From: a virus | Length of the DNA: 64,000 nt | Reading direction: 5' to 3' (one strand) | Virus record (IMG/VR): IMGVR_UViG_3300021178_000001 | Coordinates: 32,001-96,000 of that record | Part shown: positions 1 to 64,000 of the stretch, one piece after another | How the letters are laid out: every line of letters begins with the position of its first letter | Position numbering within the stretch: the stretch's first letter is position 1 | Notes under the pieces: model-generated | Database searches by the model: none | Seen by the model: the letters and a program-made list of their open reading frames with translations, nothing else | Told to the model about the DNA's origin: nothing | Position numbers and translations under genes: made by a program

Positions 1-345
1 TTCAACGAAGTGCTTTACGACTACTGGAACAACGCCGTGTTCGCCGAGTCGGGCGAGATCTCGGCGGTCGGTCAAAACGCAGTCAAGATAGGCAAGTGTC
101 TGGTGTTCGACGAGAAGACTCCCTACGCGTTCGGCAAAAGGTACTACATCGAGGGGTACACTGATTCGTACTCGGTCGACGAAAAGGGCGCGGGTTACTG
201 GGGTCAAACTATCTCCGTGACTCGCGGGTTCCAAGAGTCTTCTTTGGCTTCGGGCACCGACTTCGGCGAACGGGACGACGCCTTCACCCACGAGGGAGAG
301 TTTACTCCCTCGGGAATGGCTTCCGGAAAGCAGAATAAAAAATGA
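1..345 (+). CDS. 3' part of a probable baseplate hub/tail protein (truncated by window edge)
   Basis: ORF open from the window start; its stop overlaps the start of the spike gene; function inferred from position. Confidence 0.5.
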   Translation, partial: FNEVLYDYWNNAVFAESGEISAVGQNAVKIGKCLVFDEKTPYAFGKRYYIEGYTDSYSVDEKGAGYWGQTISVTRGFQESSLASGTDFGERDDAFTHEGEFTPSGMASGKQNKK

Positions 346-1544
346 GAATCCGAAGAGACGGCTCGACTCAGTCCAACAACGTTCCTACTCCCTCCAACTC
401 CAGTCGGTCGGACGACTTCGCTCTGTATCGCTGCGTCGTGACGAGAGTCGTTTACGTGGACAACGCGGCCAACGTCACCACGAACTCCTCGAACCCGAGG
501 ATCTTGTACGACGTCGTCGTGTTGGGAGGATTCAAGTCCGGTCAAATCTTGTCCAACTGCAGGCTGGCGTCCGACCTGGGTGGAGAGTCAGGCTTTTACG
601 AGAGAGTGCTGAGAGCTTGCACCAACGAACTGAGCACGACGAGGCTCAGCGACGCCGACGGAGACGTCGTTTTTGTGCAGTTCGTGCAGGGTCACAGTGC
701 TTATCCGGTTATCATAGGGCTCGACAACGGTATCCACACGGTCACTTTAATCGGGGCTAACTTGGCGGATGGGCCAAGATTGTTGAGAGAATACAACGGC
801 GTTCGCGAGACGATCAACAATTTCGGAGAGTGGAAGCAAGAAGTTAAGTCAGGCTCCGCGAACCCCGAAAAGGGGGCGTTTTTCGCCGCGGCAGTTCCGT
901 TGGTCACTACTTTCATTTCGAAGGACGAGAAGGTCACTAGGACGTTCAAGAGCGGTCTAACGATAACAGAAGAAGGTCCAGCGGACAAAGTGACCAGCGC
1001 TTTTAAGACTGGCTTGCTCGAAGTCAGCGACGGACTCAACGACAGAGTAACGGCGACGTTCAAGAACGGCTTGAACATAGTCGAAGACGGAGTCGCGGAC
1101 AAGATCACGGCAACCTTCAAGAACGGTCTAACGGTCACGCAAGACGGAGCTGCGGACAAAGTCACGATGTCTTTTTCCCACGGCCTACAAGTCGTGGAGG
1201 ACGGCTCGGCCGACAAAGTCACGGTGACGACGGCTGGAGGAGCCACAGTAACGATCGACGGAGCGGGAGACAACATCAAGCTGAAAACCGCGGGAGGAGC
1301 CGAGCTTAACTTGAGTACCGGTAAAGTTGCGTTGGGACAAGGATCGGTTGAGATCTTGGACAAGCTTTCCAAGGTAGCGGATCTGATATCTCAGTGGGCC
1401 ACGACTGTGGGAGCGGTGCACACGCACCTCGGTAACCTCGGCTACCCTTCTGATATTCCAGACAATTTTCTAGGTTACCTGCAACTTGGCTCGGACGAAG
1501 CCGCTCAAAAAGCCTTAGTTGACTCTATCAAGGGAACTCTGTAA
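342..1544 (+). CDS. baseplate central spike protein (gp5/gpV/VgrG-like, beta-helix repeats)
   Basis: N-terminal OB-like region (VFVQFVQGH..YPVIIG), tandem 19-aa beta repeats, C-terminal HTH.GNLG metal-binding tip motif. Confidence 0.75.
   Translation: MRIRRDGSTQSNNVPTPSNSSRSDDFALYRCVVTRVVYVDNAANVTTNSSNPRILYDVVVLGGFKSGQILSNCRLASDLGGESGFYERVLRACTNELSTTRLSDADGDVVFVQFVQGHSAYPVIIGLDNGIHTVTLIGANLADGPRLLREYNGVRETINNFGEWKQEVKSGSANPEKGAFFAAAVPLVTTFISKDEKVTRTFKSGLTITEEGPADKVTSAFKTGLLEVSDGLNDRVTATFKNGLNIVEDGVADKITATFKNGLTVTQDGAADKVTMSFSHGLQVVEDGSADKVTVTTAGGATVTIDGAGDNIKLKTAGGAELNLSTGKVALGQGSVEILDKLSKVADLISQWATTVGAVHTHLGNLGYPSDIPDNFLGYLQLGSDEAAQKALVDSIKGTL
928..1310 (+). repeat. about 6-7 degenerate 57-nt (19-aa) tandem repeats DKVT.TFK.GL.V.EDG.. 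within the spike gene
   Basis: Visible in the translation: DKVTSAFKTGLLEVSDGLN, DRVTATFKNGLNIVEDGVA, DKITATFKNGLTVTQDGAA, DKVTMSFSHGLQVVEDGSA. Confidence 0.8.
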
Positions 1545-2185
1545 TGTCGATGAGCGGACCCGCTTTAGGAGACTTCGTTCGCTCCTCGATGGGCTTTCCC
1601 TTGCCTTTGTCCACTCAGCTCAACGGTTGGGGAACCGCCGTCGTTACCCACATTCAAACTTCGGCGATAGTCACTCACGCTCCTGGAACCGTCACTGGAA
1701 CTGCCCCGCCGAACGGAGGCGCTCTTTCTAACGGAGCCGCGGACAACGGCACGATTTCGGGACTCAGCGGCTCAGTGCTAGCCAGTTTAGTGGCTTCGGA
1801 CGCCGGATACGGCTACGTCACAGGTCGGTTGCAGACCTTTTGTGACGACATCGTGGCCCACATTCAGACTTACGGAAGAGTTCAGTTCGCGACCGGAAAC
1901 ATCGTTGGAAGTTGCTCGAACACTACGGGAACTGACGGAACCTTGACTGGAACCGGCCACGACGGGTTCGTCAAGAACTTGAACGGGTCGATATTGGCTA
2001 GCACCATTCACGCGGACGTGGGGTACCCAGGGTCGGTTTCAGGTCGCTTGAACGAGTTCTGCACGGCTTTCGTCACGTACATCATGGCCAACGCGGTCGT
2101 AACTCACACTAACGTAACGGCTATTTGTCCCGCGGGCGGCGGAGACATCATCGATGGGCAAGCTACCAATGGTACCGTAGCGTAG
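1544..2185 (+). CDS. baseplate-associated hypothetical protein with internal repeats
   Basis: Coupled to the spike gene (TAATG); repeated LSG..LAS...GY..V.GRL..FC...V..I unit. Confidence 0.55.
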   Translation: MSMSGPALGDFVRSSMGFPLPLSTQLNGWGTAVVTHIQTSAIVTHAPGTVTGTAPPNGGALSNGAADNGTISGLSGSVLASLVASDAGYGYVTGRLQTFCDDIVAHIQTYGRVQFATGNIVGSCSNTTGTDGTLTGTGHDGFVKNLNGSILASTIHADVGYPGSVSGRLNEFCTAFVTYIMANAVVTHTNVTAICPAGGGDIIDGQATNGTVA

Positions 2186-2224
2186 ACTTGATAAAATTAA
2201 AGGCAAGGTCGGGAGCGTTCAATC

Positions 2225-4309
2225 GTGGCTGATTCAGTAAGTCCCTTAAATCAACTGGTAGACAACATCTCTGGCTCGGTCCTGAATTTACTGGGACTGA
2301 GCAACGATTCCTACCCCAAGCAAGCCAACTCCAAGGAAGTCATGGCCGTGCTGAGTACGGTCGACGGTTCTAACTGGCTGAAACTCAGTTTTCCCTACAC
2401 TTTCTCGGTGGTGAACATCGGCGGCACGGGAAATAACCCCTTCACCGACTTTTCTTTGCCCCTCGCTCCCACTTCTTTGAAACAGACCGAAGAGTTCGCC
2501 ATCTCGATTCGCCCGACTCAGGGCGGCACGACGACCACTCACTCTGGAAATAGATACAAAACCTTAAATATAAAGGGGACTACTGGAGTGGCTCCTTTTA
2601 AGGGATCCGGAGGCGCGAGAGCCAAGACGGGCGTCGCCATATTCCAGCCGAAACAGCTCAAGTACCTCTCGGGGTACGAGGTGTTCATTCGACTGCGCAA
2701 CTGGTTCCGGGCGTACTACGAGTACAAGAAGACACAAGGGAAGCACGCCGTAGGTCTTCGTCTGGTGTTCAAGAACTACAAGGACGGAGAGTTTCTCATA
2801 GTCGAGTTGGTCAAGTTCGACATGGAGCGCCAAGGTTCGAGGTCGTTTCTTTACGACTACGACCTCGAGTTCAAGGTGATCTCGCACTTGTCCTTCACGG
2901 CGCTGAACAACCGCACCACGGGTTTCGAGGAAGCTCTGGAGACCGTGAACGACGTTCTAGACACTTCCCGCGGCGTGATGCTGCGCTCGCAAGACATCCT
3001 TCGTCAAGTTGAGTCCACGTACGAGTCGATCGTGGTCGAGCCGCTCCGCAAGATCTCCTTGACCGTCAAGGCGGCCATCGGTGTGGTTACCGTAGCCGGA
3101 GACATGGGCAACAAGGCGATCAAGAACACCGTCTCGTCTTTCTCGGCTCTGACCATACTCTTGGGACTCAAAGCTCAGCAAGACGCGAACAAAGTGACGG
3201 GTGGACTCGACCACAGAATAGCGGCCGTCGTGCTGCCCAAAGACTTGACCAACGCGGCCAAGACTCAGGGCGCCAACTCGATCATCAACTTGAACGAAGC
3301 GCTGATGGCGATGGACCCTTCCGTGTTCCCGGAACAAACCAGAAACGCCCTCGCGCTGGACCAATCCGCTTCTCAAAAGTTGCCAAAGTCTTTTTACTCC
3401 AACACTCTGACCGGGTTAATTCGAGTCAAGAACAACTTGGAAGACTTCTTGAACTTGGGGTCTCCTCAGTACGACTCCATATTCGAGCGCACCGCCACGC
3501 TCAAGGCGTCTTTCACGAAGGTCCCCACTTCCGCAGAACTCGACTTGTTGGCGGCCTTCAACGACGCCATTTCGGCGCTCCAACTTCTTCTTTCGACCGA
3601 GTCTTTGTTCAAATCGAGCTACGACGCTAGGATAGCCGACATGATCTCTCGGTTCAACGGCAACATCGAGCTGTTCGCCGAGTCTGCGGTGCTGCAGCAA
3701 AAGTACGTGGCTGGACAAACTTTAGAGAGAATAGCTCAGCAAGAACTCGGCGACTCCACTAGGTGGGGGGAACTGGTCGAAGTGAACGGTCTAAAAGCTC
3801 CCTACGTGACCGACGACAAGTCCTCGACCTTAGAAGGAGTACTGAGACCCGGAGACACCTTCTTGATTCCGACCGCCGCGGTCAGCGGCTTCAGTCAAGT
3901 TCCTTCGGCCAAGGACATCAAGACTACGGTCGGATTGTCCGAGTTAGAGAAGTCTCTCGGGACTGACTTGAAGGTTACCAGTAACTTCGACTTGTCTTTG
4001 TCGAACTCGGGCGACTTGGAAGTGGTCTCGGGCGCCCAGAACATGGCTCAAGCCGTGATCCTGAAGCTGTCTTACACCAAGGGCGAGATCATGAGGTATC
4101 CGGAACTCGGCACCGGGTTGATTCCGGGAGTCAAGTTTCCACCGATCGAGACCATCAAAGAAGGGCTGACGAACACGCTGTTGCAAGACAACCGCATCGA
4201 TAATATTTTTGATTTAAGTATAATCAGAGATGGCAGTGCGGCGTACATATCCTTCAACTTAAAGATCAAGTCGATCGACATTCCCGTACCGATCAAGATT
4301 CCGCTGTAA
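2225..4309 (+). CDS. multidomain baseplate protein: tube-initiator-like N-terminus, LysM-like domain, gp25-like wedge C-terminus
   Basis: GQTLERIAQQELGDSTRWGELVEVNGL (LysM-like); GDLEVVSGAQNMAQAVILKL..KGE..RYPELG (gp25-like). Confidence 0.7.
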   Translation: MADSVSPLNQLVDNISGSVLNLLGLSNDSYPKQANSKEVMAVLSTVDGSNWLKLSFPYTFSVVNIGGTGNNPFTDFSLPLAPTSLKQTEEFAISIRPTQGGTTTTHSGNRYKTLNIKGTTGVAPFKGSGGARAKTGVAIFQPKQLKYLSGYEVFIRLRNWFRAYYEYKKTQGKHAVGLRLVFKNYKDGEFLIVELVKFDMERQGSRSFLYDYDLEFKVISHLSFTALNNRTTGFEEALETVNDVLDTSRGVMLRSQDILRQVESTYESIVVEPLRKISLTVKAAIGVVTVAGDMGNKAIKNTVSSFSALTILLGLKAQQDANKVTGGLDHRIAAVVLPKDLTNAAKTQGANSIINLNEALMAMDPSVFPEQTRNALALDQSASQKLPKSFYSNTLTGLIRVKNNLEDFLNLGSPQYDSIFERTATLKASFTKVPTSAELDLLAAFNDAISALQLLLSTESLFKSSYDARIADMISRFNGNIELFAESAVLQQKYVAGQTLERIAQQELGDSTRWGELVEVNGLKAPYVTDDKSSTLEGVLRPGDTFLIPTAAVSGFSQVPSAKDIKTTVGLSELEKSLGTDLKVTSNFDLSLSNSGDLEVVSGAQNMAQAVILKLSYTKGEIMRYPELGTGLIPGVKFPPIETIKEGLTNTLLQDNRIDNIFDLSIIRDGSAAYISFNLKIKSIDIPVPIKIPL

Positions 4310-4326
4310 ATCAGAGAAAGCTATAA

Positions 4327-7300
4327 ATGCCAAATCTAGTTTTAAAAAGTGAGCGCCAGATTCAGACCAGCATGCTGGCCGTGCTGATCGCTCAACTCGG
4401 CTTAAACGACATCAATCCGGCGTCCGTCATAGACATCCTCACGCAAGCCGCGGCACAGTCGGACTTCGCCCAGTACTACCAAATTGCGCAAGTCTCGAGG
4501 TTGGCCGACATCGAGTCTTTGTCGGGCACGGACCTCGAGCTCAAGGCTTTCGAGTACGGCATCTTCCGGTTGACGGCTCAAAAAGCCAGTGGATCGATCT
4601 CCATCTTGAGACCGACGGGATTCGTCAAGGTGTCCACGACTTTTTACGCCGGTTTTCCCGCCCCGATCGTGGGCGACTCGACCATCAACGTGAACGATGC
4701 CTCGAACGTGCTGATCGGGTCTTCGGGAACTCTGATTTTGGGTCGCGGCACCAACAACGAGGAGCAAGTCACTTACTCGGTCGCTCCCGTTAATAATATA
4801 AATTACTTCACTTACACTCTCAACGCTCCGGTGACCAAGAACCACTCGACTTCAGAGACAATCATTCTCAGACAAGGAACCGACGAGTTCGTTTTGGCCG
4901 GAACTATAGTCGTGGTTCCAGCTACGGGAACCAGCAACGAGATTCAGTTCGCCACCGTGAACGACGAGACTCTACTAGCTGGCGAAGCCGAAGTGGACAA
5001 CGTGGAAGTCATTGCGGTAGTTCCGGGATCTGACGGAAACATCGCGGCGGGTTCCATATTCGGTACGGCAGCTTTTCCGAGTCCCCCGTTCATCGGAGCT
5101 CGAGCCACCAACGCGGCCAAGTACACTACCGGTCAAGACTTGGAGCAAGACGACGACCTTCGGGACCGCATCAAGAACGCTGTTCAAGCCCTCACCAAGG
5201 GCATCAAGCAAGCCATCCAGACCGCCATCGTGGGTCTCGTAGACCCGATCTCAGCCAAGCGAGTCGTTTCGGCCTCGATCGTTTTACCCATAGCCGACGT
5301 GGACGCCGTGAAGATCTACATAGACGACGGCACGGGTTTTGAGCCTTCCTTCAACTCTCAGGGATTCGAGACCGTCAGAGCCAACTCGACCGGGGGCGAA
5401 CAGCGCCTTCAACTCGACCAATTTCCAGTCGTGAAGGCGCAAGTCGAGAACAACTTGTTTCAACCCTACGACATGTCCTCGGGTCCCTTGACTCTGACTT
5501 ATCAAGTTGGAACGCTGATCGAGACCGTGACTTTCCAGACCTCCGACTTCGACTTCCCGAGCATCGCTCAAGCCGAAGAAGTCGTGGTGGCTATAAATGC
5601 CCGATCGAATCTGATCGAAGCTAGAACTTCCGAAGCGGGACAAAAAATAGTCATCACCGCCAAAGCGGACGTGAACGAGAACATTCAGATTTTGTCCGGG
5701 ACCGCCAACTCGATACTATTCTTTCCGACCGACCGACGCGATACCCTGAACTTGTACATGGACGACGTGAAGCTGTCGAAAGACGGAGCCACGGCGATTC
5801 TGGACTCCGGGAACCAAGCTCCGTACAACTTGCTCGCGATCGGAGCTTACCCTCATTTTTTGACCTTCGTGGTGGACGGAAAGACGGCCAACCCTCAGAC
5901 CGCCACGATCAACTTGGCCGACGTCGCGATTCCCGCAGCCGTCACGGCGATAGAGGTCGCAGCCATGATCAACCGAGACATCTCGGGACTGACCGCTACG
6001 CCGATCAACACGAACACAAAAGTTAGGTTAGAGTCCAACACCAAGCTGACGGCTGCTTCTAAGATTCACGTCACGGGCGGAGACGCCAATAATTCTCTGA
6101 ACGGACTGAACTTTTCCACCACTGAAGTCGCGGGCATCAACGGAGACTACACCTTCAACCGAGAGCTCGGACTCATTCAGCTAGTCGTTCCGATGGGAGT
6201 CAACCAGACTGCGACCTCAGGATCTTTGTTCACCCGAGCCAAGCTGAGAGCCGGCAACTCTGAGGTTTACTCTCCCTCCAACGGACAAACCTTGGTAATC
6301 AGCGTCGACGGCGGGAGCAACCAGACCGTCACCTTCGACGCCTCGTTCGCGGGAGGTCAGACCGCTCAGTACTCCGCCGCCTTCATCAACGCTCGGCTTC
6401 TCGGAGCCACTGCGGTTGTTAGACAAGTCGGGTTCTTGAACTTCCTCGAGATCCGCACCAACACCTTCGACGTGTCGGGCTCGATCGTGATTCGGGGATC
6501 TTCGACGGGTAACTCCACCTTCGCGTTTCCGTTGGACTTAACCAAGACCTCGGACGTTCCGAACAAGGCTTACAAAGTTTCCGAAGACGCGGGACCTTAC
6601 GCCTTCGCCGAAGGTAATTCTCTCGTAGTAGTGATCGACAACGACATCGTCAACAACACTTTCTCGGTTCCATTGATTCAAGTCAGGTCAGTGTCCGGTG
6701 CCACTTCTGGATCAGTCTTCGCGGCTTCGACCCTCAACAACGTGTTCACACTCCAGAACCAAATCGTCGGGTACGCGGCGGCTTTCCAGAACGGTCCCAA
6801 CACGACGTCCGGAACCGTAGTCACCGTTTCGGTCTTGGGCGGCGGAATAGCCAGGTACACTTTCTCGGCGGCTCCTCCCAGCTTCGTGAACTTCGTGGTC
6901 GGCGACTTCGCCAAGCTGACCGGGTTCACGAACGTGGAGAACAACGTAAACGCCATAATAGTCAACAAGGGTGTCAACTACGTGGACGTGGCGAACTCGA
7001 TCGCCATAAACGCCAGTTCTCAAGCTGGGACGGGACTCTTGAGCGAGAAGCGGATCGTCGCGGCTTACAACCAGCTCACGGGTCAAGTCACCGTCGGCGT
7101 CGCCTTCACCAGTACTCCCGGAGTCGGCAACTCTCTGATGGTTATCCCCAGCACCACTCAGAACGTGGTGGACTACTTGAACAACACTCGCATAACTTCG
7201 ATTTCTTTGAAGGCTGACATCGAGGGAGTCTCGAACGACACCTTGGTGCAAATAGCTTCGCAGTCCGAGGGTTCGGACGGCTACGTTCAAGTCACGGGCG

Positions 7301-7743
7301 GCAACGCCAACGACGTCCTCGAGTTCGACACGTCTTTGTTTCGCGGGTTGGCGGGATACGAGTACTGGACCGGACTCACTAAGCTGGTGCACTCGACAGT
7401 TTACGGAGACGACTCAGACTTGACTTCGTTCGCCGGAGTCGGCGCCGCCGGAATCATATTCCGAATCTTGGCTCCCACCACGATCGACTTCCCAGTGTCC
7501 CTGCAAGTCGCTCTCAAAGAGGGATTCACGATCTCTGCCTTGGAGAACGAGATTCGCTCGGCCGTGACGGGTTACGTCAACTCGCTCGGCGTCGGAGAAG
7601 AAGTCGTGATCGAGGAGATCAGAGCTTCGGTCATCGCCATCGCGGGCATCGTGGACGTAGTTATTTTAGATCCCGTGGCCAACATCCCGACCGCGGACAA
7701 CGAGCTGGCTCGCGTAGCTGACTCAGCCATTCTGATAGGCTAA
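4327..7743 (+). CDS. baseplate J-like wedge protein (large, with insertions)
   Basis: N-terminal baseplate-J features (G.DL...A..YGI.R..A..A.G; PGSDGNIAAG; G.DLE.DDDLRDRI) and C-terminal YVNSLGVGEEV...I.GIVDV. Confidence 0.85.
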   Translation: MPNLVLKSERQIQTSMLAVLIAQLGLNDINPASVIDILTQAAAQSDFAQYYQIAQVSRLADIESLSGTDLELKAFEYGIFRLTAQKASGSISILRPTGFVKVSTTFYAGFPAPIVGDSTINVNDASNVLIGSSGTLILGRGTNNEEQVTYSVAPVNNINYFTYTLNAPVTKNHSTSETIILRQGTDEFVLAGTIVVVPATGTSNEIQFATVNDETLLAGEAEVDNVEVIAVVPGSDGNIAAGSIFGTAAFPSPPFIGARATNAAKYTTGQDLEQDDDLRDRIKNAVQALTKGIKQAIQTAIVGLVDPISAKRVVSASIVLPIADVDAVKIYIDDGTGFEPSFNSQGFETVRANSTGGEQRLQLDQFPVVKAQVENNLFQPYDMSSGPLTLTYQVGTLIETVTFQTSDFDFPSIAQAEEVVVAINARSNLIEARTSEAGQKIVITAKADVNENIQILSGTANSILFFPTDRRDTLNLYMDDVKLSKDGATAILDSGNQAPYNLLAIGAYPHFLTFVVDGKTANPQTATINLADVAIPAAVTAIEVAAMINRDISGLTATPINTNTKVRLESNTKLTAASKIHVTGGDANNSLNGLNFSTTEVAGINGDYTFNRELGLIQLVVPMGVNQTATSGSLFTRAKLRAGNSEVYSPSNGQTLVISVDGGSNQTVTFDASFAGGQTAQYSAAFINARLLGATAVVRQVGFLNFLEIRTNTFDVSGSIVIRGSSTGNSTFAFPLDLTKTSDVPNKAYKVSEDAGPYAFAEGNSLVVVIDNDIVNNTFSVPLIQVRSVSGATSGSVFAASTLNNVFTLQNQIVGYAAAFQNGPNTTSGTVVTVSVLGGGIARYTFSAAPPSFVNFVVGDFAKLTGFTNVENNVNAIIVNKGVNYVDVANSIAINASSQAGTGLLSEKRIVAAYNQLTGQVTVGVAFTSTPGVGNSLMVIPSTTQNVVDYLNNTRITSISLKADIEGVSNDTLVQIASQSEGSDGYVQVTGGNANDVLEFDTSLFRGLAGYEYWTGLTKLVHSTVYGDDSDLTSFAGVGAAGIIFRILAPTTIDFPVSLQVALKEGFTISALENEIRSAVTGYVNSLGVGEEVVIEEIRASVIAIAGIVDVVILDPVANIPTADNELARVADSAILIG

Positions 7744-7753
7744 AAGGAGCTCC

Positions 7754-9082
7754 ATGGCTGACTCACTCAAGAAGATGCTCGACACGATTCCGCGCGTTTA
7801 CAACCCGGAATTCAACCCCGTCATCAACGCGTTCATAACCGCCATCGCGCAAGAAGACGACTTGATCTCGACTCAGATCGACAACGGCAAGGATCAAATA
7901 TTTATACGAACGGCTACGGGCCAGTACTTAAACAAGGCGGCTAACTCGCTCGGAGTGTCTCGTCCTCCGGCTCTCGGACTCGACGACCCCAACTTTCAAG
8001 AACTGGTTCCGAACTTGTCCCTGAAGCCCAAGCAAATCAAGAAGGCGTTCTACGACACCGCGGACGTCTTTTGGGGACCACTCTTCTCTAGAGCCAACGC
8101 CACGACTGCGAACTTTGCTCCCTACGACGTCTTGACCGGAGACGTTTTGTCCGTGATCGTGGACAACGGACCCGTGCAGAACATAAAGGCTCTGACGGGC
8201 GACATAGCGATCAACGGAGCGGCAACGGCCGAAGAGATCGTGAACGTGTTGAGTCGAGTCAAGGGAGCGACCGCTTCGGTCGTCGCCAACTCAGTCTCTG
8301 GGACCGAGCAAGTCAACCTTCGAACGAACACTCCCGGATCCGTCGGAACTGTGGAGTTCTTGACTTCTTCGATGGTGGGTCCGTCGAAGCTCGACTTCAT
8401 GATTCATTCCTACGACATCTTGGACTTACCTCAAAGAGTGTCGGTCTACAACTTGACCTCGCACGAGCTGGTCATCGAGATCCCGGCAATCGTTCCGGCG
8501 CTGAGACGCACTCTCAAGGGTTCGCACCACTTTCACGCCGACGGAACTCTGGAACCTCCAGAACCCACTTCCAACGGAATTTGGCAAGGCTCGTTCTTCT
8601 TTGATCCAACGGGGTCGCAGGGAGCGTTTACTCTGACGTCACAAAAGGCGACGCTGGAACAAACGCTGGATCGCGGTTCTGTGTACACCTCGATGACGGT
8701 GGACAGCTCGGCTTTGGTCGCCAACCCTTCCGGGATCTTCATGCTCAACTTTGGCTTTCAGAACCAAGAGGGACCGATCAGATATCGAGGAGTTCCGAAC
8801 TCAAACACGATTCTGATCGATCCCAGCTACGTCTTCAAGAACACTCACTTGTCGGGCGAGTCGTTCAACGTGCTGGCCAACCAGATCCCCTACACTCCGA
8901 GACGCAACGGACAAGACTTGGCTATATACCTAACGTCTCCGTCGAGCGCGAGGACGATCGTTCAGGGGATCTTGGACTCTTTGAAGGCAGCCGGAATCAT
9001 CATTCATTTCATAGTGTTGGCACCAAAATATAGGTACGTTTTAGACAATCCCTATTTGCCCGAGATCGAGCCTAGTCTTTAG
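7754..9082 (+). CDS. baseplate wedge/tail protein (P2 gpI-like)
   Basis: Follows baseplate J; TATGQYLN..A...GV.R and C-terminal LKAAGI motifs; AGGAG RBS. Confidence 0.65.
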   Translation: MADSLKKMLDTIPRVYNPEFNPVINAFITAIAQEDDLISTQIDNGKDQIFIRTATGQYLNKAANSLGVSRPPALGLDDPNFQELVPNLSLKPKQIKKAFYDTADVFWGPLFSRANATTANFAPYDVLTGDVLSVIVDNGPVQNIKALTGDIAINGAATAEEIVNVLSRVKGATASVVANSVSGTEQVNLRTNTPGSVGTVEFLTSSMVGPSKLDFMIHSYDILDLPQRVSVYNLTSHELVIEIPAIVPALRRTLKGSHHFHADGTLEPPEPTSNGIWQGSFFFDPTGSQGAFTLTSQKATLEQTLDRGSVYTSMTVDSSALVANPSGIFMLNFGFQNQEGPIRYRGVPNSNTILIDPSYVFKNTHLSGESFNVLANQIPYTPRRNGQDLAIYLTSPSSARTIVQGILDSLKAAGIIIHFIVLAPKYRYVLDNPYLPEIEPSL

Positions 9083-9305
9083 CCCTCTCTTCTATTAACT
9101 TTATGTAGTTCTCATCTACGTAATCCGCAATCATATAATGGTCACGTTCGGGCCATAACTCTGTACCTTCAGACATACAGATCCCAGGTAGACAATAACG
9201 TACCCTGTATGCAGGTGTTCCGTTAGGAAACTGATGATGTCCCAGAATTACAATGGGGTCATTTGATCCAGGTATACAAACTATGTCCTTGGATTTAAAT
9301 TTCAT
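9072..9305 (-). CDS. hypothetical protein (AT-rich insertion)
   Basis: 77-aa ORF starting MKFK..DIV; flanked by two copies of the wedge gene 3' end. Confidence 0.6.
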   Translation of the reverse strand: MKFKSKDIVCIPGSNDPIVILGHHQFPNGTPAYRVRYCLPGICMSEGTELWPERDHYMIADYVDENYIKLIEERAKD

Positions 9306-9307
9306 AC

Positions 9308-9343
9308 AACCCGTATCTCCCAGAGATCGAACCGAGCATTTAA
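9308..9343 (+). repeat. recoded second copy of the last 12 codons of the wedge gene (NPYLPEIEPSI*)
   Basis: aac ccg tat ctc cca gag atc gaa ccg agc att taa versus 9047-9082 aat ccc tat ttg ccc gag atc gag cct agt ctt tag. Confidence 0.85.
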
Positions 9344-9642
9344 GATTTTCGTGTCAGTTTCGTCAACATTGAATGAATCTCGTTGACTTGATTCTCAATG
9401 TGCTCTAACCGTAAACGTGTGTTGTCAACGGGATCATGGACAAATGATGGTAGTCTTTTCCATTCTTTGTCTTGTTTCACCACTGCGTGTCCTACAGACA
9501 TCACTAAAACTACGCTATTTTCTTTAAAATCACTGGTTAAATTTTCAAAAGTATGAACGGCTGGAAACCAAGTGAAATCGCCTTCGGAATTATTAGCTAA
9601 CTTCAATGAAAAATAATGATCATATTCAGTGTTCTTAATCAT
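9340..9642 (-). CDS. hypothetical protein
   Basis: ATG at 9642 with a GGAG RBS, overlapping the upstream stop. Confidence 0.55.
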   Translation of the reverse strand: MIKNTEYDHYFSLKLANNSEGDFTWFPAVHTFENLTSDFKENSVVLVMSVGHAVVKQDKEWKRLPSFVHDPVDNTRLRLEHIENQVNEIHSMLTKLTRKS

Positions 9643-9857
9643 TTGTCTCCCTTCTTGTCTTTGCAATCTTCTACGCACTGGTTGTAAGCGACGGTGAATA
9701 TCAAGGCGCTCGCTATGAAAAGAAGTCCCGGAAATGGGCTCTCGAACAAATAAAAACTGAACATTATTATTCCAACCAAAGTTAAAAATAAAAACGAGAG
9801 CACTACTGTGGAAAGTACAGTAAAAATCGCCGCTTCAATCAAACATTCTTTCTTCAT
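9639..9857 (-). CDS. small two-TM membrane protein
   Basis: Two hydrophobic stretches and a charged C-terminus. Confidence 0.6.
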   Translation of the reverse strand: MKKECLIEAAIFTVLSTVVLSFLFLTLVGIIMFSFYLFESPFPGLLFIASALIFTVAYNQCVEDCKDKKGDK

Positions 9858-9979
9858 TTTGCTTTCCTCACGCTCGGGATCTCTCGGATCTCGTTCACGG
9901 TGTCTTTAGCAATCTCCACGATAACGAAGAACGCTATGAAACAAATCAGGGTAGCTATAAGTGCTTTAATTTGATACAT
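9854..9979 (-). CDS. small membrane protein (41 aa, not in ORF track)
   Basis: MYQIKALIATLICFIAFFVIVEIAKDTVNEIREIPSVRKAK*; GAGG RBS; fills the gap with an ATGA overlap. Confidence 0.55.
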   Translation of the reverse strand: MYQIKALIATLICFIAFFVIVEIAKDTVNEIREIPSVRKAK

Positions 9980-9980
9980 T

Positions 9981-10478
9981 TTACCTCATTCCTTGCATCT
10001 GGTTGATGTAATAACTGCGTTCCATCTCATAAACTTGAGCTTGCGAGTCGTTGAACGAAGTCGGGTTCATTATGCTCTCCGGCCACTGACTCGACGCGAA
10101 GACGTTGGCGAAAGAGATCATGTTCGGGTCGTGGTTCAGGTTCAGCGAGCAGTGTCCTAGCTCATGGTACACCAGTTGCTCACGCCTCGACACGCTTATT
10201 TGCTGAAAGTACGCGGGATCGATCTGAACGTACCTCTCCCCGTTGTTCCACTTGACGCACTGCCCCGCCTCGGATTTCTGCAGCAGCGGAACGAAGTAGA
10301 CGGTGTAGTAGACCGAGACGTTGAACTCTTCCTCAAACTTGCTCACTAAGGACTCCATCGCCGGATCCACGTTTCGAACCATGGGCAAGTTGAGGTAGTC
10401 CGACGGGTACTGGATGTCGTCGACTTTCTTGGCGCAGCCGAACAACACCGACACGACTATTAGTGTAATGAACTTCAT
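9981..10478 (-). CDS. lipoprotein zinc metallopeptidase (metzincin-like)
   Basis: Lipobox LFGC; HELGHCSLNLNH zinc motif; SIMNP Met-turn. Confidence 0.75.
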   Translation of the reverse strand: MKFITLIVVSVLFGCAKKVDDIQYPSDYLNLPMVRNVDPAMESLVSKFEEEFNVSVYYTVYFVPLLQKSEAGQCVKWNNGERYVQIDPAYFQQISVSRREQLVYHELGHCSLNLNHDPNMISFANVFASSQWPESIMNPTSFNDSQAQVYEMERSYYINQMQGMR

Positions 10479-11023
10479 GGCTTATGCTCGATCGTTCCGC
10501 CGCACGGACATATGTAGCGTCCAGAATCTTTGGTGGCTATCGAGTGCTGCTGTTTCTTGTGTCTAATCATGCTCAACTTAAAGTTGCGGTCGCAAGAGAC
10601 ACACTCGTAGTCGAATCGGCGTTGAACGGCTCTGAACGCCGAGACATCCATTTTGTGGTAAGTGTCGTCTGGAGCACCAAAGATCTTCATAATCGCTTTC
10701 CACTCAGGTCCGTGACCGCACTGCTTCTCGTACAACTGATTTGCCACGACGTGAGCCAACTCGTGAAGATATGTAGGAATCAACTCGTCGGGATTCACGG
10801 CCAAAAGTCGTGCATTTAAGTGAATTTTGGCGATCTTTGACCAAGCTTTGCCCGCGCAAGTTCTCAAACGTTCGGATAACTCCACTTGAACTCGGTCAAC
10901 TTTAGTGAAAACGGCGAGCGACTCATCGCAAGGAAAAGCTCTTCGAAGTCTCAGCATAGCACCTAAATGCGCCGCCTCGAGTTGAGGGATCAATTTTTTG
11001 CGTTTCAAAGTGATGACTTTCAT
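10475..11023 (-). CDS. SprT-like zinc metalloprotease
   Basis: RLRTCAG, HELAH, HGPEWK..M and C-terminal CxxC...CPC zinc ribbon. Confidence 0.85.
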   Translation of the reverse strand: MKVITLKRKKLIPQLEAAHLGAMLRLRRAFPCDESLAVFTKVDRVQVELSERLRTCAGKAWSKIAKIHLNARLLAVNPDELIPTYLHELAHVVANQLYEKQCGHGPEWKAIMKIFGAPDDTYHKMDVSAFRAVQRRFDYECVSCDRNFKLSMIRHKKQQHSIATKDSGRYICPCGGTIEHKP

Positions 11024-11030
11024 GGGAACC

Positions 11031-11306
11031 TCAAAGTTTTTTAATAAGTTTCAATGCGCCGATCTTCTTGGCGCATCCGCTGCCCAAAACGATCTCACAA
11101 GTGGCGGCGGGATCTTCCTTGATCTCTTCTACTGAAGAAGCCGCCGAGATGTAGATCGGATTGGCTGGGAAATGCTCTCGTTCGCAAACCTCGCACTGAA
11201 AGTTGGTGTTACCCATCTCCCAGCGACGAAGCGTGAGGCCTAGGCTCAGCATGTACTTGATTCGATATTCAATTTCGATTGCTTTGTTCACATAGTCCTC
11301 GTCCAT
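11031..11306 (-). CDS. hypothetical protein with Cys motif
   Basis: CEVC...GSGC. Confidence 0.55.
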   Translation of the reverse strand: MDEDYVNKAIEIEYRIKYMLSLGLTLRRWEMGNTNFQCEVCEREHFPANPIYISAASSVEEIKEDPAATCEIVLGSGCAKKIGALKLIKKL

Positions 11307-11488
11307 TTGCCGTTTATTTTTTCAAACAGTTGTCCTTGGAATATCTTACATTCAGGTGGTGGTGTATAACCAAGTTGTATAATGGGAGCACCCAACTTTT
11401 GGCGTGCAACACAAAGAAAGTGAGCTGTAATTCTAGGGTCGGGTTCTAAGTTACCGTCGCAAATTGTACATCTCTTTTGGTTGCTCAT
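11288..11488 (-). CDS. small Cys/His-rich hypothetical protein
   Basis: CTIC..HFLC; GAGG RBS. Confidence 0.5.
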   Translation of the reverse strand: MSNQKRCTICDGNLEPDPRITAHFLCVARQKLGAPIIQLGYTPPPECKIFQGQLFEKINGKWTRTM

Positions 11489-11490
11489 AA

Positions 11491-11565
11491 TCACCTCAAA
11501 ATAAGTTTAAGAACGATTTTGATGGCTCGGTACCAAGTGTTTCGGTTCAAGTTAATGTTGCTCAT
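11491..11565 (-). CDS. 24-aa peptide, first gene of the inverted cassette
   Basis: MSNINLNRNTWYRAIKIVLKLILR*; TAAGAT -10 box 6 nt upstream of ATG; its end supplies the RBS of the next gene. Confidence 0.45.
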   Translation of the reverse strand: MSNINLNRNTWYRAIKIVLKLILR

Positions 11566-11599
11566 AGATCTATCTTACCATTGCTGGCTTAAAAGTACA
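11566..11599 (-). promoter_or_regulatory. sigma70-like promoter for the inverted cassette (TGTACT-N16-TAAGAT, TG extension)
   Basis: Reverse complement reads TGTACTtttaagccagcaatggTAAGATagatctATG. Confidence 0.5.
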
Positions 11600-11645
11600 G
11601 TTATTTGTTCTTCAATAAAATCCGTTAGTTATCTAATCAACCGAG

Positions 11646-11713
11646 GGAACTCTAGACGGTATATTCTCACATTTTGATCTATTACTGAGGAATATACCCC
11701 GTTAGAAGAGTTC
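11646..11713. other. long imperfect inverted repeat in the divergent intergenic region
   Basis: GAACTCT/AGAGTTC and GGTATATTC/GAATATACC arms. Confidence 0.55.
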
Positions 11714-11771
11714 GGGAACCAGGTGGATATAATTGGGTGTAGGTCTAAGACTCACTTCGGAGACTCCCCAA

Positions 11772-14414
11772 TTGATCCTCTCACGCTCAAAGCTTAATCC
11801 CCAGCAGCGCTTTGACCTCGAAGCCTACGTCGCCGAACAAGCCGCTTGCCGAGTCGACTCCAAGCTGTACGTTCAAAAGTTCCTCAGTTCTCAGAACCAC
11901 ATCTTGAACGGCTTCGCCGTCTCCGGCATAGGGCTCACCTCAGCCGTCGTGGGGATGGCGAACGCCGCCTTGATCGCACCGCAAAACTCGGTTGACTTCT
12001 CTTACTTCGTCTCGGCTCCCTCAGACCCAGACGTCACGATCGCCGCTTCGTCGCTCACGGTCAGTTCCCGCAACTATTTAGAAGCGAGTCTAGCCACTTT
12101 GGACGGAACCCCGATCGTCTCAGCGTTTTGGGACCCAGAAGCCAACGCTGGAAATGGCGCAGAGTTCAACCAAATCGTCAACACGATCACTGACCTAGAA
12201 GTTAAGTTCGTCGTTTTGACGGGTGGGTTCTCCGGAAGTCCCGACCGACTTCCCGTGGCGATCGTAGACGTGGACGGATCGGGAGTAATCAAACTCATCC
12301 TCGACCGCCGCGAGTTGTACGGCCGCCTCTCTAAGCCAGAGAACTTGGACAATTCCTACGCTTGGGGATCTAAAGTAGAGCCGGTTTACTCGCTCAACCT
12401 GACTTCAGAGTCTGGCACCTTCGTCTCGGGCGAGACTTTGACCATCGGCGGCGAGACCGCTACGGTCGTTTCAGGCGGCACGACCAACATCACCTTCAAC
12501 GCTCCCACGGGAATCAATTACTTCAACGGAAGTTCGGTTACGGGCGGAACTTCGGGAGCTACGGGCACAGTAAACACCGTCCTCGAGAGCTTTACCGGAG
12601 TAGACAAGAATCTCTACGCTCAAAAGGATATCAACGACGCTCTGGCGACCGAGCTCAAGACGATCAAGGACGTTCGTTTTTGGTGGCAAGACGTCGACTA
12701 CTCCTCGGACGTTCGAGGCGTTGAAAACGACCCCCTCGCTCGCCGAGTCGGAGTTCTGACCGACGCCGTCGGAGACGAGCAAGAAGATCGGTCGGGATAC
12801 CTCAGGTCCGACGACCCCGTCGCTTGGGACGGCAACTCGCTTTCCTTCACCGCCAACTTAGTTTTAGAGTTCGTCAACACCAAGAGCGGAACTCTCACTC
12901 AACACACCGTCCTTTTGGCCGGAAGTCCCATAGTTCTCAACAATTTAGAGTCCGCCTACGTCCTGATCAATCGATCTTCGACTTCTGAGAACGTCTCGGT
13001 CATTCGCTCCGGCACGACTCCTATTCCCGCTCAGTCTCAAAGCGAAAAAGACGTCTTCGTATTGTTCCGACGCCAAGACGCGGCGGCTGGCCACTTCCTC
13101 CACATCCCTTTCCACAAACAACTCTTGACTCCGGGATCTACGGTGCGTTTGGGCGCGACTGGAACGGGTGGAGGCGGAGGAGGTGGAGGCGGAACTTCAC
13201 CGTTGTTCGAGCAAGAAGTACCTTCTGGAACCGTAAACGGAGTCAACAACTCGTTCGCGCTGTCCCACACTCTGAAGACTAGTTCTGCGGCTGTAGTCTT
13301 GTTAGATACCTTGAAAGTGCCGGCTAGTCAAGTTTCGGTGACTGGAACTTCCGTAACTTTTTCTGGTTCGTCAACTCCTCAATTCGGTCAACGAGTCGAA
13401 GTTTTTTACATAGCCGACACCATAAACACACTCACCAGTTCGCAAGAAGTCCCCTCGGGAACTATCAACGGGTCCAACGCCACGTTTACTTTGGCTGGAA
13501 CTCCCCCCAACGCCGCGTCGATCTTGGTGTTCGTAGACGGCAAGAAAGCCAACGTCTCTGAGTGGAACTTGGTCGGAACGAACCAAATCGTCTTCACGGC
13601 TGGAAACATTCCGCAAGTCGGTCAGAGTTTGGAAGCGTTCTTCGTCCAAAGTTTAGGGACCACTTCGGTAGTTCAAGAAATTCCCTCCGGAACCGTAGAT
13701 GGCTCTAACGACACTTTCTCACTTTCGGTAAGTGCTCCCTACAAGAACGCTGCGGCAGTGTTCGTGGACGGGCGCAAGTCCGCTTTGGGCGACTGGAGTC
13801 TAATCTCCAGCGGCTCTGAAGTTAGGTTCGGGTCCGGATTCATTCCTCAACCCGGCCAGCGCGTAGAACTCTACTACTTCGTCGTCACGGGCGGAGGAGG
13901 CGGAAGCTCTGAGTCCCTCAACGACGCTTACCTCGTAGGCGCGACTATCACTACCACCTCGGGTGTTCCCTTCACGGTCGGCGGCGCGGCTTCCAAAGTA
14001 GCGGTCTTCAACGGCGACATCACGGTTACCGGCGTCATAGACCCCAAGGGACTAACTTTTGATCCCCAAGGTTCCACTCCGTTGACTGGATCTCAGAACG
14101 GGATTTGGGCGACTTCGGCCGGCGACTTGATCCATTCTCGTCCCAGCATGCCGGACGTGAACCTCACGCAAACGGCAGTTTCTAGCTACAAAGTCAACCG
14201 ATTCACGTTGTCTCCCACTGATATCACTAACGGATTCGTGACGCTGAGCGGAAATCCAGTTACAGTTTCCAGTACAATCTTAAATGTAATAGGCCTCGTT
14301 ACTCAAAGTTACGGGGACGATTTTACAGTCAGCGGCGCAACGCTGAGCTGGACCGGTTTAGGACTGGATGGAATTCTAAGTTCTGGAGACAAGTTAGTAG
14401 TTCAGTTTAGCTAA
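11772..14414 (+). CDS. tail fibre/baseplate attachment protein
   Basis: Probable TTG start after GGAG; Gly linkers; three about 78-aa repeats QEVPSGTVNG.N..F.L...PQ.GQ.VE.FY. Confidence 0.7.
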   Translation: MILSRSKLNPQQRFDLEAYVAEQAACRVDSKLYVQKFLSSQNHILNGFAVSGIGLTSAVVGMANAALIAPQNSVDFSYFVSAPSDPDVTIAASSLTVSSRNYLEASLATLDGTPIVSAFWDPEANAGNGAEFNQIVNTITDLEVKFVVLTGGFSGSPDRLPVAIVDVDGSGVIKLILDRRELYGRLSKPENLDNSYAWGSKVEPVYSLNLTSESGTFVSGETLTIGGETATVVSGGTTNITFNAPTGINYFNGSSVTGGTSGATGTVNTVLESFTGVDKNLYAQKDINDALATELKTIKDVRFWWQDVDYSSDVRGVENDPLARRVGVLTDAVGDEQEDRSGYLRSDDPVAWDGNSLSFTANLVLEFVNTKSGTLTQHTVLLAGSPIVLNNLESAYVLINRSSTSENVSVIRSGTTPIPAQSQSEKDVFVLFRRQDAAAGHFLHIPFHKQLLTPGSTVRLGATGTGGGGGGGGGTSPLFEQEVPSGTVNGVNNSFALSHTLKTSSAAVVLLDTLKVPASQVSVTGTSVTFSGSSTPQFGQRVEVFYIADTINTLTSSQEVPSGTINGSNATFTLAGTPPNAASILVFVDGKKANVSEWNLVGTNQIVFTAGNIPQVGQSLEAFFVQSLGTTSVVQEIPSGTVDGSNDTFSLSVSAPYKNAAAVFVDGRKSALGDWSLISSGSEVRFGSGFIPQPGQRVELYYFVVTGGGGGSSESLNDAYLVGATITTTSGVPFTVGGAASKVAVFNGDITVTGVIDPKGLTFDPQGSTPLTGSQNGIWATSAGDLIHSRPSMPDVNLTQTAVSSYKVNRFTLSPTDITNGFVTLSGNPVTVSSTILNVIGLVTQSYGDDFTVSGATLSWTGLGLDGILSSGDKLVVQFS

Positions 14415-14434
14415 TTAAAAAAAAAGAGTAAAAC

Positions 14435-16234
14435 ATGTCGCAACTCGTAACCAAAGGTATAACTAATCTCGCCGTCACAAACGCGAAGATCGCCAACGCA
14501 ACCATTGACTTGACTTCTAAAGTCACGAACCAACTCCCCATCGCCAACGGCGGTACCGGGCAGTCGACTGCAAACGCCGCTTTCGCCGCTCTCTCCCCAA
14601 TGACGACGGCCGGCGACATCATTTACGAGAACGCCACTCCGGCGCCGGCTCGTCTCCCGATCGGGTCCAACGGCCAAGTGCTCACGGTTTCTTCTGGACT
14701 CCCAGTTTGGTCCTCGGTCGCAGCCAGCGCCAACCAGCAGCTGAGCAACCTCTCCGGAACCGTAGCAGTAAACCTCAGCCTCAATCCGGGCGCCGACAAC
14801 AGCATCAACCTCGGTTCCAGCTCCTTCTCTTGGGCCGCAGCCAACATCCACGTGTTGAACGACTCCGCGGGCGGTTCTTCGGTAGACGTCTACAACCGCG
14901 TCTTGAAAGATTCTGCGGGCGCGACTCAACTTCAGTGGTCCACCTCGGGCGTCGAGATCAACTCGGCTAACCTGAACATGAACTCGCACCTCATCAACAA
15001 CCTCGCCAACGGCGTGGTGAGAAGCGACGCCATCAACTTGGGTCAACTCCAAGACATGGTCAACGGCCTCTCCTGGAAGACCGTGGTTCGGTCCGCCACT
15101 ACGGCGGCTCTTCCGGCCAACACTTACGCCAACGGTTCCTCGGGCGTCGGCGCTACCCTCACTGGAAACTCCAACGGAGCTCTCTCGGCTCAAGACGGCG
15201 TGACTCTGGTCCTCAACGACCGCTTGCTCGTCAAGAACGAAGCGGCAACCGCCAACAACGGCATCTACTACGTTTCTCAAGTCGGTTCCGGTGGAACTCC
15301 CTACATCTTGACTCGCGCCACGGACTCCGACACGTCGGCTAAACTGGTGTTCGAGGCCGTTCAAGTCGGAAGCGAAGCTTCCACTCAAGCCGGTTACTCT
15401 TACCGCGAGAGTGACCCGGCTCCGATTACCATCGGTACGACCAGCATCGACTACGTCAACTGGGCTACTGGAGTCGCCTACAACTTTAGGAACGGTCTCA
15501 GCGTCAGCGGAGCCAACGTGGACGTTGCTCCCGGCGACAACTCGCTGACCTCGACGGCTGGTTCCCTGATCGTTAAGGAAGATCCCGCGGGCGCGATCAT
15601 CACGGGCGCTTCCGGTATCAAAGTTCAGCTCGAGTCTTCGAACCCGTCGCTGCAAATTTCGAGCAACAAGCTCGGAGTCAAGTTCGACCCAGCTGGAGCT
15701 CTAGCTTCTGGAGCTGCTGGCGTAGCAGTTCAAGTGGACAACTCCACGATCGAGATCTCGTCCGACGCTCTCCGAGTCAAGGACGCCGGGATTACGCTCG
15801 CTAAACTCGCTTCGAACTCCGTGGACGAGAACAAGATCGTCTCGACGGCGCTCAGTTCGACCGGTGCCTTGAGCGGCGGTTCTGGAACCAAACTCGCGGT
15901 TAAAGTCGACGCCGCTACAGTCAAGATCAACGGTTCCGACAACCTCGAAGGTCTCAAGGGCAACGAGGAACACCCGACTCTTTCTTCAACCGACATCACG
16001 AACCAGTACTTCGACCTCGCTCACGCGGCTTACGGCGCCAGTGCTTCGGTGAACAGCATCTCGCTGAGCGCCGTCGGACTCTTGGAGCAGTCAAAGACTG
16101 TGGACTACACCGTGTCGCTCACGGGCGGTTCTGGCGGAGTCACGAGGATCACTTTCGCGGGCGACTTGGCGACGGGCGGCAACGCTGCTCTAGTCTCGGG
16201 AGACATTCTTCAGATCAAGTACGATTACCTCTAA
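14435..16234 (+). CDS. tail fibre protein
   Basis: LPIANGGTG motif, DRLLVKNE...NNGIY..V..LTRATD domain, collar/shaft repeats. Confidence 0.75.
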   Translation: MSQLVTKGITNLAVTNAKIANATIDLTSKVTNQLPIANGGTGQSTANAAFAALSPMTTAGDIIYENATPAPARLPIGSNGQVLTVSSGLPVWSSVAASANQQLSNLSGTVAVNLSLNPGADNSINLGSSSFSWAAANIHVLNDSAGGSSVDVYNRVLKDSAGATQLQWSTSGVEINSANLNMNSHLINNLANGVVRSDAINLGQLQDMVNGLSWKTVVRSATTAALPANTYANGSSGVGATLTGNSNGALSAQDGVTLVLNDRLLVKNEAATANNGIYYVSQVGSGGTPYILTRATDSDTSAKLVFEAVQVGSEASTQAGYSYRESDPAPITIGTTSIDYVNWATGVAYNFRNGLSVSGANVDVAPGDNSLTSTAGSLIVKEDPAGAIITGASGIKVQLESSNPSLQISSNKLGVKFDPAGALASGAAGVAVQVDNSTIEISSDALRVKDAGITLAKLASNSVDENKIVSTALSSTGALSGGSGTKLAVKVDAATVKINGSDNLEGLKGNEEHPTLSSTDITNQYFDLAHAAYGASASVNSISLSAVGLLEQSKTVDYTVSLTGGSGGVTRITFAGDLATGGNAALVSGDILQIKYDYL

Positions 16235-16246
16235 GAAACTAACAGT

Positions 16247-16328
16247 GGGGTGGGGAAGTAATTCTCCGCCCTTATAGACCGGCTGAAATGCCGAAGCTGC
16301 TCCGGATGGGGTGGTCTCGTGAGAGATC
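16247..16328 (+). ncRNA. candidate structured RNA or cis-regulatory element between tail fibre genes
   Basis: GGGGTGGGGAA-GTAA-TTCTCCGCCCT, CGGC-TGAAAT-GCCG and GGTCTC-GTGA-GAGATC hairpins, two with GNRA loops; family not recognised. Confidence 0.4.
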
Positions 16329-16342
16329 AAAAAGGAAAGTAA

Positions 16343-18412
16343 ATGAGTCAAATTAAGACAAAAGGCATAACTGACAAGAACGTCACTGCCGCTAAGTTGG
16401 GCTCGGGTGCGGCAACCACTGGGCAAGTAGTCATAGCAGACGGTTCTGGCGGAGCTAGTTATTCCTCGACTCCCACACTTTCTGGTCCGGTGGTCGGTAC
16501 TCAGAGTTCTTCCGACAACAGCACTAAAGCGGCCTCGACTGCTTTCGTGGCGACGGCAATCACCAATGCTTTGGCTGCGTTTCAACCTCTCGAAGCAACC
16601 TACGCCGCTTCAACTACCAACATCGTCGGCACCTATGTGAACGGAGTCTCTGGAGTCGGAGCTACTTTCACCGTTACAGCGACCGGAGCATTCTCGATAG
16701 ACGGAGTTTCTCCACCGTCGGGATCCCGCGTCTTGTTGAAGGATCAGAGTTCTGGTTTTCAGAACGGAGTGTACGATCTAACTACTGTAGGTACTACAGG
16801 TATCTCTCCCGTTCTAACTAGATCTGCCGACTTCAACACTACTACTGCTATGAACGCCGGTGACTTAATTCCAGTCGTCAACGGTACCGCAAATGCCTTA
16901 ACTTCTTGGCTTCAAACCGCTACAATAACTACGATCGGGACAGACAGTTTAGTTTTTGCAGAGTACTCAAAGAACCCCTCTTCCTACGTGTCCAGCACTC
17001 TGACTAGCGCCCATATTTTGGTGGGCAACGGATCCAACGTTGCCACTGATGTTGCCGCTTCTGGTGATTTAACTTTAGCAAACACTGGTGCATTCACTAT
17101 AGCGAACAACGCGGTTACTAACACCAAGTTAGCTCAGATGGTAGCCAATACAGTAAAAGCCAACAACACGGGCAGTACGGCTAATGCGTCTGACGTAACT
17201 TTAACGGCGAATGCCACGGCATCTTCGGTTATGTCTCGCGATACCAACGCCAATACAACTGCGAACAGTTTCATAGAGGGTTATACCACTACCGCTAGTG
17301 CCGCTGGAACCACTACGCTTACTGTTGGTAGCACCGAACAACAGTACTTTACCGGGACGACCACTCAAACTGTCGTGTTGCCGGTAGTCAGTACTTTGGT
17401 CCTTGGTCAAAAGTTTCAAGTAGTCAATAACAGCACCGGAGTCGTGACAGTTCAGTCCAGTGGGGCAAACACAGTTCAAGCCATGGCTGCGAGTACCTCG
17501 GCTTGGTTCACTGTAATCCTAGTTACTGGAACCACGGCCGCTTCGTGGAGTACAGTCTACATCGCGGGCTCTATAAGTACGCCAGTAAGCGTCGCTAACG
17601 GAGGAACCGGAGATACGACGCTTACTGCCCACGGCGTGCTGATCGGCAACGGCACTAGCGCGGTGAGCGTGACCGGCACTGGTACAACTGGGCAAGTTCT
17701 AACATCTAACGGGTCGAGTGCTGATCCCACTTTCCAGACAGCTAGTGGTGGTTCTTCAACTGCGCCGACAGTTCAAACGTTCACTTCTGGATCAGGTACT
17801 TATACTAGACCAACCTCTCCTACTCCACTTTATCTACGAGTGAGAATGGTCGGAGGCGGAGGCGGAGGCGGGGGTGACGGCACTGGAAGCGGAGCAAACG
17901 GAACTAGTGGAACTGCGAGTACGTTTGGAACTTCTTTGCTAAGCGCCAACGGTGGTATTAGAGGTATTACGGGTCAGAGTAGTGGACAAGGAGGAAGACA
18001 AGCTACCCAAATTCCCACCATAAACAGTCCAGCAATCGGTACGGGAGTACCCGGAGGATCTGGAAATTCCGGAGGTACTGCCACGTCGTCGGCGAACGGT
18101 CTCGGCGGAACTGGCGGATGCTCCGGTATACTAGGAAGCGGCAGTGGAGAGGGTGGCGGAGGCGGTGGTGCTGGTGGAAACGCTGCTACTAATTCTGGTG
18201 GCGGAGGCGGTGGTGCTGGGTCTAATACTACCACTAACGGGGTTACGGGCGGAGGTGGTGGTGCTGGAGCTTCTGGTATAGACGCGATCATTCCAAGTCC
18301 AAGCGCAACGTACTCGTACACTGTCGGTACCGGTGGTACTGGTGGCGCCGGAGGCGTCACCGGCGGCAACGGCGCCGCGGGATATATTATAGTGGAAGAA
18401 CATTATCAATAA
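16343..18412 (+). CDS. tail fibre protein with C-terminal glycine-rich domain
   Basis: DNSTKAASTAFV, SVANGGTG, VRMVGGGGGG...G.IIVEE; shares N-terminus and an internal domain with the upstream fibre. Confidence 0.75.
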   Translation: MSQIKTKGITDKNVTAAKLGSGAATTGQVVIADGSGGASYSSTPTLSGPVVGTQSSSDNSTKAASTAFVATAITNALAAFQPLEATYAASTTNIVGTYVNGVSGVGATFTVTATGAFSIDGVSPPSGSRVLLKDQSSGFQNGVYDLTTVGTTGISPVLTRSADFNTTTAMNAGDLIPVVNGTANALTSWLQTATITTIGTDSLVFAEYSKNPSSYVSSTLTSAHILVGNGSNVATDVAASGDLTLANTGAFTIANNAVTNTKLAQMVANTVKANNTGSTANASDVTLTANATASSVMSRDTNANTTANSFIEGYTTTASAAGTTTLTVGSTEQQYFTGTTTQTVVLPVVSTLVLGQKFQVVNNSTGVVTVQSSGANTVQAMAASTSAWFTVILVTGTTAASWSTVYIAGSISTPVSVANGGTGDTTLTAHGVLIGNGTSAVSVTGTGTTGQVLTSNGSSADPTFQTASGGSSTAPTVQTFTSGSGTYTRPTSPTPLYLRVRMVGGGGGGGGDGTGSGANGTSGTASTFGTSLLSANGGIRGITGQSSGQGGRQATQIPTINSPAIGTGVPGGSGNSGGTATSSANGLGGTGGCSGILGSGSGEGGGGGGAGGNAATNSGGGGGGAGSNTTTNGVTGGGGGAGASGIDAIIPSPSATYSYTVGTGGTGGAGGVTGGNGAAGYIIVEEHYQ

Positions 18413-18471
18413 TATCAATCAAATAGAAGAACTAACTTCGGTGATATAATCTATACGAGGACTTGAAATTT

Positions 18472-18963
18472 ATGAGCGGTAAAATACAGAACGAAGACAT
18501 CAAGAGCTCGGCCGAGATCGTTACAGCCGGTGGAACTGTAGCTCAGTTGCCCAACGACTCCAAGATCTACGTGACGGGTAATGGCTTGAACGAACTCTTG
18601 TCTTCAGCTATATCCAACGGCGACTTATCTAGATCACTGAGAACGCTAAATTCTCAGACTGGAACTTCTTACACTTTCGTTCTCAGCGACGGTTCCTTGA
18701 ACGGAACTCAGCCCCTAGTGCTGGGCTCCAACGCAGCGCCTCAAGCTTTTACAGTTCCAACTAACGCTTCGGTAGCTTTTCCAGTAGGCACTCAGATCGA
18801 TGTGAGTCAAGGCGGAGCCGGTAAATTAACCTTAGTCGCTGCGGGCGGCGTGACGATCAATTCTAAGGCGGGCAACTTGTCTGCCAGCGCCCAGTATGTG
18901 GCTATGACCCTAATAAAGACGGCGACCGACGTTTGGCTCTTAATCGGAGATCTGGGAGCTTAA
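18472..18963 (+). CDS. tail fibre-associated adaptor protein
   Basis: NSQTGTSYT...VAFPVGTQI.V.Q.GAG...LIK..TDVWLL.GDL domain typical of phage fibre modules. Confidence 0.65.
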   Translation: MSGKIQNEDIKSSAEIVTAGGTVAQLPNDSKIYVTGNGLNELLSSAISNGDLSRSLRTLNSQTGTSYTFVLSDGSLNGTQPLVLGSNAAPQAFTVPTNASVAFPVGTQIDVSQGGAGKLTLVAAGGVTINSKAGNLSASAQYVAMTLIKTATDVWLLIGDLGA

Positions 18964-18964
18964 T

Positions 18965-20014
18965 ATGTTCTCTGTAGGACTCCTCAGCGGATCTGGTTCT
19001 GGTTCTGGAACAAAGTTCGTCTACACGGCGAATGGTAACGCCGTCGGAGCTTTCACCATTAATCCCTCGACGGGAGCACTGACTTTAGTGGCTGGTGAAC
19101 CTTTCCCGACCACTGGGACTCCTCGCGGCTTAGCCGTCAACTTCAACGGAAAATTTCTTTACGCGGCTACGTCTAGCAACAACGTCAACGCGTTTCTGAT
19201 CAATCAGTCTACTGGTTCCTTGAGCGGGATCTCTGGGTCTCCTTTTTCTTCTGGCAGCGGTACTACCGCGTCGATAGCTTTGTCTCCCAACGGTAAATTC
19301 GCCTACAAGACCAACGTTAGCGGCGGCACGGTGTCTTGTTACTCTATCAACCAATCGACCGGAGCGCTGAGTTCTGTCTCGGCAGACGTAGCGGTGGGAT
19401 CAAGTCCGTGGGACGCGGTCGTCACTCCCAATTCCGCTTTCTTACTCGTGGCTAACAGCGGCGATAATACTATCTCTGTATTATCCATCAACCCGTCCAC
19501 CGGCGTTCTCACTCCGGTCTCTGGCTCTCCATTCAGCGGCTCACTGAGTGGTCCAACTGGTGTTACAGTTTCTCCCAACGGAAATTTCGTGTATGTAGCT
19601 AGTCCTGGAACTGGCAGAGTCAACGCGTTTACGATCAACGAGTCCACCGGTTTTCTGACTTTCGTGAACTTCTTCTCGGACGGAAGCAGCGGCGTCGGGA
19701 ACGTCGCCGTTTCCGTAGACAACAAGTTTTTATTCACTAATAACAACGACGGAACCTCGTCAGTTTACAGCATCAACCCGTCCACTGGAGCTTTGACCTC
19801 CGTTTCTGGTTCTCCATTTACTACGTCGGGAACTAACCCAGTGTCTGTAGCGGTATCCTCCAACGGAAAATTCGTCTTGGTCGCCAACAGCGGCAGCGGC
19901 AACACTACTGTATTCTCGATAGACCCGTCCACCGGCGCACTGACCCAGGTCTCCGGTTCTCCGTTCACTACGGGAGCTAACGCGCAGTCGCCCCACGCCG
20001 TAGTCGTGTTCTAA
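18965..20014 (+). CDS. seven-bladed beta-propeller (lactonase/YVTN-like), probable receptor-binding protein
   Basis: Seven repeats of SPNGKF.YVAN...VS.FSINPSTGALT.VSGSPF. Confidence 0.8.
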   Translation: MFSVGLLSGSGSGSGTKFVYTANGNAVGAFTINPSTGALTLVAGEPFPTTGTPRGLAVNFNGKFLYAATSSNNVNAFLINQSTGSLSGISGSPFSSGSGTTASIALSPNGKFAYKTNVSGGTVSCYSINQSTGALSSVSADVAVGSSPWDAVVTPNSAFLLVANSGDNTISVLSINPSTGVLTPVSGSPFSGSLSGPTGVTVSPNGNFVYVASPGTGRVNAFTINESTGFLTFVNFFSDGSSGVGNVAVSVDNKFLFTNNNDGTSSVYSINPSTGALTSVSGSPFTTSGTNPVSVAVSSNGKFVLVANSGSGNTTVFSIDPSTGALTQVSGSPFTTGANAQSPHAVVVF

Positions 20015-20027
20015 TGGAAACCTACCC

Positions 20028-20270
20028 GTGATCTACACTCCGAGCAACTCCAAAGGTCTGATTCTCGTGGACAACACGGGGACTCGCATTCCGGCAGTCT
20101 ACGAGTTCAACGACGAGACCTGTGAGGTCAAGTTCTACCTGATAGGCGACGGTCCAAGAAAACCACACTTCGCTCGCTCCGGTAACTCGTACCAAGAGGG
20201 TTACGACATCGTCAGAGCTTCCGCTGTAATCAAAGGCGCTAAAATGATTCAGAGAGAGGAGTCTCCATGA
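20028..20270 (+). CDS. hypothetical protein
   Basis: 80-aa ORF coupled to the endolysin gene. Confidence 0.55.
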   Translation: MIYTPSNSKGLILVDNTGTRIPAVYEFNDETCEVKFYLIGDGPRKPHFARSGNSYQEGYDIVRASAVIKGAKMIQREESP

Positions 20271-20668
20271 TCTCGATGCCCGAACTCATTCACGCCCCGA
20301 TCCCGCTAGAGAGTCTTCCCCGAGACCAGCGGGACAACTTGGCCGTTCTATTGGAGCGCGTCAATCAGATCCGAGCGCTTTGGGGCAAGCCCATGACCGT
20401 CACTTCCGGGTACCGCACTATGGCGGACCACCTCAGAATCTACGCCGAGAAGGGGATAACCGATCCAGCCAAGATCCCGATGCAGTCCAAGCACTTGTAC
20501 GGCCAAGCGGTGGACATTTCGGACCCAGACTTGGCCATTACGGCTTGGTTGAAGGCGAACCCACAGATCTTAGAGGACGCTGGGTTGTGGTGCGAGGACG
20601 GGAATTCAAATTGGTTACATCTGCAAAATCAACCACCTAGATCAGGTAACCGTTGGTTCTTACCTTGA
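20267..20668 (+). CDS. endolysin, peptidase M15 family
   Basis: TSGYR, SKHLYGQAVD, WLHLQ zinc-peptidase motifs. Confidence 0.85.
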   Translation: MISMPELIHAPIPLESLPRDQRDNLAVLLERVNQIRALWGKPMTVTSGYRTMADHLRIYAEKGITDPAKIPMQSKHLYGQAVDISDPDLAITAWLKANPQILEDAGLWCEDGNSNWLHLQNQPPRSGNRWFLP

Positions 20669-21039
20669 GAACTTGCAAAAAATGTAATCAAGAGAAAGAT
20701 CTAACTAAGTTTGATCCTCACCGCCACACCTGCAGAAAGTGCAGATGCGACTGGCGCACAGGAGACAAACAACGTTCTAAAGCCTTGAAATATTACTACG
20801 GAATTTCCCTAGAGCAATATGACAAGATGCTTGCAAGTCAAAATGGTGTCTGTAAGATATGCAAAGGACCAGACAACGGTCCTTGGAACCGTTTAGCCGT
20901 TGATCACTGTCACGAGACTGGTAAAGTTAGAGGTTTACTCTGCGCCAAGTGTAATAAAGGCTTAGGTCAGTTCAACGACAACTCAGAGCTCATCAAAAGT
21001 GCAGCTGAATACTTGGTACAATCTAGGGTGAGGACTTAA
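20665..21039 (+). CDS. endonuclease VII-type (HNH) free-standing homing endonuclease
   Basis: CKKC...CRKC; YGISLEQY..ML..Q.G.CKIC; LAVDHCHETGKVRGLLC..CN.GLG. Confidence 0.9.
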   Translation: MRTCKKCNQEKDLTKFDPHRHTCRKCRCDWRTGDKQRSKALKYYYGISLEQYDKMLASQNGVCKICKGPDNGPWNRLAVDHCHETGKVRGLLCAKCNKGLGQFNDNSELIKSAAEYLVQSRVRT

Positions 21040-21041
21040 CT

Positions 21042-21359
21042 ATGAGCATGAAAATCGACGGCTACTCCAAGACTATCGCTCTGGCCGCTACTCCAGAGAA
21101 TCTCGTCGCTGACTCCGGTGACAAGCCTCTCTACGCGAAGAGCGTCCGAATCGCTTGTCCAGCGTCCAACGCGTCAGACCTAATGATAGGTTCAGTCTCT
21201 CGCCAGCAGTTCACCATTCCTAAAGGTACCTCGATAGACCTCGAGCAAATAAACCGCGCGGGGCAAGCCGGCAAGTTCTCTCTCAAGGACATCTGGGTCA
21301 AGGCTGGAACCAACGGCGACGCCGTTCAAGTCTTGGTGTCCGACCCGAGCGCGGATTGA
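21042..21359 (+). CDS. hypothetical (probable small virion) protein
   Basis: 105-aa beta-rich ORF with a GAGG RBS. Confidence 0.55.
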   Translation: MSMKIDGYSKTIALAATPENLVADSGDKPLYAKSVRIACPASNASDLMIGSVSRQQFTIPKGTSIDLEQINRAGQAGKFSLKDIWVKAGTNGDAVQVLVSDPSAD

Positions 21360-21396
21360 TTATTCTCTTAAGTAAACAATTGATTTAAGAGAATAA
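21360..21396. terminator. inverted repeat between convergent gene blocks, probable bidirectional terminator
   Basis: TTATTCTCTTAA...TTAAGAGAATAA. Confidence 0.55.
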
Positions 21397-21402
21397 CTTC
21401 CT

Positions 21403-21699
21403 TCAATCTGGGTTGAACCACCCACATCGCATTTTAAGTAACGTCGATCCTATACTTGGAAGTTTTTCAACTGGGGATCCGTCAGAGTAGCACGGAGCAC
21501 ATTGTTGCTCGTCTAATCCTTCTGGTATCTTTTGGTCCGCTCCAACGGAGGTCGTCGATGGTTCCTCGGGAGGTCTTCCGCTCACTTCGTTGATGATTCG
21601 CTTTCCTCGACACGTGGGACACTCTTGAGTTCCAGAGACGCTCATAGGATGCGGAACTTGTCCCGTGCCGTCACAGACTGGGCATCTTTGCCAACTCAT
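21403..21699 (-). CDS. DnaJ-type zinc-finger (CxxCxGxG) small protein
   Basis: CPVCDGTG and CPTCRGK. Confidence 0.6.
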   Translation of the reverse strand: MSWQRCPVCDGTGQVPHPMSVSGTQECPTCRGKRIINEVSGRPPEEPSTTSVGADQKIPEGLDEQQCAPCYSDGSPVEKLPSIGSTLLKMRCGWFNPD

Positions 21700-21701
21700 T
21701 G

Positions 21702-21857
21702 TTAGTGTTTCTCCGGTTTCACTTCGCGCGGCTCTTTGGGTTCTACGGTGTCGCAGTAAGTCTTTTGGTTGATCTTCACGCACTCTTTTTTAGAGATGGG
21801 AGCGCTGGCACACCCGGTCAACGACGCGACAAACACTAGATAAATCAACGACTTCAT
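21702..21857 (-). CDS. small lipoprotein (51 aa, not in ORF track)
   Basis: MKSLIYLVFVASLTGC lipobox; GGAG RBS. Confidence 0.65.
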   Translation of the reverse strand: MKSLIYLVFVASLTGCASAPISKKECVKINQKTYCDTVEPKEPREVKPEKH

Positions 21858-22042
21858 TTTGTCTCCTTCGGTTCTGATCTAGACTCTTTTCTCAAGCTCT
21901 TGTCGTAGCACTCGAGGATCAGTTTGCCGTTCTCTCGGCGCTCCAGGACCTTGCACTCTCGACCCTCGTACACGAACACAGTCGCGCACCCGCTGACCAG
22001 CAAACTGACTAAAAGTAGTGACGCTTTGACACTTCCTTGCAT
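21854..22042 (-). CDS. small lipoprotein
   Basis: Hydrophobic leader plus LVSGC lipobox. Confidence 0.65.
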   Translation of the reverse strand: MQGSVKASLLLVSLLVSGCATVFVYEGRECKVLERRENGKLILECYDKSLRKESRSEPKETK

Positions 22043-22275
22043 CTCATTCTCCTAAGATTCTCGGCATTCTGAATCATGCCTTTCTTGCTCTTAAAAGATA
22101 CTACTCCGTTCTCGGTCAGGTATAAACTGACTTGTTTCGTGGAGAAGACGTTGAGTGTGAAGCACGTCGACCACCAGTAATAGAAGAAGAGAGCCTTGAG
22201 ACGAGACTGAGTTTGGACTTGATTAGTAACTAACCCGTTGTAGACGTCGATTCTTGAGTAGCTTATGGTCCACAT
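22009..22275 (-). CDS. hypothetical protein
   Basis: 88-aa ORF in the minus-strand operon. Confidence 0.45.
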   Translation of the reverse strand: MWTISYSRIDVYNGLVTNQVQTQSRLKALFFYYWWSTCFTLNVFSTKQVSLYLTENGVVSFKSKKGMIQNAENLRRMRCKEVSKRHYF

Positions 22276-22284
22276 CGAGAGTCT

Positions 22285-22470
22285 CTATTCCTCACAACAT
22301 ATCTCAAAGGTCATCCCCATAGTGTAGTCTACGCGGAATCCTTCCGATTTATAGTGATCTCTGCAAGAGGCTTCTCGCACGGTTTGCTGATAGCAGACTC
22401 TAGTATGCTCGATGGAAGACGAAGAGCATCCCGACAACAAAATGCCGGTCATTAAAAGTAAAGTCTTCAC
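22285..22470 (-). CDS. small lipoprotein
   Basis: (V/M)KTLLLMTGILLSGC lipobox; Cys-rich mature part. Confidence 0.65.
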   Translation of the reverse strand: MKTLLLMTGILLSGCSSSSIEHTRVCYQQTVREASCRDHYKSEGFRVDYTMGMTFEICCEE

Positions 22471-22709
22471 TCGTCCTCCCACTCATTTACCTGATATTCA
22501 AAAGAATCTCCGGGAAAGTGTCCCGGATCCGCGATCGTAGTTTCCGGCGGTCGCATGCCTTCGCTGACTTGAAACGCCAACAACTTAGTCGCCAGGACCT
22601 GGTTGAACTCCCGCACCGTCATCATTGAGTAGTTGGGGTACTCCTCGATTTCCCGCGTGAACTCGAAGATCTTCAGAGCCATCTTGTCGACCATCTCGGA
22701 GCGTTTCAT
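22467..22709 (-). CDS. hypothetical protein
   Basis: GGAG RBS; MKRSEM start. Confidence 0.6.
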   Translation of the reverse strand: MKRSEMVDKMALKIFEFTREIEEYPNYSMMTVREFNQVLATKLLAFQVSEGMRPPETTIADPGHFPGDSFEYQVNEWEDE

Positions 22710-22733
22710 TTTGGTCTCCCAGAGTGCACTGTA

Positions 22734-23270
22734 TTAGTGAATAGACTCACACATGTGATCCAACACGTACTGAGCTTGACCGACCGCGTCGTCTAGAGCG
22801 TTGTGGGCAGTTCCAGGAATGACGATCTTGGCACCTTTACCCTGAAAGCGACGGAAGGTCCTCAAGTCCATGACTTTTGAGTAGCTCCATGGACTCTCGA
22901 GACCGTACATCTTGAAGAGGTGATCCATGATGGATACGTCGAACGTCGACCCGTTGCCCCAGACGTGGGCTTTGGAGTTGTTGGCTTTCATCCACAAAGC
23001 GAAGGTCTGAAGCACTTCCGCGGTCGGTTTGGCCTTCTCGTTGAATACTCGCTTGGCGGCGTCGGCTTGACTCAACCACCACTTGATCGTGGAACCCGTG
23101 GGCTTTCGACCTCGCTTGATCTGTTCGTCGACGTCTAGAGCCATGTAGAACGTGGGTCCCAAAAGCTTCTTCTCTACGTCGAAGAATACAGCACCGATAG
23201 AGATCACGGGAGTATCTACATCCACACCCAGAGTCTCAATGTCCACCATACAGTCATTAAAATTGCTCAT
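22734..23270 (-). CDS. DEDDh 3'-5' exonuclease (DexA/RNase AS/ExoVIII-like)
   Basis: MVDIETLG, WGNGSTFD, DLRT, HNALDDA motifs. Confidence 0.9.
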   Translation of the reverse strand: MSNFNDCMVDIETLGVDVDTPVISIGAVFFDVEKKLLGPTFYMALDVDEQIKRGRKPTGSTIKWWLSQADAAKRVFNEKAKPTAEVLQTFALWMKANNSKAHVWGNGSTFDVSIMDHLFKMYGLESPWSYSKVMDLRTFRRFQGKGAKIVIPGTAHNALDDAVGQAQYVLDHMCESIH

Positions 23271-23272
23271 CT

Positions 23273-23554
23273 TTATTCCTTCCAGTTGACGTGAAATTCT
23301 AAGACGGGAACTACTTTACTGTTCTCTAAAGTGCAAGTTCCGGTCTTCTTTAGACTTGACTTGTTGGGTGCTCTCGGCGTGTAGTTGAACGCGAAGTAGT
23401 CGACGTGGTACTTGTGACTCTTGCGATCGTCCGCAGTCCTGTAAGCCACCGAGGTATGCGCCCAAGTCAACTTGTCCGACAAGATCCAACCGATTTGGGA
23501 GTCGTCTTTCTGATGTGCAGTTAGAAACAAGAGCAGCGCAGATAGACAAGTCAT
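23273..23554 (-). CDS. hypothetical protein
   Basis: 93-aa ORF coupled to its neighbours. Confidence 0.5.
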   Translation of the reverse strand: MTCLSALLLFLTAHQKDDSQIGWILSDKLTWAHTSVAYRTADDRKSHKYHVDYFAFNYTPRAPNKSSLKKTGTCTLENSKVVPVLEFHVNWKE

Positions 23555-23727
23555 TCTTTATCCTTTTTTAGAATCTCGTTCTTGGTCTTCACGTACAGCT
23601 GAGCGATCTCCACCGACTGCTCTATTGCAGAACGAAACCCCTTCTCATTTTCTCCAGCCAGAAACGTAGTGGGCATCTTCTTCAAGAAGATCTCGAACGC
23701 ATACTCTTCAACTTCTGTCTTTTCCAT
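23551..23727 (-). CDS. hypothetical protein (58 aa, not in ORF track)
   Basis: MEKTEVEEYAFEIFLKK...KKDKE*; GGGAG RBS; ATGA overlap. Confidence 0.55.
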   Translation of the reverse strand: MEKTEVEEYAFEIFLKKMPTTFLAGENEKGFRSAIEQSVEIAQLYVKTKNEILKKDKE

Positions 23728-23738
23728 TCTATCACTCC

Positions 23739-24251
23739 CTAGTGCTCAATGTCACTCTTTTGTTTGACCAACTTCTTAAAGTGATCTAAAGCCACTCTGT
23801 AATCCAAGTAAGTTTTTAGAGGACTCGGTTTGGGTTCTGAAACTTTCTGATTTATGATCTCCTCGGGATCTTTGTTGCCTTGAATGAACATCGACATCAG
23901 GTCTTGTTCGACCATGTATAGTCTGAGTACATGAGCGTCGTCGCCCACGTAAGACGTCCCGTTCGAGTCCCTCAAGTAACACGCCGTGACCCGCAAGTTG
24001 GGGTCCAAAGTGCGGATCCTAGAGAACCACTGAATGGCGACTGCTGCTTCCACTTCGATGTGGAAGGAGACCATGACGAATCCGGGTCCCTCGTCGTTCG
24101 GAGCCACGAGGATCAGCTTGAACATCGGAAGCAGTCCCTCGAAGAACTCGTGGATGAACTCGTGTTCCGACTCCGACGCGAGGCCGTACAAGTTCTTGAC
24201 CTGTTTTACTACTTCCGAATAAATCACAGTTTGTAACTCACTTTGGTCCAT
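23739..24251 (-). CDS. hypothetical protein
   Basis: Probable start MDQSELQ at 24251, overlapping the thyX end. Confidence 0.6.
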   Translation of the reverse strand: MDQSELQTVIYSEVVKQVKNLYGLASESEHEFIHEFFEGLLPMFKLILVAPNDEGPGFVMVSFHIEVEAAVAIQWFSRIRTLDPNLRVTACYLRDSNGTSYVGDDAHVLRLYMVEQDLMSMFIQGNKDPEEIINQKVSEPKPSPLKTYLDYRVALDHFKKLVKQKSDIEH

Positions 24252-25125
24252 CGAACATTCCGGGAGTGAACTTGGTGATGTTCTCGTCCTGCAACATTTT
24301 ACGATACTGAGCCCAACTCTTAAAGTTGCTGGTGTAGTAGGACGCGGCGGTCGACTGCGCTTGGTGTTCGGCGGGAGAAGAATGTTTCGGAATACCTCCC
24401 AAAAGACGGTCGTAGAGTTTGAGGTCGTCATCAATAGAAGTTTTAATGCCGTCGTGGTTTAAGTACGAGACTCTCGCACATCTAGCCACCGAACATTTGA
24501 TGGCGATCGTGATGGCCTCTGCTTCTTCTTGAAGACATGTGATGTCAAAAAGATCTGTAATTTCTTGTCGAGCGCTCTCGTCTATGAACGGGAGGTGCCA
24601 TCGACCATACTTTAAAAGTTGGGGTTTACTAGCTTCTCGAACGGCATACATCTCGTCCGCCAGAGCGTGAATTTCGGGTTGAGCCATTGGATGACACCTG
24701 AGAGCAAAGAAGTTGTCCCAGTCCGTCGCAGTAGCCACAACGGTGATGTGGGAGAATGGCTCGAGGAGACGATTCGCATACTGCTTATGCACTTCGAGGT
24801 TCACGAGAACTTGCGCTTGCATCACTGCCGCGTCTCTGGCGTCAATCCAGGCGTTGTAAGCTTGCTCTAGTGCTAGACCGTCTAAAGCTTCGCCGCCTTG
24901 CATCCCCTTTTGATTCTTGGTGAATGCCAGTGGAATGACTGGGTCATCCAGAACCATTTGAATCTGCTTCTTTACTGGAATAGCTCTGGAAGACGAAGCG
25001 TTGCGGGAGATCATTCGATGTGTTAAAAATTCGCTGTGAATCAACCGTGGGTAAGTCAAGACGAACGTAGTGATGCGAACGCCGTCTGGATTAATAGAGT
25101 CGGCGATAATTTTTGCTGAGATCAT
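24238..25125 (-). CDS. thyX: flavin-dependent thymidylate synthase (phage ThyX-like)
   Basis: THRMISRNASSSRAIP, HKQYANRLLEPF, NFFALR, H.SP.EH motifs. Confidence 0.85.
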   Translation of the reverse strand: MISAKIIADSINPDGVRITTFVLTYPRLIHSEFLTHRMISRNASSSRAIPVKKQIQMVLDDPVIPLAFTKNQKGMQGGEALDGLALEQAYNAWIDARDAAVMQAQVLVNLEVHKQYANRLLEPFSHITVVATATDWDNFFALRCHPMAQPEIHALADEMYAVREASKPQLLKYGRWHLPFIDESARQEITDLFDITCLQEEAEAITIAIKCSVARCARVSYLNHDGIKTSIDDDLKLYDRLLGGIPKHSSPAEHQAQSTAASYYTSNFKSWAQYRKMLQDENITKFTPGMFDGPK

Positions 25126-25292
25126 ACTTCCACCGGACCATAGGTTATTTGATCAAACTCTTCTTTAACTACGTCGTCTTCAATCAGACCAGAAAGACCC
25201 TCCATCATTTCTTCTGCTTCTTCCAAAGTTTCGGCATGAACTCGAACGTCGACCCAAACTATCTTAGCGACTTGTCCTTCAAAAATTTTCAT
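25122..25292 (-). CDS. small acidic hypothetical protein
   Basis: V.AETLEEAEE motif. Confidence 0.55.
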   Translation of the reverse strand: MKIFEGQVAKIVWVDVRVHAETLEEAEEMMEGLSGLIEDDVVKEEFDQITYGPVEV

Positions 25293-25293
25293 A

Positions 25294-25557
25294 CTATTTC
25301 CCCAACACGGCAACGCGACGGTAAAATTCTTTCAACTCGTTAGAGCGACCCAAGCAGTGGTAGACCATTTGAGTCAAGAGTTGACTGCGGTTCAGACCAG
25401 ACTTTTCGCACAAGTCTTCGAAATCGATCGCGGCTTTGCCTCGGATGGTCGTAGTGCAAGTGAGTTTGTTGTCGTCGCGAACGTGCGGACTCACTTTGGG
25501 AAGTTCGAACGGAGCGAACTTGCCTTTGGGGTCATCTTTTTCTTGCTCTTTACTCAT
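25294..25557 (-). CDS. ribbon-helix-helix (CopG/Arc-like) DNA-binding protein
   Basis: TCTTTI strand followed by FEDLCEKSGLNRSQLL helices. Confidence 0.6.
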   Translation of the reverse strand: MSKEQEKDDPKGKFAPFELPKVSPHVRDDNKLTCTTTIRGKAAIDFEDLCEKSGLNRSQLLTQMVYHCLGRSNELKEFYRRVAVLGK

Positions 25558-26182
25558 TTTCGATCTCCTTTAAAACTCTCTCAAATTCTTTCATGAACAT
25601 TCGTTTAGCAGTCATCGGACTAACCGGAAACAACGGGTGCACTAAGTACTTTTTAGACTCGTAAGACTTTATGATATCCCACTGGCTGATGTCTTCAAAC
25701 AACAATTTAGCTTCAGTAGAAAGAGCTATCAAATCCGCGGTCTTTACTCTCGCTAACGTTCTCTCGTCCCATCGGATCTTGAACTTCTTCGCTATCTTGA
25801 CGGCCAGTTGTTCCTCCAACTCTTTGAACTGCGGGAGCAAGTCTTTTAAAGGCGTCGTTATGTCACCCACGTATGCCTCGGTCGCGTCGTGCAGCAGTCC
25901 CGCCCAGATAGCGTTGGTGTCTTGCGGATATGCGTCTCGGATGATCCTAGACACTAGGACAGAGTGTTCGGCCACTGAATAAAAACTCCGACAGTGCCCA
26001 GAAAATCGGCACAAGTTTGACAAAGCGTGGGCTATGTCGTCTACGACTACGGCGCTCAGTTTACCCACTTTGGGGTCGAAGTGCTCTCCGTTTCTAGTCT
26101 GGACACAGAATCCCCGGTTTAACTTAACTTTTGTCGTCTTCTTTCGATTTGTCACAGTCGAACTCCTCGAGACGCTTTTCAA
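25550..26182 (-). CDS. HD-domain phosphohydrolase (YfbR/YfdR-like 5'-deoxynucleotidase)
   Basis: DIAHALS..CRF.GH, YSVAEHS, LLHDATEAY.GD..TPLK, K.AD. Confidence 0.9.
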   Translation of the reverse strand: MKSVSRSSTVTNRKKTTKVKLNRGFCVQTRNGEHFDPKVGKLSAVVVDDIAHALSNLCRFSGHCRSFYSVAEHSVLVSRIIRDAYPQDTNAIWAGLLHDATEAYVGDITTPLKDLLPQFKELEEQLAVKIAKKFKIRWDERTLARVKTADLIALSTEAKLLFEDISQWDIIKSYESKKYLVHPLFPVSPMTAKRMFMKEFERVLKEIENE

Positions 26183-26417
26183 GTCCCGGTCTAAAATGTT
26201 TTATGAAGTCCAGGCGCCACTCGTCTTGCGTCATCATCTTTGAACTCTTCTCCTCGACGTGCTCCCTCCGCGGGCGCTCCGGCTTCATGATGTTGTCCAA
26301 CTCTTGGCGCAAAGCTCTATTTTCTTTGCGCAGCTGGTTCAACATCGACTTTAAGTCCTTTACAGTCTCTCTCAACCTACGTTCACCGTTCTTCGGGTAA
26401 GTCACGCTGCGCCTCAC
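26124..26417 (-). CDS. coiled-coil hypothetical protein
   Basis: Heptad pattern; GAGGG RBS and TATAAT upstream. Confidence 0.55.
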   Translation of the reverse strand: MRRSVTYPKNGERRLRETVKDLKSMLNQLRKENRALRQELDNIMKPERPRREHVEEKSSKMMTQDEWRLDFIKHFRPGLEKRLEEFDCDKSKEDDKS

Positions 26418-26458
26418 TTAGATCCCTCTTTCAACTTATTATAGAGTATCACGCCTCT

Positions 26459-27922
26459 TCAGTCACAGGAAATTCTATTTATCGGACACTCAAAGTTTCG
26501 ACCATAAATGTCAATTCTTTGTACAGTGTGCTTTTTCATGTATTTGGTTCTTAAAAAGTCGAAATCGTGAATTTTAGCTATATTTTTACCCTCAAAGAGT
26601 CGTACAGCTCTACCTACGGCTTGGACTATGACGATCTCGGACTTGCCACCCTGGCACATAATCAAAACATCGGTAGATTTTATATCGATCCCCTCTCCAA
26701 TTACTGAGGACCCAATGAGAATCCGAAATCGCTTGTCGTTGAAAGCCTTTATAGTGTTGTTGACGACTTCTTTCTTGTCATCACCCGAGATGTACATGTT
26801 GTCGAACCCGTGCATCTTCAAGAACTCATGGAAGATGAGACCAGCTTTGTCTTTATTCTTGACTAGAATCAAAATCTGCTCGTTGTCTCCCGACTGGTTG
26901 CAGATCTCGAGAACTTTGTTGAGGATGACTTGAGACCCGCAGTAGTTGTTGTCATATTCCTTCGGGTAAGACCTATTAGGTTTTCCTTGCAACTCATGAA
27001 TGTTGACCTCGATCGGTGTGAGGTACCCTTCCTCGATTGCTCTGTGCGCGGGATAGCGAAAGAGGACATTCGAGAGAAACCCCCACATGTCTAAAGACTT
27101 GGAGTCGTTGCGAAGGAACGTGCCCGTGAACCCGAAGCGATAGTAGATATGGTCTAACTCATTGAGAAGGTTAGTGTAACTGGCACTTCCGGCGTGGTGA
27201 ATTTCGTCGACGAACAGTGCCTCGACGTCTTTCAAGACACTCTGGATCTCTCCACTCTTTTGCAGCGAAGCGAGAGTTTGAACGGTAGCGATGCGGATCG
27301 GAGCCAGTTTCTTTCCAGACCTGACTCTCTTAGAATCTACCGTCTCCACGGCGTGACGACCGAACCAACTGACAAAGTCATTTTCAAGCTGAAGTCCTAG
27401 TCCCACGGACGGCACGATCACTAGGGAAACCATGCTGAGCTCTTTTATAAGGTATCCGGCAACCAGCGATTTTCCGCTGCCTACAGCCGCTTCAAAGACT
27501 CCCCGTCCTTCTTTTAACCCCAACTCTATCATCTCTCTTTGGTAGTACCGCATCTCGTGCGGCTTGTTGTTCCACTTCAAGACGAGCGAGTTAGTCGGTA
27601 CCTTGCGGTGGTCGATCTCTCGGCACTTAGTGCTCAAAGTTTTGACAACTTCGCGGACTATGTTGAGGTGTCCGGTCGGAAACACGTCGTCGTGGAACCA
27701 GCATACCCACTCGCTCTTCTTGAGAGCACTGATTCTTCCGAGAGTCATGTGGTACATCTTAGTGTTGTTGAACCGCTTCGCTTGGTTGAGTTGGAAGAAG
27801 AGTTGTCCAAGTTCAGCGTCGATGTCGTTGCGATAAGTCAAGACCTCTTTTACGAGTTCTCGCACGTTCGCGGGAACGTCTCCAGTCAACTTACAAAAAG
27901 AGTTGCGAATTTCGAGGTTCAT
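26459..27922 (-). CDS. superfamily 2 DNA helicase (UvsW-like)
   Basis: YQ Q-motif, AVGSGKS, DEIHH, TGT, GEGIDI, QAVGRAVR. Confidence 0.9.
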   Translation of the reverse strand: MNLEIRNSFCKLTGDVPANVRELVKEVLTYRNDIDAELGQLFFQLNQAKRFNNTKMYHMTLGRISALKKSEWVCWFHDDVFPTGHLNIVREVVKTLSTKCREIDHRKVPTNSLVLKWNNKPHEMRYYQREMIELGLKEGRGVFEAAVGSGKSLVAGYLIKELSMVSLVIVPSVGLGLQLENDFVSWFGRHAVETVDSKRVRSGKKLAPIRIATVQTLASLQKSGEIQSVLKDVEALFVDEIHHAGSASYTNLLNELDHIYYRFGFTGTFLRNDSKSLDMWGFLSNVLFRYPAHRAIEEGYLTPIEVNIHELQGKPNRSYPKEYDNNYCGSQVILNKVLEICNQSGDNEQILILVKNKDKAGLIFHEFLKMHGFDNMYISGDDKKEVVNNTIKAFNDKRFRILIGSSVIGEGIDIKSTDVLIMCQGGKSEIVIVQAVGRAVRLFEGKNIAKIHDFDFLRTKYMKKHTVQRIDIYGRNFECPINRISCD

Positions 27923-28063
27923 CTCCACCATTCTACTGTGCTTTTGGTGAAGTCAAAGTTTATTTTCAAAAAAGTCAAATTTTGGTGTATTTTTCTCTCT
28001 TCAAAAGATATAATAAACTATGTATAACATGCTAATGAGTAACTAAGCAGCGATTTAGCAAAC

Positions 28064-28090
28064 ATGAATTACTTGTATCTAGTAATTCAT
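28064..28090. promoter_or_regulatory. perfect 10-bp inverted repeat in the AT-rich divergent intergenic region
   Basis: ATGAATTACT-tgtatct-AGTAATTCAT. Confidence 0.5.
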
Positions 28091-28255
28091 TATTCCTTTT
28101 TATCTAAAGAAATAAGAGTTAAACTGATTTTAAAGTGAAATCAGAACCGCTTCCTTTTGTCTCGTGTGGTAAGTTGAGTCGAAGTAATTCCGCGCGGCGC
28201 AGTATACGACTTGACTAACAGTGGGTTAAGATTGGTGTAACACGGAGACTCTTCA

Positions 28256-29878
28256 ATGCAAAAACAGATCATAAACGCCAAAGACTTCCTTCAGTCCAAG
28301 ATGGACGGCATGGCTGAACTAGCCGACATCGTGAAGAAGACCTTGGGTCCCGGAGGTCTTCCCATAATTTTAGAACGAGTCGGGCAAGCGCTCGACGGTT
28401 CACCCTTGGGTCCAAAGATCACCAAGGACGGCGTCTCGGTAGCCGAGGAGTGCGCTTCTGAAGACAAGGCCAAAGACGTCGTGATTCAAGCCGTAAAGGC
28501 TATTTGCAGAAAAACTAACTCCGACGCCGGAGACGGCACGACTACGGCCATAGTTTTGGGCCAAGCCATTCTTCAAGAAACTCAAAAGATCTTGCAAGAC
28601 GATCCTTCACTCAACCCACAACTAGTCAAGGAAGACATAGAACTGGTGGCTGCGAGAGTCATAGAGAAACTAAAGAGTTTAGCCGTTAAAGTGTCCGACA
28701 TGAAGGCCATCGAGGAAGTTGCGACTATCTCAGCCAACGGCGACCGATCGATAGGTCAAGTCATTCGCATGGCCTTCGAGCACGTCGGAGCCGAGGGTGT
28801 CGTCACCGTGGACGAGGGTTCTGGATCAGAAGTTACTCTAGACGTAGTCGAGGGATACCGCTTCAACCGTGGAGCTCAGTCTAGATCCGACTTCTTCAAC
28901 AACAAGGACCGAACTCACTTCGAAGCTGAGAAAGCCGCGATCGTCTTTTTTGACGGCAAACTACTCAACTTCACCGACATTATCCCGACCATTCAGTTGT
29001 TGGCCGGAGTCGACAAGGAAACTGGACAAGCTTCCAAGAAGTTGCCGCCAGTCATATTTGTGGCCAACGAGTTCAGTCGCGACGTGATTCAGTTCATGCT
29101 GATCCAGAAGATGGAGCGCGGAATGCAGCTGTGCGCCATCGAGGGTCCTCACATGAGTCACGTGAGAACTGGATACTACGACGACATGGCGGCTTACACC
29201 GGTGGAAGTCGGTTGGGTAACGGAGCTAGGTCACTCTCGGCCATCATAGAAGAGGACATCGGGTACATAGACAAGATCGTTTCGGACCAGTACAAAACGA
29301 CTATGTACGAGGGCAACGGTTCGGAAGAGTCAGTCTTAGAGCGAGTAGATCAGTTGAAAGCTTTGAAGGCGAAAGCCGAGAGTCCGTACGACGCTCAAGT
29401 CGTGAACGACCGCATCGCCGCGCTCACTAACGGAATCGCGAAGATCGGCGTAGGCGGAGCCACAGAACTAGAGATCAAAGAGAAGTACGACCGCATCGAG
29501 GATGCTCTCAACGCCTCGCGAGCCGCGATTCAAGAAGGAGTGGTAGTCGGAGGCGGAGTAACCCTCCTAAGAATAGCCGTCGAGATGTCTCCCGATTCCG
29601 TCGGAGCTAAGATCATGCAAAAAGCTCTGCAGTCGCCGTTTCGTCAGATCTTGGACAACATCGGTCTCAAAGAAGATGCAGTCAACGACATCGCGCTGTT
29701 AGTTTTAGAAGAAGAAGGAACCATCTACGACGCGCGGGATAAAAGAATTAAGAACGCCTCGGAAGCTGGTATCATAGACCCAGTTAAGGTTACTCGAACG
29801 GCGTTGGAGAATGCTGTCAGTATCGCAGGTTTGCTGAGCACCGCGGGTGGTGCGATTGTCTACAAAAAAGATAAGTAA
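28256..29878 (+). CDS. groEL: chaperonin GroEL (Cpn60), divergent, no GGM tail
   Basis: TLGP, ITKDGVSVA, AGDGTTTA, GGATE.E.KE..DRIEDALNA.RAA..EG.V.GGG, GIIDP.KVTR.ALENA.S. Confidence 0.95.
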   Translation: MQKQIINAKDFLQSKMDGMAELADIVKKTLGPGGLPIILERVGQALDGSPLGPKITKDGVSVAEECASEDKAKDVVIQAVKAICRKTNSDAGDGTTTAIVLGQAILQETQKILQDDPSLNPQLVKEDIELVAARVIEKLKSLAVKVSDMKAIEEVATISANGDRSIGQVIRMAFEHVGAEGVVTVDEGSGSEVTLDVVEGYRFNRGAQSRSDFFNNKDRTHFEAEKAAIVFFDGKLLNFTDIIPTIQLLAGVDKETGQASKKLPPVIFVANEFSRDVIQFMLIQKMERGMQLCAIEGPHMSHVRTGYYDDMAAYTGGSRLGNGARSLSAIIEEDIGYIDKIVSDQYKTTMYEGNGSEESVLERVDQLKALKAKAESPYDAQVVNDRIAALTNGIAKIGVGGATELEIKEKYDRIEDALNASRAAIQEGVVVGGGVTLLRIAVEMSPDSVGAKIMQKALQSPFRQILDNIGLKEDAVNDIALLVLEEEGTIYDARDKRIKNASEAGIIDPVKVTRTALENAVSIAGLLSTAGGAIVYKKDK

Positions 29879-29898
29879 CTAGGATGGTTTTCGGCAGG

Positions 29899-29966
29899 TC
29901 CCTTAGGTCAGCAGTTCTAAGCACTTCTCCCCCCCTCCAAAGTGCAACTGGTCTAAGGGATTTTTT
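29899..29966 (+). terminator. long hairpin with C-rich loop and T tract after groEL
   Basis: TCCCTTAG/CTAAGGGA, CAGTT/AACTG, GCACTT/AAGTGC stems, loop CTCCCCCCCTCCA, then TTTTTT. Confidence 0.7.
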
Positions 29967-30038
29967 ATTTCTAAAGTCCAATGATTCACCCAACTTTTTG
30001 ATAAAATTTAGTATCTCGGTACATTACAGAGGACCTCA

Positions 30039-31814
30039 ATGTTCAAGCCAGTTGGATTTTCTGAAGTAATTTTTAAAGACAGATACGGTTTTACTAGTGA
30101 AGAAAGTTGGACCCAAGCTTGTCGCAGAGTTGCCAAACAAGCGGCCATAGCTGAGAAACCTCTAAAAGTAGAAGTCTACGAAGATAAATTCTACGACGAC
30201 TTAGTCAACAACTATTTCGTACCAGGCGGTCGCATTTGGTACAACTCTGGTCGTCCTAATCCTCAATTGCTAAATTGTTTCGTGTTGAACGAAGACCTCG
30301 ACTCCAAGGAAGGCTGGGGTCGTCTGTTGTACGAGAACGTCGTGACCGGAATGACTGGTGGTGGGTGCGGACAAGACTTCAGCGAGATCCGTCCCAACGG
30401 CGCCGAGATCAATGGTCACCGTGGAGTCTGTCCTGGACCTTTAGGTCTGATGCGCGGAGTGAATGCCGGTTCCCACATGGTGCGAGCTGGAGGCGGTCGT
30501 CGCGCCGCCAACATGTTTTCTGTAGATTCTACGCATCCGGACGTTTTAGAAATCATCGACGCCAAGCTCGTCAAGGGCGAGCTCGACATGGCTAACGTTT
30601 CCATACGATTCAAGAACGTCACCGGCTTCGTTAAAGCAGTCATAGAAGACGGATCGTGGGAACTTAGTTGGAAGGGTAAGTACAAGCGAGTTATTAAAGC
30701 TAGAGATCTATGGGACAAGATAGTGAGCAACGCCTGGAACAACGCCGAACCAGGCATCCTCAACATGGAACTAGCACTGTCTGAGAGCACTATTTACTAC
30801 ATAGAAGAGCTAATCACCACCAACCCATGTGGTGAGATCTTCTTGACTAAGTACGGAAACTGCTGTCTCGGACACTTAGTGCTAACACGTTTCATCAATA
30901 ATGGAAAAGTTAACTGGCAGTTATTAGGCGAAGTGATTCGCAACAGCGTTCGTTTCTTAGACAATATTCTGGACGTTAACTCATACCCGTTGCCTGAAAT
31001 GAAAGCAGCTTCGCAGAAACTTCGAAGAATTGGTCTAGGCACTACTGGACTCGCCGACATGCTAGCTATGCTTGGTATCAAGTACGGTTCGAAAGAAGGC
31101 AACGAGTTTAAGGACAAACTCTTCCGATTCATATCTAAAGCGTCCTACGAAGCCTCGGTGATGCTCGCCGTAGAAAAAGGAGCTTTCCCGGCTTGTAAGC
31201 CAGAGATGCATGTCAACTCCGGTTACGTAAAGCGCATGACCGATAAGATCCGTTCTCTCATCCGCGAACACGGTATCAGAAATTGTGCCTTGCTCACTCA
31301 GGCGCCGACGGGTACCGTATCGATCTTGTCGGGCAACTGCTCGTCCGGCATCGAACCCATGTTCGCGTTCGCTTACTGGAGAACTTACTGGGACGGAGAA
31401 GTACGCAAGTCTGAGCTGTGTTTTCACCCGTTGTTCGTAGAGTTCATGAATCAAGGCAAGTCGGTGGAACACTTCGTGGCTTCCCACGAGCTCTCAGTGC
31501 GAGACCACATGGAAGTTCAGAAAGTTATTCAGTACCACATCGACAACGCGTGCAGCAAGACTATAAACATGCCGGAGTGCTACCCAATAGAAGACATGGC
31601 CAAGCTATGGCTCGAGTACTTGCCGTTCCTCAAAGGCACGACTTTTTATCGAGAAAACTCTAGAAAGTTCATCAACGCCAAGGGTGAAGAGGAAGCGCCA
31701 CCGTTGACGCCGATTCCACTCGAAGAAGCGGTCCGACTGTACAAAGAGAAGTTAACCGCAAAAACTGAAGTGGCTGAAACTAATGATTGTCCAAATGGAA
31801 GTTGTAGTATATAA
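30039..31814 (+). CDS. nrdJ: ribonucleotide reductase, probably class II (B12-dependent)
   Basis: PGGRI, LLNCFV, TNPCGE, CCLG, RRIGLG, APTGT.S, SSGIEP, C-terminal CPNGSC; no beta subunit seen in the window. Confidence 0.85.
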   Translation: MFKPVGFSEVIFKDRYGFTSEESWTQACRRVAKQAAIAEKPLKVEVYEDKFYDDLVNNYFVPGGRIWYNSGRPNPQLLNCFVLNEDLDSKEGWGRLLYENVVTGMTGGGCGQDFSEIRPNGAEINGHRGVCPGPLGLMRGVNAGSHMVRAGGGRRAANMFSVDSTHPDVLEIIDAKLVKGELDMANVSIRFKNVTGFVKAVIEDGSWELSWKGKYKRVIKARDLWDKIVSNAWNNAEPGILNMELALSESTIYYIEELITTNPCGEIFLTKYGNCCLGHLVLTRFINNGKVNWQLLGEVIRNSVRFLDNILDVNSYPLPEMKAASQKLRRIGLGTTGLADMLAMLGIKYGSKEGNEFKDKLFRFISKASYEASVMLAVEKGAFPACKPEMHVNSGYVKRMTDKIRSLIREHGIRNCALLTQAPTGTVSILSGNCSSGIEPMFAFAYWRTYWDGEVRKSELCFHPLFVEFMNQGKSVEHFVASHELSVRDHMEVQKVIQYHIDNACSKTINMPECYPIEDMAKLWLEYLPFLKGTTFYRENSRKFINAKGEEEAPPLTPIPLEEAVRLYKEKLTAKTEVAETNDCPNGSCSI

Positions 31815-31821
31815 TTAATCT

Positions 31822-33051
31822 ATGCATGATTCTAGAACTAAAGGATTTAAATCTCAAGAATTAATTTCTAAGGAAGAGTTAGAACTTTATGATGGCTCAA
31901 CTAATAAAGAAATATCGGTGAAAACGGGAAGATCTATTTATATAGTTAAGAGATCTCTAATCCATCATGGACTTTACGTAGGAAAAGTTTATTTTACAAA
32001 GTGTCTAAGTTGTCAAAAAGAATTCGGAGACTTTGTTAAAGGAGCAAAATTTTGTTGTAATACTTGCAAACATTCAGGCCAATCTATATGGAATAGGGGA
32101 CTAACAAAGACCGATTCTGAGATACTTCGCGCAAGTAGCGTTCGCATGAGAGGCAATAAACTAGGGCATTTAATCGACTATTCCAAAAAAGCTGTAAAGA
32201 AACTTTTCTTACCTACTTTAGGAGTTGAAATAGACCATGATACAAGATCCAACCTAGAAAAAGAATGGTTACTTTTAGTAGATAAAGAACCTGGAATTAA
32301 AAAAATAGAAAGATGCGCTTTTTCAGTTCCTTTTCTTGATGATCAAAGAAAAGAAAAAAATTATTATCCAGATTTTATAGTTTATTGGGAAACTGGGGTG
32401 AAGTGGTTGGTAGAGGTGAAAGGATTAGCTACAGATTTAGATTATAGAAAATTCGAACAAACGAATTATTGGGCTAAAGATAATGGATATGACTATAGAA
32501 TAATAACTACTGGAATGGTGAAACAAAATAGTTGGAGTCGAGTGTACTCACATTATAAAAATATTAAAATAGAAAGCCATGAGTGGATGGGAATGAACCA
32601 CGCGTGTGCATGGTCTAGATCATCAGCATCAAATAGATTGCAAGTCGGGTGTGTCATATTTTCAATGGATTTTGAAGAAATATTTTCTTACGGATACAAT
32701 GGAGATGAGAGAGGAGGATGCAATATTCCTACAAGTAGTGCACCCGGATGTGACAAATTTTTACACGCAGAAGAAAACGCACTTTTAAAGTTAAAAACTA
32801 GAGATGCTTGTAAGATGTTTATCACGGACTCTCCATGCGAAATGTGTGCAAAAAGAATAATAAATTCAGGAAATATAAAAGAAGTTTACTATCTAAGACC
32901 ATACAGAGACATGACTGGAGTAGGACTTTTAGCGAGAGCGGGAATAAAAGTTTACAATTTCGTACTTGTAGATCATTTGGGAAAACCTTTTTCGGCAGAC
33001 CATGCATACGAGCATCTAAGACCAGCTAGTCATGATAAGTTTCCGTCTTAG
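31822..33051 (+). CDS. fusion: Zn-finger + TnsA/Hef-like PD-(D/E)xK endonuclease + dCMP deaminase
   Basis: CLSC...FCCNTC; RSNLEK..., YYPDF...LVEVKG; QVGCVI..GYNG, HAEENA, SPCEMC. Confidence 0.85.
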   Translation: MHDSRTKGFKSQELISKEELELYDGSTNKEISVKTGRSIYIVKRSLIHHGLYVGKVYFTKCLSCQKEFGDFVKGAKFCCNTCKHSGQSIWNRGLTKTDSEILRASSVRMRGNKLGHLIDYSKKAVKKLFLPTLGVEIDHDTRSNLEKEWLLLVDKEPGIKKIERCAFSVPFLDDQRKEKNYYPDFIVYWETGVKWLVEVKGLATDLDYRKFEQTNYWAKDNGYDYRIITTGMVKQNSWSRVYSHYKNIKIESHEWMGMNHACAWSRSSASNRLQVGCVIFSMDFEEIFSYGYNGDERGGCNIPTSSAPGCDKFLHAEENALLKLKTRDACKMFITDSPCEMCAKRIINSGNIKEVYYLRPYRDMTGVGLLARAGIKVYNFVLVDHLGKPFSADHAYEHLRPASHDKFPS

Positions 33052-33118
33052 TATACGAAATTTGACAAATACACTAAGATAGAGATTGAACCCACGAAGT
33101 AACAGAAGAGGTTTCAAG

Positions 33119-33685
33119 ATGAAAGAACGGTTTGTAGGCGGTGAAGTAGTAACAGTTAGGTTCGACGACGCAGTGTCTTCCAACGCTTACTTAGTTGACT
33201 CAGACGACGGCGAAGGGACTGTACTGTTAAAGCATCCACTGTTCCCGTCTTGTCTCTTGCGTTTTCCTAAGAGTGATCTCGATCAAGTGGCTCCCAACGT
33301 CAAGGACTCTACAGAACGCTCGCTAGACTTCGCCAACGCCAACGCTAAGTACTTGGACTATAACACTTTAGCCGACCACGAGGCTTTGTGTCTTTATTTC
33401 GTAGTGCGTCGAAAGTTGACTCCTAGACAAAAAAATCTACTCTCTAACATTTGCGGACAAATTGCTGGCATTAAACTAAACGACGATATAAAATACGCCA
33501 TGAGTTTAGTCGCGGCGCACGAGGCCATACTAGACGAGTTCAACCTCATGTGGTACCGCAACTTCAGCGGATTATTTTCTGGTCGTCAAAACATCACTAG
33601 TAAAAAACAGCGTTCCGCTATCTTTAACATCGCGGGATTCGTCTTAGCCGAACTTGAGAGACCTTCGGTACCCAAAAAGGTATAA
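33119..33685 (+). CDS. hypothetical protein
   Basis: ATG after a GAGG RBS. Confidence 0.6.
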   Translation: MKERFVGGEVVTVRFDDAVSSNAYLVDSDDGEGTVLLKHPLFPSCLLRFPKSDLDQVAPNVKDSTERSLDFANANAKYLDYNTLADHEALCLYFVVRRKLTPRQKNLLSNICGQIAGIKLNDDIKYAMSLVAAHEAILDEFNLMWYRNFSGLFSGRQNITSKKQRSAIFNIAGFVLAELERPSVPKKV

Positions 33686-33718
33686 TCAGTAACTACACCT
33701 CATTTCTAGGAGAGACAA

Positions 33719-35533
33719 ATGTCCAAAAGTGACTACTCTAAACCGCAAATCGACTTCGTGATGAACTTGAAAAAACGCGGTGCTACTTACGGCGACATCG
33801 CCGTTGAATTTGCTAAGAAATTCGGTGTAAAGAAGTCTCCAAGTGCCCTGCAAATGTTATTTTTGCGCTGCAAGAACGACTACGACCTCAAGGGTCTCAA
33901 GACCGTCGTAGAGATCAAAGCTAAGGTGATGGAAGACCGGATCTTAGACGCGTTCGTGACTCTTGTAATCCAGCGCAAGTACGTGCCGAATCAAGTAGAG
34001 TTCTCGTCTGCCACTGGTTACGCTCTAGATCAAGTAAAGAGGTACTATCAGACTTTTGAAGGTCTAGAGACAAAAGCTAGAGAAAAATTCCCTAAAGTTT
34101 TCAAGAACATAATCGACGAGTCTAAGTTTACAGACAAAGAGTTCAATGCGCTTCGAGAAGACATCGGGAACCACCAACGTTTCGTGATTACTACGGCTGT
34201 AACGGGCGCTGACCCGCACGAGGACGGTTTGGCCGCGATCGAGAGCTACTGCAAGCGCAACAAAGCCAAGTTATTGATCCTGCCTTGCTCTGATCCAGCG
34301 CACATGAAGGAGCACAAGTATGACTTTTCTTTGAGCCACAAGTTGCCCATCGCGGCCGTCGTGTTTCGTAACTTATCTTTGAACTCGAACATCTCTTTGT
34401 CCACCATCAAGCTCAGCGCCAAGCAGATCAACCCACTGACCGGTCTAAAACGCCTCACCGACCACGGGTCGTGCATCTTGGCGTCACCCAAGCAAATGCT
34501 CGAACATGTGGCTAATTCCAACAAGAAGGACATTCCGCGCGCTCTGATGACCACGGGAGCGATCACTAAGTCTGACTATCGTACGGAACGCTACATGTCC
34601 GAGCGTACGGCTTACCTAGCCGACGAAGACCACAAACTGGGTGCCCTGATCGTAGAGATCAAGGACTCCAAGAAGTTCTTCGTTCGCAGGATCGAAATAG
34701 ACGCCAAAACTGGAGCTTTCTGCGACCTCAACAAGAAGTACCACGCCGATGGTCAAGTCGAGAAGATCAACGCGGAATTGGTTCAACAACCCGACTGGCA
34801 CGTTTTGTCCACTGATCCTATTTTTCGCAAAGCGTCGAAGCAGATCGTTTCTTTAGTAAAACCTGACTTTATGACCTTCGAGGACTTTTTTGACGGAATC
34901 ACCATCAATCCCCACGAGCGTCACGACATCATTCAACGGGCTACTAAAGCTCTGAAGGGTGAGTTCTCGCTCTCCAGCGAGCTCAAGGCTTGTGCCAAGG
35001 AGATCAACGATCTATTGACTTGGGACGCGTCGCAACTAGTGTTCAAGTACGGCAACCACGAAGACTTCTTGAAGAGGTGGATAGCCGCCGTAGAGTACGC
35101 GGACGACCCAGTTAACCACTACGAGGGAGTGTGTTTGGCCAAGGCGTCTCTCGAGGGACACATGCCGTTTGAGTTCGCCATGCGCGAGAGATACGCTGTC
35201 AAAGATCAGGACAGGATTCGTTTTTTGAACGTCAAGGACTCATTTAAGGTCAACGGCATCGAGAACGGAGTACACGGGCACATCGGCGCCGGCGGAAAGC
35301 GCAATCCTGGAATGGTGGGACTCGAGTCCTATGGTCCCTGCAATACTGGTCACACCCACTCGGCGGCTATCTTGCGCGAAGTGGTGAGAGTTGGAACTGC
35401 GACCTACCTTCAGTTGTCTTACAACGACGGTGCTTCTTCTTGGACACAGACGCTGAACATTCAGCACTACGACGGTGCCAGACAATTGATCACTGTCATA
35501 GACGGCGAGTTTTGCTTGCCAGACATCCTGTAA
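33719..35533 (+). CDS. T5 A1-like metallophosphoesterase-fold nuclease with N-terminal HTH-like region
   Basis: RFVITTA, DWH, GNHE, HGHIG, GHTHS, VGT..L.L.YN.G.SSW pattern recalled from the T5 A1 family. Confidence 0.65.
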   Translation: MSKSDYSKPQIDFVMNLKKRGATYGDIAVEFAKKFGVKKSPSALQMLFLRCKNDYDLKGLKTVVEIKAKVMEDRILDAFVTLVIQRKYVPNQVEFSSATGYALDQVKRYYQTFEGLETKAREKFPKVFKNIIDESKFTDKEFNALREDIGNHQRFVITTAVTGADPHEDGLAAIESYCKRNKAKLLILPCSDPAHMKEHKYDFSLSHKLPIAAVVFRNLSLNSNISLSTIKLSAKQINPLTGLKRLTDHGSCILASPKQMLEHVANSNKKDIPRALMTTGAITKSDYRTERYMSERTAYLADEDHKLGALIVEIKDSKKFFVRRIEIDAKTGAFCDLNKKYHADGQVEKINAELVQQPDWHVLSTDPIFRKASKQIVSLVKPDFMTFEDFFDGITINPHERHDIIQRATKALKGEFSLSSELKACAKEINDLLTWDASQLVFKYGNHEDFLKRWIAAVEYADDPVNHYEGVCLAKASLEGHMPFEFAMRERYAVKDQDRIRFLNVKDSFKVNGIENGVHGHIGAGGKRNPGMVGLESYGPCNTGHTHSAAILREVVRVGTATYLQLSYNDGASSWTQTLNIQHYDGARQLITVIDGEFCLPDIL

Positions 35534-35604
35534 TTAGGGCTTTACGGCATATTTTCTCTGTGGTACGATTAATTAAGATTTAAGTACCAAATTTAGGAGA
35601 ACAC

Positions 35605-36153
35605 ATGCAAGTACAATTCGAACTAGTAGTCGGCGAAAATAAGTTTACTCTCACTGAGAACGTAGAAAATCACAGTGAGTTCTTTCAAAAACTTCACTTT
35701 TATTCCACACTTCCCAAAGTTGGACCAAACGGTGAGACTGATCTAGTTTTGACCTTTCGCGTAGCTCAAGGGCAGTACGAATACTACTCAATCGTTTCCA
35801 AAAAAGCGGGATTAGAGTACAAATTCGGTCAGTCTAAGAAGAATGACGGCTCACTCTTCGGGAAAGGTTGGGAACCTGTTTACAACGCTAACGGCAACAA
35901 TGAAGAAGGCTCTGACGACCAAGGCATTGCACCTGGTCAGAGCGTAGGACTCGGAGCTCCAGCTTCTGCACCTCCTCAGCAAACTACCGGTATAGCAGCT
36001 GCACCGAAAGTGAATGCGGCATCAAAACCCGTTACTGGACTCGGTGCTACTGCAGCAAAGCCGACCCCAGCTACGGCATCTACAGCTAGTGGTCCTATTC
36101 CAATACAAGTGCAGAATCAAGCAAAGAATGTACTGTCAAAATTTGGCATTTAA
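35605..36153 (+). CDS. hypothetical protein with Ala/Pro-rich tail
   Basis: AGGAG RBS; lies in the replication block. Confidence 0.65.
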   Translation: MQVQFELVVGENKFTLTENVENHSEFFQKLHFYSTLPKVGPNGETDLVLTFRVAQGQYEYYSIVSKKAGLEYKFGQSKKNDGSLFGKGWEPVYNANGNNEEGSDDQGIAPGQSVGLGAPASAPPQQTTGIAAAPKVNAASKPVTGLGATAAKPTPATASTASGPIPIQVQNQAKNVLSKFGI

Positions 36154-36162
36154 GGAGTAATT

Positions 36163-36474
36163 ATGTCTAAAGAGAATAAACCAAATCGTAGATTTATAGC
36201 TAAAGTTAGACAACAACAAGGTGCCTACGGAGCTTTTCTAAAAATCTGCATCGATAATCCGTCTCCGACAAAAATTGACAAGAGTACCAACATTGAAGTC
36301 GCAGATCCCTACAACAAGGGCGTTCTACTCTGGTGCGACAACGAAACTGGCAAGAAGTATTTGGTAAAGCAACTGTCCGTTAAGGGAGTCACTGAAGAAG
36401 CTCAGCAAAAGGGATTCACTAACTCAGTGTCGATTGATCTCGACAACGAGTACGAAGTTCAAGAACTGGGATAG
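36163..36474 (+). CDS. hypothetical protein
   Basis: AAGGAG RBS. Confidence 0.65.
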   Translation: MSKENKPNRRFIAKVRQQQGAYGAFLKICIDNPSPTKIDKSTNIEVADPYNKGVLLWCDNETGKKYLVKQLSVKGVTEEAQQKGFTNSVSIDLDNEYEVQELG

Positions 36475-36495
36475 AATCGTCAGACGGAGAAACAG

Positions 36496-38460
36496 ATGCA
36501 ATTTAACCGGCTAGTTAAGCCGCAATGGGCACAACCGACTTTAGCAAACGGTGAGCCCAATCCTAAATTCTTAGCAGCCGTCGACGGACCCAACACCTTC
36601 GAGGGTTGCTTTACTCCAGAGTTCTTGACTGAACAAAACGAGAAGGGATATAACATATATTTCTTCCCGAATCATCCGTCAACAAACGTGTATGATACTG
36701 GAGTCAAACATCTTAACGGCCGCAACATCGACGTCTTCAACTTCGTGTTCGTCGACATGGACCTCAAGGACAAAGTCTACGCTAGCAAGGAAGAATTTTT
36801 AATACAACTGGATAAGTTTCCGCTCAAACCCACGATGGTCGTTGATTCTGGCAACGGCATCCACGCTTACTGGCGCGTGACTGACTTAACTAGAAGCTTG
36901 TATGTAATTACCCAGATCGCACTTCTAACACACTTTAAAACCGATGAGTCGGTTTGGACCGTCTTGCAATTGATGCGAGTGCCGCAGTATCTAAACACTA
37001 AGAGACACAACGACTATGTTCCAGCTTTGATTCTGGAAGACAGGTCCAGTGGCGAAGCTTACACGATTTCTCAGTTTCCTAAAGAACTCTACGAACTCGA
37101 CGAAAAACTAGTAGTAAAAGCTCAGAACCACATCAACCGCCTCGAAGGAAAACTAGAGATCGACTTTGGACAAGAAGTCAACGTAGACGAGTTGCCGGAC
37201 GAGTTCGTCCAGTTGATGCTGGACAACTCAGAGATAGCTAGACTCTTTAGAGATCCTAAGTCTTTTGGGGACCGATCCAGCGCCGACATGAAGCTGGCCA
37301 ACCAAATGTTCACGAAGGGACTGAACGTTAGAGTCGCCTTAGCTGTTTTATCAAACACTCAGAAGGCTCTCGAAAAAGGAGCTCATAGAAAAGACTATGC
37401 AGCCTTGACGGTCTTTAAGGTCTACTCAGACCGTCCCAAACACAAGTTTCAGACCGTAACAGAGTACGTTCGGGACTCGCGCGACAAGATTAATGAACCA
37501 CAGATCTTTGGTCCTTACTACGCCGACTACGAAGTTTTGGGCGAACCGTGGCGTCGCAAAGAGTTATTGGGGGTAATAGCAGGACCGGGCATCGGTAAAA
37601 CTGCTTTCGCGCTCAACATCATTAGAGACGTGATTCAGAACAATCCGCACAACGACGATCTGTACATATTCTTTTCGCTAGAGATGTCCAAGGGTCAAGT
37701 TATACGTCGATGGTTGAAACTAGTGGGCGAAAATTCTATTTTGGCTGATCGGCTGTACGTTATCGACACGACAGACGAGAAGGGGCTTCCAGTCTCGATC
37801 GGACTGCAAGAGATCTACGAGTACTGCTCTGAGATCAAGCAAGTCACTGGTAAGCGCATCGGTGCCTTTGTGGTAGATCATTTCCACATTATCAGCTCGC
37901 ACATCAACATCCACAAGAAGCCGAATTTTGGGATCAAGAGTGAACAAAACACTGGGTACGGCGACGTACAGAACTTGAGCGCTAACGGACTGGCAACTCA
38001 ACTTAAGTCGTTGGTGAAAGCGCTTGACTCGTTCGGAATAATTCTTACCCAGACTACTAAGGAAAAAGGTGCCGGAGACTTGCCCATAGGTAAAGACGGT
38101 GCGTACGGCGTGTCACAGTACGAGTGGATCATGGATCGAATCTTAACTATATGGCAACCGTTGATGCGTGTCCAAAACTTGTGCAAGAACAACTTCTTGG
38201 CGTTTCAGTACGCTAAGATTCGCGAGAAACACCCGGCCGACAAGATCAAAGAGTACGACCCAAAGTTGTTGACTTACGACATGGCATCTGGTAACCTAAG
38301 AATAACTTCGACGGACGAGTACACTGAGTTCTCCGACTTGTTGCCGAAAGCCAATGAAGCCCGCGAAATGGTAACCAAGAAGAAGCCCGGAGCTTACTCC
38401 ATTCAACTTGACTTAGGCAGCATAGACGCTGCACTTAACAAACTGAGGGTCAGCAGATGA
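36496..38460 (+). CDS. primase-helicase (RepB/AEP-type primase + DnaB-like SF4 helicase)
   Basis: FVDMD, VDSGNGIHAYW, LMRVP; GPGIGKT, FSLEM, VVDH. Confidence 0.85.
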   Translation: MQFNRLVKPQWAQPTLANGEPNPKFLAAVDGPNTFEGCFTPEFLTEQNEKGYNIYFFPNHPSTNVYDTGVKHLNGRNIDVFNFVFVDMDLKDKVYASKEEFLIQLDKFPLKPTMVVDSGNGIHAYWRVTDLTRSLYVITQIALLTHFKTDESVWTVLQLMRVPQYLNTKRHNDYVPALILEDRSSGEAYTISQFPKELYELDEKLVVKAQNHINRLEGKLEIDFGQEVNVDELPDEFVQLMLDNSEIARLFRDPKSFGDRSSADMKLANQMFTKGLNVRVALAVLSNTQKALEKGAHRKDYAALTVFKVYSDRPKHKFQTVTEYVRDSRDKINEPQIFGPYYADYEVLGEPWRRKELLGVIAGPGIGKTAFALNIIRDVIQNNPHNDDLYIFFSLEMSKGQVIRRWLKLVGENSILADRLYVIDTTDEKGLPVSIGLQEIYEYCSEIKQVTGKRIGAFVVDHFHIISSHINIHKKPNFGIKSEQNTGYGDVQNLSANGLATQLKSLVKALDSFGIILTQTTKEKGAGDLPIGKDGAYGVSQYEWIMDRILTIWQPLMRVQNLCKNNFLAFQYAKIREKHPADKIKEYDPKLLTYDMASGNLRITSTDEYTEFSDLLPKANEAREMVTKKKPGAYSIQLDLGSIDAALNKLRVSR

Positions 38461-41192
38461 ACGAGAAGTACAATTTAGTTGACACTCCCGACAAACTTCG
38501 CGAACTAGATGACCTCCTAATGGACGGAGACGCCCCTCGTTACAAACTCTTGGCGTACGACACTGAGACCAACGGACTAGCTTTATATAAAACTACGGTT
38601 ATAGGATTCTCAGTGTCTTTCGACAAGCACCGAGGATTCTACGTTCCTTTACTTCGTTGGGTTCCAGACGAAGGTACTCGACGCGACCGCTCAGTCGACA
38701 AAGTAAAGTACTCGGCGTGCATGGAAGGCAAACTCCAGTGCGTCTGGACCGGCGAGTTTTTCGACGAGTTTGTGACTCCAGAAAAGTACAATCTGCGAGA
38801 GCGTTTTCCAGCTATACCGTTCTTGATCGAGCGGTGGTTTGGACACACTAACTTGATAATGCACAACGCACCCTTCGACGTCAACCACACTTTCATAAAC
38901 ACTGGCGTAGACTTGAAGAACCAAGTGTTCGTCGACACCGCGTTGTTGCTCCACGTGTTGGACGAGAATAGTCCCGCCGCTTTGAAAAAAGCCGCGGAGA
39001 GATACAGAGTAGAGCTCGGTATTGACCCGTTCCGCGCCGCCGCCATTGAGAAGAACGAACTCGACGACTGCATCATCAAGAACGGCGGGTGGGGTGGAGA
39101 AGTTTGGCGTGCGTCCATGGAGTTTCAATACAAGTACGCTTGCGCCGATACTTTTCTAACTTATGGAATCTATGAAGCCGCCATCAAAGAGTTCGACGAT
39201 CGTTTCGGCGATCGTGGACTCGCTTGGTTCTTTCAGCAAGAAGTGATGCCAGTTTGCAAAGAAGTAGTGATCGACATGAAGCGTCGCGGCGTGCACGTAG
39301 ACGTTCCGTACTTCAAGAAACTGTACGAAGAGAACGCGATTAAGATAGATGCACTCGAAGACGCTATAATGCAAGACTTAGCGCCCCATCTTAGCGACTT
39401 CGACTTGGGCAAGTCAATAGACGAGGCGGTCTCGAGTCAGCGATTGATCAAGAGAATCATACAGATGGAAGGTCTGTCACTCCCAAAGAAGACAGACAAA
39501 AAGACCGGCGAGGTCAAAGAGTCGCTGGCTAAAGCAGAAGTAAAGCGAGTCTTCGAGCAGGCTCCTCATTGGATCTGGGGTTACATCTTGGGAGAAGACG
39601 AGTTAAAGTACTCGGAACAAAAGATCGCCGACATAAAGAAACAGTTGTACGTCGAGGAAGAAGGTCGCCGGTACCGATTCAACATCGGCTCCCGCGACCA
39701 CTTAATGTGGTTGTTTTGCACTAAGTTGGGTACCAGTAAGACTAAGTTGCCGCAAACTGAGTCAGCCACTAAGGATCACCCGATCCCTAGCATGGACGCA
39801 GACACTCTCAAAGAGTTCATGCTTCCTAAGTTTTCTTGGGTTGCCAAGATTTTGACTTACAAGAAGTTGCAGAAACTTCAGACTACATACATCAAACCGG
39901 CGTTGGAACTCAACATAAACGGTTGGCTTTACATGGACATGAAGCAAAATGGAACTACTTCGGGTCGGTTCAGCTGTGCTGGCGGTTACAATCTCCAGAC
40001 TCTCCCCCGCGTAGACGACGAGATGGAAATACTGCAGTCTTGTGACAAGTGCTTCTCAGACGACGTGAAGATAGTTCAAGACTTGGAATGCATCGCGGAC
40101 AGACACTGCAACAAGTGTAACCACACTTTAACTGACATTCCTAGACCCTCAGCCATTAAGAAAGGGTTCATAGCTCCTCCGGGCTACAAGATTATTAACG
40201 CCGACTATAGTTCACTAGAACCCAGGTGCTTTGCGTTCGTGTCTGGAGAAGAGAAAATTAAGGAAGTGTATCGTAAGGGACTTGACTTATATTCTAAAGT
40301 TTACTGTGACATCTTCGACAAAGAGAAGCAGTACTCTGCAGATCCTGAAGCTCCAAACTTTCTTAAGAAAGTGGCTAAGGCTAAGAGAACTTGGGTAAAG
40401 CCTATCGTATTAGGCATACCTTACGGTGCCGAAGACGATCAGGTTGCAAATTTAATTGACGCAAAAGTACCTAAGAAGAATTGGGCTGGAGTTCCAGTAG
40501 TAGACGACGATGGCAATCCTGTTATGGTGGCCGATCATAAAGAAGGTAAGCGAGTCCGTGACATGTACTTGGCTGCATATCCAAGTCTGAATAAGTATAT
40601 GGATGATCAAGACGATAAGGCAGTTTTGCAAGGTTATGTTGAATCTTTAGTAGGACGCCGTCGTCATTTGCCATTTGCAAAGAAGATAGGCGATATACTT
40701 TCAGCCAATGACATTGATTGGCGTGACCTCACGCAAGCGCCCATATGGGATTTGCGCAAAGGCATGAACATAAGTTACACTAGTTTTCGAGGTGCTCGAA
40801 TCACACTGACCGAGACAATGATTCGACAAATTCAGGAAGCCGTAAAGTTTAAAGAAGAGTCGATGCGCGAGAAAGGCTACTGGGCTTATATCAGAGCTCT
40901 ATTGCGATCAGATCTTAACAATGCTAAGAATAACCCAATTCAAGCGCTCGCTGGTTCCATAACAAACAGGGGCATGCTAGATACGAATCGTTTTTTTAAT
41001 TTAAGAGCGTCTGGAGCATGGGTGGCTTTGCAAATTCATGACGAAATTACATGTTACGCTCCCATAGGAGTAGCAGAGTCCGCATCTTCCTGTCTACAAG
41101 AAGGTATGGAAGACAATATTGTGTGCAAAATGTTAGATATTGCTATGATAGCTGAACCTGTTATTTGTGAGAATCTAAAAGATGCAAAATAG
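38457..41192 (+). CDS. polA: family A DNA polymerase with 3'-5' exonuclease domain
   Basis: YDTET, HNAPFD, YACAD; TSGRFS, NLQTLP, ADYSSLEPR, R...K...LG..YG, QIHDE. Confidence 0.95.
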   Translation: MNEKYNLVDTPDKLRELDDLLMDGDAPRYKLLAYDTETNGLALYKTTVIGFSVSFDKHRGFYVPLLRWVPDEGTRRDRSVDKVKYSACMEGKLQCVWTGEFFDEFVTPEKYNLRERFPAIPFLIERWFGHTNLIMHNAPFDVNHTFINTGVDLKNQVFVDTALLLHVLDENSPAALKKAAERYRVELGIDPFRAAAIEKNELDDCIIKNGGWGGEVWRASMEFQYKYACADTFLTYGIYEAAIKEFDDRFGDRGLAWFFQQEVMPVCKEVVIDMKRRGVHVDVPYFKKLYEENAIKIDALEDAIMQDLAPHLSDFDLGKSIDEAVSSQRLIKRIIQMEGLSLPKKTDKKTGEVKESLAKAEVKRVFEQAPHWIWGYILGEDELKYSEQKIADIKKQLYVEEEGRRYRFNIGSRDHLMWLFCTKLGTSKTKLPQTESATKDHPIPSMDADTLKEFMLPKFSWVAKILTYKKLQKLQTTYIKPALELNINGWLYMDMKQNGTTSGRFSCAGGYNLQTLPRVDDEMEILQSCDKCFSDDVKIVQDLECIADRHCNKCNHTLTDIPRPSAIKKGFIAPPGYKIINADYSSLEPRCFAFVSGEEKIKEVYRKGLDLYSKVYCDIFDKEKQYSADPEAPNFLKKVAKAKRTWVKPIVLGIPYGAEDDQVANLIDAKVPKKNWAGVPVVDDDGNPVMVADHKEGKRVRDMYLAAYPSLNKYMDDQDDKAVLQGYVESLVGRRRHLPFAKKIGDILSANDIDWRDLTQAPIWDLRKGMNISYTSFRGARITLTETMIRQIQEAVKFKEESMREKGYWAYIRALLRSDLNNAKNNPIQALAGSITNRGMLDTNRFFNLRASGAWVALQIHDEITCYAPIGVAESASSCLQEGMEDNIVCKMLDIAMIAEPVICENLKDAK

Positions 41193-41811
41193 TTTTTATG
41201 TTTACAAGCACATTCGCAAAGACACTGATCATGTTTTTTATGTTGGAAAAGGGACAAAGAACAGAGCGTGGTCGAAAATGAAAAGAAACCGTAGATGGGA
41301 ATTTATATCTAATTTTGGGTACACAGTTGATATCATCCAAGACAATTTATCTGAAACAGATTCTTTCAAGCTCGAAATTGAGACTATAGCTTTTTATAAA
41401 AACCAGGGTCAGTGTGAAGCTAATTTTGCCATTGGAGGTATCGGAGGCAACACTTTTGTTAATAAAACAATCGAAGAACTAGAATTGTTTAAAGTAAAGA
41501 TGTCAAAGATAACGTCTTCTAGACCTGTGAAATGTCTGCGACCACTTAAAGGTCCAGAACATCCTATGTGGGGAAAAAGTAATCCTTATAGTGGGCACAC
41601 CGTTGAAGGTTTAGAAAAACTCAGACAATCTAAACTTGGTAATAAAAATCCAATGTACAACAAGTCTGGAGAGTTGCATCCTCGATTTGCAGGTTGGTGG
41701 ATAACACCTGCTGGAAGATTTGCTAGTTTAAAAGAAGCAGAAATAGCAAATAATTCGCGCAGCGTGAAGCACAGATGCAAGAGAAGCAAGTCAACTAAAT
41801 TTAAAGAATGA
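41182..41811 (+). CDS. GIY-YIG-type homing endonuclease with NUMOD3-like repeats
   Basis: FYVYKH...FYVGKG...RA; E...I..Y; GGIGG; HPMWGK, NPMYNK. Confidence 0.8.
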   Translation: MQNSFYVYKHIRKDTDHVFYVGKGTKNRAWSKMKRNRRWEFISNFGYTVDIIQDNLSETDSFKLEIETIAFYKNQGQCEANFAIGGIGGNTFVNKTIEELELFKVKMSKITSSRPVKCLRPLKGPEHPMWGKSNPYSGHTVEGLEKLRQSKLGNKNPMYNKSGELHPRFAGWWITPAGRFASLKEAEIANNSRSVKHRCKRSKSTKFKE

Positions 41812-41831
41812 TCCTTTGAGAGGAAGTTAAA

Positions 41832-42491
41832 ATGAATAAGTTAGGCATAATTGCATTTTGTGGTTCTAAGTTTTCTGGTAAGTCGACGTCGGCGACGCTG
41901 TTCAGAGACCTAATCGGTGCACCGACGGAAGAGATAGCCATCGCCGGACACTTGAAGGAAGCTTGCGCACGGGTGTTCGGCGTCGACTACAACAAGTTCA
42001 TAGACCCCAACCTCAAGGAAGTAGAGTTAGACGAGTACGCGCTGCTGACTTCCGACAACTTGAAGGCACTCATGAAAGAGTTCGACGTGACCGACTACAA
42101 GTTCGACAAGCACATTCGACTCCACATGGGAAGGATACTGCGCACGCCTAGGACTCTGCTTCAGTATATCGGCACTGAAGTTCTTCACCCGATCGACCCG
42201 CTGATCCACGCCAAGAAGGCTTTGAGGAAGAAAGATCCGGCTAAGTTGACCGTAATAACGGACCTTCGGTTCGTGGCGGAGTTCGAGTACTTCAAGCAAC
42301 TAGAGAACTTTATGCCAGTGTATGTGAAGAACACGTCTGCGGAGACTGCGGCCAGCGTAGACGGGCACGCTTCGGAGAGACAGTACGAGCAGTTTAAAGG
42401 AAAGTGTTATTTGTTAGACAACGATGATAGGGTGGTAGTAGCTTTAAAAGCTTCGTTGAACCGCCTTGTTTTGGAGATGTACCATGACTAA
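41832..42491 (+). CDS. deoxynucleoside monophosphate kinase
   Basis: G.KFSGKST, LKE, PR.LLQ.IGTE, ITDLRF..E, H.SE. Confidence 0.85.
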   Translation: MNKLGIIAFCGSKFSGKSTSATLFRDLIGAPTEEIAIAGHLKEACARVFGVDYNKFIDPNLKEVELDEYALLTSDNLKALMKEFDVTDYKFDKHIRLHMGRILRTPRTLLQYIGTEVLHPIDPLIHAKKALRKKDPAKLTVITDLRFVAEFEYFKQLENFMPVYVKNTSAETAASVDGHASERQYEQFKGKCYLLDNDDRVVVALKASLNRLVLEMYHD

Positions 42492-43437
42492 ATTAAAACT
42501 CATCACTCTGAGCGTAGCGCTAGTAGCTTCACTTTACTTCGGAGACCGCGCCGTAGCGTACATTCGGGGAGTGACGTCTGAGAACGCTAGGCTTCACACT
42601 GACCTCATAGGACAAACCGAGAAATATCAGCAGTTGTCTGACCACGCGGCTAAACTCGAGATTCAGTACTCTGACGCCGCCAAGATGAAGCGAGAGTTAG
42701 AGAGTAAGTTTGCGGCGGAGAAAGACGCGCTGCAAGGTCGAATCGAAGTGTTGTCCAACGCTACTTTTTTGATCCGAGAAGCCGCGCGCAAAGAGAGTAA
42801 GTCTGACGTAGTTTACCAGGGCGACAAGTTAAAGTACGTCTTGAACGAAGTGCGGTTCGGCAACGACGGACCTCCAGTAGGATACGTCTTGATCTTCGAC
42901 GACGGTCGCGTCGTGTCCAAACTGTACAATCACGAAATTCAAGTGAACACGGCTATTTCTCGAGACGAGACTTCCGGTAGATACAGCATAGTGTCCAAGG
43001 CAGACTACATCCTCAAGTCGCCGTCTCTGAACACCGGCGGTAAAGTTTGGCACAACGAGCCTTATCCGCTAGACATTTCCGGCGGCATAGCGTACGTAGA
43101 CCCGACGGAAAAGAACCAGCTTGCCAAGCGATTTCAGTTGTGGGCGCCTCACATCAACGGCGGCGTGAGCGGCGGAGCCAGCGTGGCTGGGGGATTCCTG
43201 AGACCGTCTCTAGACGTGAGTCTAGCCGGATACGGGGAGACTAAAAATGACCTAGACTGGAAGTTCGTGCACGTCGGCCTCGACACTGATTCCAAGTTGA
43301 GTGATCCAGGAGTACATGTGTTGCCGTTCAGCTATCGTTTCTGGCCGTCTGTACTGTCAAACACTTATATAGGTCCCGGAATCGGATTCACCAAAGACGG
43401 CGTCAACGGACAGCTCAACTTGAACTTGACATTTTAA
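42484..43437 (+). CDS. envelope protein: N-terminal TM/signal, coiled coil, C-terminal beta-strand region ending in Phe
   Basis: KLKLITLSVALVASLYF; heptad region; ...YIGPGIGF..GVNGQLNLNLTF. Confidence 0.6.
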   Translation: MTKLKLITLSVALVASLYFGDRAVAYIRGVTSENARLHTDLIGQTEKYQQLSDHAAKLEIQYSDAAKMKRELESKFAAEKDALQGRIEVLSNATFLIREAARKESKSDVVYQGDKLKYVLNEVRFGNDGPPVGYVLIFDDGRVVSKLYNHEIQVNTAISRDETSGRYSIVSKADYILKSPSLNTGGKVWHNEPYPLDISGGIAYVDPTEKNQLAKRFQLWAPHINGGVSGGASVAGGFLRPSLDVSLAGYGETKNDLDWKFVHVGLDTDSKLSDPGVHVLPFSYRFWPSVLSNTYIGPGIGFTKDGVNGQLNLNLTF

Positions 43438-43441
43438 AGAG

Positions 43442-43476
43442 TGTACTTGGCGGTAAGTTAGAGGTACGATACTAGT
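43442..43476 (+). promoter_or_regulatory. sigma70-like promoter directly upstream of ATG
   Basis: TGTACT-N17-TACGAT-N6-ATG. Confidence 0.55.
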
Positions 43477-43857
43477 ATGAATCGCGAAGAAATCGAAGGT
43501 TTAGTAGAGAGAGGCATCGAAGAGATAGCGATCAACGCGCAGTCTCTGGCAGACGCAAAACCGCGAGCTGGTCGCATGCTGACACGCGTCGCAGTTCTGA
43601 CCAACTACTTGCGATATCTCGAGGAAGAACTGCCAAAGTTGCAGACACTCGTGAACGCTCAGTACGCACTGGCTATTCAACAAGCTGGCGGTAAGAACAT
43701 CACGGAGAAGAAGGTCGAAGCGGAAGCTTCTCAGTGTTATTCTGATGCGGTAGAGAAGAAAGCCGTTCTCGACGCCCAGCGTGACTGGGTGAAGAACTAT
43801 GTCAAGATTTTTGACAATGCACATATCATGTACAGACAGTATAGTCGTGATGAGTAA
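43477..43857 (+). CDS. helical protein, possible UvsY-like recombination mediator
   Basis: All-helical 126 aa directly upstream of the recA-like gene; function inferred from position. Confidence 0.45.
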   Translation: MNREEIEGLVERGIEEIAINAQSLADAKPRAGRMLTRVAVLTNYLRYLEEELPKLQTLVNAQYALAIQQAGGKNITEKKVEAEASQCYSDAVEKKAVLDAQRDWVKNYVKIFDNAHIMYRQYSRDE

Positions 43858-43866
43858 GGAGATTTT

Positions 43867-44748
43867 ATGAGCAAATTTGACTTAACTAAAACTATTTCTA
43901 AGATTCAAAATTCCCTTAAGGCAGATGAGCGTAGGTCGAGCCAAATAGGCTTGGGATCTTCTTTAGAATCTATGTCTACAGATCCCGCAGATTATATAGT
44001 TATGCCTGACTGGTGGCATAAAAGTTTTGGTATTATGGGTCTTCGTTTTGGTCACTTTGTTCAAATTGCAGGAACTCCGGATTCTGGAAAAACTTCGCTA
44101 TCACTCTGTGCCATTAAACGTGCACAAGATCAAGGGTTTGGAGTTATTTATGTAGAAACAGAAGGCAAAACTTCTGAGGAAGATCTAGTTGCTGCGGGCG
44201 TCGATCCTAATGGAGTGATCACTATTAGATCTAAAATTGTGGAAGAAGCATTTGATGCAGCAAATCTAGCTATAGATGCTTTTTTTGATGATTTTCCTGA
44301 CGCTAAATTATTATTTGTATTTGATTCTTATGGCAATACTATATCTATGCGCGACTCTGAACTTAAGTTAGTAGATAAGTCTAGCATGGTCGGTGGTGCC
44401 GCAAAAACAAATCGCATGGGCATTGGTGCCATTGCAGCAAAGCAAATAAATCATCCTATTGCTTGCTTAATTGTGAATTACACATATTCAAATATGGGAT
44501 CTCCTGGTAGAACGTGTGCAGGAGGCGAAGCTTTGAATTTTCATTGTATGTTGACAATTCAGTCGTCGCGCAAAGGTTGGTATGAGCGAACAGTTGGTGG
44601 AGAGAAAGTTCGTGCTGGAGCAGAAGTTTTATGGCGTTCGTATAAGAATCATTACTCAAAAAGTTTAAAAGATGCAGAAGGAAATCAAGTACTTCTACCC
44701 AAAGAAGTTACGTTGAGAATTAGTGCTGATGGATTTGAGTTACTCTAA
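43867..44748 (+). CDS. recA: RecA/UvsX-like recombinase
   Basis: GTPDSGKT, YVETE, GVD, FVFDS, GG.AL.F. Confidence 0.85.
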   Translation: MSKFDLTKTISKIQNSLKADERRSSQIGLGSSLESMSTDPADYIVMPDWWHKSFGIMGLRFGHFVQIAGTPDSGKTSLSLCAIKRAQDQGFGVIYVETEGKTSEEDLVAAGVDPNGVITIRSKIVEEAFDAANLAIDAFFDDFPDAKLLFVFDSYGNTISMRDSELKLVDKSSMVGGAAKTNRMGIGAIAAKQINHPIACLIVNYTYSNMGSPGRTCAGGEALNFHCMLTIQSSRKGWYERTVGGEKVRAGAEVLWRSYKNHYSKSLKDAEGNQVLLPKEVTLRISADGFELL

Positions 44749-45413
44749 TGAAAGCATGCACTAGATGTAAAATGCTTAAAAGTAAGCATGAATTCGCAAT
44801 TGAAAAACGTACGAATAAATTAACACCGGCATGTCGAGACTGCGAACGCCAACGTAGTCGCTTGAAATATCATAAATATAAGCTTGCTTATTTAGCAACA
44901 TCAAGACGCTACAAAGAAAATAATAAAGAGCAGATTGCAAGCACATGTGCTAATTGGTATTTAGCCAATAAAGACTACGTAGATGCTAGAAACAGACTTT
45001 ATGATCAAAATCATAAAATTCAAAAAGTAGAGAACTGTAGAGTTTACTCTAAAGAACGTCGTAGAACTGATCTAAATTATAGACTAACAAAAGTTCTTCG
45101 ATCTAGATTACGCTTAGCATTGAGAAATATCCAAAAGAGTGGTTCTGCTATATCAGATCTAGGGTGTTCAATAGATGAGTTAAAACAGTATATTGAGAAG
45201 CAATTTCATAATAATCCAATAACTAGCGAAAATATGTCATGGGATAACAGAGGTCCGATGAAGCCTAATTATTGGCAAATAGATCATATTCGTCCGCTAG
45301 TTTCTTTTGATCTCTCAGATCGAGAACAACTTAAAATTGCTGTACATTTTTCTAACCTGCAACCATTATGGTTTGAGGATCATCTTCCTAAATCACAGTT
45401 GGAACGACGATGA
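44748..45413 (+). CDS. HNH homing endonuclease
   Basis: CTRC...CRDC; LGCSIDELK.YIE..F; WQIDHIRP..SFD, HFSNLQPL. Confidence 0.9.
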   Translation: MKACTRCKMLKSKHEFAIEKRTNKLTPACRDCERQRSRLKYHKYKLAYLATSRRYKENNKEQIASTCANWYLANKDYVDARNRLYDQNHKIQKVENCRVYSKERRRTDLNYRLTKVLRSRLRLALRNIQKSGSAISDLGCSIDELKQYIEKQFHNNPITSENMSWDNRGPMKPNYWQIDHIRPLVSFDLSDREQLKIAVHFSNLQPLWFEDHLPKSQLERR

Positions 45414-46372
45414 GTCGCTATACTGTCATCGGGGACCCTCACCTGACCCACAAGTCTCTCGACCGCGCCGCTCAACTCTTTGATCTAGTAGAAGAAATTG
45501 GACTATCCACCGTGTGGCTCGGCGATTTTCTCGATACAAAAGAGGTGGTTAGAGCTAAATGCTTGAACGCACTCGTCGAATATCTATCGCGCTCTAAATT
45601 GAAACACATCGTTTTGGTCGGAAATCACGACTGGTTTAACCACGATTGTCAAGAACATTCTCTCGAAGCATTGAAGCTCCTCCAAAACGTAAAAGTAATT
45701 GACGCACCAGAAGTGATCGACAACATGCTCTTCGTTCCGTACATCCATGATCAGGTCAAGTTGATCAAAGTACTAACCCGATTTCAAGGTCTCGTCTCGA
45801 CACTTTTCGTTCACCTCGAAGTCACTCAGTTTGATTTCGGCAACGGTCACGTCTGTACGACTGGTATCCCACTAGAAGCTCTGAAGGGTTTTAAGCGCGT
45901 GATCTCTGGTCACTTCCACAAATTCCAACAGTCTGGTAACTTGACTTATCTCGGGACTCCGTTCTCTCACTCGTTCGGCGAGACGAATCAGACTAAATTC
46001 ATCGGGATGTACGACACGGAGACCAACGAGTTCAAACTGGCGGAGACACCGTTTCCGCAGCACATAACTATAGAGTTTGACTGTGACGTGCTCACCGATG
46101 TAGACGTGAACGACGGACCGATGGGAACAGAGCATTTCTACCGTTTCATTTTAAAAGGTTCTCAGGCTAATATAGATAGATTCCCCAAACACCACTACGA
46201 GAAATTAAACATCAAGTGGATCTCTCGTCCCACGGACGACTCGTCTATCGTTACCTCAATCGACGAGACCGCTTCTAACGAAGCTCAGTTTTCTAAGTGG
46301 GCTATCGAGATCCGCAAAATGGACGAAGAGACCGTAAAGTTGGGCATGGAAATTATGGAGGCTTGCCGATGA
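45410..46372 (+). CDS. SbcD/Mre11-like nuclease (gp47-like)
   Basis: GDPH, GDFLD, GNHD, SGHFH, YLGTP. Confidence 0.9.
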   Translation: MSRYTVIGDPHLTHKSLDRAAQLFDLVEEIGLSTVWLGDFLDTKEVVRAKCLNALVEYLSRSKLKHIVLVGNHDWFNHDCQEHSLEALKLLQNVKVIDAPEVIDNMLFVPYIHDQVKLIKVLTRFQGLVSTLFVHLEVTQFDFGNGHVCTTGIPLEALKGFKRVISGHFHKFQQSGNLTYLGTPFSHSFGETNQTKFIGMYDTETNEFKLAETPFPQHITIEFDCDVLTDVDVNDGPMGTEHFYRFILKGSQANIDRFPKHHYEKLNIKWISRPTDDSSIVTSIDETASNEAQFSKWAIEIRKMDEETVKLGMEIMEACR

Positions 46373-48399
46373 TTACTGGCGTCAAGGGAATTAACTTCCT
46401 GTCGTTCGAGCAACTCGACGTTACCTTTTCCAAGGGTGTCACTCTAGTCGACGGCTGGAACGAAGACGACCAAACTCCCGAAGGTTGTGGTAAGTCTGCA
46501 ATTCTGAACGCCATTTGTTGGGGGTTGTTCGGCAAGATTCCTAAAGACGCTAACATAGACGACGTGATCAAGAACGGCGAGAAGTCGTGTGCCGTAGAAG
46601 TACACTTTTCTGACGCCGTCGTTCGGAGGGCACGCAACCCCAACGAACTCGTATTAGTCGTGGAAGGCAAGTCCATAAAGGGCAAAGATGCCAAAGAGAC
46701 TCAACTCTTAATCGAAGAGTTCGTTGGACTGACTTTTGAGACGTTCTGCCAGACCGTGTACTTTGCGCAGAATTATACCAAGAAGTTCATCACCGCCAAT
46801 CAAGAGGAGAAGGGCAAGATCCTCTCCGAGGTCCAGAACCTCTCAGTGTTCGACAAAGCCGGTAAAGAAGTCAGAGAACTCATCAAACTCAACGAAAGCG
46901 ACTCGGTCAAACTCAAGCACTCCAAGGAGCTGGCTAGCAAGGACGAGGAACTGACTAAGCGGGACATTGCGGCGGAACACACGAAGCGTCAACACGCTCT
47001 GCAGCAACAGGAACAAAAAGTAAAGAGTTTAGAGACTCAAATTTTGTCGTTTGAAATACTTCACCGAAGCGAGTACGACAATCAGCTTAAGCGAGTAGAG
47101 AGTCTAAACAGTCAAATTCATGAAGCAGAAAAATTGATCGGAGACAACGAAGCGCTAAAGGCACAACACTTAGCGACAGTAGCTAATTTGGTCTACGACG
47201 AAGCGGGTGAAAGAAAGTGTCAAGAAGCCAACAACCAACTGATGTCGGAAGTGGGAGCCGTAAACGCGGAAATTGCAGGCATCGACAAACTAGTAACCGC
47301 TAGAACTGCCACAGAGACTCAGGGCAAAAGGTACGCCGCCAGGTACAAGCAGTTACTGATCGAGCGAGATAAGAACGTCGCTTTTATAGCCAACCCTTCC
47401 AAGAACTGCCCCACGTGTGGGTCGCGACTGGAAGCTTGCGACACTTCTCACGCCGAGACTGAGATTCGAAGGATCGACCAAGAGACATCCGAGATCGTGG
47501 CAACTCTCACCATAATGTCGAACGAGATAGACCTTCCGATTCCTACAAAAGACGAACTTAACGATAAGTTATCCGTCATCCGTCAGAAGAGAGCGGCCAA
47601 CGACGCTGAGATCCAGAAGATTAGATCCGTCAAAGATAAGTTGAACTCTACTGCAGTTCACCTCACGGGAATAGACCGCAACATTAAAAGTCACCGAGAG
47701 CGTGTTTCTAAACTGACAGCTTCGATCGAAGTTGAGAAACGCCCGTTAGTACTGGATCTAACAGAACTCGAAGCACTTAAAGTGCGCTTAGACTTGGAGA
47801 GTCAAGAATTAACGTTCGACCACTCAGTCCTCGACGCGTTAGTTGCTAAGCTCGAACTGGCGCAGTCGGACGCCATGAATTTAGAGAATCTACTGGTAGA
47901 GAAGAACAAGCACTTGGCTCGTCTAGAAAACCTAAAGATAGCTTTCAAAGAGATCAAGTCTCACGTCTTCAACTCGCTTTTGAACGAAGTCAACGCTAGA
48001 GTTCAGAAGTTCCTAGCTCATCTATTCGAGGTATCGGTTGTAGTGCGTTTCGTAAACGAAGACATGAAGATTGAGACCAAAGTAAAGTTTGACGGAGTAG
48101 AGCGTGGACTCGGCCTGTTAAGCGGAGGTCAGTTTCGAAGAGTTAGTCTTGCGGTGGATCTAGCGCTGTCTGACACAATCATAGCGCGCAAAGGTGTCAG
48201 ACTTGGTATAACAATTTGGGATGAATATATGAAAGACCTCAGTGAAACTAGTATGGAGAAAGTACTCCAATTATTTGAAGCTAGGAACCAACCTACTATT
48301 CTGATCGAACATAACTCTATTTTCAAAAATATTGTAAATAACTCAGTTTTTGTAAAGCTGGAGAACGGAACGTCTCGTGTCGAAGTTCAGAATAATTGA
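46369..48399 (+). CDS. SbcC/Rad50-like ATPase (gp46-like)
   Basis: NFLSF, GCGKS, CPTC hook, LSGGQ, WDE, IEH. Confidence 0.9.
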   Translation: MITGVKGINFLSFEQLDVTFSKGVTLVDGWNEDDQTPEGCGKSAILNAICWGLFGKIPKDANIDDVIKNGEKSCAVEVHFSDAVVRRARNPNELVLVVEGKSIKGKDAKETQLLIEEFVGLTFETFCQTVYFAQNYTKKFITANQEEKGKILSEVQNLSVFDKAGKEVRELIKLNESDSVKLKHSKELASKDEELTKRDIAAEHTKRQHALQQQEQKVKSLETQILSFEILHRSEYDNQLKRVESLNSQIHEAEKLIGDNEALKAQHLATVANLVYDEAGERKCQEANNQLMSEVGAVNAEIAGIDKLVTARTATETQGKRYAARYKQLLIERDKNVAFIANPSKNCPTCGSRLEACDTSHAETEIRRIDQETSEIVATLTIMSNEIDLPIPTKDELNDKLSVIRQKRAANDAEIQKIRSVKDKLNSTAVHLTGIDRNIKSHRERVSKLTASIEVEKRPLVLDLTELEALKVRLDLESQELTFDHSVLDALVAKLELAQSDAMNLENLLVEKNKHLARLENLKIAFKEIKSHVFNSLLNEVNARVQKFLAHLFEVSVVVRFVNEDMKIETKVKFDGVERGLGLLSGGQFRRVSLAVDLALSDTIIARKGVRLGITIWDEYMKDLSETSMEKVLQLFEARNQPTILIEHNSIFKNIVNNSVFVKLENGTSRVEVQNN

Positions 48400-48808
48400 T
48401 GGGTCAAATGTTTCCAGCATTGCGGGTCAAAGCAGAGAAATCCAGTTGCTAGAGATGAAGGCCGATAAGCGCGACCTGACCGATCAAGAGATCGTAGTGT
48501 TAGCTCACCACTTCGTGCGCCTGGGACAACCTATTTTAGCTCAAAAACACTTGAACCGGCTGAGTTCTGGATACTTCGACATAATGGTGTACAAAGACTT
48601 GTTCAAAGCGCTGCTAGCGTGGTCGTTCATTCAGACCGTGAAGATACCAGAGATGGGCCAAATCCACACCCACTACGAGTACTACCTGATAGTTAAGCAA
48701 GGACTCGAGAATTTTGAGGACCTCTCTTTTACTGAAAAACCGGCATTTTATAGGTTTCGACACGAGTTCTATAAAATAGGCGAGACTTTACTAGAATCTA
48801 AGTCTTAG
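48377..48808 (+). CDS. hypothetical protein
   Basis: 143-aa ORF in the operon. Confidence 0.55.
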   Translation: MSKFRIIDGSNVSSIAGQSREIQLLEMKADKRDLTDQEIVVLAHHFVRLGQPILAQKHLNRLSSGYFDIMVYKDLFKALLAWSFIQTVKIPEMGQIHTHYEYYLIVKQGLENFEDLSFTEKPAFYRFRHEFYKIGETLLESKS

Positions 48809-48821
48809 ATATAATTGCGGG

Positions 48822-49133
48822 ATGTCCTTGAGGATCTACCGCAATAAGACGACTGGTGAAGAGAAGCGAAGTCTAAAGAAACTCGGCGACGAGTGGGAAG
48901 AGACAATCGTAGCTCCCAACCAAAAGTTCATGGTCACCGCCAACAAGGGGACTGGGACTTCTAAGCTCAAGGACTCTGAGAAAGCTCTCAGAGCTAGGTC
49001 GCGCAACCAAGCCCGCGAAGTAGACATCGACCACGACATTCAGTTCAACAGAGCTAACGGGCTGAACGCGCAAGTTGCAAACAACTTACTCAATTCCAAG
49101 GGTGAGAGGCGGAAGAAAGTGGACGATCTCTAA
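48822..49133 (+). CDS. basic hypothetical protein
   Basis: Preceded by TTTACT-N17-TATAAT-N6-ATG. Confidence 0.6.
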   Translation: MSLRIYRNKTTGEEKRSLKKLGDEWEETIVAPNQKFMVTANKGTGTSKLKDSEKALRARSRNQAREVDIDHDIQFNRANGLNAQVANNLLNSKGERRKKVDDL

Positions 49134-49747
49134 TGCAACAAAGAGTGCTGCAATTCTTTACTTCAGACTGGCATATAGGACACGAGAACGTTTTGAAGTT
49201 TGACAATCGTCCTTTCGCAGATCTGAAAGACATGCATAAAGTTTTAATAAATAATTTCAATTCCACTGTACCGAAAGGTTCAATAACATATTTTGGGGGT
49301 GACATGGGTTTATGCTCCAATGGTCTCCTAAAGTCTGTAGTTGAACAACTCAATGGGACAAAAGTTTTGATTTTAGGTAATCACGACGGCGGAGTCAACT
49401 CAATGATCTCTGCGGGATTCGACGTCGTTCTATATGGGGCAGTATTTTATATTGCTGGACAACGTGTCACGATGTCCCATTGTCCTTTAAAGGGAGTCTG
49501 GCGCGAGAACGTAGAAGGAATGAAGGGTGCTAGTTCCGGCGAGAACTGGCACGGAGAGAGGAAACAGCATCGATTTACTTTTTCAGATGAGGGACAGTTT
49601 CAGTTGCATGGCCATATTCATTCACCTAATGGCGGCAAGTCTCAGAAGATCTTAGGAAAGCAATACGACATCGGTGTCGTAGCTAATAATTTTCGACCCG
49701 TAAGTATTTCTGTAATCGAAAGTTGGATCGCAAAGTATGGACGCTAA
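49133..49747 (+). CDS. calcineurin-like metallophosphoesterase
   Basis: TSDWH.GH, GD, GNHD, SH.P, HGHIH. Confidence 0.9.
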   Translation: MQQRVLQFFTSDWHIGHENVLKFDNRPFADLKDMHKVLINNFNSTVPKGSITYFGGDMGLCSNGLLKSVVEQLNGTKVLILGNHDGGVNSMISAGFDVVLYGAVFYIAGQRVTMSHCPLKGVWRENVEGMKGASSGENWHGERKQHRFTFSDEGQFQLHGHIHSPNGGKSQKILGKQYDIGVVANNFRPVSISVIESWIAKYGR

Positions 49748-50348
49748 AACTCTTCTTTCTCTCGATATATCAACTAGTTGCACTGGGTGGTCGCTATTTA
49801 ATCTTGAAAGAGAACTACTGGTTTCTGGACTCATAAAACCTTCTACAAAAGGACAAGTCGTGAAGATGACTTATCCTAGGCAGCAACTCACGAAGATGCG
49901 AGACATCTCGACGCAAATCCTAAACGTGATCTTAGAATATAATCCGAGCATTATAGTGATCGAAGAGATTACGGGTTCTAAAAATCGGATGGGGCAAAAG
50001 ACTTTAGATGGATGCCATTTTTTAGTAGTTGACAAGATAGAGGCTTTTTTAGATCGAGTCTACTATTACGACGTGTCAGGAAATCAGGGTTGGCGCTACC
50101 ATCTCCAACTCAGACTGTCAGACGCCGACAAGTTAGCCAACAAAGAAGCCAAAAAACTGAACAAGAAATTGGCTGCGTCACAGCGGATGCCTGTAGTGAC
50201 TCCGAAGCACCTAGCCTGCAGACACGCCAATGCTAGGTTCAACCTGGCGTTAGACTGTAACCTGAGAGAGACAGACGGCGACCTAGCTGACTCAATGTGC
50301 ATGGCAGACGCTTTCTTAACTTTTCGCTTTGCAGAGATTCCAAAGTAA
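49737..50348 (+). CDS. RuvC-like Holliday junction resolvase
   Basis: SLDISTSCTGW, IVIEE, D.AD. Confidence 0.8.
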   Translation: MDAKTLLSLDISTSCTGWSLFNLERELLVSGLIKPSTKGQVVKMTYPRQQLTKMRDISTQILNVILEYNPSIIVIEEITGSKNRMGQKTLDGCHFLVVDKIEAFLDRVYYYDVSGNQGWRYHLQLRLSDADKLANKEAKKLNKKLAASQRMPVVTPKHLACRHANARFNLALDCNLRETDGDLADSMCMADAFLTFRFAEIPK

Positions 50349-50362
50349 GGTATAGTTTATAT

Positions 50363-50857
50363 ATGGACGAAGAACGAGGCAAGTTTCAATTCGCTGGTTT
50401 AAAGTTTATTTACGACCTGGAGTTGGTGGATGACCCTGTCCTGATCAACAACTTGAAGATGAACATCTTAGATGTCTCAACCTGGATACAGGACGTAGAG
50501 CTTCTTTCTTCCTACAACCACCGGTGCATGCTCGTATACGTTAAGATGGGATGGATCGGTCGTAAGTTTTTTCACAAGACTATAGAAGACGGGGTTCTAG
50601 ACCGAGTAAAGCAACTGTTACCTAGATTCAAGTTTAGGGTGGTTACCGATCGTAAGATAATGGACTTAGCTCTAGAAAAAGTTAAATACGCTCTAGGAGG
50701 AACTACAAATGAGAACACTGTTGACAATGGTGTCCGCGCTTCTGATTCCAAGTCAGATACAGGCACACGAGGAAACGTTGATTCCGGTGTCAGTTCAACT
50801 GAGTCAAAACTGCAAAAAGAACCCAACGTACTGCAAGATCATAAAGTTAAAACCTGA
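50363..50857 (+). CDS. hypothetical protein
   Basis: ATG 6 nt after TATAGT; C-terminal part overlaps the next gene. Confidence 0.55.
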   Translation: MDEERGKFQFAGLKFIYDLELVDDPVLINNLKMNILDVSTWIQDVELLSSYNHRCMLVYVKMGWIGRKFFHKTIEDGVLDRVKQLLPRFKFRVVTDRKIMDLALEKVKYALGGTTNENTVDNGVRASDSKSDTGTRGNVDSGVSSTESKLQKEPNVLQDHKVKT

Positions 50858-51308
50858 GATCGATAAAGTATTCGCCCTCAATTTATCAGGTTACTTGGCG
50901 CACTACTGCAAAAAGTTTGGCTTGGATCCTACCGTATCGGTGGCTATAGCCATGCAAGAGTCTAGTTTAGAGAATAAAAACCGTGCGGGTTACATTCTCA
51001 AAGACGGCGAGCTTGTTTTTGGCACCACCGATGTGGGAGTGTTCCAGATTCATATTCATACCTTGGCAAACCTCAAGGCCGAAGGTCAAGACATTGATGT
51101 CGTGCGTTTAAACACAGACGTAGAGTATCAGACGTACTGGCACGCTAAGATTCTAAAGAGTAAGATTCAAACATGCAAGTCCAAGCGAGTGAAACTCAAT
51201 GTCACCAAGGGAAGCGAGTGGTCCTGTTACCATAGCTTTACTTTGGCAGAGCGGAAGATCTATCTGAACGACGTTGGGCTTCACTTGAGTCGGATAACTT
51301 CAAAATAA
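50709..51308 (+). CDS. lytic transglycosylase (SLT/lysozyme-like) with signal peptide
   Basis: AIAMQESSL, DVGVFQI, YHS; GGAGG RBS; hydrophobic leader ending IQA. Confidence 0.75.
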   Translation: MRTLLTMVSALLIPSQIQAHEETLIPVSVQLSQNCKKNPTYCKIIKLKPEIDKVFALNLSGYLAHYCKKFGLDPTVSVAIAMQESSLENKNRAGYILKDGELVFGTTDVGVFQIHIHTLANLKAEGQDIDVVRLNTDVEYQTYWHAKILKSKIQTCKSKRVKLNVTKGSEWSCYHSFTLAERKIYLNDVGLHLSRITSK

Positions 51309-51365
51309 CTCAACTTTGTATACCAGCGTACTTACATTCTGATAGAACCATAGTAGGAGTACACT

Positions 51366-51977
51366 ATGGAAGATCGGGACAAGGATAAGTTCCACAAGAT
51401 AGTACCGTCGCAAGGGACTGGACAAACTCACAGAGCCGTGTCTCTAGATGTCTTAAAAAGTTCTTTTATTGCTGACGGACTGTCTGCACAAGACATCTCG
51501 GACCGTTATTTTTTGTCGTTGGGTCAAGTTGAGAAGATTATAGAAGACCACAAACTACCAGAGCTCAGACGCGAGTACATCCGCAACGGTTTGTCTAAGA
51601 TTCAAGACCAACAAGTCAACCAAGCCCAGCGAATGCTAGACGTTGAACTTAACTTTAAGCGCATGCGCCTGATTCAGCTTGAAAAAGAGATCGAAGACTA
51701 TATGGCCTACTACAGTAGGCACGGTGACTTCTACAAGCGTCATCCGACAACTGGAGAGATACTAAAAGACACAGACGGTATTTCTATGCAACTGCATATT
51801 CCAAACGTGTCGCGTGAGATCAAGGACTTGAAAGAGAGTGTCACGCTGTCAGACGGACTCAAGAAATTGTTGAGCAACTTGGACGAGATCATAAACGGAA
51901 AACCAAAGGGCGAAGCCGTGGGCGACAACGTAATCGACATGGACGAAATAGACGGTTTATTTAAGAAGAGAATATAG
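51366..51977 (+). CDS. probable terminase small subunit
   Basis: N-terminal HTH-like segment, coiled coil, coupled to terL. Confidence 0.6.
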   Translation: MEDRDKDKFHKIVPSQGTGQTHRAVSLDVLKSSFIADGLSAQDISDRYFLSLGQVEKIIEDHKLPELRREYIRNGLSKIQDQQVNQAQRMLDVELNFKRMRLIQLEKEIEDYMAYYSRHGDFYKRHPTTGEILKDTDGISMQLHIPNVSREIKDLKESVTLSDGLKKLLSNLDEIINGKPKGEAVGDNVIDMDEIDGLFKKRI

Positions 51978-53812
51978 TGGACATAGAAAAACTAAGCGCG
52001 AAACAATTCGCTGCTTTATTTAGCAAAATCCTAGAGCGTATAAAAGAAGATCCGATCGAAAATTTCGTTCGCGCGTCTGGTTTTATGGCTTTGGAGCCGT
52101 CTCCTGCACAAGAAACGATCCTCAAGGTCGTGTTCCAGAAGAAACTCGATCCAGACACTAAGAAGACAGTCCAAATTGAAGCCGAGACTCTAGAAGGCAA
52201 GTTTACTATTATCCACGCTTCCATGACGGAAGTAGAAATATACGAGTATCTCACGGACAAGAAATATGATTCCAGCAAGATCGAGAGCATCAAAGTCAAC
52301 AAGATCAATTTGATTTGTGGACGACGTTCAGGCAAGACTTTGTTGTCCGCGGTCATTTCTATTTATTGCGCGATCTCTAGTAACTGGCGTCCGTTCTTAC
52401 AGAAGACTCCTTTTGCCACAGTTCTTATCATGTCTCACTCCCGTGAGTTCTCTGACGAGGTTTTAGAGGTAATCAAGGGTTTAATAGAAAACTCACCCGT
52501 ACTGTCACGCCTCATCAATCACGAAGCCAAACAAACGGCGTCAGCTATGAACCTCAGAGTACCGTGGGTCGTAAATGGTCTAATAGAGTATTCTAGAGTT
52601 CAGATCAAAGTGGGAGCTGCTTCAAGCAAGACTACTCGAGGAATTGCGGCGTGTGCCATCCTTTGCGACGAAATCGGGTACTGGGGCATCAGCGAGAACA
52701 TGGTTGAGACAGACGTCAAGATCATGAAAGCCGTTCGACCCGCCATGAAGCAGTTCGGTAACTTAGCCATGTTGATCAAGTTGTCGTCTCCGGGAATCAA
52801 GCAAGGCATCTTGTACAACGAGTACCAAATGGACCGTGCCGGCACGTTGCCGGACACTTACGCGGTGTTTAAAGCTCCCAGTTGGATGATGAACACTATT
52901 TTGCCCAAAGAAGAGTTCATAGAAGAGTGGGTGTACGACCAAGACGGCTTCGACACTGAGTACCGGTCCAACTTCGCCGATTCTTTGTCTAACTTTATTT
53001 CAAGCGAGTTACTCGACTTAGCCATGCAAAAAGGGGTAACATTCACTACTCCTTTAGAAACTAAAGAAGCCAAGTACTACGCCGCCATAGACGCCGCGTT
53101 CAAAGCAGACCGCTTCACGTTCACTCTAGTTTCTTCGAGAGAGAATCGAGTCACTCAGCACGTTATCATGGGATGGGAAGGAACTAAGAAAGACCCCGTC
53201 AAAGCTCACACCGTGGCTCAGTACATCAAAAACATACTGAAGAACTTCCCAGTAGACCACGTAGCTGCAGATCAGTACGCTTTTCAACCTTTAAAAGAGA
53301 TCTTCGACCAGTACGGAGTTGAGCTCAAAGAGTACACGTTTACTCCCACATTTAAGAAGAAAATTTACTTCAACTTGAAGAAACTCGTGCACTCGCAGCA
53401 AGTCGACCTACTCGATCATGAAGACCAGTTAAAAGAGATGAAAGCTCTCGTGGTTGAACAGTCCACCATGGGAACTATTAAGATTGGACACCCACCCGGA
53501 GGCCACGACGACTACGCCGACGCAGTTGCAGTCGCCACGTTCTTGGCGACCGAGGGACAAACTATCGGAGCTTTCGAATTTGAAGCCGTGTCCATGGTAA
53601 AGACTCACGGAATCAAGACCGACATCCACGGTACAGCTTTTACGGCGCCTAGTCCAGAAATGCTAGTTGCGACTGGACACCTAGGTAGTCACATAATGGA
53701 TAACTCAGAGCTCTACGGAATTGACCCCTCGGACGGCAGGTTGAAGCGGAGAGACGACTTCGACGACGCAGACGACGAGGACGAAGACGGAGCTTTCATC
53801 GACTTTGGGTGA
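51977..53812 (+). CDS. terL: terminase large subunit
   Basis: GRRSGKT Walker A, ILCDE Walker B, SSP, AIDAA, HDDYADA. Confidence 0.9.
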   Translation: MDIEKLSAKQFAALFSKILERIKEDPIENFVRASGFMALEPSPAQETILKVVFQKKLDPDTKKTVQIEAETLEGKFTIIHASMTEVEIYEYLTDKKYDSSKIESIKVNKINLICGRRSGKTLLSAVISIYCAISSNWRPFLQKTPFATVLIMSHSREFSDEVLEVIKGLIENSPVLSRLINHEAKQTASAMNLRVPWVVNGLIEYSRVQIKVGAASSKTTRGIAACAILCDEIGYWGISENMVETDVKIMKAVRPAMKQFGNLAMLIKLSSPGIKQGILYNEYQMDRAGTLPDTYAVFKAPSWMMNTILPKEEFIEEWVYDQDGFDTEYRSNFADSLSNFISSELLDLAMQKGVTFTTPLETKEAKYYAAIDAAFKADRFTFTLVSSRENRVTQHVIMGWEGTKKDPVKAHTVAQYIKNILKNFPVDHVAADQYAFQPLKEIFDQYGVELKEYTFTPTFKKKIYFNLKKLVHSQQVDLLDHEDQLKEMKALVVEQSTMGTIKIGHPPGGHDDYADAVAVATFLATEGQTIGAFEFEAVSMVKTHGIKTDIHGTAFTAPSPEMLVATGHLGSHIMDNSELYGIDPSDGRLKRRDDFDDADDEDEDGAFIDFG

Positions 53813-53845
53813 GTTAACTTGGTATAATTGACAGTAGTCTACTCA

Positions 53846-53878
53846 TTTCAAAGACTTAGCTAGTATAAGTCTTTGAAA
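53846..53878 (+). promoter_or_regulatory. perfect 13-bp hairpin in the portal leader, downstream of TGGTATAAT
   Basis: TTTCAAAGACTTA-gctagta-TAAGTCTTTGAAA; -10 box at 53823-53828. Confidence 0.6.
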
Positions 53879-53901
53879 CTATTGAGATTTTGAGGGTAAG
53901 C

Positions 53902-55941
53902 ATGCCTGATAACAAAGATCTAAAACCGTCTATCTTCAGCAAGATGCTCGAAGCTGGCACTGCTTTACTGGACGCACAGATAGTCAAAGCCAAGTCAACC
54001 GTCATGAATCAGACCGTAGAAGACGACTTCTTTTACGCTAAAGCTGTGACCGAAGACCCAAGCTACGTAGTCACTTCTTCTGGGTGGAAAGAGAAGCCAG
54101 GCAGACTAATGGACGGCCATTTGCGCCAAATGAGCATCCAGAACTCCGTGGTTGCGGCCATTATTCAGACCAGACAAAATGAAGTCGCCAACCACTCCAA
54201 GTTAGTTAAGTCAGAAAAAGAGTGCGGTTGGAGGATGTGCCTACGAGACGAAGAAGCTCTCTTAGAAAAGATCAAGGAAGAGATTTTAGCCGAAATGGAA
54301 GCCAGCGGGCAACTTCCTCCCGGAGCCGAACCTCCACAAGACTCAGGTGAATCTCCCGACTCCGAAGGACTGCTCAACGAAGACATTGGAGAACCAGTAG
54401 AAAAAGCTGATCCCGAAGTAGACGCTTCAGTGGACGCCGGAGAAGAGTCTCAGACTGCTCACCCCGATGCCAGTTCAAAGTCTGACGACGAAGTGGAAGC
54501 GTACAACTTCGAACTTGAGCGCAAAGCTAAAGAGCGCTTGGAGACGAAGTTCAAGGACGCCAGGAAAAAAGCTCAAGACTATCTATTGAACTGCGGTCTC
54601 GTAGAGAACCGTCCGTTCGAAACTAAAAAGTGGAACTTTGACTCGGCGCTCAGAGCTTTAGTGCGAGATTCTTTAACTTACGATCGGTACACTACAGAAA
54701 CTGTTCCAGATAGAGCAAAGCGACCGCACCACTGGTTTCCCGTAGACGCAGCCACGATCAAGTACGCCGGACCCAACTTAAAGACTTACAAACAGATCGC
54801 CGACAACTTCATCAACTTGGACATTCTTTACCCAGAGAACCAAGCTATGGCGATGGAGAAACAGAAAGTTCTCGAACTAGACGAGAGCTTGATGGCTAAG
54901 AACGCCTACAAGTACGTTCAAATCATTCGAGGCAAGATTGAGCGCGCTTACACTGAAGACGAGCTCAAGATGGGGATTCGCAACATTACTACGGACATCT
55001 ACGCCAACAGCTACGGAGTGTCAGAGTTAGAACTGGCCGTATCTCTCGTTACTGGTCACCTCAACGCCGAGTTCTACAACCAAGCTTATTTCACTCAGGG
55101 ATTCTCAGCTAAAGGAATTCTCCACATCAAGGCGGCCATCAACCGTCGTAAACTAGAGACCGTGCGGCAACAGTGGCAGCACATGCTCAAGGGCGCGAGA
55201 AACTCCTTCCAGACCCCCATCTTCGCCGGCATGGAAGACGTGGCTTGGATTCCGCTGACTCAGAACCACAACGACATCGGTTTTGAGGGATGGATGCGGT
55301 ACCTCATCAAGATGCTGTGCGCGATCTATCAAATTGACCCCTACGAGATCGGAATCGGCTTCAAAGACGAGGGCACCGGCGGCGGAGGGATGTCCGGTGA
55401 CAACACTAAAGAAAAACTAGAGCACTCCAAGAACAAGGGCTTGTACCCGCTGTTGAGACACGTCGAGAGCTTCGTAAACGAGAATATTCTAAAACCATTC
55501 GACGCTCGGTTCATAATGGAGTTCACCGGCATAACTGCCGAGTCTAGAGAAGAGTCTGTCAAGCGTCAAGACCTAGAACGCAAGTTCAAGAAGACGCTCA
55601 ACGAGATTCGCGACGAGGACGGACTTCCTCCGTTGCCGGGCGGCGACGAGATCATCCTTGGCCCCGAGTTCATGACTTGGTACTCTAAGTTTAGTCCCAA
55701 AGCTTTGGAACAGCAGCAACAGCAACTCGACGCGCAGAATCAATCCGCTGGCGGAGACACCGGACAAGATCCATTTGGAATGGATGCCATGCCAGAAGAC
55801 TCTTTGATGAGCGGAGACAACTTAGAGTCGAACGCCATCAGTCCTGAACCGGCGGACAAACCTGGGCAACCTCCAGTCAAGAAGTCTAGACCAATCGGGT
55901 CTAAACGAGTCAAGATCGAGTACTACACTCTCAGGAAATAA
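53902..55941 (+). CDS. portal protein
   Basis: VRDSLTYD, PVDA.TI, YG.SELE, YF.QG...KGIL, AIYQIDP.EIG, T.NE.R...GLPP..GGD. Confidence 0.9.
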   Translation: MPDNKDLKPSIFSKMLEAGTALLDAQIVKAKSTVMNQTVEDDFFYAKAVTEDPSYVVTSSGWKEKPGRLMDGHLRQMSIQNSVVAAIIQTRQNEVANHSKLVKSEKECGWRMCLRDEEALLEKIKEEILAEMEASGQLPPGAEPPQDSGESPDSEGLLNEDIGEPVEKADPEVDASVDAGEESQTAHPDASSKSDDEVEAYNFELERKAKERLETKFKDARKKAQDYLLNCGLVENRPFETKKWNFDSALRALVRDSLTYDRYTTETVPDRAKRPHHWFPVDAATIKYAGPNLKTYKQIADNFINLDILYPENQAMAMEKQKVLELDESLMAKNAYKYVQIIRGKIERAYTEDELKMGIRNITTDIYANSYGVSELELAVSLVTGHLNAEFYNQAYFTQGFSAKGILHIKAAINRRKLETVRQQWQHMLKGARNSFQTPIFAGMEDVAWIPLTQNHNDIGFEGWMRYLIKMLCAIYQIDPYEIGIGFKDEGTGGGGMSGDNTKEKLEHSKNKGLYPLLRHVESFVNENILKPFDARFIMEFTGITAESREESVKRQDLERKFKKTLNEIRDEDGLPPLPGGDEIILGPEFMTWYSKFSPKALEQQQQQLDAQNQSAGGDTGQDPFGMDAMPEDSLMSGDNLESNAISPEPADKPGQPPVKKSRPIGSKRVKIEYYTLRK

Positions 55942-55942
55942 T

Positions 55943-56185
55943 ATGGCTAAGGTAAAAATTTTACTAGAGCCTGGCGAGTCTCAACTAGACGCCGACCACG
56001 CTTTGCAGAAAGCGTTGGAACACCATTCCCAAGGAAGCGCCCACGACGACGAGTCGTTCGACGATCCCGCCATGGTAGACTTGGCTCAACGTTTAGAGAG
56101 CGATCACTCCAAGATGTACATCGAGATGATGCGCGAGATTCTCGACGTATTAGACGAGGAGTACTCATCAGATGGTAACCTCTAG
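55943..56185 (+). CDS. acidic hypothetical protein
   Basis: AGGA RBS; follows the portal gene. Confidence 0.6.
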   Translation: MAKVKILLEPGESQLDADHALQKALEHHSQGSAHDDESFDDPAMVDLAQRLESDHSKMYIEMMREILDVLDEEYSSDGNL

Positions 56186-57080
56186 AGAAACTCTCGAGAA
56201 AATTCGCGAGATCATAGCAAAACACTACGCTAAGTTCTCCATTTCTATGTTGGGGCGATCCGCGTTCACGCCCGACGAACTGAGAGAATTACAAGCTGCG
56301 GGCATAGACACTTCCAACAAGAGTTCTTTCTTGGAAATGGTGTACATGCACAATTTTATCAACAACCCGCGCGGGAGAAACTCTCCCACGTCGGTCGAAG
56401 ACATGAAGGCTCAGCAGTCCGAGTCCGGTATAAAGCCGCACGGCGAAGCCAACGACTACACGGTCAACAACTTAAACGACAAGACGAAGCAACTCATCGA
56501 TAAACTCAGAGCTGACGTTGCGGCTCGCATTGAGGGTTTCATCCGAGACAACAACGACGCCTATAAATTTAACGCTCTCGCCAACTTAGACCGCACCGAC
56601 GCCATGGACGAGTTAGTCAAGGAATCATCGCTCGGTCGAGTTAAACAGAAGCTAAGAGACTCGTCTAAAGACGCCAACCGCGACTGGCAGCGCGTCGCAC
56701 TCACTGAGATGTCCAACGCCATAGGAATCGGGTCCGTAGACCGCATCGTCACAGACAACCGTGGCGCCGATTTGGATGACATCTACGTATATAGAATCAT
56801 TGTGGGCGACGCTCTGACGTGCAAGTACTGTAGGCGTTTTTACGGAGACGTCGGGCAAGCTCCAAAACTGTATAGACTTTCTACACTTTTGGCGAATGGC
56901 TCTAATTACGGGTTAAAGCAAGATTCTTGGAAACCTGTGTCCGGTGCGACACATCCTAACACAAGAACTTCGGCTGTACTAGAGTTAAAGCCTGGGTTTG
57001 AAGTTAGACCAGGCGGTTCAGTCACTTACATAGGACTCGCAAAGTGGGCGAACTACGTCCACGAAGTGCTAGTCGGATAA
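56172..57080 (+). CDS. minor head/head morphogenesis protein (Mu gpF/SPP1 gp7-like)
   Basis: W.RVA.TE, CKYC, HPNTR. Confidence 0.75.
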   Translation: MVTSRETLEKIREIIAKHYAKFSISMLGRSAFTPDELRELQAAGIDTSNKSSFLEMVYMHNFINNPRGRNSPTSVEDMKAQQSESGIKPHGEANDYTVNNLNDKTKQLIDKLRADVAARIEGFIRDNNDAYKFNALANLDRTDAMDELVKESSLGRVKQKLRDSSKDANRDWQRVALTEMSNAIGIGSVDRIVTDNRGADLDDIYVYRIIVGDALTCKYCRRFYGDVGQAPKLYRLSTLLANGSNYGLKQDSWKPVSGATHPNTRTSAVLELKPGFEVRPGGSVTYIGLAKWANYVHEVLVG

Positions 57081-57086
57081 TTTTCG

Positions 57087-57122
57087 TTTACTTTCGTTCC
57101 CTTCTACTTTACAATCTAAGAC
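57087..57122 (+). promoter_or_regulatory. sigma70-like promoter heading the chaperone/protease cluster
   Basis: TTTACT-N17-TACAAT-N7-ATG. Confidence 0.6.
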
Positions 57123-57329
57123 ATGATTAAAGAATTCCAAGAAGGTGAAGTTTACCGTAACTCCAAACTTACCCAAGACGTCATGGTCTATGCCGTCGGA
57201 ATAGACGATCCAGAAGAAGTAGTTCTAGCCGTTGGTTTTATAGATCGAGCATCTGAAGAGATGACCACTCCGGGCGAACTAACTGTCAAAAAAGCTGATT
57301 TCGGAGACTGGGAACTCCTCAAGTTATGA
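57123..57329 (+). CDS. hypothetical protein
   Basis: 68 aa; ATGA overlap with the next gene. Confidence 0.6.
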   Translation: MIKEFQEGEVYRNSKLTQDVMVYAVGIDDPEEVVLAVGFIDRASEEMTTPGELTVKKADFGDWELLKL

Positions 57330-57859
57330 GTGCGATAGACGACAAGCTCAAGCAGCTCAAAGAACAAGAACTTCAACTTCAGCGTGAAAAACGTAAAGTT
57401 GAACTTCTCAATTTGATCCTTAGTTCCACTAAGGATTTACCACAAGAGATTGGTTTTCCAGACGTCAAGGACGAGGTAGTTACTCTGTTGGGAGAGTTCG
57501 TGAAGAACGCTACTTGGGCTATCGAGACTGGGTCGGTGCTGTGTTACGAGGCGGACAATAGAGTTCCGATTATCGAGACCACTCACCGCGCACCTCAAAT
57601 TGTGAGTCCAGTAGAGCAACCAGTAAAACCTACACCTACACCTATAGCTAAAACTGGCGCACCAGAACTCAGTCCAAACGAAAAGTTGAACTTCGCGCTC
57701 GATAACCGACATTTGGGTGGTAAAAAAGTCACAGTCGCAAACGACAAGAACCTTGTCATCAACGGCACGGTTGTTGGACTCGACGCTCCTCACGTACTTG
57801 TTAAGACAGATACAGGACCTACCATAAAAGTGCCTTTGGATAACGTGAGTTTAGCATGA
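57326..57859 (+). CDS. hypothetical protein with C-terminal Sm/SH3-like (RimP-C/Hfq-like) barrel
   Basis: GKKVTV...INGTVVGLD..HVLVKT....IKVPLDNV. Confidence 0.45.
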   Translation: MSAIDDKLKQLKEQELQLQREKRKVELLNLILSSTKDLPQEIGFPDVKDEVVTLLGEFVKNATWAIETGSVLCYEADNRVPIIETTHRAPQIVSPVEQPVKPTPTPIAKTGAPELSPNEKLNFALDNRHLGGKKVTVANDKNLVINGTVVGLDAPHVLVKTDTGPTIKVPLDNVSLA

Positions 57860-58308
57860 GTGATTTTTACGATAAAAAACAGTTGGACGAGGCGCAAGCT
57901 AAAATTCGTGAGAACGCAACTCCTCAACAGTTAAAGATGCTGGAGGATGCAGACGCTGCGTTTGATGAAGTTCAAGACGAATTCGTTCAACGTCAGAGCG
58001 AGGAAGATAAGCTCCGTAGATGGGCGTTTAATTTGTGTGGGTTCAACCTAGACATGAGTGAGATTGAGCATCTAAGAGATGTAGCTAAAATGTTAACCCC
58101 GGGAACTACGACTACTTTCTTAGCCAAGCGTGGAGTTACGCAACTCTTTAAGACTGCTTTCGGCACCCTTGATCGAGTAGATCGTTATCTTCAAACTTTG
58201 GAACGCACGGTAATCGACATCACCAACAACAGTCAGTTTACACCGCTATCATTTTGTGATCTAATAAAGTTAGCTTTCAAACGTCTACTCAAGAGGAACC
58301 AACGATGA
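57856..58308 (+). CDS. hypothetical protein
   Basis: Helical 150 aa, coupled to neighbours. Confidence 0.6.
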   Translation: MSDFYDKKQLDEAQAKIRENATPQQLKMLEDADAAFDEVQDEFVQRQSEEDKLRRWAFNLCGFNLDMSEIEHLRDVAKMLTPGTTTTFLAKRGVTQLFKTAFGTLDRVDRYLQTLERTVIDITNNSQFTPLSFCDLIKLAFKRLLKRNQR

Positions 58309-58931
58309 CCAACAAACGTAAGAACTCTAATCCAGTCGCAAAACAAGTTCACCCTCAACTGTCCTTCCAGCAGTTGTTGGCCGACGCTACCTTGGCTAAG
58401 TTTAGCGGATACATCAACGAACAAATTCAAGCGTTAGCTGAAAAACTCACGGAGTACCAGGCCACACTGCAAAAGCAGTCTACACAGGACTTGATGACAC
58501 GCATCGTCTCTTTGGAAGAGATTGTCATGCAGAATATTCCGACAGTCACTAAAGAAGTGTTGGCTTCTCAAGTTGCTACCGTAGAAGACCGCAGCGAGGG
58601 TCTCAACCAAGTCTCCGACGGTGAAGTTGAGCTCAACGATCGCGTACGCGTAGAGATCAAGACTAAGACCACAGATCAGACTGATTTTCAAGGATCTTCT
58701 AGACTGCGCATCGACGGCGTCGGCAGCGGCAGTACTTTGGGTAAAGAACTCGAGGGATCTATCTTGGGTATGAAAGTTGGAGAAACTAAAGAAGTAAAGT
58801 TCGGCAAGGACGGAAACCTCATAGCTAGTATCTTGCTCAGCAGGACCTCGCGCGCTCCTAAGACAGAGTCTGCAGTGCCGCCTCCCCCTCAAACTGAAGG
58901 AGCTGCCAATGCCAGTGCAAATGCGGGGTAA
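58305..58931 (+). CDS. coiled-coil + trigger-factor-type FKBP (PPIase-fold) protein
   Basis: EVELNDRVRVEI...DFQG...GVGSGSTLGKELEGSILGMKVGETKEV resembles the trigger factor FKBP domain. Confidence 0.7.
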   Translation: MTNKRKNSNPVAKQVHPQLSFQQLLADATLAKFSGYINEQIQALAEKLTEYQATLQKQSTQDLMTRIVSLEEIVMQNIPTVTKEVLASQVATVEDRSEGLNQVSDGEVELNDRVRVEIKTKTTDQTDFQGSSRLRIDGVGSGSTLGKELEGSILGMKVGETKEVKFGKDGNLIASILLSRTSRAPKTESAVPPPPQTEGAANASANAG

Positions 58932-59175
58932 GCGAGTGGGTGTCGAGAAACTAGGTAAGTCATCCAGTGACCCCAAGAGTCTCTTCGCCATGCCTGAAGA
59001 CACCAGCGCCGTCGGAATTATACGCTACGTGGGCAGCGATCTAAAAGATCCAGACCTCAAAGTCGGCACTAAAGTGTACTTTGGGGATCAGCGTCAGCAA
59101 ATGAAGATCCACGGCATTGACATTCTAGTCATGGAAGAGACCAATGTGCTAGCCGTCGCTCAAGACGACACGTAG
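58909..59175 (+). CDS. groES: co-chaperonin GroES (Cpn10)
   Basis: G.RV.V, G.I..VG, LKVG.KVYF, I.G..ILVM.E.NVLAV; 88 aa. Confidence 0.8.
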   Translation: MPVQMRGKRVGVEKLGKSSSDPKSLFAMPEDTSAVGIIRYVGSDLKDPDLKVGTKVYFGDQRQQMKIHGIDILVMEETNVLAVAQDDT

Positions 59176-59192
59176 AAATTTCTGGAGGGTGC

Positions 59193-59804
59193 ATGTCGAG
59201 AAAACAAGTGAGAGACGATCTTGAACGTTTTCATGACTATAGCATTTACTTGCCCTCTAGAACTATTTACATGGGATCGGAAGAGCATCACATAGAGCAC
59301 GGTGACAGCGGTACGGACGGAGCCATGGCAGAGCGCACCGCTAAAAACCTACATATACTAGACTCTATTTCCGCTGAACCGATCAACGTGGTGATGAACA
59401 ACATCGGCGGAGACGAGTACGAGTGCTTTGCCATAATCGACGCGATCCGTCAGTGCCGTTCTAAAGTGATCATCACTGTAATGGGGCATGCAATGTCTGC
59501 GGGATCTCTGATACTTCAAGCGGCGGATGAGCGAGTAATGGCACCTTTGGCTGTACAAATGATGCACTATGGAACTTGGGGTTGCATAGACCACTCCAAG
59601 ACTTTTCAAAAGTGGGCCCGCGAGGGTAAGCGGATAGACGAGTGGATGGAGCAGTTTTATCTCGATAGAATTCACCTGAAGCACCCAGCATTCACTCTCA
59701 AGAAGTTGAAGAGCATGCTCGACCACGACACTTTCTTGACGGCCGAAGAGAGTGTAGCCTTGGGTCTATGCGACAGAGTTCTAGAATCAAGAGTCAAAGA
59801 GTGA
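59193..59804 (+). CDS. clpP: ClpP-like serine protease
   Basis: RTIYM, N.GG, G.AMSAG (Ser), MMH (His), HDTFLTAEE...LGL.D (Asp). Confidence 0.9.
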   Translation: MSRKQVRDDLERFHDYSIYLPSRTIYMGSEEHHIEHGDSGTDGAMAERTAKNLHILDSISAEPINVVMNNIGGDEYECFAIIDAIRQCRSKVIITVMGHAMSAGSLILQAADERVMAPLAVQMMHYGTWGCIDHSKTFQKWAREGKRIDEWMEQFYLDRIHLKHPAFTLKKLKSMLDHDTFLTAEESVALGLCDRVLESRVKE

Positions 59805-60571
59805 GCAACAAGAATCTAAAACAAATCTACGACCGCTCGTGTGAGCGTTCGATTCCAGAAAACAAGAGTAACTCTGGGCCAAGTATAAAACCGTCGATTT
59901 TAGGATCTCCGTGCTTGCGCAAAGTGTACTACTCGTACAACAAGGCGCCCGAAGACATTCCGTTCCCACTGACTAGCTCAAGAATAACTAGTTTGGGAAA
60001 TGCCATCGGCAAGATGTTGTTCGACGCCTTCGACAAGCAAGGCGTTGTCGTTAGATTCAGAAAACCCGACGGCACTTATCATGTGGACCAGCACACTGGT
60101 GAAGTAGACTTCGAGTTTAGACTAACTTCACCTGAACTAGGAATTCGCCTTGGTAAGATTGACGCGGTTTTGATCTTAGACGACGGTTTGTGGTTGGGCG
60201 AGTTTAAGTCCATCAACGACCGCGGGTTCAAAGAACTCAAGGCTCCAAAAGGTGACCACACTATACAAGGTGTACTGTACTTGTACTTGTTCAACAAAGC
60301 TCTCAAAGAAGGTGAGTTCAAGCACATTCCCGAATTAGCCAAGTTTGACAAGGCCAACGGCATCCGATTCCTTTATTACTACAAAGATAAGTCTGAACTT
60401 AAGGAATTTTTCATAACTACTGCGGACGAGTTGTTCAGACAAATTGTTCTGAAAATTGAACAAGTTAAGTGGTTCTCGGAGAACAATCAGGTACCTCCTC
60501 CCACCGAAGACTACTGCAGGACTTGCGCCTATCAATTCAGGTGTCAAAAGAATAAAAAAGCAAACGACTAA
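59801..60571 (+). CDS. Cas4-like PD-(D/E)xK exonuclease with four-Cys cluster
   Basis: PS..G.PC.R, G.ID, EFKS, Q..LY, C..C.....C. Confidence 0.85.
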   Translation: MSNKNLKQIYDRSCERSIPENKSNSGPSIKPSILGSPCLRKVYYSYNKAPEDIPFPLTSSRITSLGNAIGKMLFDAFDKQGVVVRFRKPDGTYHVDQHTGEVDFEFRLTSPELGIRLGKIDAVLILDDGLWLGEFKSINDRGFKELKAPKGDHTIQGVLYLYLFNKALKEGEFKHIPELAKFDKANGIRFLYYYKDKSELKEFFITTADELFRQIVLKIEQVKWFSENNQVPPPTEDYCRTCAYQFRCQKNKKAND

Positions 60572-60611
60572 ACTAGTATCCGTGGGATAAGTCTCCGGTA
60601 TAATATAGTTC

Positions 60612-60797
60612 ATGGACGCGCTGGACTACAGGATTCTTACGAAACGACAAGAGCTTAGGGACTTACTAAGGTTTGCTCTTTCGCAAAGTACTGTATTTTT
60701 GCCCATGGTCAGGGACCTGAAACTTGAAATCTCAGTTTGTGACTGTGCTTTAAATAAATTGTATCGTAGGCACGCTGTACGCGTTGTTTTACGCTAG
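60612..60797 (+). CDS. hypothetical protein
   Basis: TATAAT-N7-ATG. Confidence 0.5.
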   Translation: MDALDYRILTKRQELRDLLRFALSQSTVFLPMVRDLKLEISVCDCALNKLYRRHAVRVVLR

Positions 60798-60812
60798 ATC
60801 AAGAGGAATTCA

Positions 60813-61763
60813 ATGAAGAAACTACTCATATTGTCAGCAATTATGCTCGGATTAATGGTGGCGCCGATCGCAGTAATGAAGGCTGGTAAGCTAGCAGCTC
60901 ACGCTACGTCGACTGAAGCAGTCAACGAGAACTATCAAAAACAAGCGCTTCCTTCACAAAATACGGCGCTGTCCGTAGACGAACCAAAAATTTTCGACGT
61001 ACAAAAGACTATCAATCTAGAAGACGACGATACCGTAGTCCTCAAGGGTCCGGTGACAGACGACTCTGTCTCGGCCGTTGAAAAGAGACTTCAAGAGATC
61101 AGTCTTAAGCTCAGCAAAAACGCCCACATACGATTGGTGCTCGACACACCCGGAGGCGACATCACGGCTGGATCCGACTTGATCGACTTTGCAAAAGCCT
61201 TGCCTCAAAAAGTAGACACCATTTCTTTGTTCGCGGCGTCCATGGGCTTCCAAATCGCGGAAAATCTAAATACCAGGTACATCACTCGTACCGGAGTCTT
61301 GATGAGTCACCGAGCACGTCTCGGAGGCCTCGAAGGACAAATCAACGGCGAGTTCGAGAGTCGCTACAAGATGATTCGTCGTCAAGTAGACTTCATGGAA
61401 CTCATCGCTTCTAAGAGGATGGGCATCGACCTAGAGACGTACCGCAAAAAGATCGTGAATGAACTCTGGGTGTACGGCTTCGACGCTCTAGAAGAGAGAG
61501 TAGCAGACGAGACGGTTGCCGTGACTTGCGGCAAGTCGATGACTGGCTCATACTCTCAAGTGTTCAATACGATGATGGGTCCAGTTAAAGTCACTTTTAA
61601 CAAGTGCCCACTCATCAAAGCTCCCGAATCGGTAGAACTTAGTCAGATCGTGATCGGAGAACAAGACAAGGTTGAAGCAGCCGTTCGCATGGCGTTCAAC
61701 AACCAAAAGAAATTCGTGGACGAGTACATCACCACTAATCGTTTCTTCACCATTTTCAAGTAA
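60813..61763 (+). CDS. ClpP/crotonase-fold protease with N-terminal signal or membrane anchor
   Basis: MKKLLILSAIMLGLMVAPIAV leader; L.GPV, DTPGG, AASMG (Ser), LMSH (His). Confidence 0.75.
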   Translation: MKKLLILSAIMLGLMVAPIAVMKAGKLAAHATSTEAVNENYQKQALPSQNTALSVDEPKIFDVQKTINLEDDDTVVLKGPVTDDSVSAVEKRLQEISLKLSKNAHIRLVLDTPGGDITAGSDLIDFAKALPQKVDTISLFAASMGFQIAENLNTRYITRTGVLMSHRARLGGLEGQINGEFESRYKMIRRQVDFMELIASKRMGIDLETYRKKIVNELWVYGFDALEERVADETVAVTCGKSMTGSYSQVFNTMMGPVKVTFNKCPLIKAPESVELSQIVIGEQDKVEAAVRMAFNNQKKFVDEYITTNRFFTIFK

Positions 61764-61779
61764 AATCACACTCCTCAAA

Positions 61780-61803
61780 GGAGCGGCCAGGATCGGCCGC
61801 TCC
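61780..61803 (+). other. GC-rich hairpin without a T tract
   Basis: GGAGCGGCC-aggatc-GGCCGCTCC. Confidence 0.5.
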
Positions 61804-61822
61804 CGAAAGTTCAGGACCACGG

Positions 61823-62284
61823 ATGGAACCTAAATCTAAGTTAACACTGTTAAAGCGTCCGCAAGACTTGGGCGCGGTCAACAACTTCTGGCGGTGTTGC
61901 CCGCTTTCTAACGAGTACTTGCCTGAAACGACGTGCCCAGAGGGTTCCCCCAACATCGTTAAGGGCAAAATTGTGGAAGAACCTAGGTGCGCCTGGTGGC
62001 TGAACTCGGCTAACCACAACTTCTGTTTTTGGCGATACGTCAAAGATAAGTCGGATTCCGACGGCATGATGCGCGAATTGGTGCAGTCAGAGCTAGCTGC
62101 CCTTTTTGGATGGTCTAACACTAAAACACACTTTATGCTAAAACAAGCTATGACTGAACTTATTGAAGCGATGCGTGTGTACGGCGCGAAAGACTTGCTG
62201 CAAGACTTGGAAGACAATGACTCGGACGTAGAGATCAGTTTAGGCAACCTCTTAGACCCCAGTTCTGAAGACCATCTCGAATAA
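61823..62284 (+). CDS. Cys-rich protein with a sigma70 region-4-like HTH
   Basis: CCP..CP..CAW..CFW, then QSELAALFGWS......LKQAM..L. Confidence 0.5.
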   Translation: MEPKSKLTLLKRPQDLGAVNNFWRCCPLSNEYLPETTCPEGSPNIVKGKIVEEPRCAWWLNSANHNFCFWRYVKDKSDSDGMMRELVQSELAALFGWSNTKTHFMLKQAMTELIEAMRVYGAKDLLQDLEDNDSDVEISLGNLLDPSSEDHLE

Positions 62285-62295
62285 ACTTGGATTAT

Positions 62296-62835
62296 ATGCA
62301 AATTAGTAAGTCATTATCTAGACATAGAGCTAGAAGAGCATGGGAAAGTTATTATAAAGCATCAATCTTGCCAGGAATGCATCTCCATCACAGAGACAGT
62401 AATTCTAGAAATAATAGCATTGAAAATTTAGTAGTTTGTACTCCAGAAGAACACGTAGAGTTTCATAGACAATTAGGTCATAAAATTCAACAAAATTATA
62501 TATTTAAAGCAAACTTTTTTGCCGACATGACGGTAGAAGAGCAAGAAGCATTCAGACGGAAAGCAAGTGAATATTCTAAACGTAGGATAAATTTAAGTAG
62601 ATCAGATCAAACTAGACTATTGTGTAAACTCAATAGTGCTCTTCAAGCTAACTCACTTGAAATGATAGACGTTGAAACTGGTAAAATTGTAAGTGAGTTC
62701 TTTAGCATTAAAGAAGCAGCTGAAAAACTTGACATTCAACGTGCTCATATACGGCGAGTCATAACCGGCGAGCGCAAAGGTTGGAGAGGCTATGTCTTTA
62801 GATACAAAGAGTTCAGAAATGCAGGACACCTTTAA
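62296..62835 (+). CDS. HNH homing endonuclease with NUMOD1-like tail
   Basis: HLHHRD.N..NN.IENL..C...EH...H; F.SIKEAA..L...I..V..G.RK...GY.FRY. Confidence 0.9.
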   Translation: MQISKSLSRHRARRAWESYYKASILPGMHLHHRDSNSRNNSIENLVVCTPEEHVEFHRQLGHKIQQNYIFKANFFADMTVEEQEAFRRKASEYSKRRINLSRSDQTRLLCKLNSALQANSLEMIDVETGKIVSEFFSIKEAAEKLDIQRAHIRRVITGERKGWRGYVFRYKEFRNAGHL

Positions 62836-63880
62836 GTTTGTAATTCCCGCAGACCTTGAAAAAGGCAAAGACGGCGAATGGAAGATTAGTGGTCTAGCTT
62901 CAACTCAGAAGGTAGACCTGCAAGGTGAAACCATAATTCAAAAAGGTATCGACTTAACTCCAATTGATAAGAAAAAAGGAGTGATTAATTTCGATCATCA
63001 ACGCGGACCTGAAAACACTATAGGTCTTTTAGACGGGTACACTCGCACCGAAAAAGGACTTTTCATCGAAGGCCGTCTCTTTAAGAATCATACTAAGGCC
63101 AAAGCAGTGTATGAGATTATGTCTTCTTTGGGTGAGAACGATCGCGGTCGTGTAGGTCTTAGTGTAGAAGGTAAAATATTAAAACGCAGTTTGACTAATC
63201 CAGCAATAATTGAGAGATGCCAGATAAATGCAGTTGCTGTTACTCTTTCACCTGTAAATTCAGAGACTTTTGCAGATTTAGTTAAGTCTATGAACTCGGC
63301 CGATTCTGTGGAGTTCAACGCCGAAGAGCAAATCTCTGAGACTAATCCCAACGAAGCCACCTTTACTGCTGACCAAGTCATGGCTATCGTTCAAAAAGCT
63401 CTAGCCGTCGGTGGCCCCGCAGCGGTTGGTCCTCCGAACGCTAAGACAGGCGGTAACGCTCTTCAGCCCTCCGACATGTCGGCTGAGCCAAAGAAGAAGA
63501 AAAAGCTCAAGAAGATGGTCTCCGGCATGTACAAGTCGAGTCTAGTCAGTATCCTCGACAAACTGCAGGTTTTATATCCCCAGTGCTCTCGCTCAGAGAT
63601 CTGGGAAGCTGTAAAAGACCGGCTAGACACTAAGTTTGAGATGGAAAAAGGCTTGCGCATCAAGAATACTTCGGGCAAAGAGCGCGAGCACAAGTTGTAC
63701 GAAGACGCCCGCCAGCGCGGCGACTACGAGACCAATAAAGATAAGTCGAGAGCTGAACTTAACCAACTGGCCGAGCAGTCGGGCGCCGGCAAGCACGACA
63801 AGCAAAAGATTAGGGCTCAACGCGACGCCGCAATTCAAGTCGGTGAGCGAGACCACGTCAGACCCAACGTAAAAGGTTAA
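62819..63880 (+). CDS. prohead (capsid maturation) protease with charged C-terminal extension
   Basis: ISGLAST..VD.QGE, NFDH, GLSVEG, VAVT..PVN.ET. Confidence 0.85.
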   Translation: MQDTFKFVIPADLEKGKDGEWKISGLASTQKVDLQGETIIQKGIDLTPIDKKKGVINFDHQRGPENTIGLLDGYTRTEKGLFIEGRLFKNHTKAKAVYEIMSSLGENDRGRVGLSVEGKILKRSLTNPAIIERCQINAVAVTLSPVNSETFADLVKSMNSADSVEFNAEEQISETNPNEATFTADQVMAIVQKALAVGGPAAVGPPNAKTGGNALQPSDMSAEPKKKKKLKKMVSGMYKSSLVSILDKLQVLYPQCSRSEIWEAVKDRLDTKFEMEKGLRIKNTSGKEREHKLYEDARQRGDYETNKDKSRAELNQLAEQSGAGKHDKQKIRAQRDAAIQVGERDHVRPNVKG

Positions 63881-63930
63881 AGAACAGTTTTGGTATAATT
63901 GAACTATATTCTTTTTGAGGAGACGTTACC

Positions 63931-64000
63931 ATGTTGACTGCAGACCAGAGAAAATTATTCAGAATTGCTTTAGGATCTAAGGGTCTCGTGAGCCCTCACA
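63931..64000 (+). CDS. 5' end of the next gene (truncated)
   Basis: GAGGAG RBS, ATG at 63931, TGGTATAAT upstream. Confidence 0.55.
   Translation, partial: MLTADQRKLFRIALGSKGLVSPH

Follow-up and report, generated by a model that had tools for sequence, protein, structure and literature searches.

How did a dCMP deaminase come to be joined, in a single polypeptide, to a DNA endonuclease in a phage? The question is raised by an open reading frame in the window (the whole 64,000-nt stretch of viral DNA analyzed here), which belongs to a complete genome of 114,255 bp with terminal repeats. Reading is continuous from the ATG, with no internal stop in 31822..33051, and GC content is 0.345, compared with 0.486 for the window. 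The first-pass annotation had described one uninterrupted, AT-rich frame joining a zinc finger, a nuclease core and a deaminase right after a ribonucleotide reductase (RNR) gene; every motif quoted there is found in the translation, and the position is as described, with a gap of 7 nt between the NrdJ gene and the fusion ATG. The features of the locus are:

30039..31814, + strand: class II ribonucleotide reductase NrdJ, upstream neighbor (TIGR02504, 441 bits, cut-off 399.95)
31770..33100, no strand: AT-rich island (60-nt GC profile)
31787..31815, + strand: promoter-like TTGTCC-17-TATAAT (10/12 consensus positions)
31822..33051, + strand: fusion ORF, 409 aa plus stop, ATG start
31855..31986, + strand: HTH-like N-terminal domain, three helices, residues 12-55 (AF2 model)
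31987..32169, + strand: 4-Cys zinc ribbon, then basic WNRGLTK...GNK stretch, residues 56-116
32179..32526, + strand: TnsA-like PD-(D/E)xK nuclease core, residues 120-235 (PF08722, fold comparison)
32527..32577, + strand: short, less conserved linker, residues 236-252 (pLDDT 56-67)
32578..32997, + strand: dCMP-deaminase-family domain, residues 253-392 (Pfam, PHROG, fold)
33086..33685, + strand: downstream neighbor, termed 'o199' (likely start ATG 33119)

The probability that the fusion is an artifact, i.e., a chimeric assembly, a read-through frameshift or a wrong merger of two genes, is negligible. In addition to the unbroken ORF and the completeness of the genome with its terminal repeats, 27 independent, near-full-length metagenomic relatives (37-62% identity; from JGI, ENA and Logan assemblies) span in frame the junction at about 32560 (residue ~247), where a check for an assembly fault had been advised, thereby excluding chimeric assembly or frameshift. 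The fusion DNA in the contigs L048 and L001 also contains one single ORF in each. About 30 relatives keep this architecture: from the N terminus onward, the order is HTH-like region, 4-Cys ribbon, WNRGLTK stretch, PD-(D/E)xK nuclease of the TnsA-like type and dCMP-deaminase domain. No Hint/intein family is among the Pfam matches of the fusion protein at E <= 1.

The N-terminal half is best read as a predicted homing-type, site-specific DNA endonuclease. In the AF2 model, the helices of its first domain (residues 17-21, 28-35 and 39-48) have pLDDT values of about 89-90, and the motif LTNKEI...VKxSLxHHGLY is conserved in the family alignment A1; the HTH label is structural, as a weak HTH Pfam match occurs in only 1/28 family members. 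The zinc ribbon (C61-x2-C64...C78(C79)-x3-C82) has the complete set of C61, C64, C78 and C82 in 28/33 members. The basic WNRGLTK...GNK stretch is NUMOD3-like by resemblance, NUMOD3 itself having no Pfam match in the window protein at E <= 1. The nuclease core contains R142-S-N-L-E146-K, Y181-Y-P-D184-F and L196-V-E198-V-K200-G, with the catalytic residues E146, D184, E198 and K200 all present. Tn7_TnsA-like_N (PF08722) matches the window protein at 25.6 bits by hmmscan (cut-off 26.5) and at 29.1 bits in the genome scan, and is found in 26/28 family members at E <= 0.01 (best 5e-11). The restriction-endonuclease-like fold of the AlphaFold model is closest to TnsA: VIA-align gives Z 9.8 for 1t0f_A (rmsd 3.5, 115 aligned, model residues 115-231) and Z 6.9 for 9bw1_M, with Bax1, VRR-NUC and Hjc next after TnsA at Z 5.5-6.2. 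HMM, profile and fold evidence agree on the nuclease domain that had been proposed. A weak profile match to PDB 8gy8_A ('putative translation initiation factor IF-2 homolog') was also recorded for query residues 119-206 (E 0.0016).

Fusion residues 60-232 are homologous to free-standing phage endonucleases of 200-300 aa (hhalign 99.85%, E 7.5e-31), in which the Zn ribbon, WN(K/R/E)GLTK and an S-x-x-E...YxPDF...E-x-K core occur in the same order. There were 57 second-tier hits, 21 of which were aligned and 10, picked by rank or long N-terminal alignment, scanned. Among these ten, eight match phrog_15427 'endonuclease' and nine PF08722, and the N-terminal parts match NUMOD3 or PHROG 'homing'/'HNH endonuclease' families in five (the NUMOD3 Pfam family in two). 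As far as our searches show, these proteins are uncharacterized, and their 'homing' label is thus deduced from their modules. Unlike the fusion, they lack the HTH-like first domain and end after the nuclease, with a deaminase in 0/10 scanned. One relative of this kind, P0094, carries a capsid-protein fragment.

The fusion and TnsA of Tn7 (1t0f, 9bw1) have the catalytic-domain fold and PF08722 in common. A Tn7-like transposon was nevertheless rejected: the complete genome has 0 matches to rve (TnsB-type transposase; the control matched in 6/14 genomes), and there are no repeats at the ends or flanks of the fusion gene, whose borders show no signal above chance. The relationship is therefore one of fold. 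A TnsA_C search had no match in the genome, and its control likewise matched nowhere.

The C-terminal half is best read as a compact deoxycytidylate deaminase, a prediction in which HMM, profile and fold support the first-pass annotation. The domain matches dCMP_cyt_deam_1 (PF00383; 55.3 bits, cut-off 25), as do 28/28 family members, and phrog_174 (3.3e-34). The closest structure is the dCMP deaminase of cyanophage S-TIM5 (PDB 4p9c), by profile (E 1.1e-24, with the C-terminal YYxxxYR...G segment aligned), Foldseek (4p9c_A, TM 0.82, rmsd 1.8) and VIA (Z 17.4, followed by 2w4l at 16.3, 2hvv at 16.0 and 1vq2 at 15.5). Fold and catalytic motifs are those of S-TIM5 and likewise of the S. mutans, human, T4 Cd and PBCV-1 bi-DCD deaminases. 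Deaminases acting on dCMP are typically hexamers, and those named here are stand-alone proteins of ~136-190 aa, whereas the fusion has ~250 aa of DNA-binding/nuclease modules in front. Iyer et al. (2011; PMC3239186) name as features of dCMP deaminases H-x-E, P-C-x-x-C, N-A following HxE and a Tyr located between strand 4 and helix 4. In the fusion, the motifs are H315-A-E317 and P338-C339-x2-C342, and in alignment A1 the conservation of H315-A-E317-E-N319-A320, P338-C339-x2-C342 and Y356/Y357/Y361 is complete or at least 90%. The insert before HAE is retained; the second zinc site within it is not conserved in the fusion family. The genome scan found the fusion to be the sole deaminase of the complete genome, which also encodes ThyX, NrdJ and a ThyA-family enzyme, and the fusion deaminase probably supplies dUMP to ThyX.

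These domains in one chain could also suggest the more speculative reading of the first pass, a DNA-targeted deaminase-nuclease. Binding through the HTH, zinc-ribbon and WNxGLTK parts would place the protein at a specific site in competitor or host DNA; with the duplex locally unwound, the deaminase would act on its cytosines, modified or not, and the PD-(D/E)xK domain would nick beside the lesion. Some phage PF00383 enzymes are reported in a preprint to act on dCTP-type substrates and ssDNA (10.1101/2024.12.05.627091), and at the domain level the deaminase core resembles anti-phage dCTP deaminases. We do not favor this reading and hold it to be very improbable, as the closest sequence and fold are those of mononucleotide dCMP deaminases, the gene occupies the cd slot of relatives (see below) as the only deaminase alongside ThyX, and the insert before HAE, retained here, is described in dCMP deaminases as capping the site and restricting access to a soluble base (Iyer et al., 2011; PMC3239186). 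Membership in the anti-phage dCTP deaminases (NF041025; PADLOC dCTPase) was itself rejected: their catalytic core is like fusion residues 313-380, but NF041025 scores 57.8 bits, far below its cut-off of 400, and matches residues 313-364 only, the N-terminal domain is different, and the gene is phage-encoded.

A tree of 66 rows places the deaminase domains of the fusion proteins in a single clade of 31 rows (SH-aLRT 98); its rows were derived from 73 HMM hits after identical sequences were dropped (L006 and L007, identical to L005; L019 and L020, to L018; L032, to L002; L047, to L043; L048, to P0008). Judged from these sequences, the fusion genes make up a monophyletic family of considerable age. 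Mean pairwise identity is 0.32 in the linker, 0.43 in the nuclease and 0.53 in the deaminase. The deaminase H/E/C/C catalytic residues are intact in 33/33 members, whereas nuclease D184/E198/K200 are present in 30/33, and all four including E146 in 29/33. Nuclease decay is thus asymmetric, as the triad is lost in three of the 33 members (P0028, P0029 and L049) and the deaminase site in none. In L049, with its decayed nuclease, the GC content is equal to that of the flanks.

A conservation of the nuclease near that of the deaminase, in a fusion kept in ~30 lineages, would be just as compatible with a host function under selection. One such function is bifunctional salvage, in which the nuclease would degrade host or other DNA and the deaminase would make dUMP for ThyX, the metabolic coupling being selected. 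Comparable constraint on both domains, retention of the fusion in these lineages, and a genome with NrdJ, ThyX, a ThyA-family enzyme and no deaminase other than the fusion are consistent with it. Yet the HTH-like domain, Zn ribbon and WNxGLTK are sequence-reading parts common to free-standing phage endonucleases, not to bulk DNases. TnsA-type endonucleases cut site-specifically, and such cutting would not yield mononucleotides. In addition, three lineages have lost the nuclease while the deaminase persists, a plain deaminase suffices for 6/7 relatives, and foreign composition and occurrence in unrelated genomes (both below) are left unexplained. We therefore consider coupled salvage unlikely.

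Among 50,697 catalogued phage genomes, none has a member of the fusion family. By tblastn with the whole protein, 594 records match but 0 cover at least 80%; the N-terminal 245 aa have no match there at E <= 1e-3, and megablast of 8 kb has none. Bacterial and archaeal genomes gave 526 hits, of which the best 80 match the deaminase alone, none of these 80 aligning before residue 187. A search for the deaminase domain among longer proteins, which reaches close relatives only, gave 21 hits, all from this fusion family and all with PF00383 plus PF08722 or no other domain. In the literature searched, no description of a nuclease-dCMP deaminase fusion was found.

Comparison of syntenic loci indicates what the fusion displaced. 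In 7/7 syntenic relatives, the deaminase slot is bounded on its right by the conserved gene o199, which has no PHROG match. In six of these seven loci (two of them, L043 and L047, identical at the slot), a stand-alone deaminase of 151-162 aa lies directly upstream of o199, with an RNR or GroEL gene on its other side; this answers affirmatively the question, raised in the first pass, of whether related phages have a stand-alone dCMP deaminase here. A nuclease is present at the slot in 0/7, tblastn matches there spanning fusion residues 239-363 only. A presence/absence polymorphism of the nuclease at one locus among related genomes is thus observed. The stand-alone deaminases have a GC content equal to their own genome and form a separate, long-branched clade from the fusion deaminases; identity between the two is ~31%, compared with 39-74% for the flanking genes. 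From these comparisons, a foreign cassette appears to have replaced the resident cd gene of the phage by a xenolog at the slot. The earlier proposal that a nuclease had become fused to the dCMP deaminase gene thus needs revision: the joined gene is not this phage's own, and the monophyletic fusion appears to have arrived as a unit.

The gene had also been credited with its own TATAAT. The promoter-like site exists, its TATAAT ending 6 nt before the fusion ATG and overlapping the RNR stop codon, but the region contains 5 promoter-like sites compared with 5.0 ± 2.3 in shuffles, and the motif therefore carries no statistical weight. No terminator-like site was found in the region.

The composition of the fusion is foreign to its genome. 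The gene contains the lowest-GC 600-nt segment of the 114,255 bp (0.32; mean 0.485, sd 0.054). The fall in GC begins ~50 nt inside the RNR 3' end and stops just before the next gene; the drop at the RNR tail ranks second among 61 long ORFs (about 1.7 sd). In the other genomic surroundings compared, the fusion has a GC of 0.455 vs 0.56-0.60 (L001) and 0.342 vs about 0.41 (L048). Among the other low-GC ORFs of the genome (at least 100 aa, GC < 0.41), 6/12 match homing, HNH or EndoVII endonuclease families (PHROG/Pfam); ten of the twelve were scanned, leaving out an antisense shadow ORF and a 1044-aa ORF, and comprise 6 endonuclease-like ORFs, 1 RecA-like ORF and 3 without a match.

Three other fusion-bearing contigs (L001, L048 and L049) have no other gene in common with the 114-kb genome at E <= 1e-4. 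With genomic context from four family members, the best reading is that the fusion moves as a unit between unrelated phages. A near-identical copy in a divergent phage was not found, and as the closest relative is only 62% identical, this movement is not demonstrated as recent.

Overall, the explanation to which we give moderate preference is that the resident cd gene gave way to a mobile cassette of long standing, made up of a homing nuclease and its cargo. During co-infection, the nuclease would cut cassette-less genomes at or near the deaminase slot, and repair off the cassette-bearing genome would then copy the cassette into the cut genome. The fused deaminase, although highly divergent, would restore the overwritten function, and recombination would be unable to part it from the nuclease. 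Foreign composition, occurrence in unrelated genomes, the endonuclease kinship of the N-terminal block and the loss of the nuclease in 3/33 members agree with a selfish nuclease that carries a beneficial cargo, in support of the part of the first-pass proposal in which the two spread together. Homing would need homology in the flanking genes, as the resident and incoming deaminases are only ~31% identical, and such homology exists only among close relatives.

The same cut may instead have been put to use by the phage. A domesticated, no longer mobile nuclease could cleave co-infecting competitors or satellites, or tether or regulate the deaminase on DNA. Long-term conservation of catalytic residues is compatible with this, and an endonuclease encoded in an intron reportedly mediates the competition of phages that infect together (PMC11620839). 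Foreign composition and unrelated backgrounds nevertheless indicate continuing transfer; we judge domestication quite unlikely, though it overlaps the cassette explanation, as a single cut would serve both homing and interference.

The mobile-cassette explanation has counterparts in known systems. Homing endonuclease genes (HEGs) of phages are described as clustering near RNR genes, which the position of the fusion fits, and the idea of an HEG plus cargo has been put forward with 'HEG islands', in which, as in the fusion, a nuclease is coupled to a beneficial gene that moves along with it; the same article also mentions a phage HEG of the PD-(D/E)XK type (Barth et al., 2023; PMC10448857). Free-standing HEGs adjoining RNR genes, such as T4 mobE, likewise place a nuclease beside an RNR (PMC2790892). 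In HEG-plus-cargo phages, however, nuclease and cargo have a gene each, whereas the fusion unites them in a single chain, with a cargo that is xenologous to the displaced gene. In Acinetobacter phage B9, an 'endonuclease' overlaps the start of the CMP deaminase; as an unfused precedent it was rejected, as it is unrelated to the fusion module (hhalign 0.1%, no Pfam match) and the case is one of adjacency only. A mitochondrial precedent is Allomyces atp6, where an endonuclease ORF is fused in frame to part of the target gene.

Homing endonuclease genes are usually separate, or hidden harmlessly in introns or inteins. In the fusion, the homing-type nuclease shares one covalent chain with a replacement for the gene displaced, and the swap between stand-alone and fusion deaminase at one exact slot among syntenic relatives is among the things that the present comparison adds. 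The fusion also brings to view an uncharacterized phage endonuclease class of potentially useful specificity, with a zinc ribbon, WNxGLTK and a TnsA-like core (~60 representative clusters). If the DNA-targeted reading were true, the protein would be no plain metabolic enzyme but a weapon or a homing device with an 'edit and cut' function built in. The native and xenologous cd genes at one locus, together with forms with a decayed nuclease, constitute a natural experiment. If homing is true, the fusion would represent a compact, self-complementing route for a selfish element into an essential-pathway slot, and would carry the 'HEG plus cargo' concept put forward for phages to its limit, in one polypeptide.

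The source genome is viral, 114,255 bp long and complete with direct terminal repeats (the window is its bases 32001-96000). The fusion ORF at 31822-33051 (+) encodes 409 aa in an unbroken reading frame. All the motifs quoted in the first-pass annotation are found: C61-x2-C64...C78-x3-C82, S143-x2-E146-K, Y181-Y-P-D184-F, V197-E198-V-K200-G, H315-A-E317 and P338-C339-x2-C342. The TATAAT-containing promoter-like site that it assigned to the gene occurs no more often than expected by chance. Domain matches of the protein are as follows.

Residues 255-358: dCMP_cyt_deam_1, Pfam 55.3 bits (cut-off 25)
Residues 167-229: Tn7_TnsA-like_N, Pfam 25.6 bits (cut-off 26.5), 29.1 bits in the genome scan
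Residues 142-201: 'head closure' phrog_218, PHROG 2.6e-9
Fusion protein: dCMP deaminase phrog_174, PHROG 3.3e-34
Fusion protein: 'endonuclease' phrog_15427, PHROG 5.5e-7

An AlphaFold2 model built with the family alignment as input has a mean pLDDT of 82.4 and a pTM of 0.62, pLDDT being ~90 in the two catalytic cores and lower in the linker (236-252). Its top Foldseek match is the cyanophage S-TIM5 dCMP deaminase 4p9c_A (E 2.3e-9, TM 0.82, rmsd 1.8), to which a Foldseek-independent structure search matches model residues 235-380 (Z 17.4) and the fusion-family profile aligns at E 1.1e-24 (4p9c). In the independent search, model residues 115-231 match TnsA (1t0f_A, Z 9.8, rmsd 3.5, 115 aligned; 9bw1_M, Z 6.9), followed by Bax1, VRR-NUC and Hjc (Z 5.5-6.2). 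Sequence (Pfam, PHROG and profile) and fold (model searches) therefore both support each of the two halves. The nuclease half has a TnsA-like fold and motifs but does not lie within a transposon; a Tn7-type transposase subunit was ruled out by the absence of an rve transposase from the genome. A weak profile match to PDB 8gy8_A, 'putative translation initiation factor (IF-2 homolog)', covers family positions 119-206 (E 0.0016).

Twenty-seven relatives were found in a large protein collection (query coverage 72-99%, identity 37-62%), all from metagenome assemblies (JGI, ENA, Logan; NCBI source 0/27), and the sole name attached to any of them is 'dCMP deaminase'. The architecture is constant in the family alignment: a three-helix HTH-like start, a four-Cys ribbon, IWNRGLTK...S.RM.GNK, the nuclease core, a short linker and the deaminase; PF00383 matches 28/28 and PF08722 26/28 of the family. 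With a family of relatives in the same part order, the assembly artefact considered earlier is extremely unlikely. The active sites are conserved: the deaminase H/E/C/C residues are whole in 33/33 members tabulated and nuclease D184/E198/K200 in 30/33. The exceptions are P0028 (substituted), P0029 (without the domain) and the contig L049 (decayed remnant only); the nuclease is thus sometimes lost, the deaminase never. Of the 33, 28 retain all four cysteines of the ribbon. In this table the three N-terminal parts average 0.42-0.43 in pairwise identity, as against 0.32 in the linker and 0.53 in the deaminase. With its residues retained at this level of identity, the nuclease is thus subject to purifying selection in most members.

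Residues 1-245 of the fusion, used as the query of an exhaustive HMMER search, recover 66 proteins at E <= 1e-3. The complete N-terminal module is confined to the fusion family (9/66, two of them fragments); the remaining 57 are mostly of 200-400 aa, with the nuclease core C-terminal. Ten of these were scanned for domains: PF08722 matches nine (eight above cut-off), phrog_15427 'endonuclease' eight and NUMOD3 two (one above cut-off), and the N-terminal parts of five match PHROG 'homing endonuclease' or 'HNH endonuclease'. CxxC...CxxxC ribbons and a WN(K/R/E/H)GLTK motif are common to the aligned free-standing relatives and the fusion family, which a profile-profile comparison relates over residues 60-232 (probability 99.85%, E 7.5e-31). 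By this homology, the first 235 residues of the fusion would thus represent a modular phage endonuclease class, apparently uncharacterised, built like free-standing homing endonuclease genes (HEGs). One of the ten, P0094 (502 aa, with NUMOD3 and a TnsA-like core), is joined in frame to part of the major capsid protein gp23 (Gp23 Pfam match at residues 343-480, profile positions 213-342 of 376), and may be either another fusion of a nuclease with its target gene or a capsid gene that has been split.

Seven IMG/VR loci share the gene order of the window at this place (o490(-), GroEL, variable slot, X, o199, o604, o182, o654), their flanking proteins being 39-74% identical to those of the window. 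The check for a stand-alone deaminase in related phages, proposed with the first-pass annotation, finds one (151-162 aa) directly upstream of o199 in 6/7 loci (L041, L042, L043, L045, L046 and L047, with L043 and L047 the same there); L044 has no deaminase in slot X. The native slot deaminases match their own genomes in GC and share only ~31% identity with the fusion deaminase domain. A tree of 66 distinct deaminase domains sets them apart as a clade of their own on a long branch (support 100) and unites the fusion-family domains in a single clade (31 rows, SH-aLRT 98), within which the short forms L049 and P0029 nest; the monophyly and age of the fusion are thereby established. Same-slot xenologous replacement is likewise established from synteny, clades and identity: a xenologous gene with ~250 extra N-terminal residues has evidently taken the place of the resident dCMP deaminase gene, cd, in the very slot that cd occupied. 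No second deaminase was found in the complete genome; the deaminase function of this phage must now come from the fusion gene. The slot between GroEL and the deaminase also varies, holding the class II ribonucleotide reductase NrdJ in the window and L041 and an unrelated 616-618 aa ORF in L043, L046 and L047, and being empty in L042, L044 and L045. In the window genome, NrdJ lies directly upstream of the fusion, a ThyX-like gene 6.7 kb upstream and a divergent ThyA-family gene elsewhere.

24238-25125 (-): ThyX-like gene, 46 bits (NCBIfam cut-off 87.9)
L209 920-3068 = genome ~12831-14979, outside the window: divergent ThyA-family gene, phrog_160 1.9e-28, Pfam 39.8 bits

The latter has a methyltransferase-like gene on one side and a thymidylate-kinase-like gene on the other. 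Two thymidylate-synthase-type enzymes and a kinase hint at a modified pyrimidine in the phage DNA.

The composition of the fusion gene is foreign: its GC is 0.345, against 0.486 for the window, and the lowest-GC 600-nt segment genome-wide is this ORF (0.32; mean 0.485, sd 0.054). In 3/4 genomic contexts obtained, the AT content of the fusion gene exceeds that of its flanks.

Window: fusion GC 0.345, flanks ~0.49
L001: fusion GC 0.455, flanks 0.56-0.60
L048: fusion GC 0.342, flanks ~0.41

In L049, where the nuclease is decayed, fusion and flank GC are equal. The genomic backgrounds are unrelated, as the whole 114-kb genome has no other gene in common with L001, L048 or L049 at E <= 1e-4. L001, a GC-rich viral contig unrelated to the window phage, carries an HNH/EndoVII-like gene (4790-5494 (-); phrog_1035, phrog_374) 2.2 kb from its N-terminally truncated fusion gene. 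The window phage has a further 12 ORFs with a length >= 100 aa and GC < 0.41. Ten of the 12 were scanned: six match homing/HNH/EndoVII endonuclease families, one is RecA-like and three have no match. The six are listed here.

62287-62835 (+): HNH_3 and I-HmuI NUMOD-like domain
41182-41811 (+): phrog_314 'homing endonuclease', GIY-YIG-like
44748-45413 (+): homing/HNH/EndoVII family
Genome 97126-97743 (-), 100561-101664 (+) and 112743-113315 (+): homing/HNH/EndoVII families

The window phage is rich in putative HEGs, with low GC as their mark. At the fusion, the GC fall starts ~50 nt before the nrdJ 3' end; this tail (31764-31814) ranks 2nd of 61 long ORFs, only ~1.7 sd from the mean. Rank 3 is the AT-rich tail 41140-41192 of a 911-aa ORF (38457-41192), which immediately precedes the GIY-YIG-like gene at 41182. 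These tails upstream of both nuclease genes are suggestive of co-converted flanks. No flanking repeats were found around the fusion gene.

We lean towards the fusion being a mobile nuclease-plus-cargo cassette, with homing nuclease activity and target predicted. During co-infection, the nuclease would cut genomes without the cassette at or near the slot, and repair through flanking nrdJ and o199 homology would copy the cassette in. The fused deaminase would make good the function lost by overwriting and, being so divergent, would lack the cut target. At 62% identity, even the closest relative gives no evidence of recent transfer. Border signals at the fusion are weak, and the nuclease is nearly as conserved as the deaminase, which fits a selected function too; both count against a cassette. 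A bifunctional salvage enzyme is rather unlikely, and a module domesticated for competition or regulation is unlikely. In a preprint (10.1101/2024.12.05.627091), certain phage PF00383 enzymes accept triphosphates and ssDNA as substrates, which keeps in play a DNA-acting deaminase-nuclease, in our judgement a very unlikely reading.

None of the 50,697 catalogued phage genomes searched contains the nuclease-deaminase combination, nor do the best 80 of 526 matches in 185,579 prokaryote genomes. A search for further fusions of this type, made among close relatives of the deaminase domain, recovered the fusion family alone. The literature searched, which did not extend to supplementary files that could list architectures, holds no description of a nuclease-dCMP deaminase fusion. 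In Acinetobacter phage vB_AbaM_B9 (MH133207.1; L214 2047-2941), an 'endonuclease' gene overlaps the CMP deaminase gene start by 14 nt; this endonuclease is unrelated to the nuclease module of the fusion. HEGs cluster near RNR genes in phages, co-mobilised cargo genes have been proposed with them and PD-(D/E)XK HEGs are mentioned, in Barth et al. (2023; PMC10448857). What is new here is a predicted homing-type endonuclease covalently joined to an apparently functional xenolog of the gene displaced. If the cassette reading is true, the fusion would be the covalent extreme of the HEG-plus-cargo idea put forward by Barth et al.

Follow-up and report, generated by a model that had tools for sequence, protein, structure and literature searches.

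A conserved block of trigger-factor-type FKBP, GroES and ClpP genes in the head module of soil phages

The head module of a phage genome complete at 114,255 bp carries a block of closely spaced genes for a trigger-factor-type FKBP-fold protein, a GroES co-chaperonin, a ClpP-family peptidase (ClpP203), a Cas4-like nuclease and a second ClpP-fold protease that is predicted to be exported (ClpP316). The same genome encodes a GroEL and a tmRNA with a tag ending in AA. Phage GroES, GroEL and ClpP have each been known before (PMC5649160); the conserved combination of FKBP-type protein, GroES, ClpP, exported ClpP-like protease, GroEL and tmRNA is undescribed. We read the block as a conserved accessory set of phage-made chaperone and protease parts that would work with host machines, and give this reading as a whole a probability of roughly 60%.

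Results

Layout of the block

The source lineage consists of ~115-kb soil phages. The window analysed here is a 64,000-nucleotide stretch of the genome, and its relevant features are collected in Table 1.

Table 1. Features of the block, its flanks and the distant groEL gene, in window coordinates
Feature	Position	Strand	Evidence and remarks
GroEL, 540 aa, canonical group I chaperonin	28256..29878	+	Cpn60 135 bits; phrog_5725 E 1e-108
Portal protein, left flank of head module	53890..55941	+	Phage_portal 1e-13; phrog_11117 5e-38
302-aa gene after portal	56172..57080	+	position conserved in relatives
Promoter-like site TTTACT-17-TACAAT, ahead of block	57087..57115	+	9/12 matches, weak
68-aa ORF	57123..57329	+	no family match; conserved in L002
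177-aa ORF (p177)	57326..57859	+	conserved in L002, L005, L012, L021, L028
150-aa ORF (p150)	57856..58308	+	no family match; conserved in L002, L021, L028
Trigger-factor-type FKBP protein, 208 aa	58305..58931	+	profile searches, fold search, AlphaFold model
GroES/Cpn10 co-chaperonin, 88 aa	58909..59175	+	profiles, model fold match
ClpP203, 203-aa ClpP-family serine peptidase, triad Ser102/His125/Asp179	59193..59804	+	CLP_protease 83 bits
Cas4-like PD-(D/E)XK nuclease, 267 aa, C-terminal CxxCx5C	59768..60571	+	PDDEXK_1 25.7 bits; phrog_1706 4e-22; TIGR00372 6e-6
61-aa ORF	60612..60797	+	no homologue found beyond this genome
ClpP316, 316-aa ClpP-fold serine protease, Ser-His-Glu	60813..61763	+	CLP_protease 45 bits
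153-aa Cys-rich ORF (p153), always just 5' of prohead protease	61823..62284	+	no family match
HNH/NUMOD homing-type endonuclease	62287..62835	+	HNH_3 5.5e-8; I-HmuI_NUMOD-like 1.4e-9
Prohead (head maturation) protease, right flank	62792..63880	+	phrog_1028 1e-36, residues 4-166; conserved in relatives

The block lies between the portal gene, whose product shows ~37% identity to SPO1-like portals, and the prohead protease gene. All of the ORFs named in a first-pass annotation of this DNA were found where it had placed them. Its description of closely spaced, mostly overlapping genes is accurate, since neighbours either overlap or are separated by 15-40 nt, and strong Shine-Dalgarno sites precede the ATG starts of groES (GAAGGAG) and clpP (GGAGG). 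The single promoter-like site that it put ahead of the block is present, but such sites are not in excess in the region (13, against 9.2 +/- 3.2 in shuffled sequence). The 302-aa gene, earlier labelled minor head, has no match in Pfam or PHROG. The protein p177 consists of an N-terminal coiled coil, a Pro-rich linker and a small C-terminal beta domain, with a weak match to the SH3-like Myosin_N model (0.017).

The Cas4-like nuclease reported after clpP is recognized by three models. Neither it nor the HNH endonuclease gene has a link to proteostasis, and the latter is particular to this phage, being absent at the equivalent place in L005, L012, L021 and L028.

Conservation across related phages

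Failure of the genes to co-occur in related phages had been named beforehand as evidence against grouping them. Instead, the order FKBP-GroES-ClpP-Cas4, in some cases followed by the second ClpP, is found again between portal and prohead protease in four or more related contigs, with identities of 45-65% (41-57% for the FKBP protein across syntenic contigs). In L005, L012, L021 and L028 the full order is portal, 302-aa gene, p177, (p150), FKBP, GroES, ClpP, Cas4, (ClpP316), p153 and prohead protease, with ClpP316 absent from L012; parts of the same order appear in L002-L004 and L006. All eight loci that have both an FKBP and a GroES gene carry the two side by side, clpP comes next wherever the contig extends, and groES lies 17 nt 5' of clpP in all relatives that have groES.

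Linkage of FKBP and clpP genes takes three arrangements: FKBP-GroES-ClpP, FKBP-ClpP (L014) and ClpP-x-FKBP (L049/L050). The positional homologue in L014, directly 5' of clpP, is a full FKBP_C domain of trigger-factor type that scores above the cut-off (38.3 bits). The phage genes thereby mirror the bacterial order tig-clpP, which the L014 arrangement echoes most clearly. In bacteria the tig-clpP-clpX neighbourhood is conserved and has been tied to physical interaction between trigger factor and ClpX (PMC7804408).

The FKBP-fold protein

Sequence profiles and a fold search with the predicted model agree on the trigger-factor-type FKBP fold first proposed for the 208-aa protein. A long helix (residues 21-77) and a second helix (83-97) precede a C-terminal FKBP fold (104-185). 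The Pfam model FKBP_C scores 17.9 bits (E 0.0039), below its cut-off of 21.1, and the NCBIfam model tig gives a partial match (E 5.7e-6). For the AlphaFold model (pLDDT 76), the best 31 matches in the VIA fold search were all FKBP domains, including trigger factors, with Z of 7-9.8 and rmsd of ~2.2-2.7 A over ~80 residues. By sequence and fold, the best match to residues 98-187 is the PPIase domain of trigger factor (E. coli, 1L1P; T. maritima, 3GTY). Unlike trigger factor, the phage protein lacks both the ribosome-binding N domain and the C-terminal arm domain, and has the 57-residue helix and second helix instead. Trigger factor pocket residues F168, F185 and F198 correspond to I118, L134 and L149, Ala/Ser stands in for F233, and a deletion has removed the flap loop. 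Because these aromatic residues and the flap are lost, isomerase activity appears doubtful, and with it the isomerization step that the first-pass annotation had proposed. In trigger factor, the PPIase domain binds the AAA+ ring of ClpX, and trigger factor serves as a ClpX adaptor without requiring PPIase activity (PMC7804408).

GroES and GroEL

T4 gp31 is a phage GroES analogue that folds phage proteins with host GroEL. Like gp31 and virioplankton GroES (PMC5649160), the 88-aa protein is a phage-encoded Cpn10 fold with a mobile loop. Its assignment as GroES holds by the Cpn10 profile (E 8e-4), by a profile of its family against solved GroES (4e-6) and by its predicted model (TM 0.7 to GroES). 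The mobile loop, residues 18-29, is disordered in the model and bears the motif LFAMPED, versus G-I-V-L in the gp31 and virioplankton comparison set. The roof hairpin is shortened, a trait common to gp31 and some viral GroES clusters (PMC5649160).

The first reading of the distant gene as a full GroEL is likewise borne out. Its product retains DGTTT, GGG and the equivalent of Asp398, keeps hydrophobic residues at the positions where helices H/I bind GroES, and is far closer to E. coli GroEL (E 1e-89) than to the co-chaperonin-independent phage EL protein (9e-23). Orthologues at 65-67% identity occur in the syntenic relatives G001 and G002. GroEL was found in 15 of the 30 ClpP-bearing records tested, counting this genome, while ~0.5% of GenBank phage records match the phage GroEL.

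About 40% of viral GroEL contigs also encode GroES (Marine et al. 2017, PMC5649160), and this genome likewise has both. Such pairs are usually adjacent in viral contigs (PMC5649160); here, in contrast, groES is fixed in the head module between the FKBP-fold gene and clpP. It lies 30 kb from groEL yet 17 nt from clpP, a spacing that counts against the reading we prefer.

ClpP203 and the missing unfoldase

ClpP203 is a ClpP with the intact Ser/His/Asp triad first ascribed to it, and all three residues are invariant across 28 relatives. Its N-terminal 40 residues are ClpP-like in length and strongly conserved. The family is large, occurring in 335 IMG/VR contigs, and is found essentially only in viruses; outside IMG/VR, close relatives come only from MAG contigs of up to ~130 kb with discordant taxonomic labels. 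In other phages, family members occur among replication genes, and the closest relatives (64% identity, L007 and L010) neighbour genes for a DnaB-like helicase, a ligase and an SNF2 helicase.

Searches for AAA and AAA_2 domains found none in the complete genome and none in five relatives, so that the lack of an AAA+ unfoldase noted for the window extends to the whole genome. ClpP203 would therefore have to take its substrates via host ClpX/ClpA.

The nearest solved relative is Pseudomonas aeruginosa ClpP2 (60 bits, E 2e-15; next match 40 bits). PaClpP2 (7M1L, 9NDJ) is, like ClpP203, an accessory ClpP without an ATPase of its own; it is active only when stacked on the ring of the housekeeping ClpP1, and ClpX docks on ClpP1 only (PMC12451819). 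Identity is only about one third, and the ClpP203 family is viral. The C-terminal tail of PaClpP2 plugs the docking clefts. ClpP203, whose alignment to PaClpP2 stops 4 residues short of the C-terminus, lacks most of this tail, so the analogy is incomplete.

ClpP316

The second ClpP-fold protein was correctly recognized as such, but it is probably not part of a cytosolic pathway. ClpP316 has a conserved N-terminal signal/anchor sequence and a C-terminal extension with two conserved Cys, and on these features is predicted to be exported and to act outside the cytoplasm. It shares the ClpP fold, the Ser-His pair and the N-terminal export/anchor signal with membrane and periplasmic proteases of the SppA S49, NfeD and SDH types, and differs in being phage-encoded and in its C-terminal extension. 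CLP_protease is the sole model that matches it; S49, NfeD and SDH models do not.

Discussion

One alternative has the entire block serve capsid assembly only: the FKBP-fold protein, with its long helix, would be a scaffold-like assembly chaperone, GroES would act on the major capsid protein in the manner of gp31, and ClpP203 would be an additional head maturation protease, of the ClpP type. The block does lie in the head module in all lineages with this portal type (the window, L005, L012, L014, L021, L028, L049 and L050). ClpP203 shares its fold, triad and head-module location with ClpP-related head maturation proteases; its best NCBIfam and PHROG models bear that name (NF045542; phrog_94, 1e-34), and among its tblastn matches, at 31-34% identity, are Gordonia and Arthrobacter phage proteins annotated as capsid maturation proteases. 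These best models, and the location of the gene in the head module of L014, L049 and L050 also, count against our preferred reading. Yet ClpP203 scores 89.9 bits against NF045542, below the cut-off of 120, and has no fused scaffold or capsid domain; its ClpP-like N-terminus and the replication-gene setting of its closest relatives also speak against this role, and every one of the lineages just listed has a distinct prohead protease gene immediately preceding its scaffold and capsid genes. On the separate protease and the neighbourhoods of the closest relatives, we rejected ClpP203 as the capsid protease, and we regard a block devoted to capsids alone as unlikely.

We think it still harder to credit that the adjacency means nothing functionally and that unrelated accessory genes, acting singly or not at all, have simply landed in this region. 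The Cas4-like nuclease, the HNH endonuclease and several unknown ORFs in the block would fit, as would the quite different neighbourhoods of the ClpP family elsewhere, the absence of ClpP316 from L012 and the distance to groEL; against it are the invariant FKBP-GroES adjacency with clpP following, the three arrangements that keep FKBP and clpP together, and the echo of the bacterial neighbourhood. GroES and ClpP both form seven-fold rings, and a GroES-like heptamer capping the ClpP ring, instead of or besides GroEL, might gate or inhibit it. A chloroplast co-chaperonin, Cpn11/20/23, is described in a preprint as capping chloroplast ClpP (bioRxiv 10.1101/2021.07.26.453741), the fold search with the phage GroES model also matched the co-chaperonin chains in 7ekq, a chloroplast ClpP complex, and the 17-nt spacing is constant. 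Such a cap seems highly improbable, however, given the canonical GroEL of this phage, which retains its GroES-binding hydrophobic residues, and given that most ClpP203-family occurrences are without this GroES.

The first-pass annotation had seen in these genes a near-complete fold/isomerise/degrade pipeline. Its fold and family calls stand, while isomerization is doubtful and ClpP316 is probably exported; action of the parts as a single pipeline, like all partners and substrates of the block proteins, is something we infer. As a conserved accessory block working with host machines, the parts may be assigned as follows. The Cas4-like nuclease would be a passenger, and ClpP316 an envelope protease separate from the rest. 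The 208-aa protein, as a descendant of the trigger factor PPIase domain now without its aromatic pocket and flap, would most likely be a non-catalytic binding module that is carried on a long stalk of helix and acts as a holdase or adaptor. ClpP203 would receive substrates from host ClpX or ClpA by direct docking or, alternatively, as a ring stacked on a host ClpP ring in the style of PaClpP2 on ClpP1. The phage GroES would most likely cap the phage's own GroEL and, much as gp31 does, assist the folding of phage proteins made late in infection.

Gene Order and Conservation of the Accessory Block

The virus record carries direct terminal repeats, is 114,255 bp in length and is rated complete; the window corresponds to its bases 32001-96000. 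Near-identical DNA is present in soil metagenomes of at least two further studies, and no RNA data set is listed among the public runs that contain it. The portal shares about 37% identity with SPO1-like portals, and the block of accessory genes between the portal and prohead protease genes found no match at the DNA level (blastn) among GenBank phages. The phage comes from soil, is uncultured and has no close relatives in culture.

Genes of the portal-to-prohead-protease region and the GroEL gene, in window coordinates. Small ORFs are named by length in amino acids.
Feature	Coordinates	Strand	Remark
GroEL (540 aa)	28256-29878		
Portal	53890-55941	+	
80-aa ORF	55943-56185	+	
Conserved 302-aa gene ("minor head" in the first-pass annotation)	56172-57080	+	no family match
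p68	57123-57329	+	
p177	57326-57859	+	
p150	57856-58308	+	
FKBP-fold protein (208 aa)	58305-58931	+	
GroES-like protein	58909-59175	+	
ClpP (ClpP203)	59193-59804	+	
Cas4-like nuclease	59768-60571	+	
p61	60612-60797	+	
Second ClpP-fold protein (ClpP316)	60813-61763	+	
p153, Cys-rich	61823-62284	+	
HNH endonuclease	62287-62835	+	
Prohead protease	62792-63880	+	phrog_1028, 1e-36

Neighboring genes of the block overlap by 4-37 nt or are separated by gaps of 15-40 nt, and strong Shine-Dalgarno sites precede groES and clpP. A promoter-like site had been proposed ahead of the block. The candidate (57087-57115) agrees with the consensus at 9 of 12 positions and lies in a region not enriched for such sites.

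The gene order recurs in four contigs from related phages (L005, L012, L021 and L028), bearing out the expectation that these genes co-occur. It reads terminase, portal, 302-aa gene, p177, (p150), FKBP, GroES, ClpP, Cas4-like nuclease, (ClpP316), p153, prohead protease. Short contigs L002-L004 and L006 show parts of the same order. The records behind L012 and L021 carry a GroEL gene (65-67% identity) along with GroES and FKBP genes. GroEL occurs in 15 of the 30 ClpP-bearing records tested, this genome counted, which is a tendency rather than a statistic, as the records are interrelated; among GenBank phage records, GroEL has matches in about 0.5%.

The HNH/NUMOD endonuclease gene between p153 and the prohead protease gene, whose start it overlaps by 44 nt, is present in this phage only; in L005, L012, L021 and L028, p153 is followed directly by the prohead protease with no HNH gene between. 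The gene probably arrived by recent insertion of a homing endonuclease. The product of p153 has no family match, and its gene lies immediately 5' of the prohead protease gene in every lineage examined, even the distant contigs L049 and L050. At L012:6012-8223, the homolog of the 302-aa gene is about twice as long and is followed by a second fragment, which suggests a gene insertion or split.

A Trigger Factor-Related FKBP Protein Linked to clpP

The FKBP-fold protein by itself scores 17.9 bits (E 0.0039) against Pfam model FKBP_C, below the gathering score of 21.1; its positional homologs in L014 (38.3 bits) and L049 (22.3 bits) exceed that score. The NCBIfam model for trigger factor (tig) matches residues 76-166 with an E-value of 5.7e-6, a match that is confined to positions 117-208 of the 410-position profile and earns 25 bits vs. 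a cutoff of 180. Neither Trigger_N nor Trigger_C matches at an E-value of 0.1, and the GFR motif of the ribosome-binding signature GFRxGxxP is absent from the 208-aa sequence. The protein lacks both the N-terminal ribosome-binding domain and the C-terminal arm domain of trigger factor.

A structure model based on seven close homologs (pLDDT 76) shows helices at residues 21-77 and 83-97, followed by a domain of five strands and a single helix. The best Foldseek matches are trigger factors, SlyD and FKBPs (FKBP13). In an exhaustive VIA search, rows 1-31 consist of FKBP domains only (Z 7.0-9.8; rmsd about 2.2-2.7 Å over about 80 residues), among them the trigger factors of chloroplast, Thermotoga and E. 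coli; the long helix matches generic coiled coils only. When 1.8 billion representatives were searched by profile, 245 clusters shared the length and architecture of the protein, and 17 of 68 sampled family members match FKBP_C at an E-value of 0.01 or better (best, 4e-7). The best solved match to a broad profile of the family is the PPIase domain of E. coli trigger factor, 1L1P (0.007). The modeled structure thus has the FKBP fold that the first-pass annotation had assigned, and the protein probably descends from the trigger-factor type. No relative was found when the FKBP-like profile was searched against IMG/VR, nor any match among GenBank phages by tblastn.

Two other readings of this region were considered and rejected. 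The combination of a coiled coil with an FKBP-like C-terminal domain could describe a GreA/GreB-like protein; no Gre factor appears in the top 50 VIA rows or among the Foldseek matches, and model GreA_GreB touches just one of the 68 family members (0.003). A frameshift that would join the FKBP frame to that of GroES, the two overlapping by 23 nt at a conserved NASANAG tail, was set aside as groES has its own strong Shine-Dalgarno site and ATG, and the overlapped GroES N-terminus can explain the conservation of NASANAG.

In alignment to the PPIase domain of E. coli trigger factor, and again in a second alignment, I118, L134 and L149 stand in place of pocket residues F168, F185 and F198, and Ala or Ser in place of F233. 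F177, as F128, is the only aromatic kept, and the flap FPEEYHAEN is missing. Judged from these replacements, prolyl isomerase catalysis by the 208-aa protein is doubtful. The fold/isomerise/degrade pipeline proposed earlier is partly right: the genes form a conserved set, its isomerase step is probably lost, and the links between its parts are putative.

Contig L014, which shares the portal and 302-aa gene order and encodes a ClpP 58% identical to ClpP203, has a 181-aa gene directly upstream of clpP. Its product contains a full FKBP_C domain above cutoff, keeps the aromatic residues and has a flap, FPEDYGAKEIAGKTAQF, very like the trigger factor motif; an annotated tig gene is among its tblastn matches. 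L049 and L050 encode a 201-aa FKBP_C protein one gene downstream of clpP. FKBP and clpP genes therefore travel together in three arrangements: that of the window, that of L014, and that of L049 and L050. The pairing echoes the bacterial tig-clpP-clpX neighborhood. In E. coli, this neighborhood has been connected with a role of trigger factor as adaptor for ClpX, in which the PPIase domain contacts the AAA+ ring of ClpX and isomerase activity is not needed (PMC7804408).

GroES-like Protein and GroEL

The AlphaFold model of the GroES-like protein (pLDDT 74) has the Cpn10 beta-barrel fold, in agreement with its earlier assignment, and matches GroES chains at TM 0.65-0.73 (E 2e-5) and T4 gp31 at 1.3e-3. 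The sequence alone earns 19.8 bits vs. the Pfam Cpn10 cutoff of 21.1. Three of its 14 orthologs (57-73% identity) carry PF00166, and the family profile matches solved GroES over its full length (4.4e-6). Residues 18-29 are disordered (pLDDT <50), as expected of a mobile loop. Here S-L-F-A-M-P-E-D aligns to G-I-V-I-P-D of GroES, so that the loop presents a hydrophobic tripeptide, and AMPED is nearly invariant. The roof beta-hairpin is shortened, the segment being about seven residues shorter than in GroES by alignment gaps; gp31 and some viral GroES clusters are likewise short here (PMC5649160). Only marginal matches were found among GenBank phages. A search of related records with PF00166 misses GroES genes known in two syntenic relatives, G001 and G002, so its negative outcome for the related records G003-G005 carries no weight; the GroES family profile likewise found no GroES in G003-G005. 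Complex prediction for two copies of ClpP plus the GroES-like protein (score 0.01, mark 0.32) speaks neither for nor against binding.

The GroEL gene is full-length, as first described, and its product scores 134.7 bits against Cpn60. The E-value is 1e-89 to E. coli GroEL vs. 9e-23 to the co-chaperonin-independent chaperonin of phage EL. ATP-site motifs DGTTT, the Asp398 equivalent and GGG are retained, and Ile or Leu occupies the apical positions of helices H and I that bind GroES (234, 237, 259, 263 and 264). By these sequence features it is a canonical group I chaperonin, and pairing with the phage GroES would be the default reading. A GroEL ortholog in the record behind L012 (L087:238-2838) has an in-frame insertion of about 326 residues right after the DGTTT region. 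The insertion contains a LAGLIDADG_3 domain (2.7e-6), so that this phage chaperonin looks to harbor an intein.

ClpP203 and the Question of a Capsid Protease

ClpP203 scores 83.4 bits against CLP_protease (cutoff 20.2). Ser102, His125 and Asp179 do not vary across 28 relatives and coincide with the catalytic residues in alignments to solved ClpPs, confirming the intact triad reported previously. It is not an ortholog of housekeeping ClpP, with 44 bits to TIGR00493 vs. a cutoff of 308.6; the best ClpP subfamily model gives 69 bits vs. 228. Its best solved match is ClpP2 of P. aeruginosa, at 60 bits, with the next at 40. The family is well conserved and comprises 348 clusters at E-values of 1e-5 or better, most at 60-84% identity, and members occur on 335 IMG/VR contigs.

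The location of the gene within the head module of this lineage would suit a capsid protease, and the best NCBIfam model is NF045542, "head maturation protease, ClpP-related". The score, however, is 89.9 bits, under the cutoff of 120, and a separate prohead protease is encoded nearby. Moreover, the nearest relatives (64% identity), in L007 and L010, have as neighbors genes for a DnaB-like helicase, DNA ligase, SNF2 helicase and methylase. Because of this gene context and the separate prohead protease, we argue that ClpP203 is not a capsid protease, while keeping that function as a live alternative.

Close relatives of ClpP203 in species-representative genomes all lie on MAG contigs, none in isolates, and the taxonomic labels are wildly discordant; relatives from isolate genomes reach only about 31-33% identity. 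Three of the eight MAG contigs are as long as entire phage genomes (113-129 kb). Most likely, these contigs are phage DNA binned into MAGs. Labels for L097-L104 include Saprospiraceae, Saccharibacteria, Thermoplasmatales, Phycisphaerae, Pseudobdellovibrionaceae, Heimdallarchaeota and Ignavibacteriaceae.

ClpP203 is 62-65% identical to ClpPs of non-syntenic phages of 98-171 kb (L007-L011) and 49-50% identical to those of the syntenic L021 and L028, a hint that phage lineages have exchanged clpP. In other ClpP-bearing phages, a second, cytoplasmic ClpP paralog without signal peptide directly follows clpP at L008:11127-11873, L016:11170-11937 and L034:10626-11267. Each such pair could be a phage-encoded ClpP1/ClpP2-type pair.

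Absence of an Unfoldase

The first-pass annotation saw no AAA+ unfoldase in the window, and the same holds for the whole genome. Searches for AAA and AAA_2 domains found none in the complete genome, nor in any of five related records, of which three are complete; positive controls matched in 14 of 14 genomes. PaClpP2 alone is an inactive heptamer that becomes active once stacked on ClpP1, and in the P. aeruginosa ClpP1-ClpP2 assembly ClpX docks on ClpP1 only (PMC12451819). By analogy, stacking of this kind could be one route for a phage ClpP without its own ATPase. PaClpP2 has a C-terminal tail that plugs the docking cleft, whereas ClpP203 is missing most of that tail; direct docking of a host ATPase on ClpP203 is therefore equally possible.

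A tmRNA is encoded at genome positions 104850-105258, about 8.8 kb past the window end. Its tag, ANDNVVSLNAFRARKNVVSLQHAA, is unusually long at 24 residues, ends in AA and contains NVVSL twice. No tRNA genes were detected by ARAGORN. One other ClpP-bearing phage also has a tmRNA.

ClpP316 and the Cas4-like Nuclease

All eight ClpP316 homologs examined have an N-terminal signal peptide or membrane anchor, e.g. MKKLLLTAFLLMLSTFAEA. ClpP316 is therefore a predicted exported protease, placed by its sequence outside any cytosolic pathway, and it drops out of the pipeline in which it had been included. The family conserves Ser (FAASMGF), His (MSHR) and Glu or Asp as third triad residue, and the C-terminal extension has two conserved Cys. 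The nuclease scores 25.7 bits against PDDEXK_1 (cutoff 22) and combines the PD-(D/E)XK motif with four Cys, one N-terminal and three in a C-terminal CxxCx5C. Because Cas4-specific models score below their cutoffs (17.9 vs. 22.7; 26 vs. 65), it is called only Cas4-like. It is a passenger in the block.

Proposed Role and Significance

The block is a conserved phage proteostasis toolkit, in which the links between parts are predicted. One reading by analogy, to which we assign a probability of roughly 0.15, is that of a captured and remodeled tig-clpP module that takes over host ClpX, so that host protein degradation would be rewired without a phage ATPase. The trigger factor-derived, non-catalytic FKBP protein would dock host ClpX as an adaptor, as the PPIase domain of E. 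coli trigger factor does. The phage ClpP ring would stack on the host ClpP ring, in the manner of PaClpP2 on ClpP1, altering what is cut. The tmRNA, with its long AA-ending tag, would feed tagged proteins into the hybrid protease, and the late proteins of the phage itself would be folded by phage GroEL-GroES.

Individually, GroES, GroEL, ClpP-like proteases and tmRNA are already known from phages; our literature search found no study of phage ClpP. As far as we could find, a conserved block of trigger factor-derived FKBP, GroES and non-capsid ClpP, in a genome that also encodes GroEL and tmRNA and has no unfoldase, is undescribed. Because the ClpP203 family is large and GroEL occurs in half of the records tested, the role of a phage ClpP without an ATPase concerns many soil and environmental phages. 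ClpP316, predicted to be exported and with a conserved signal peptide, represents a second uncharacterized viral enzyme family.
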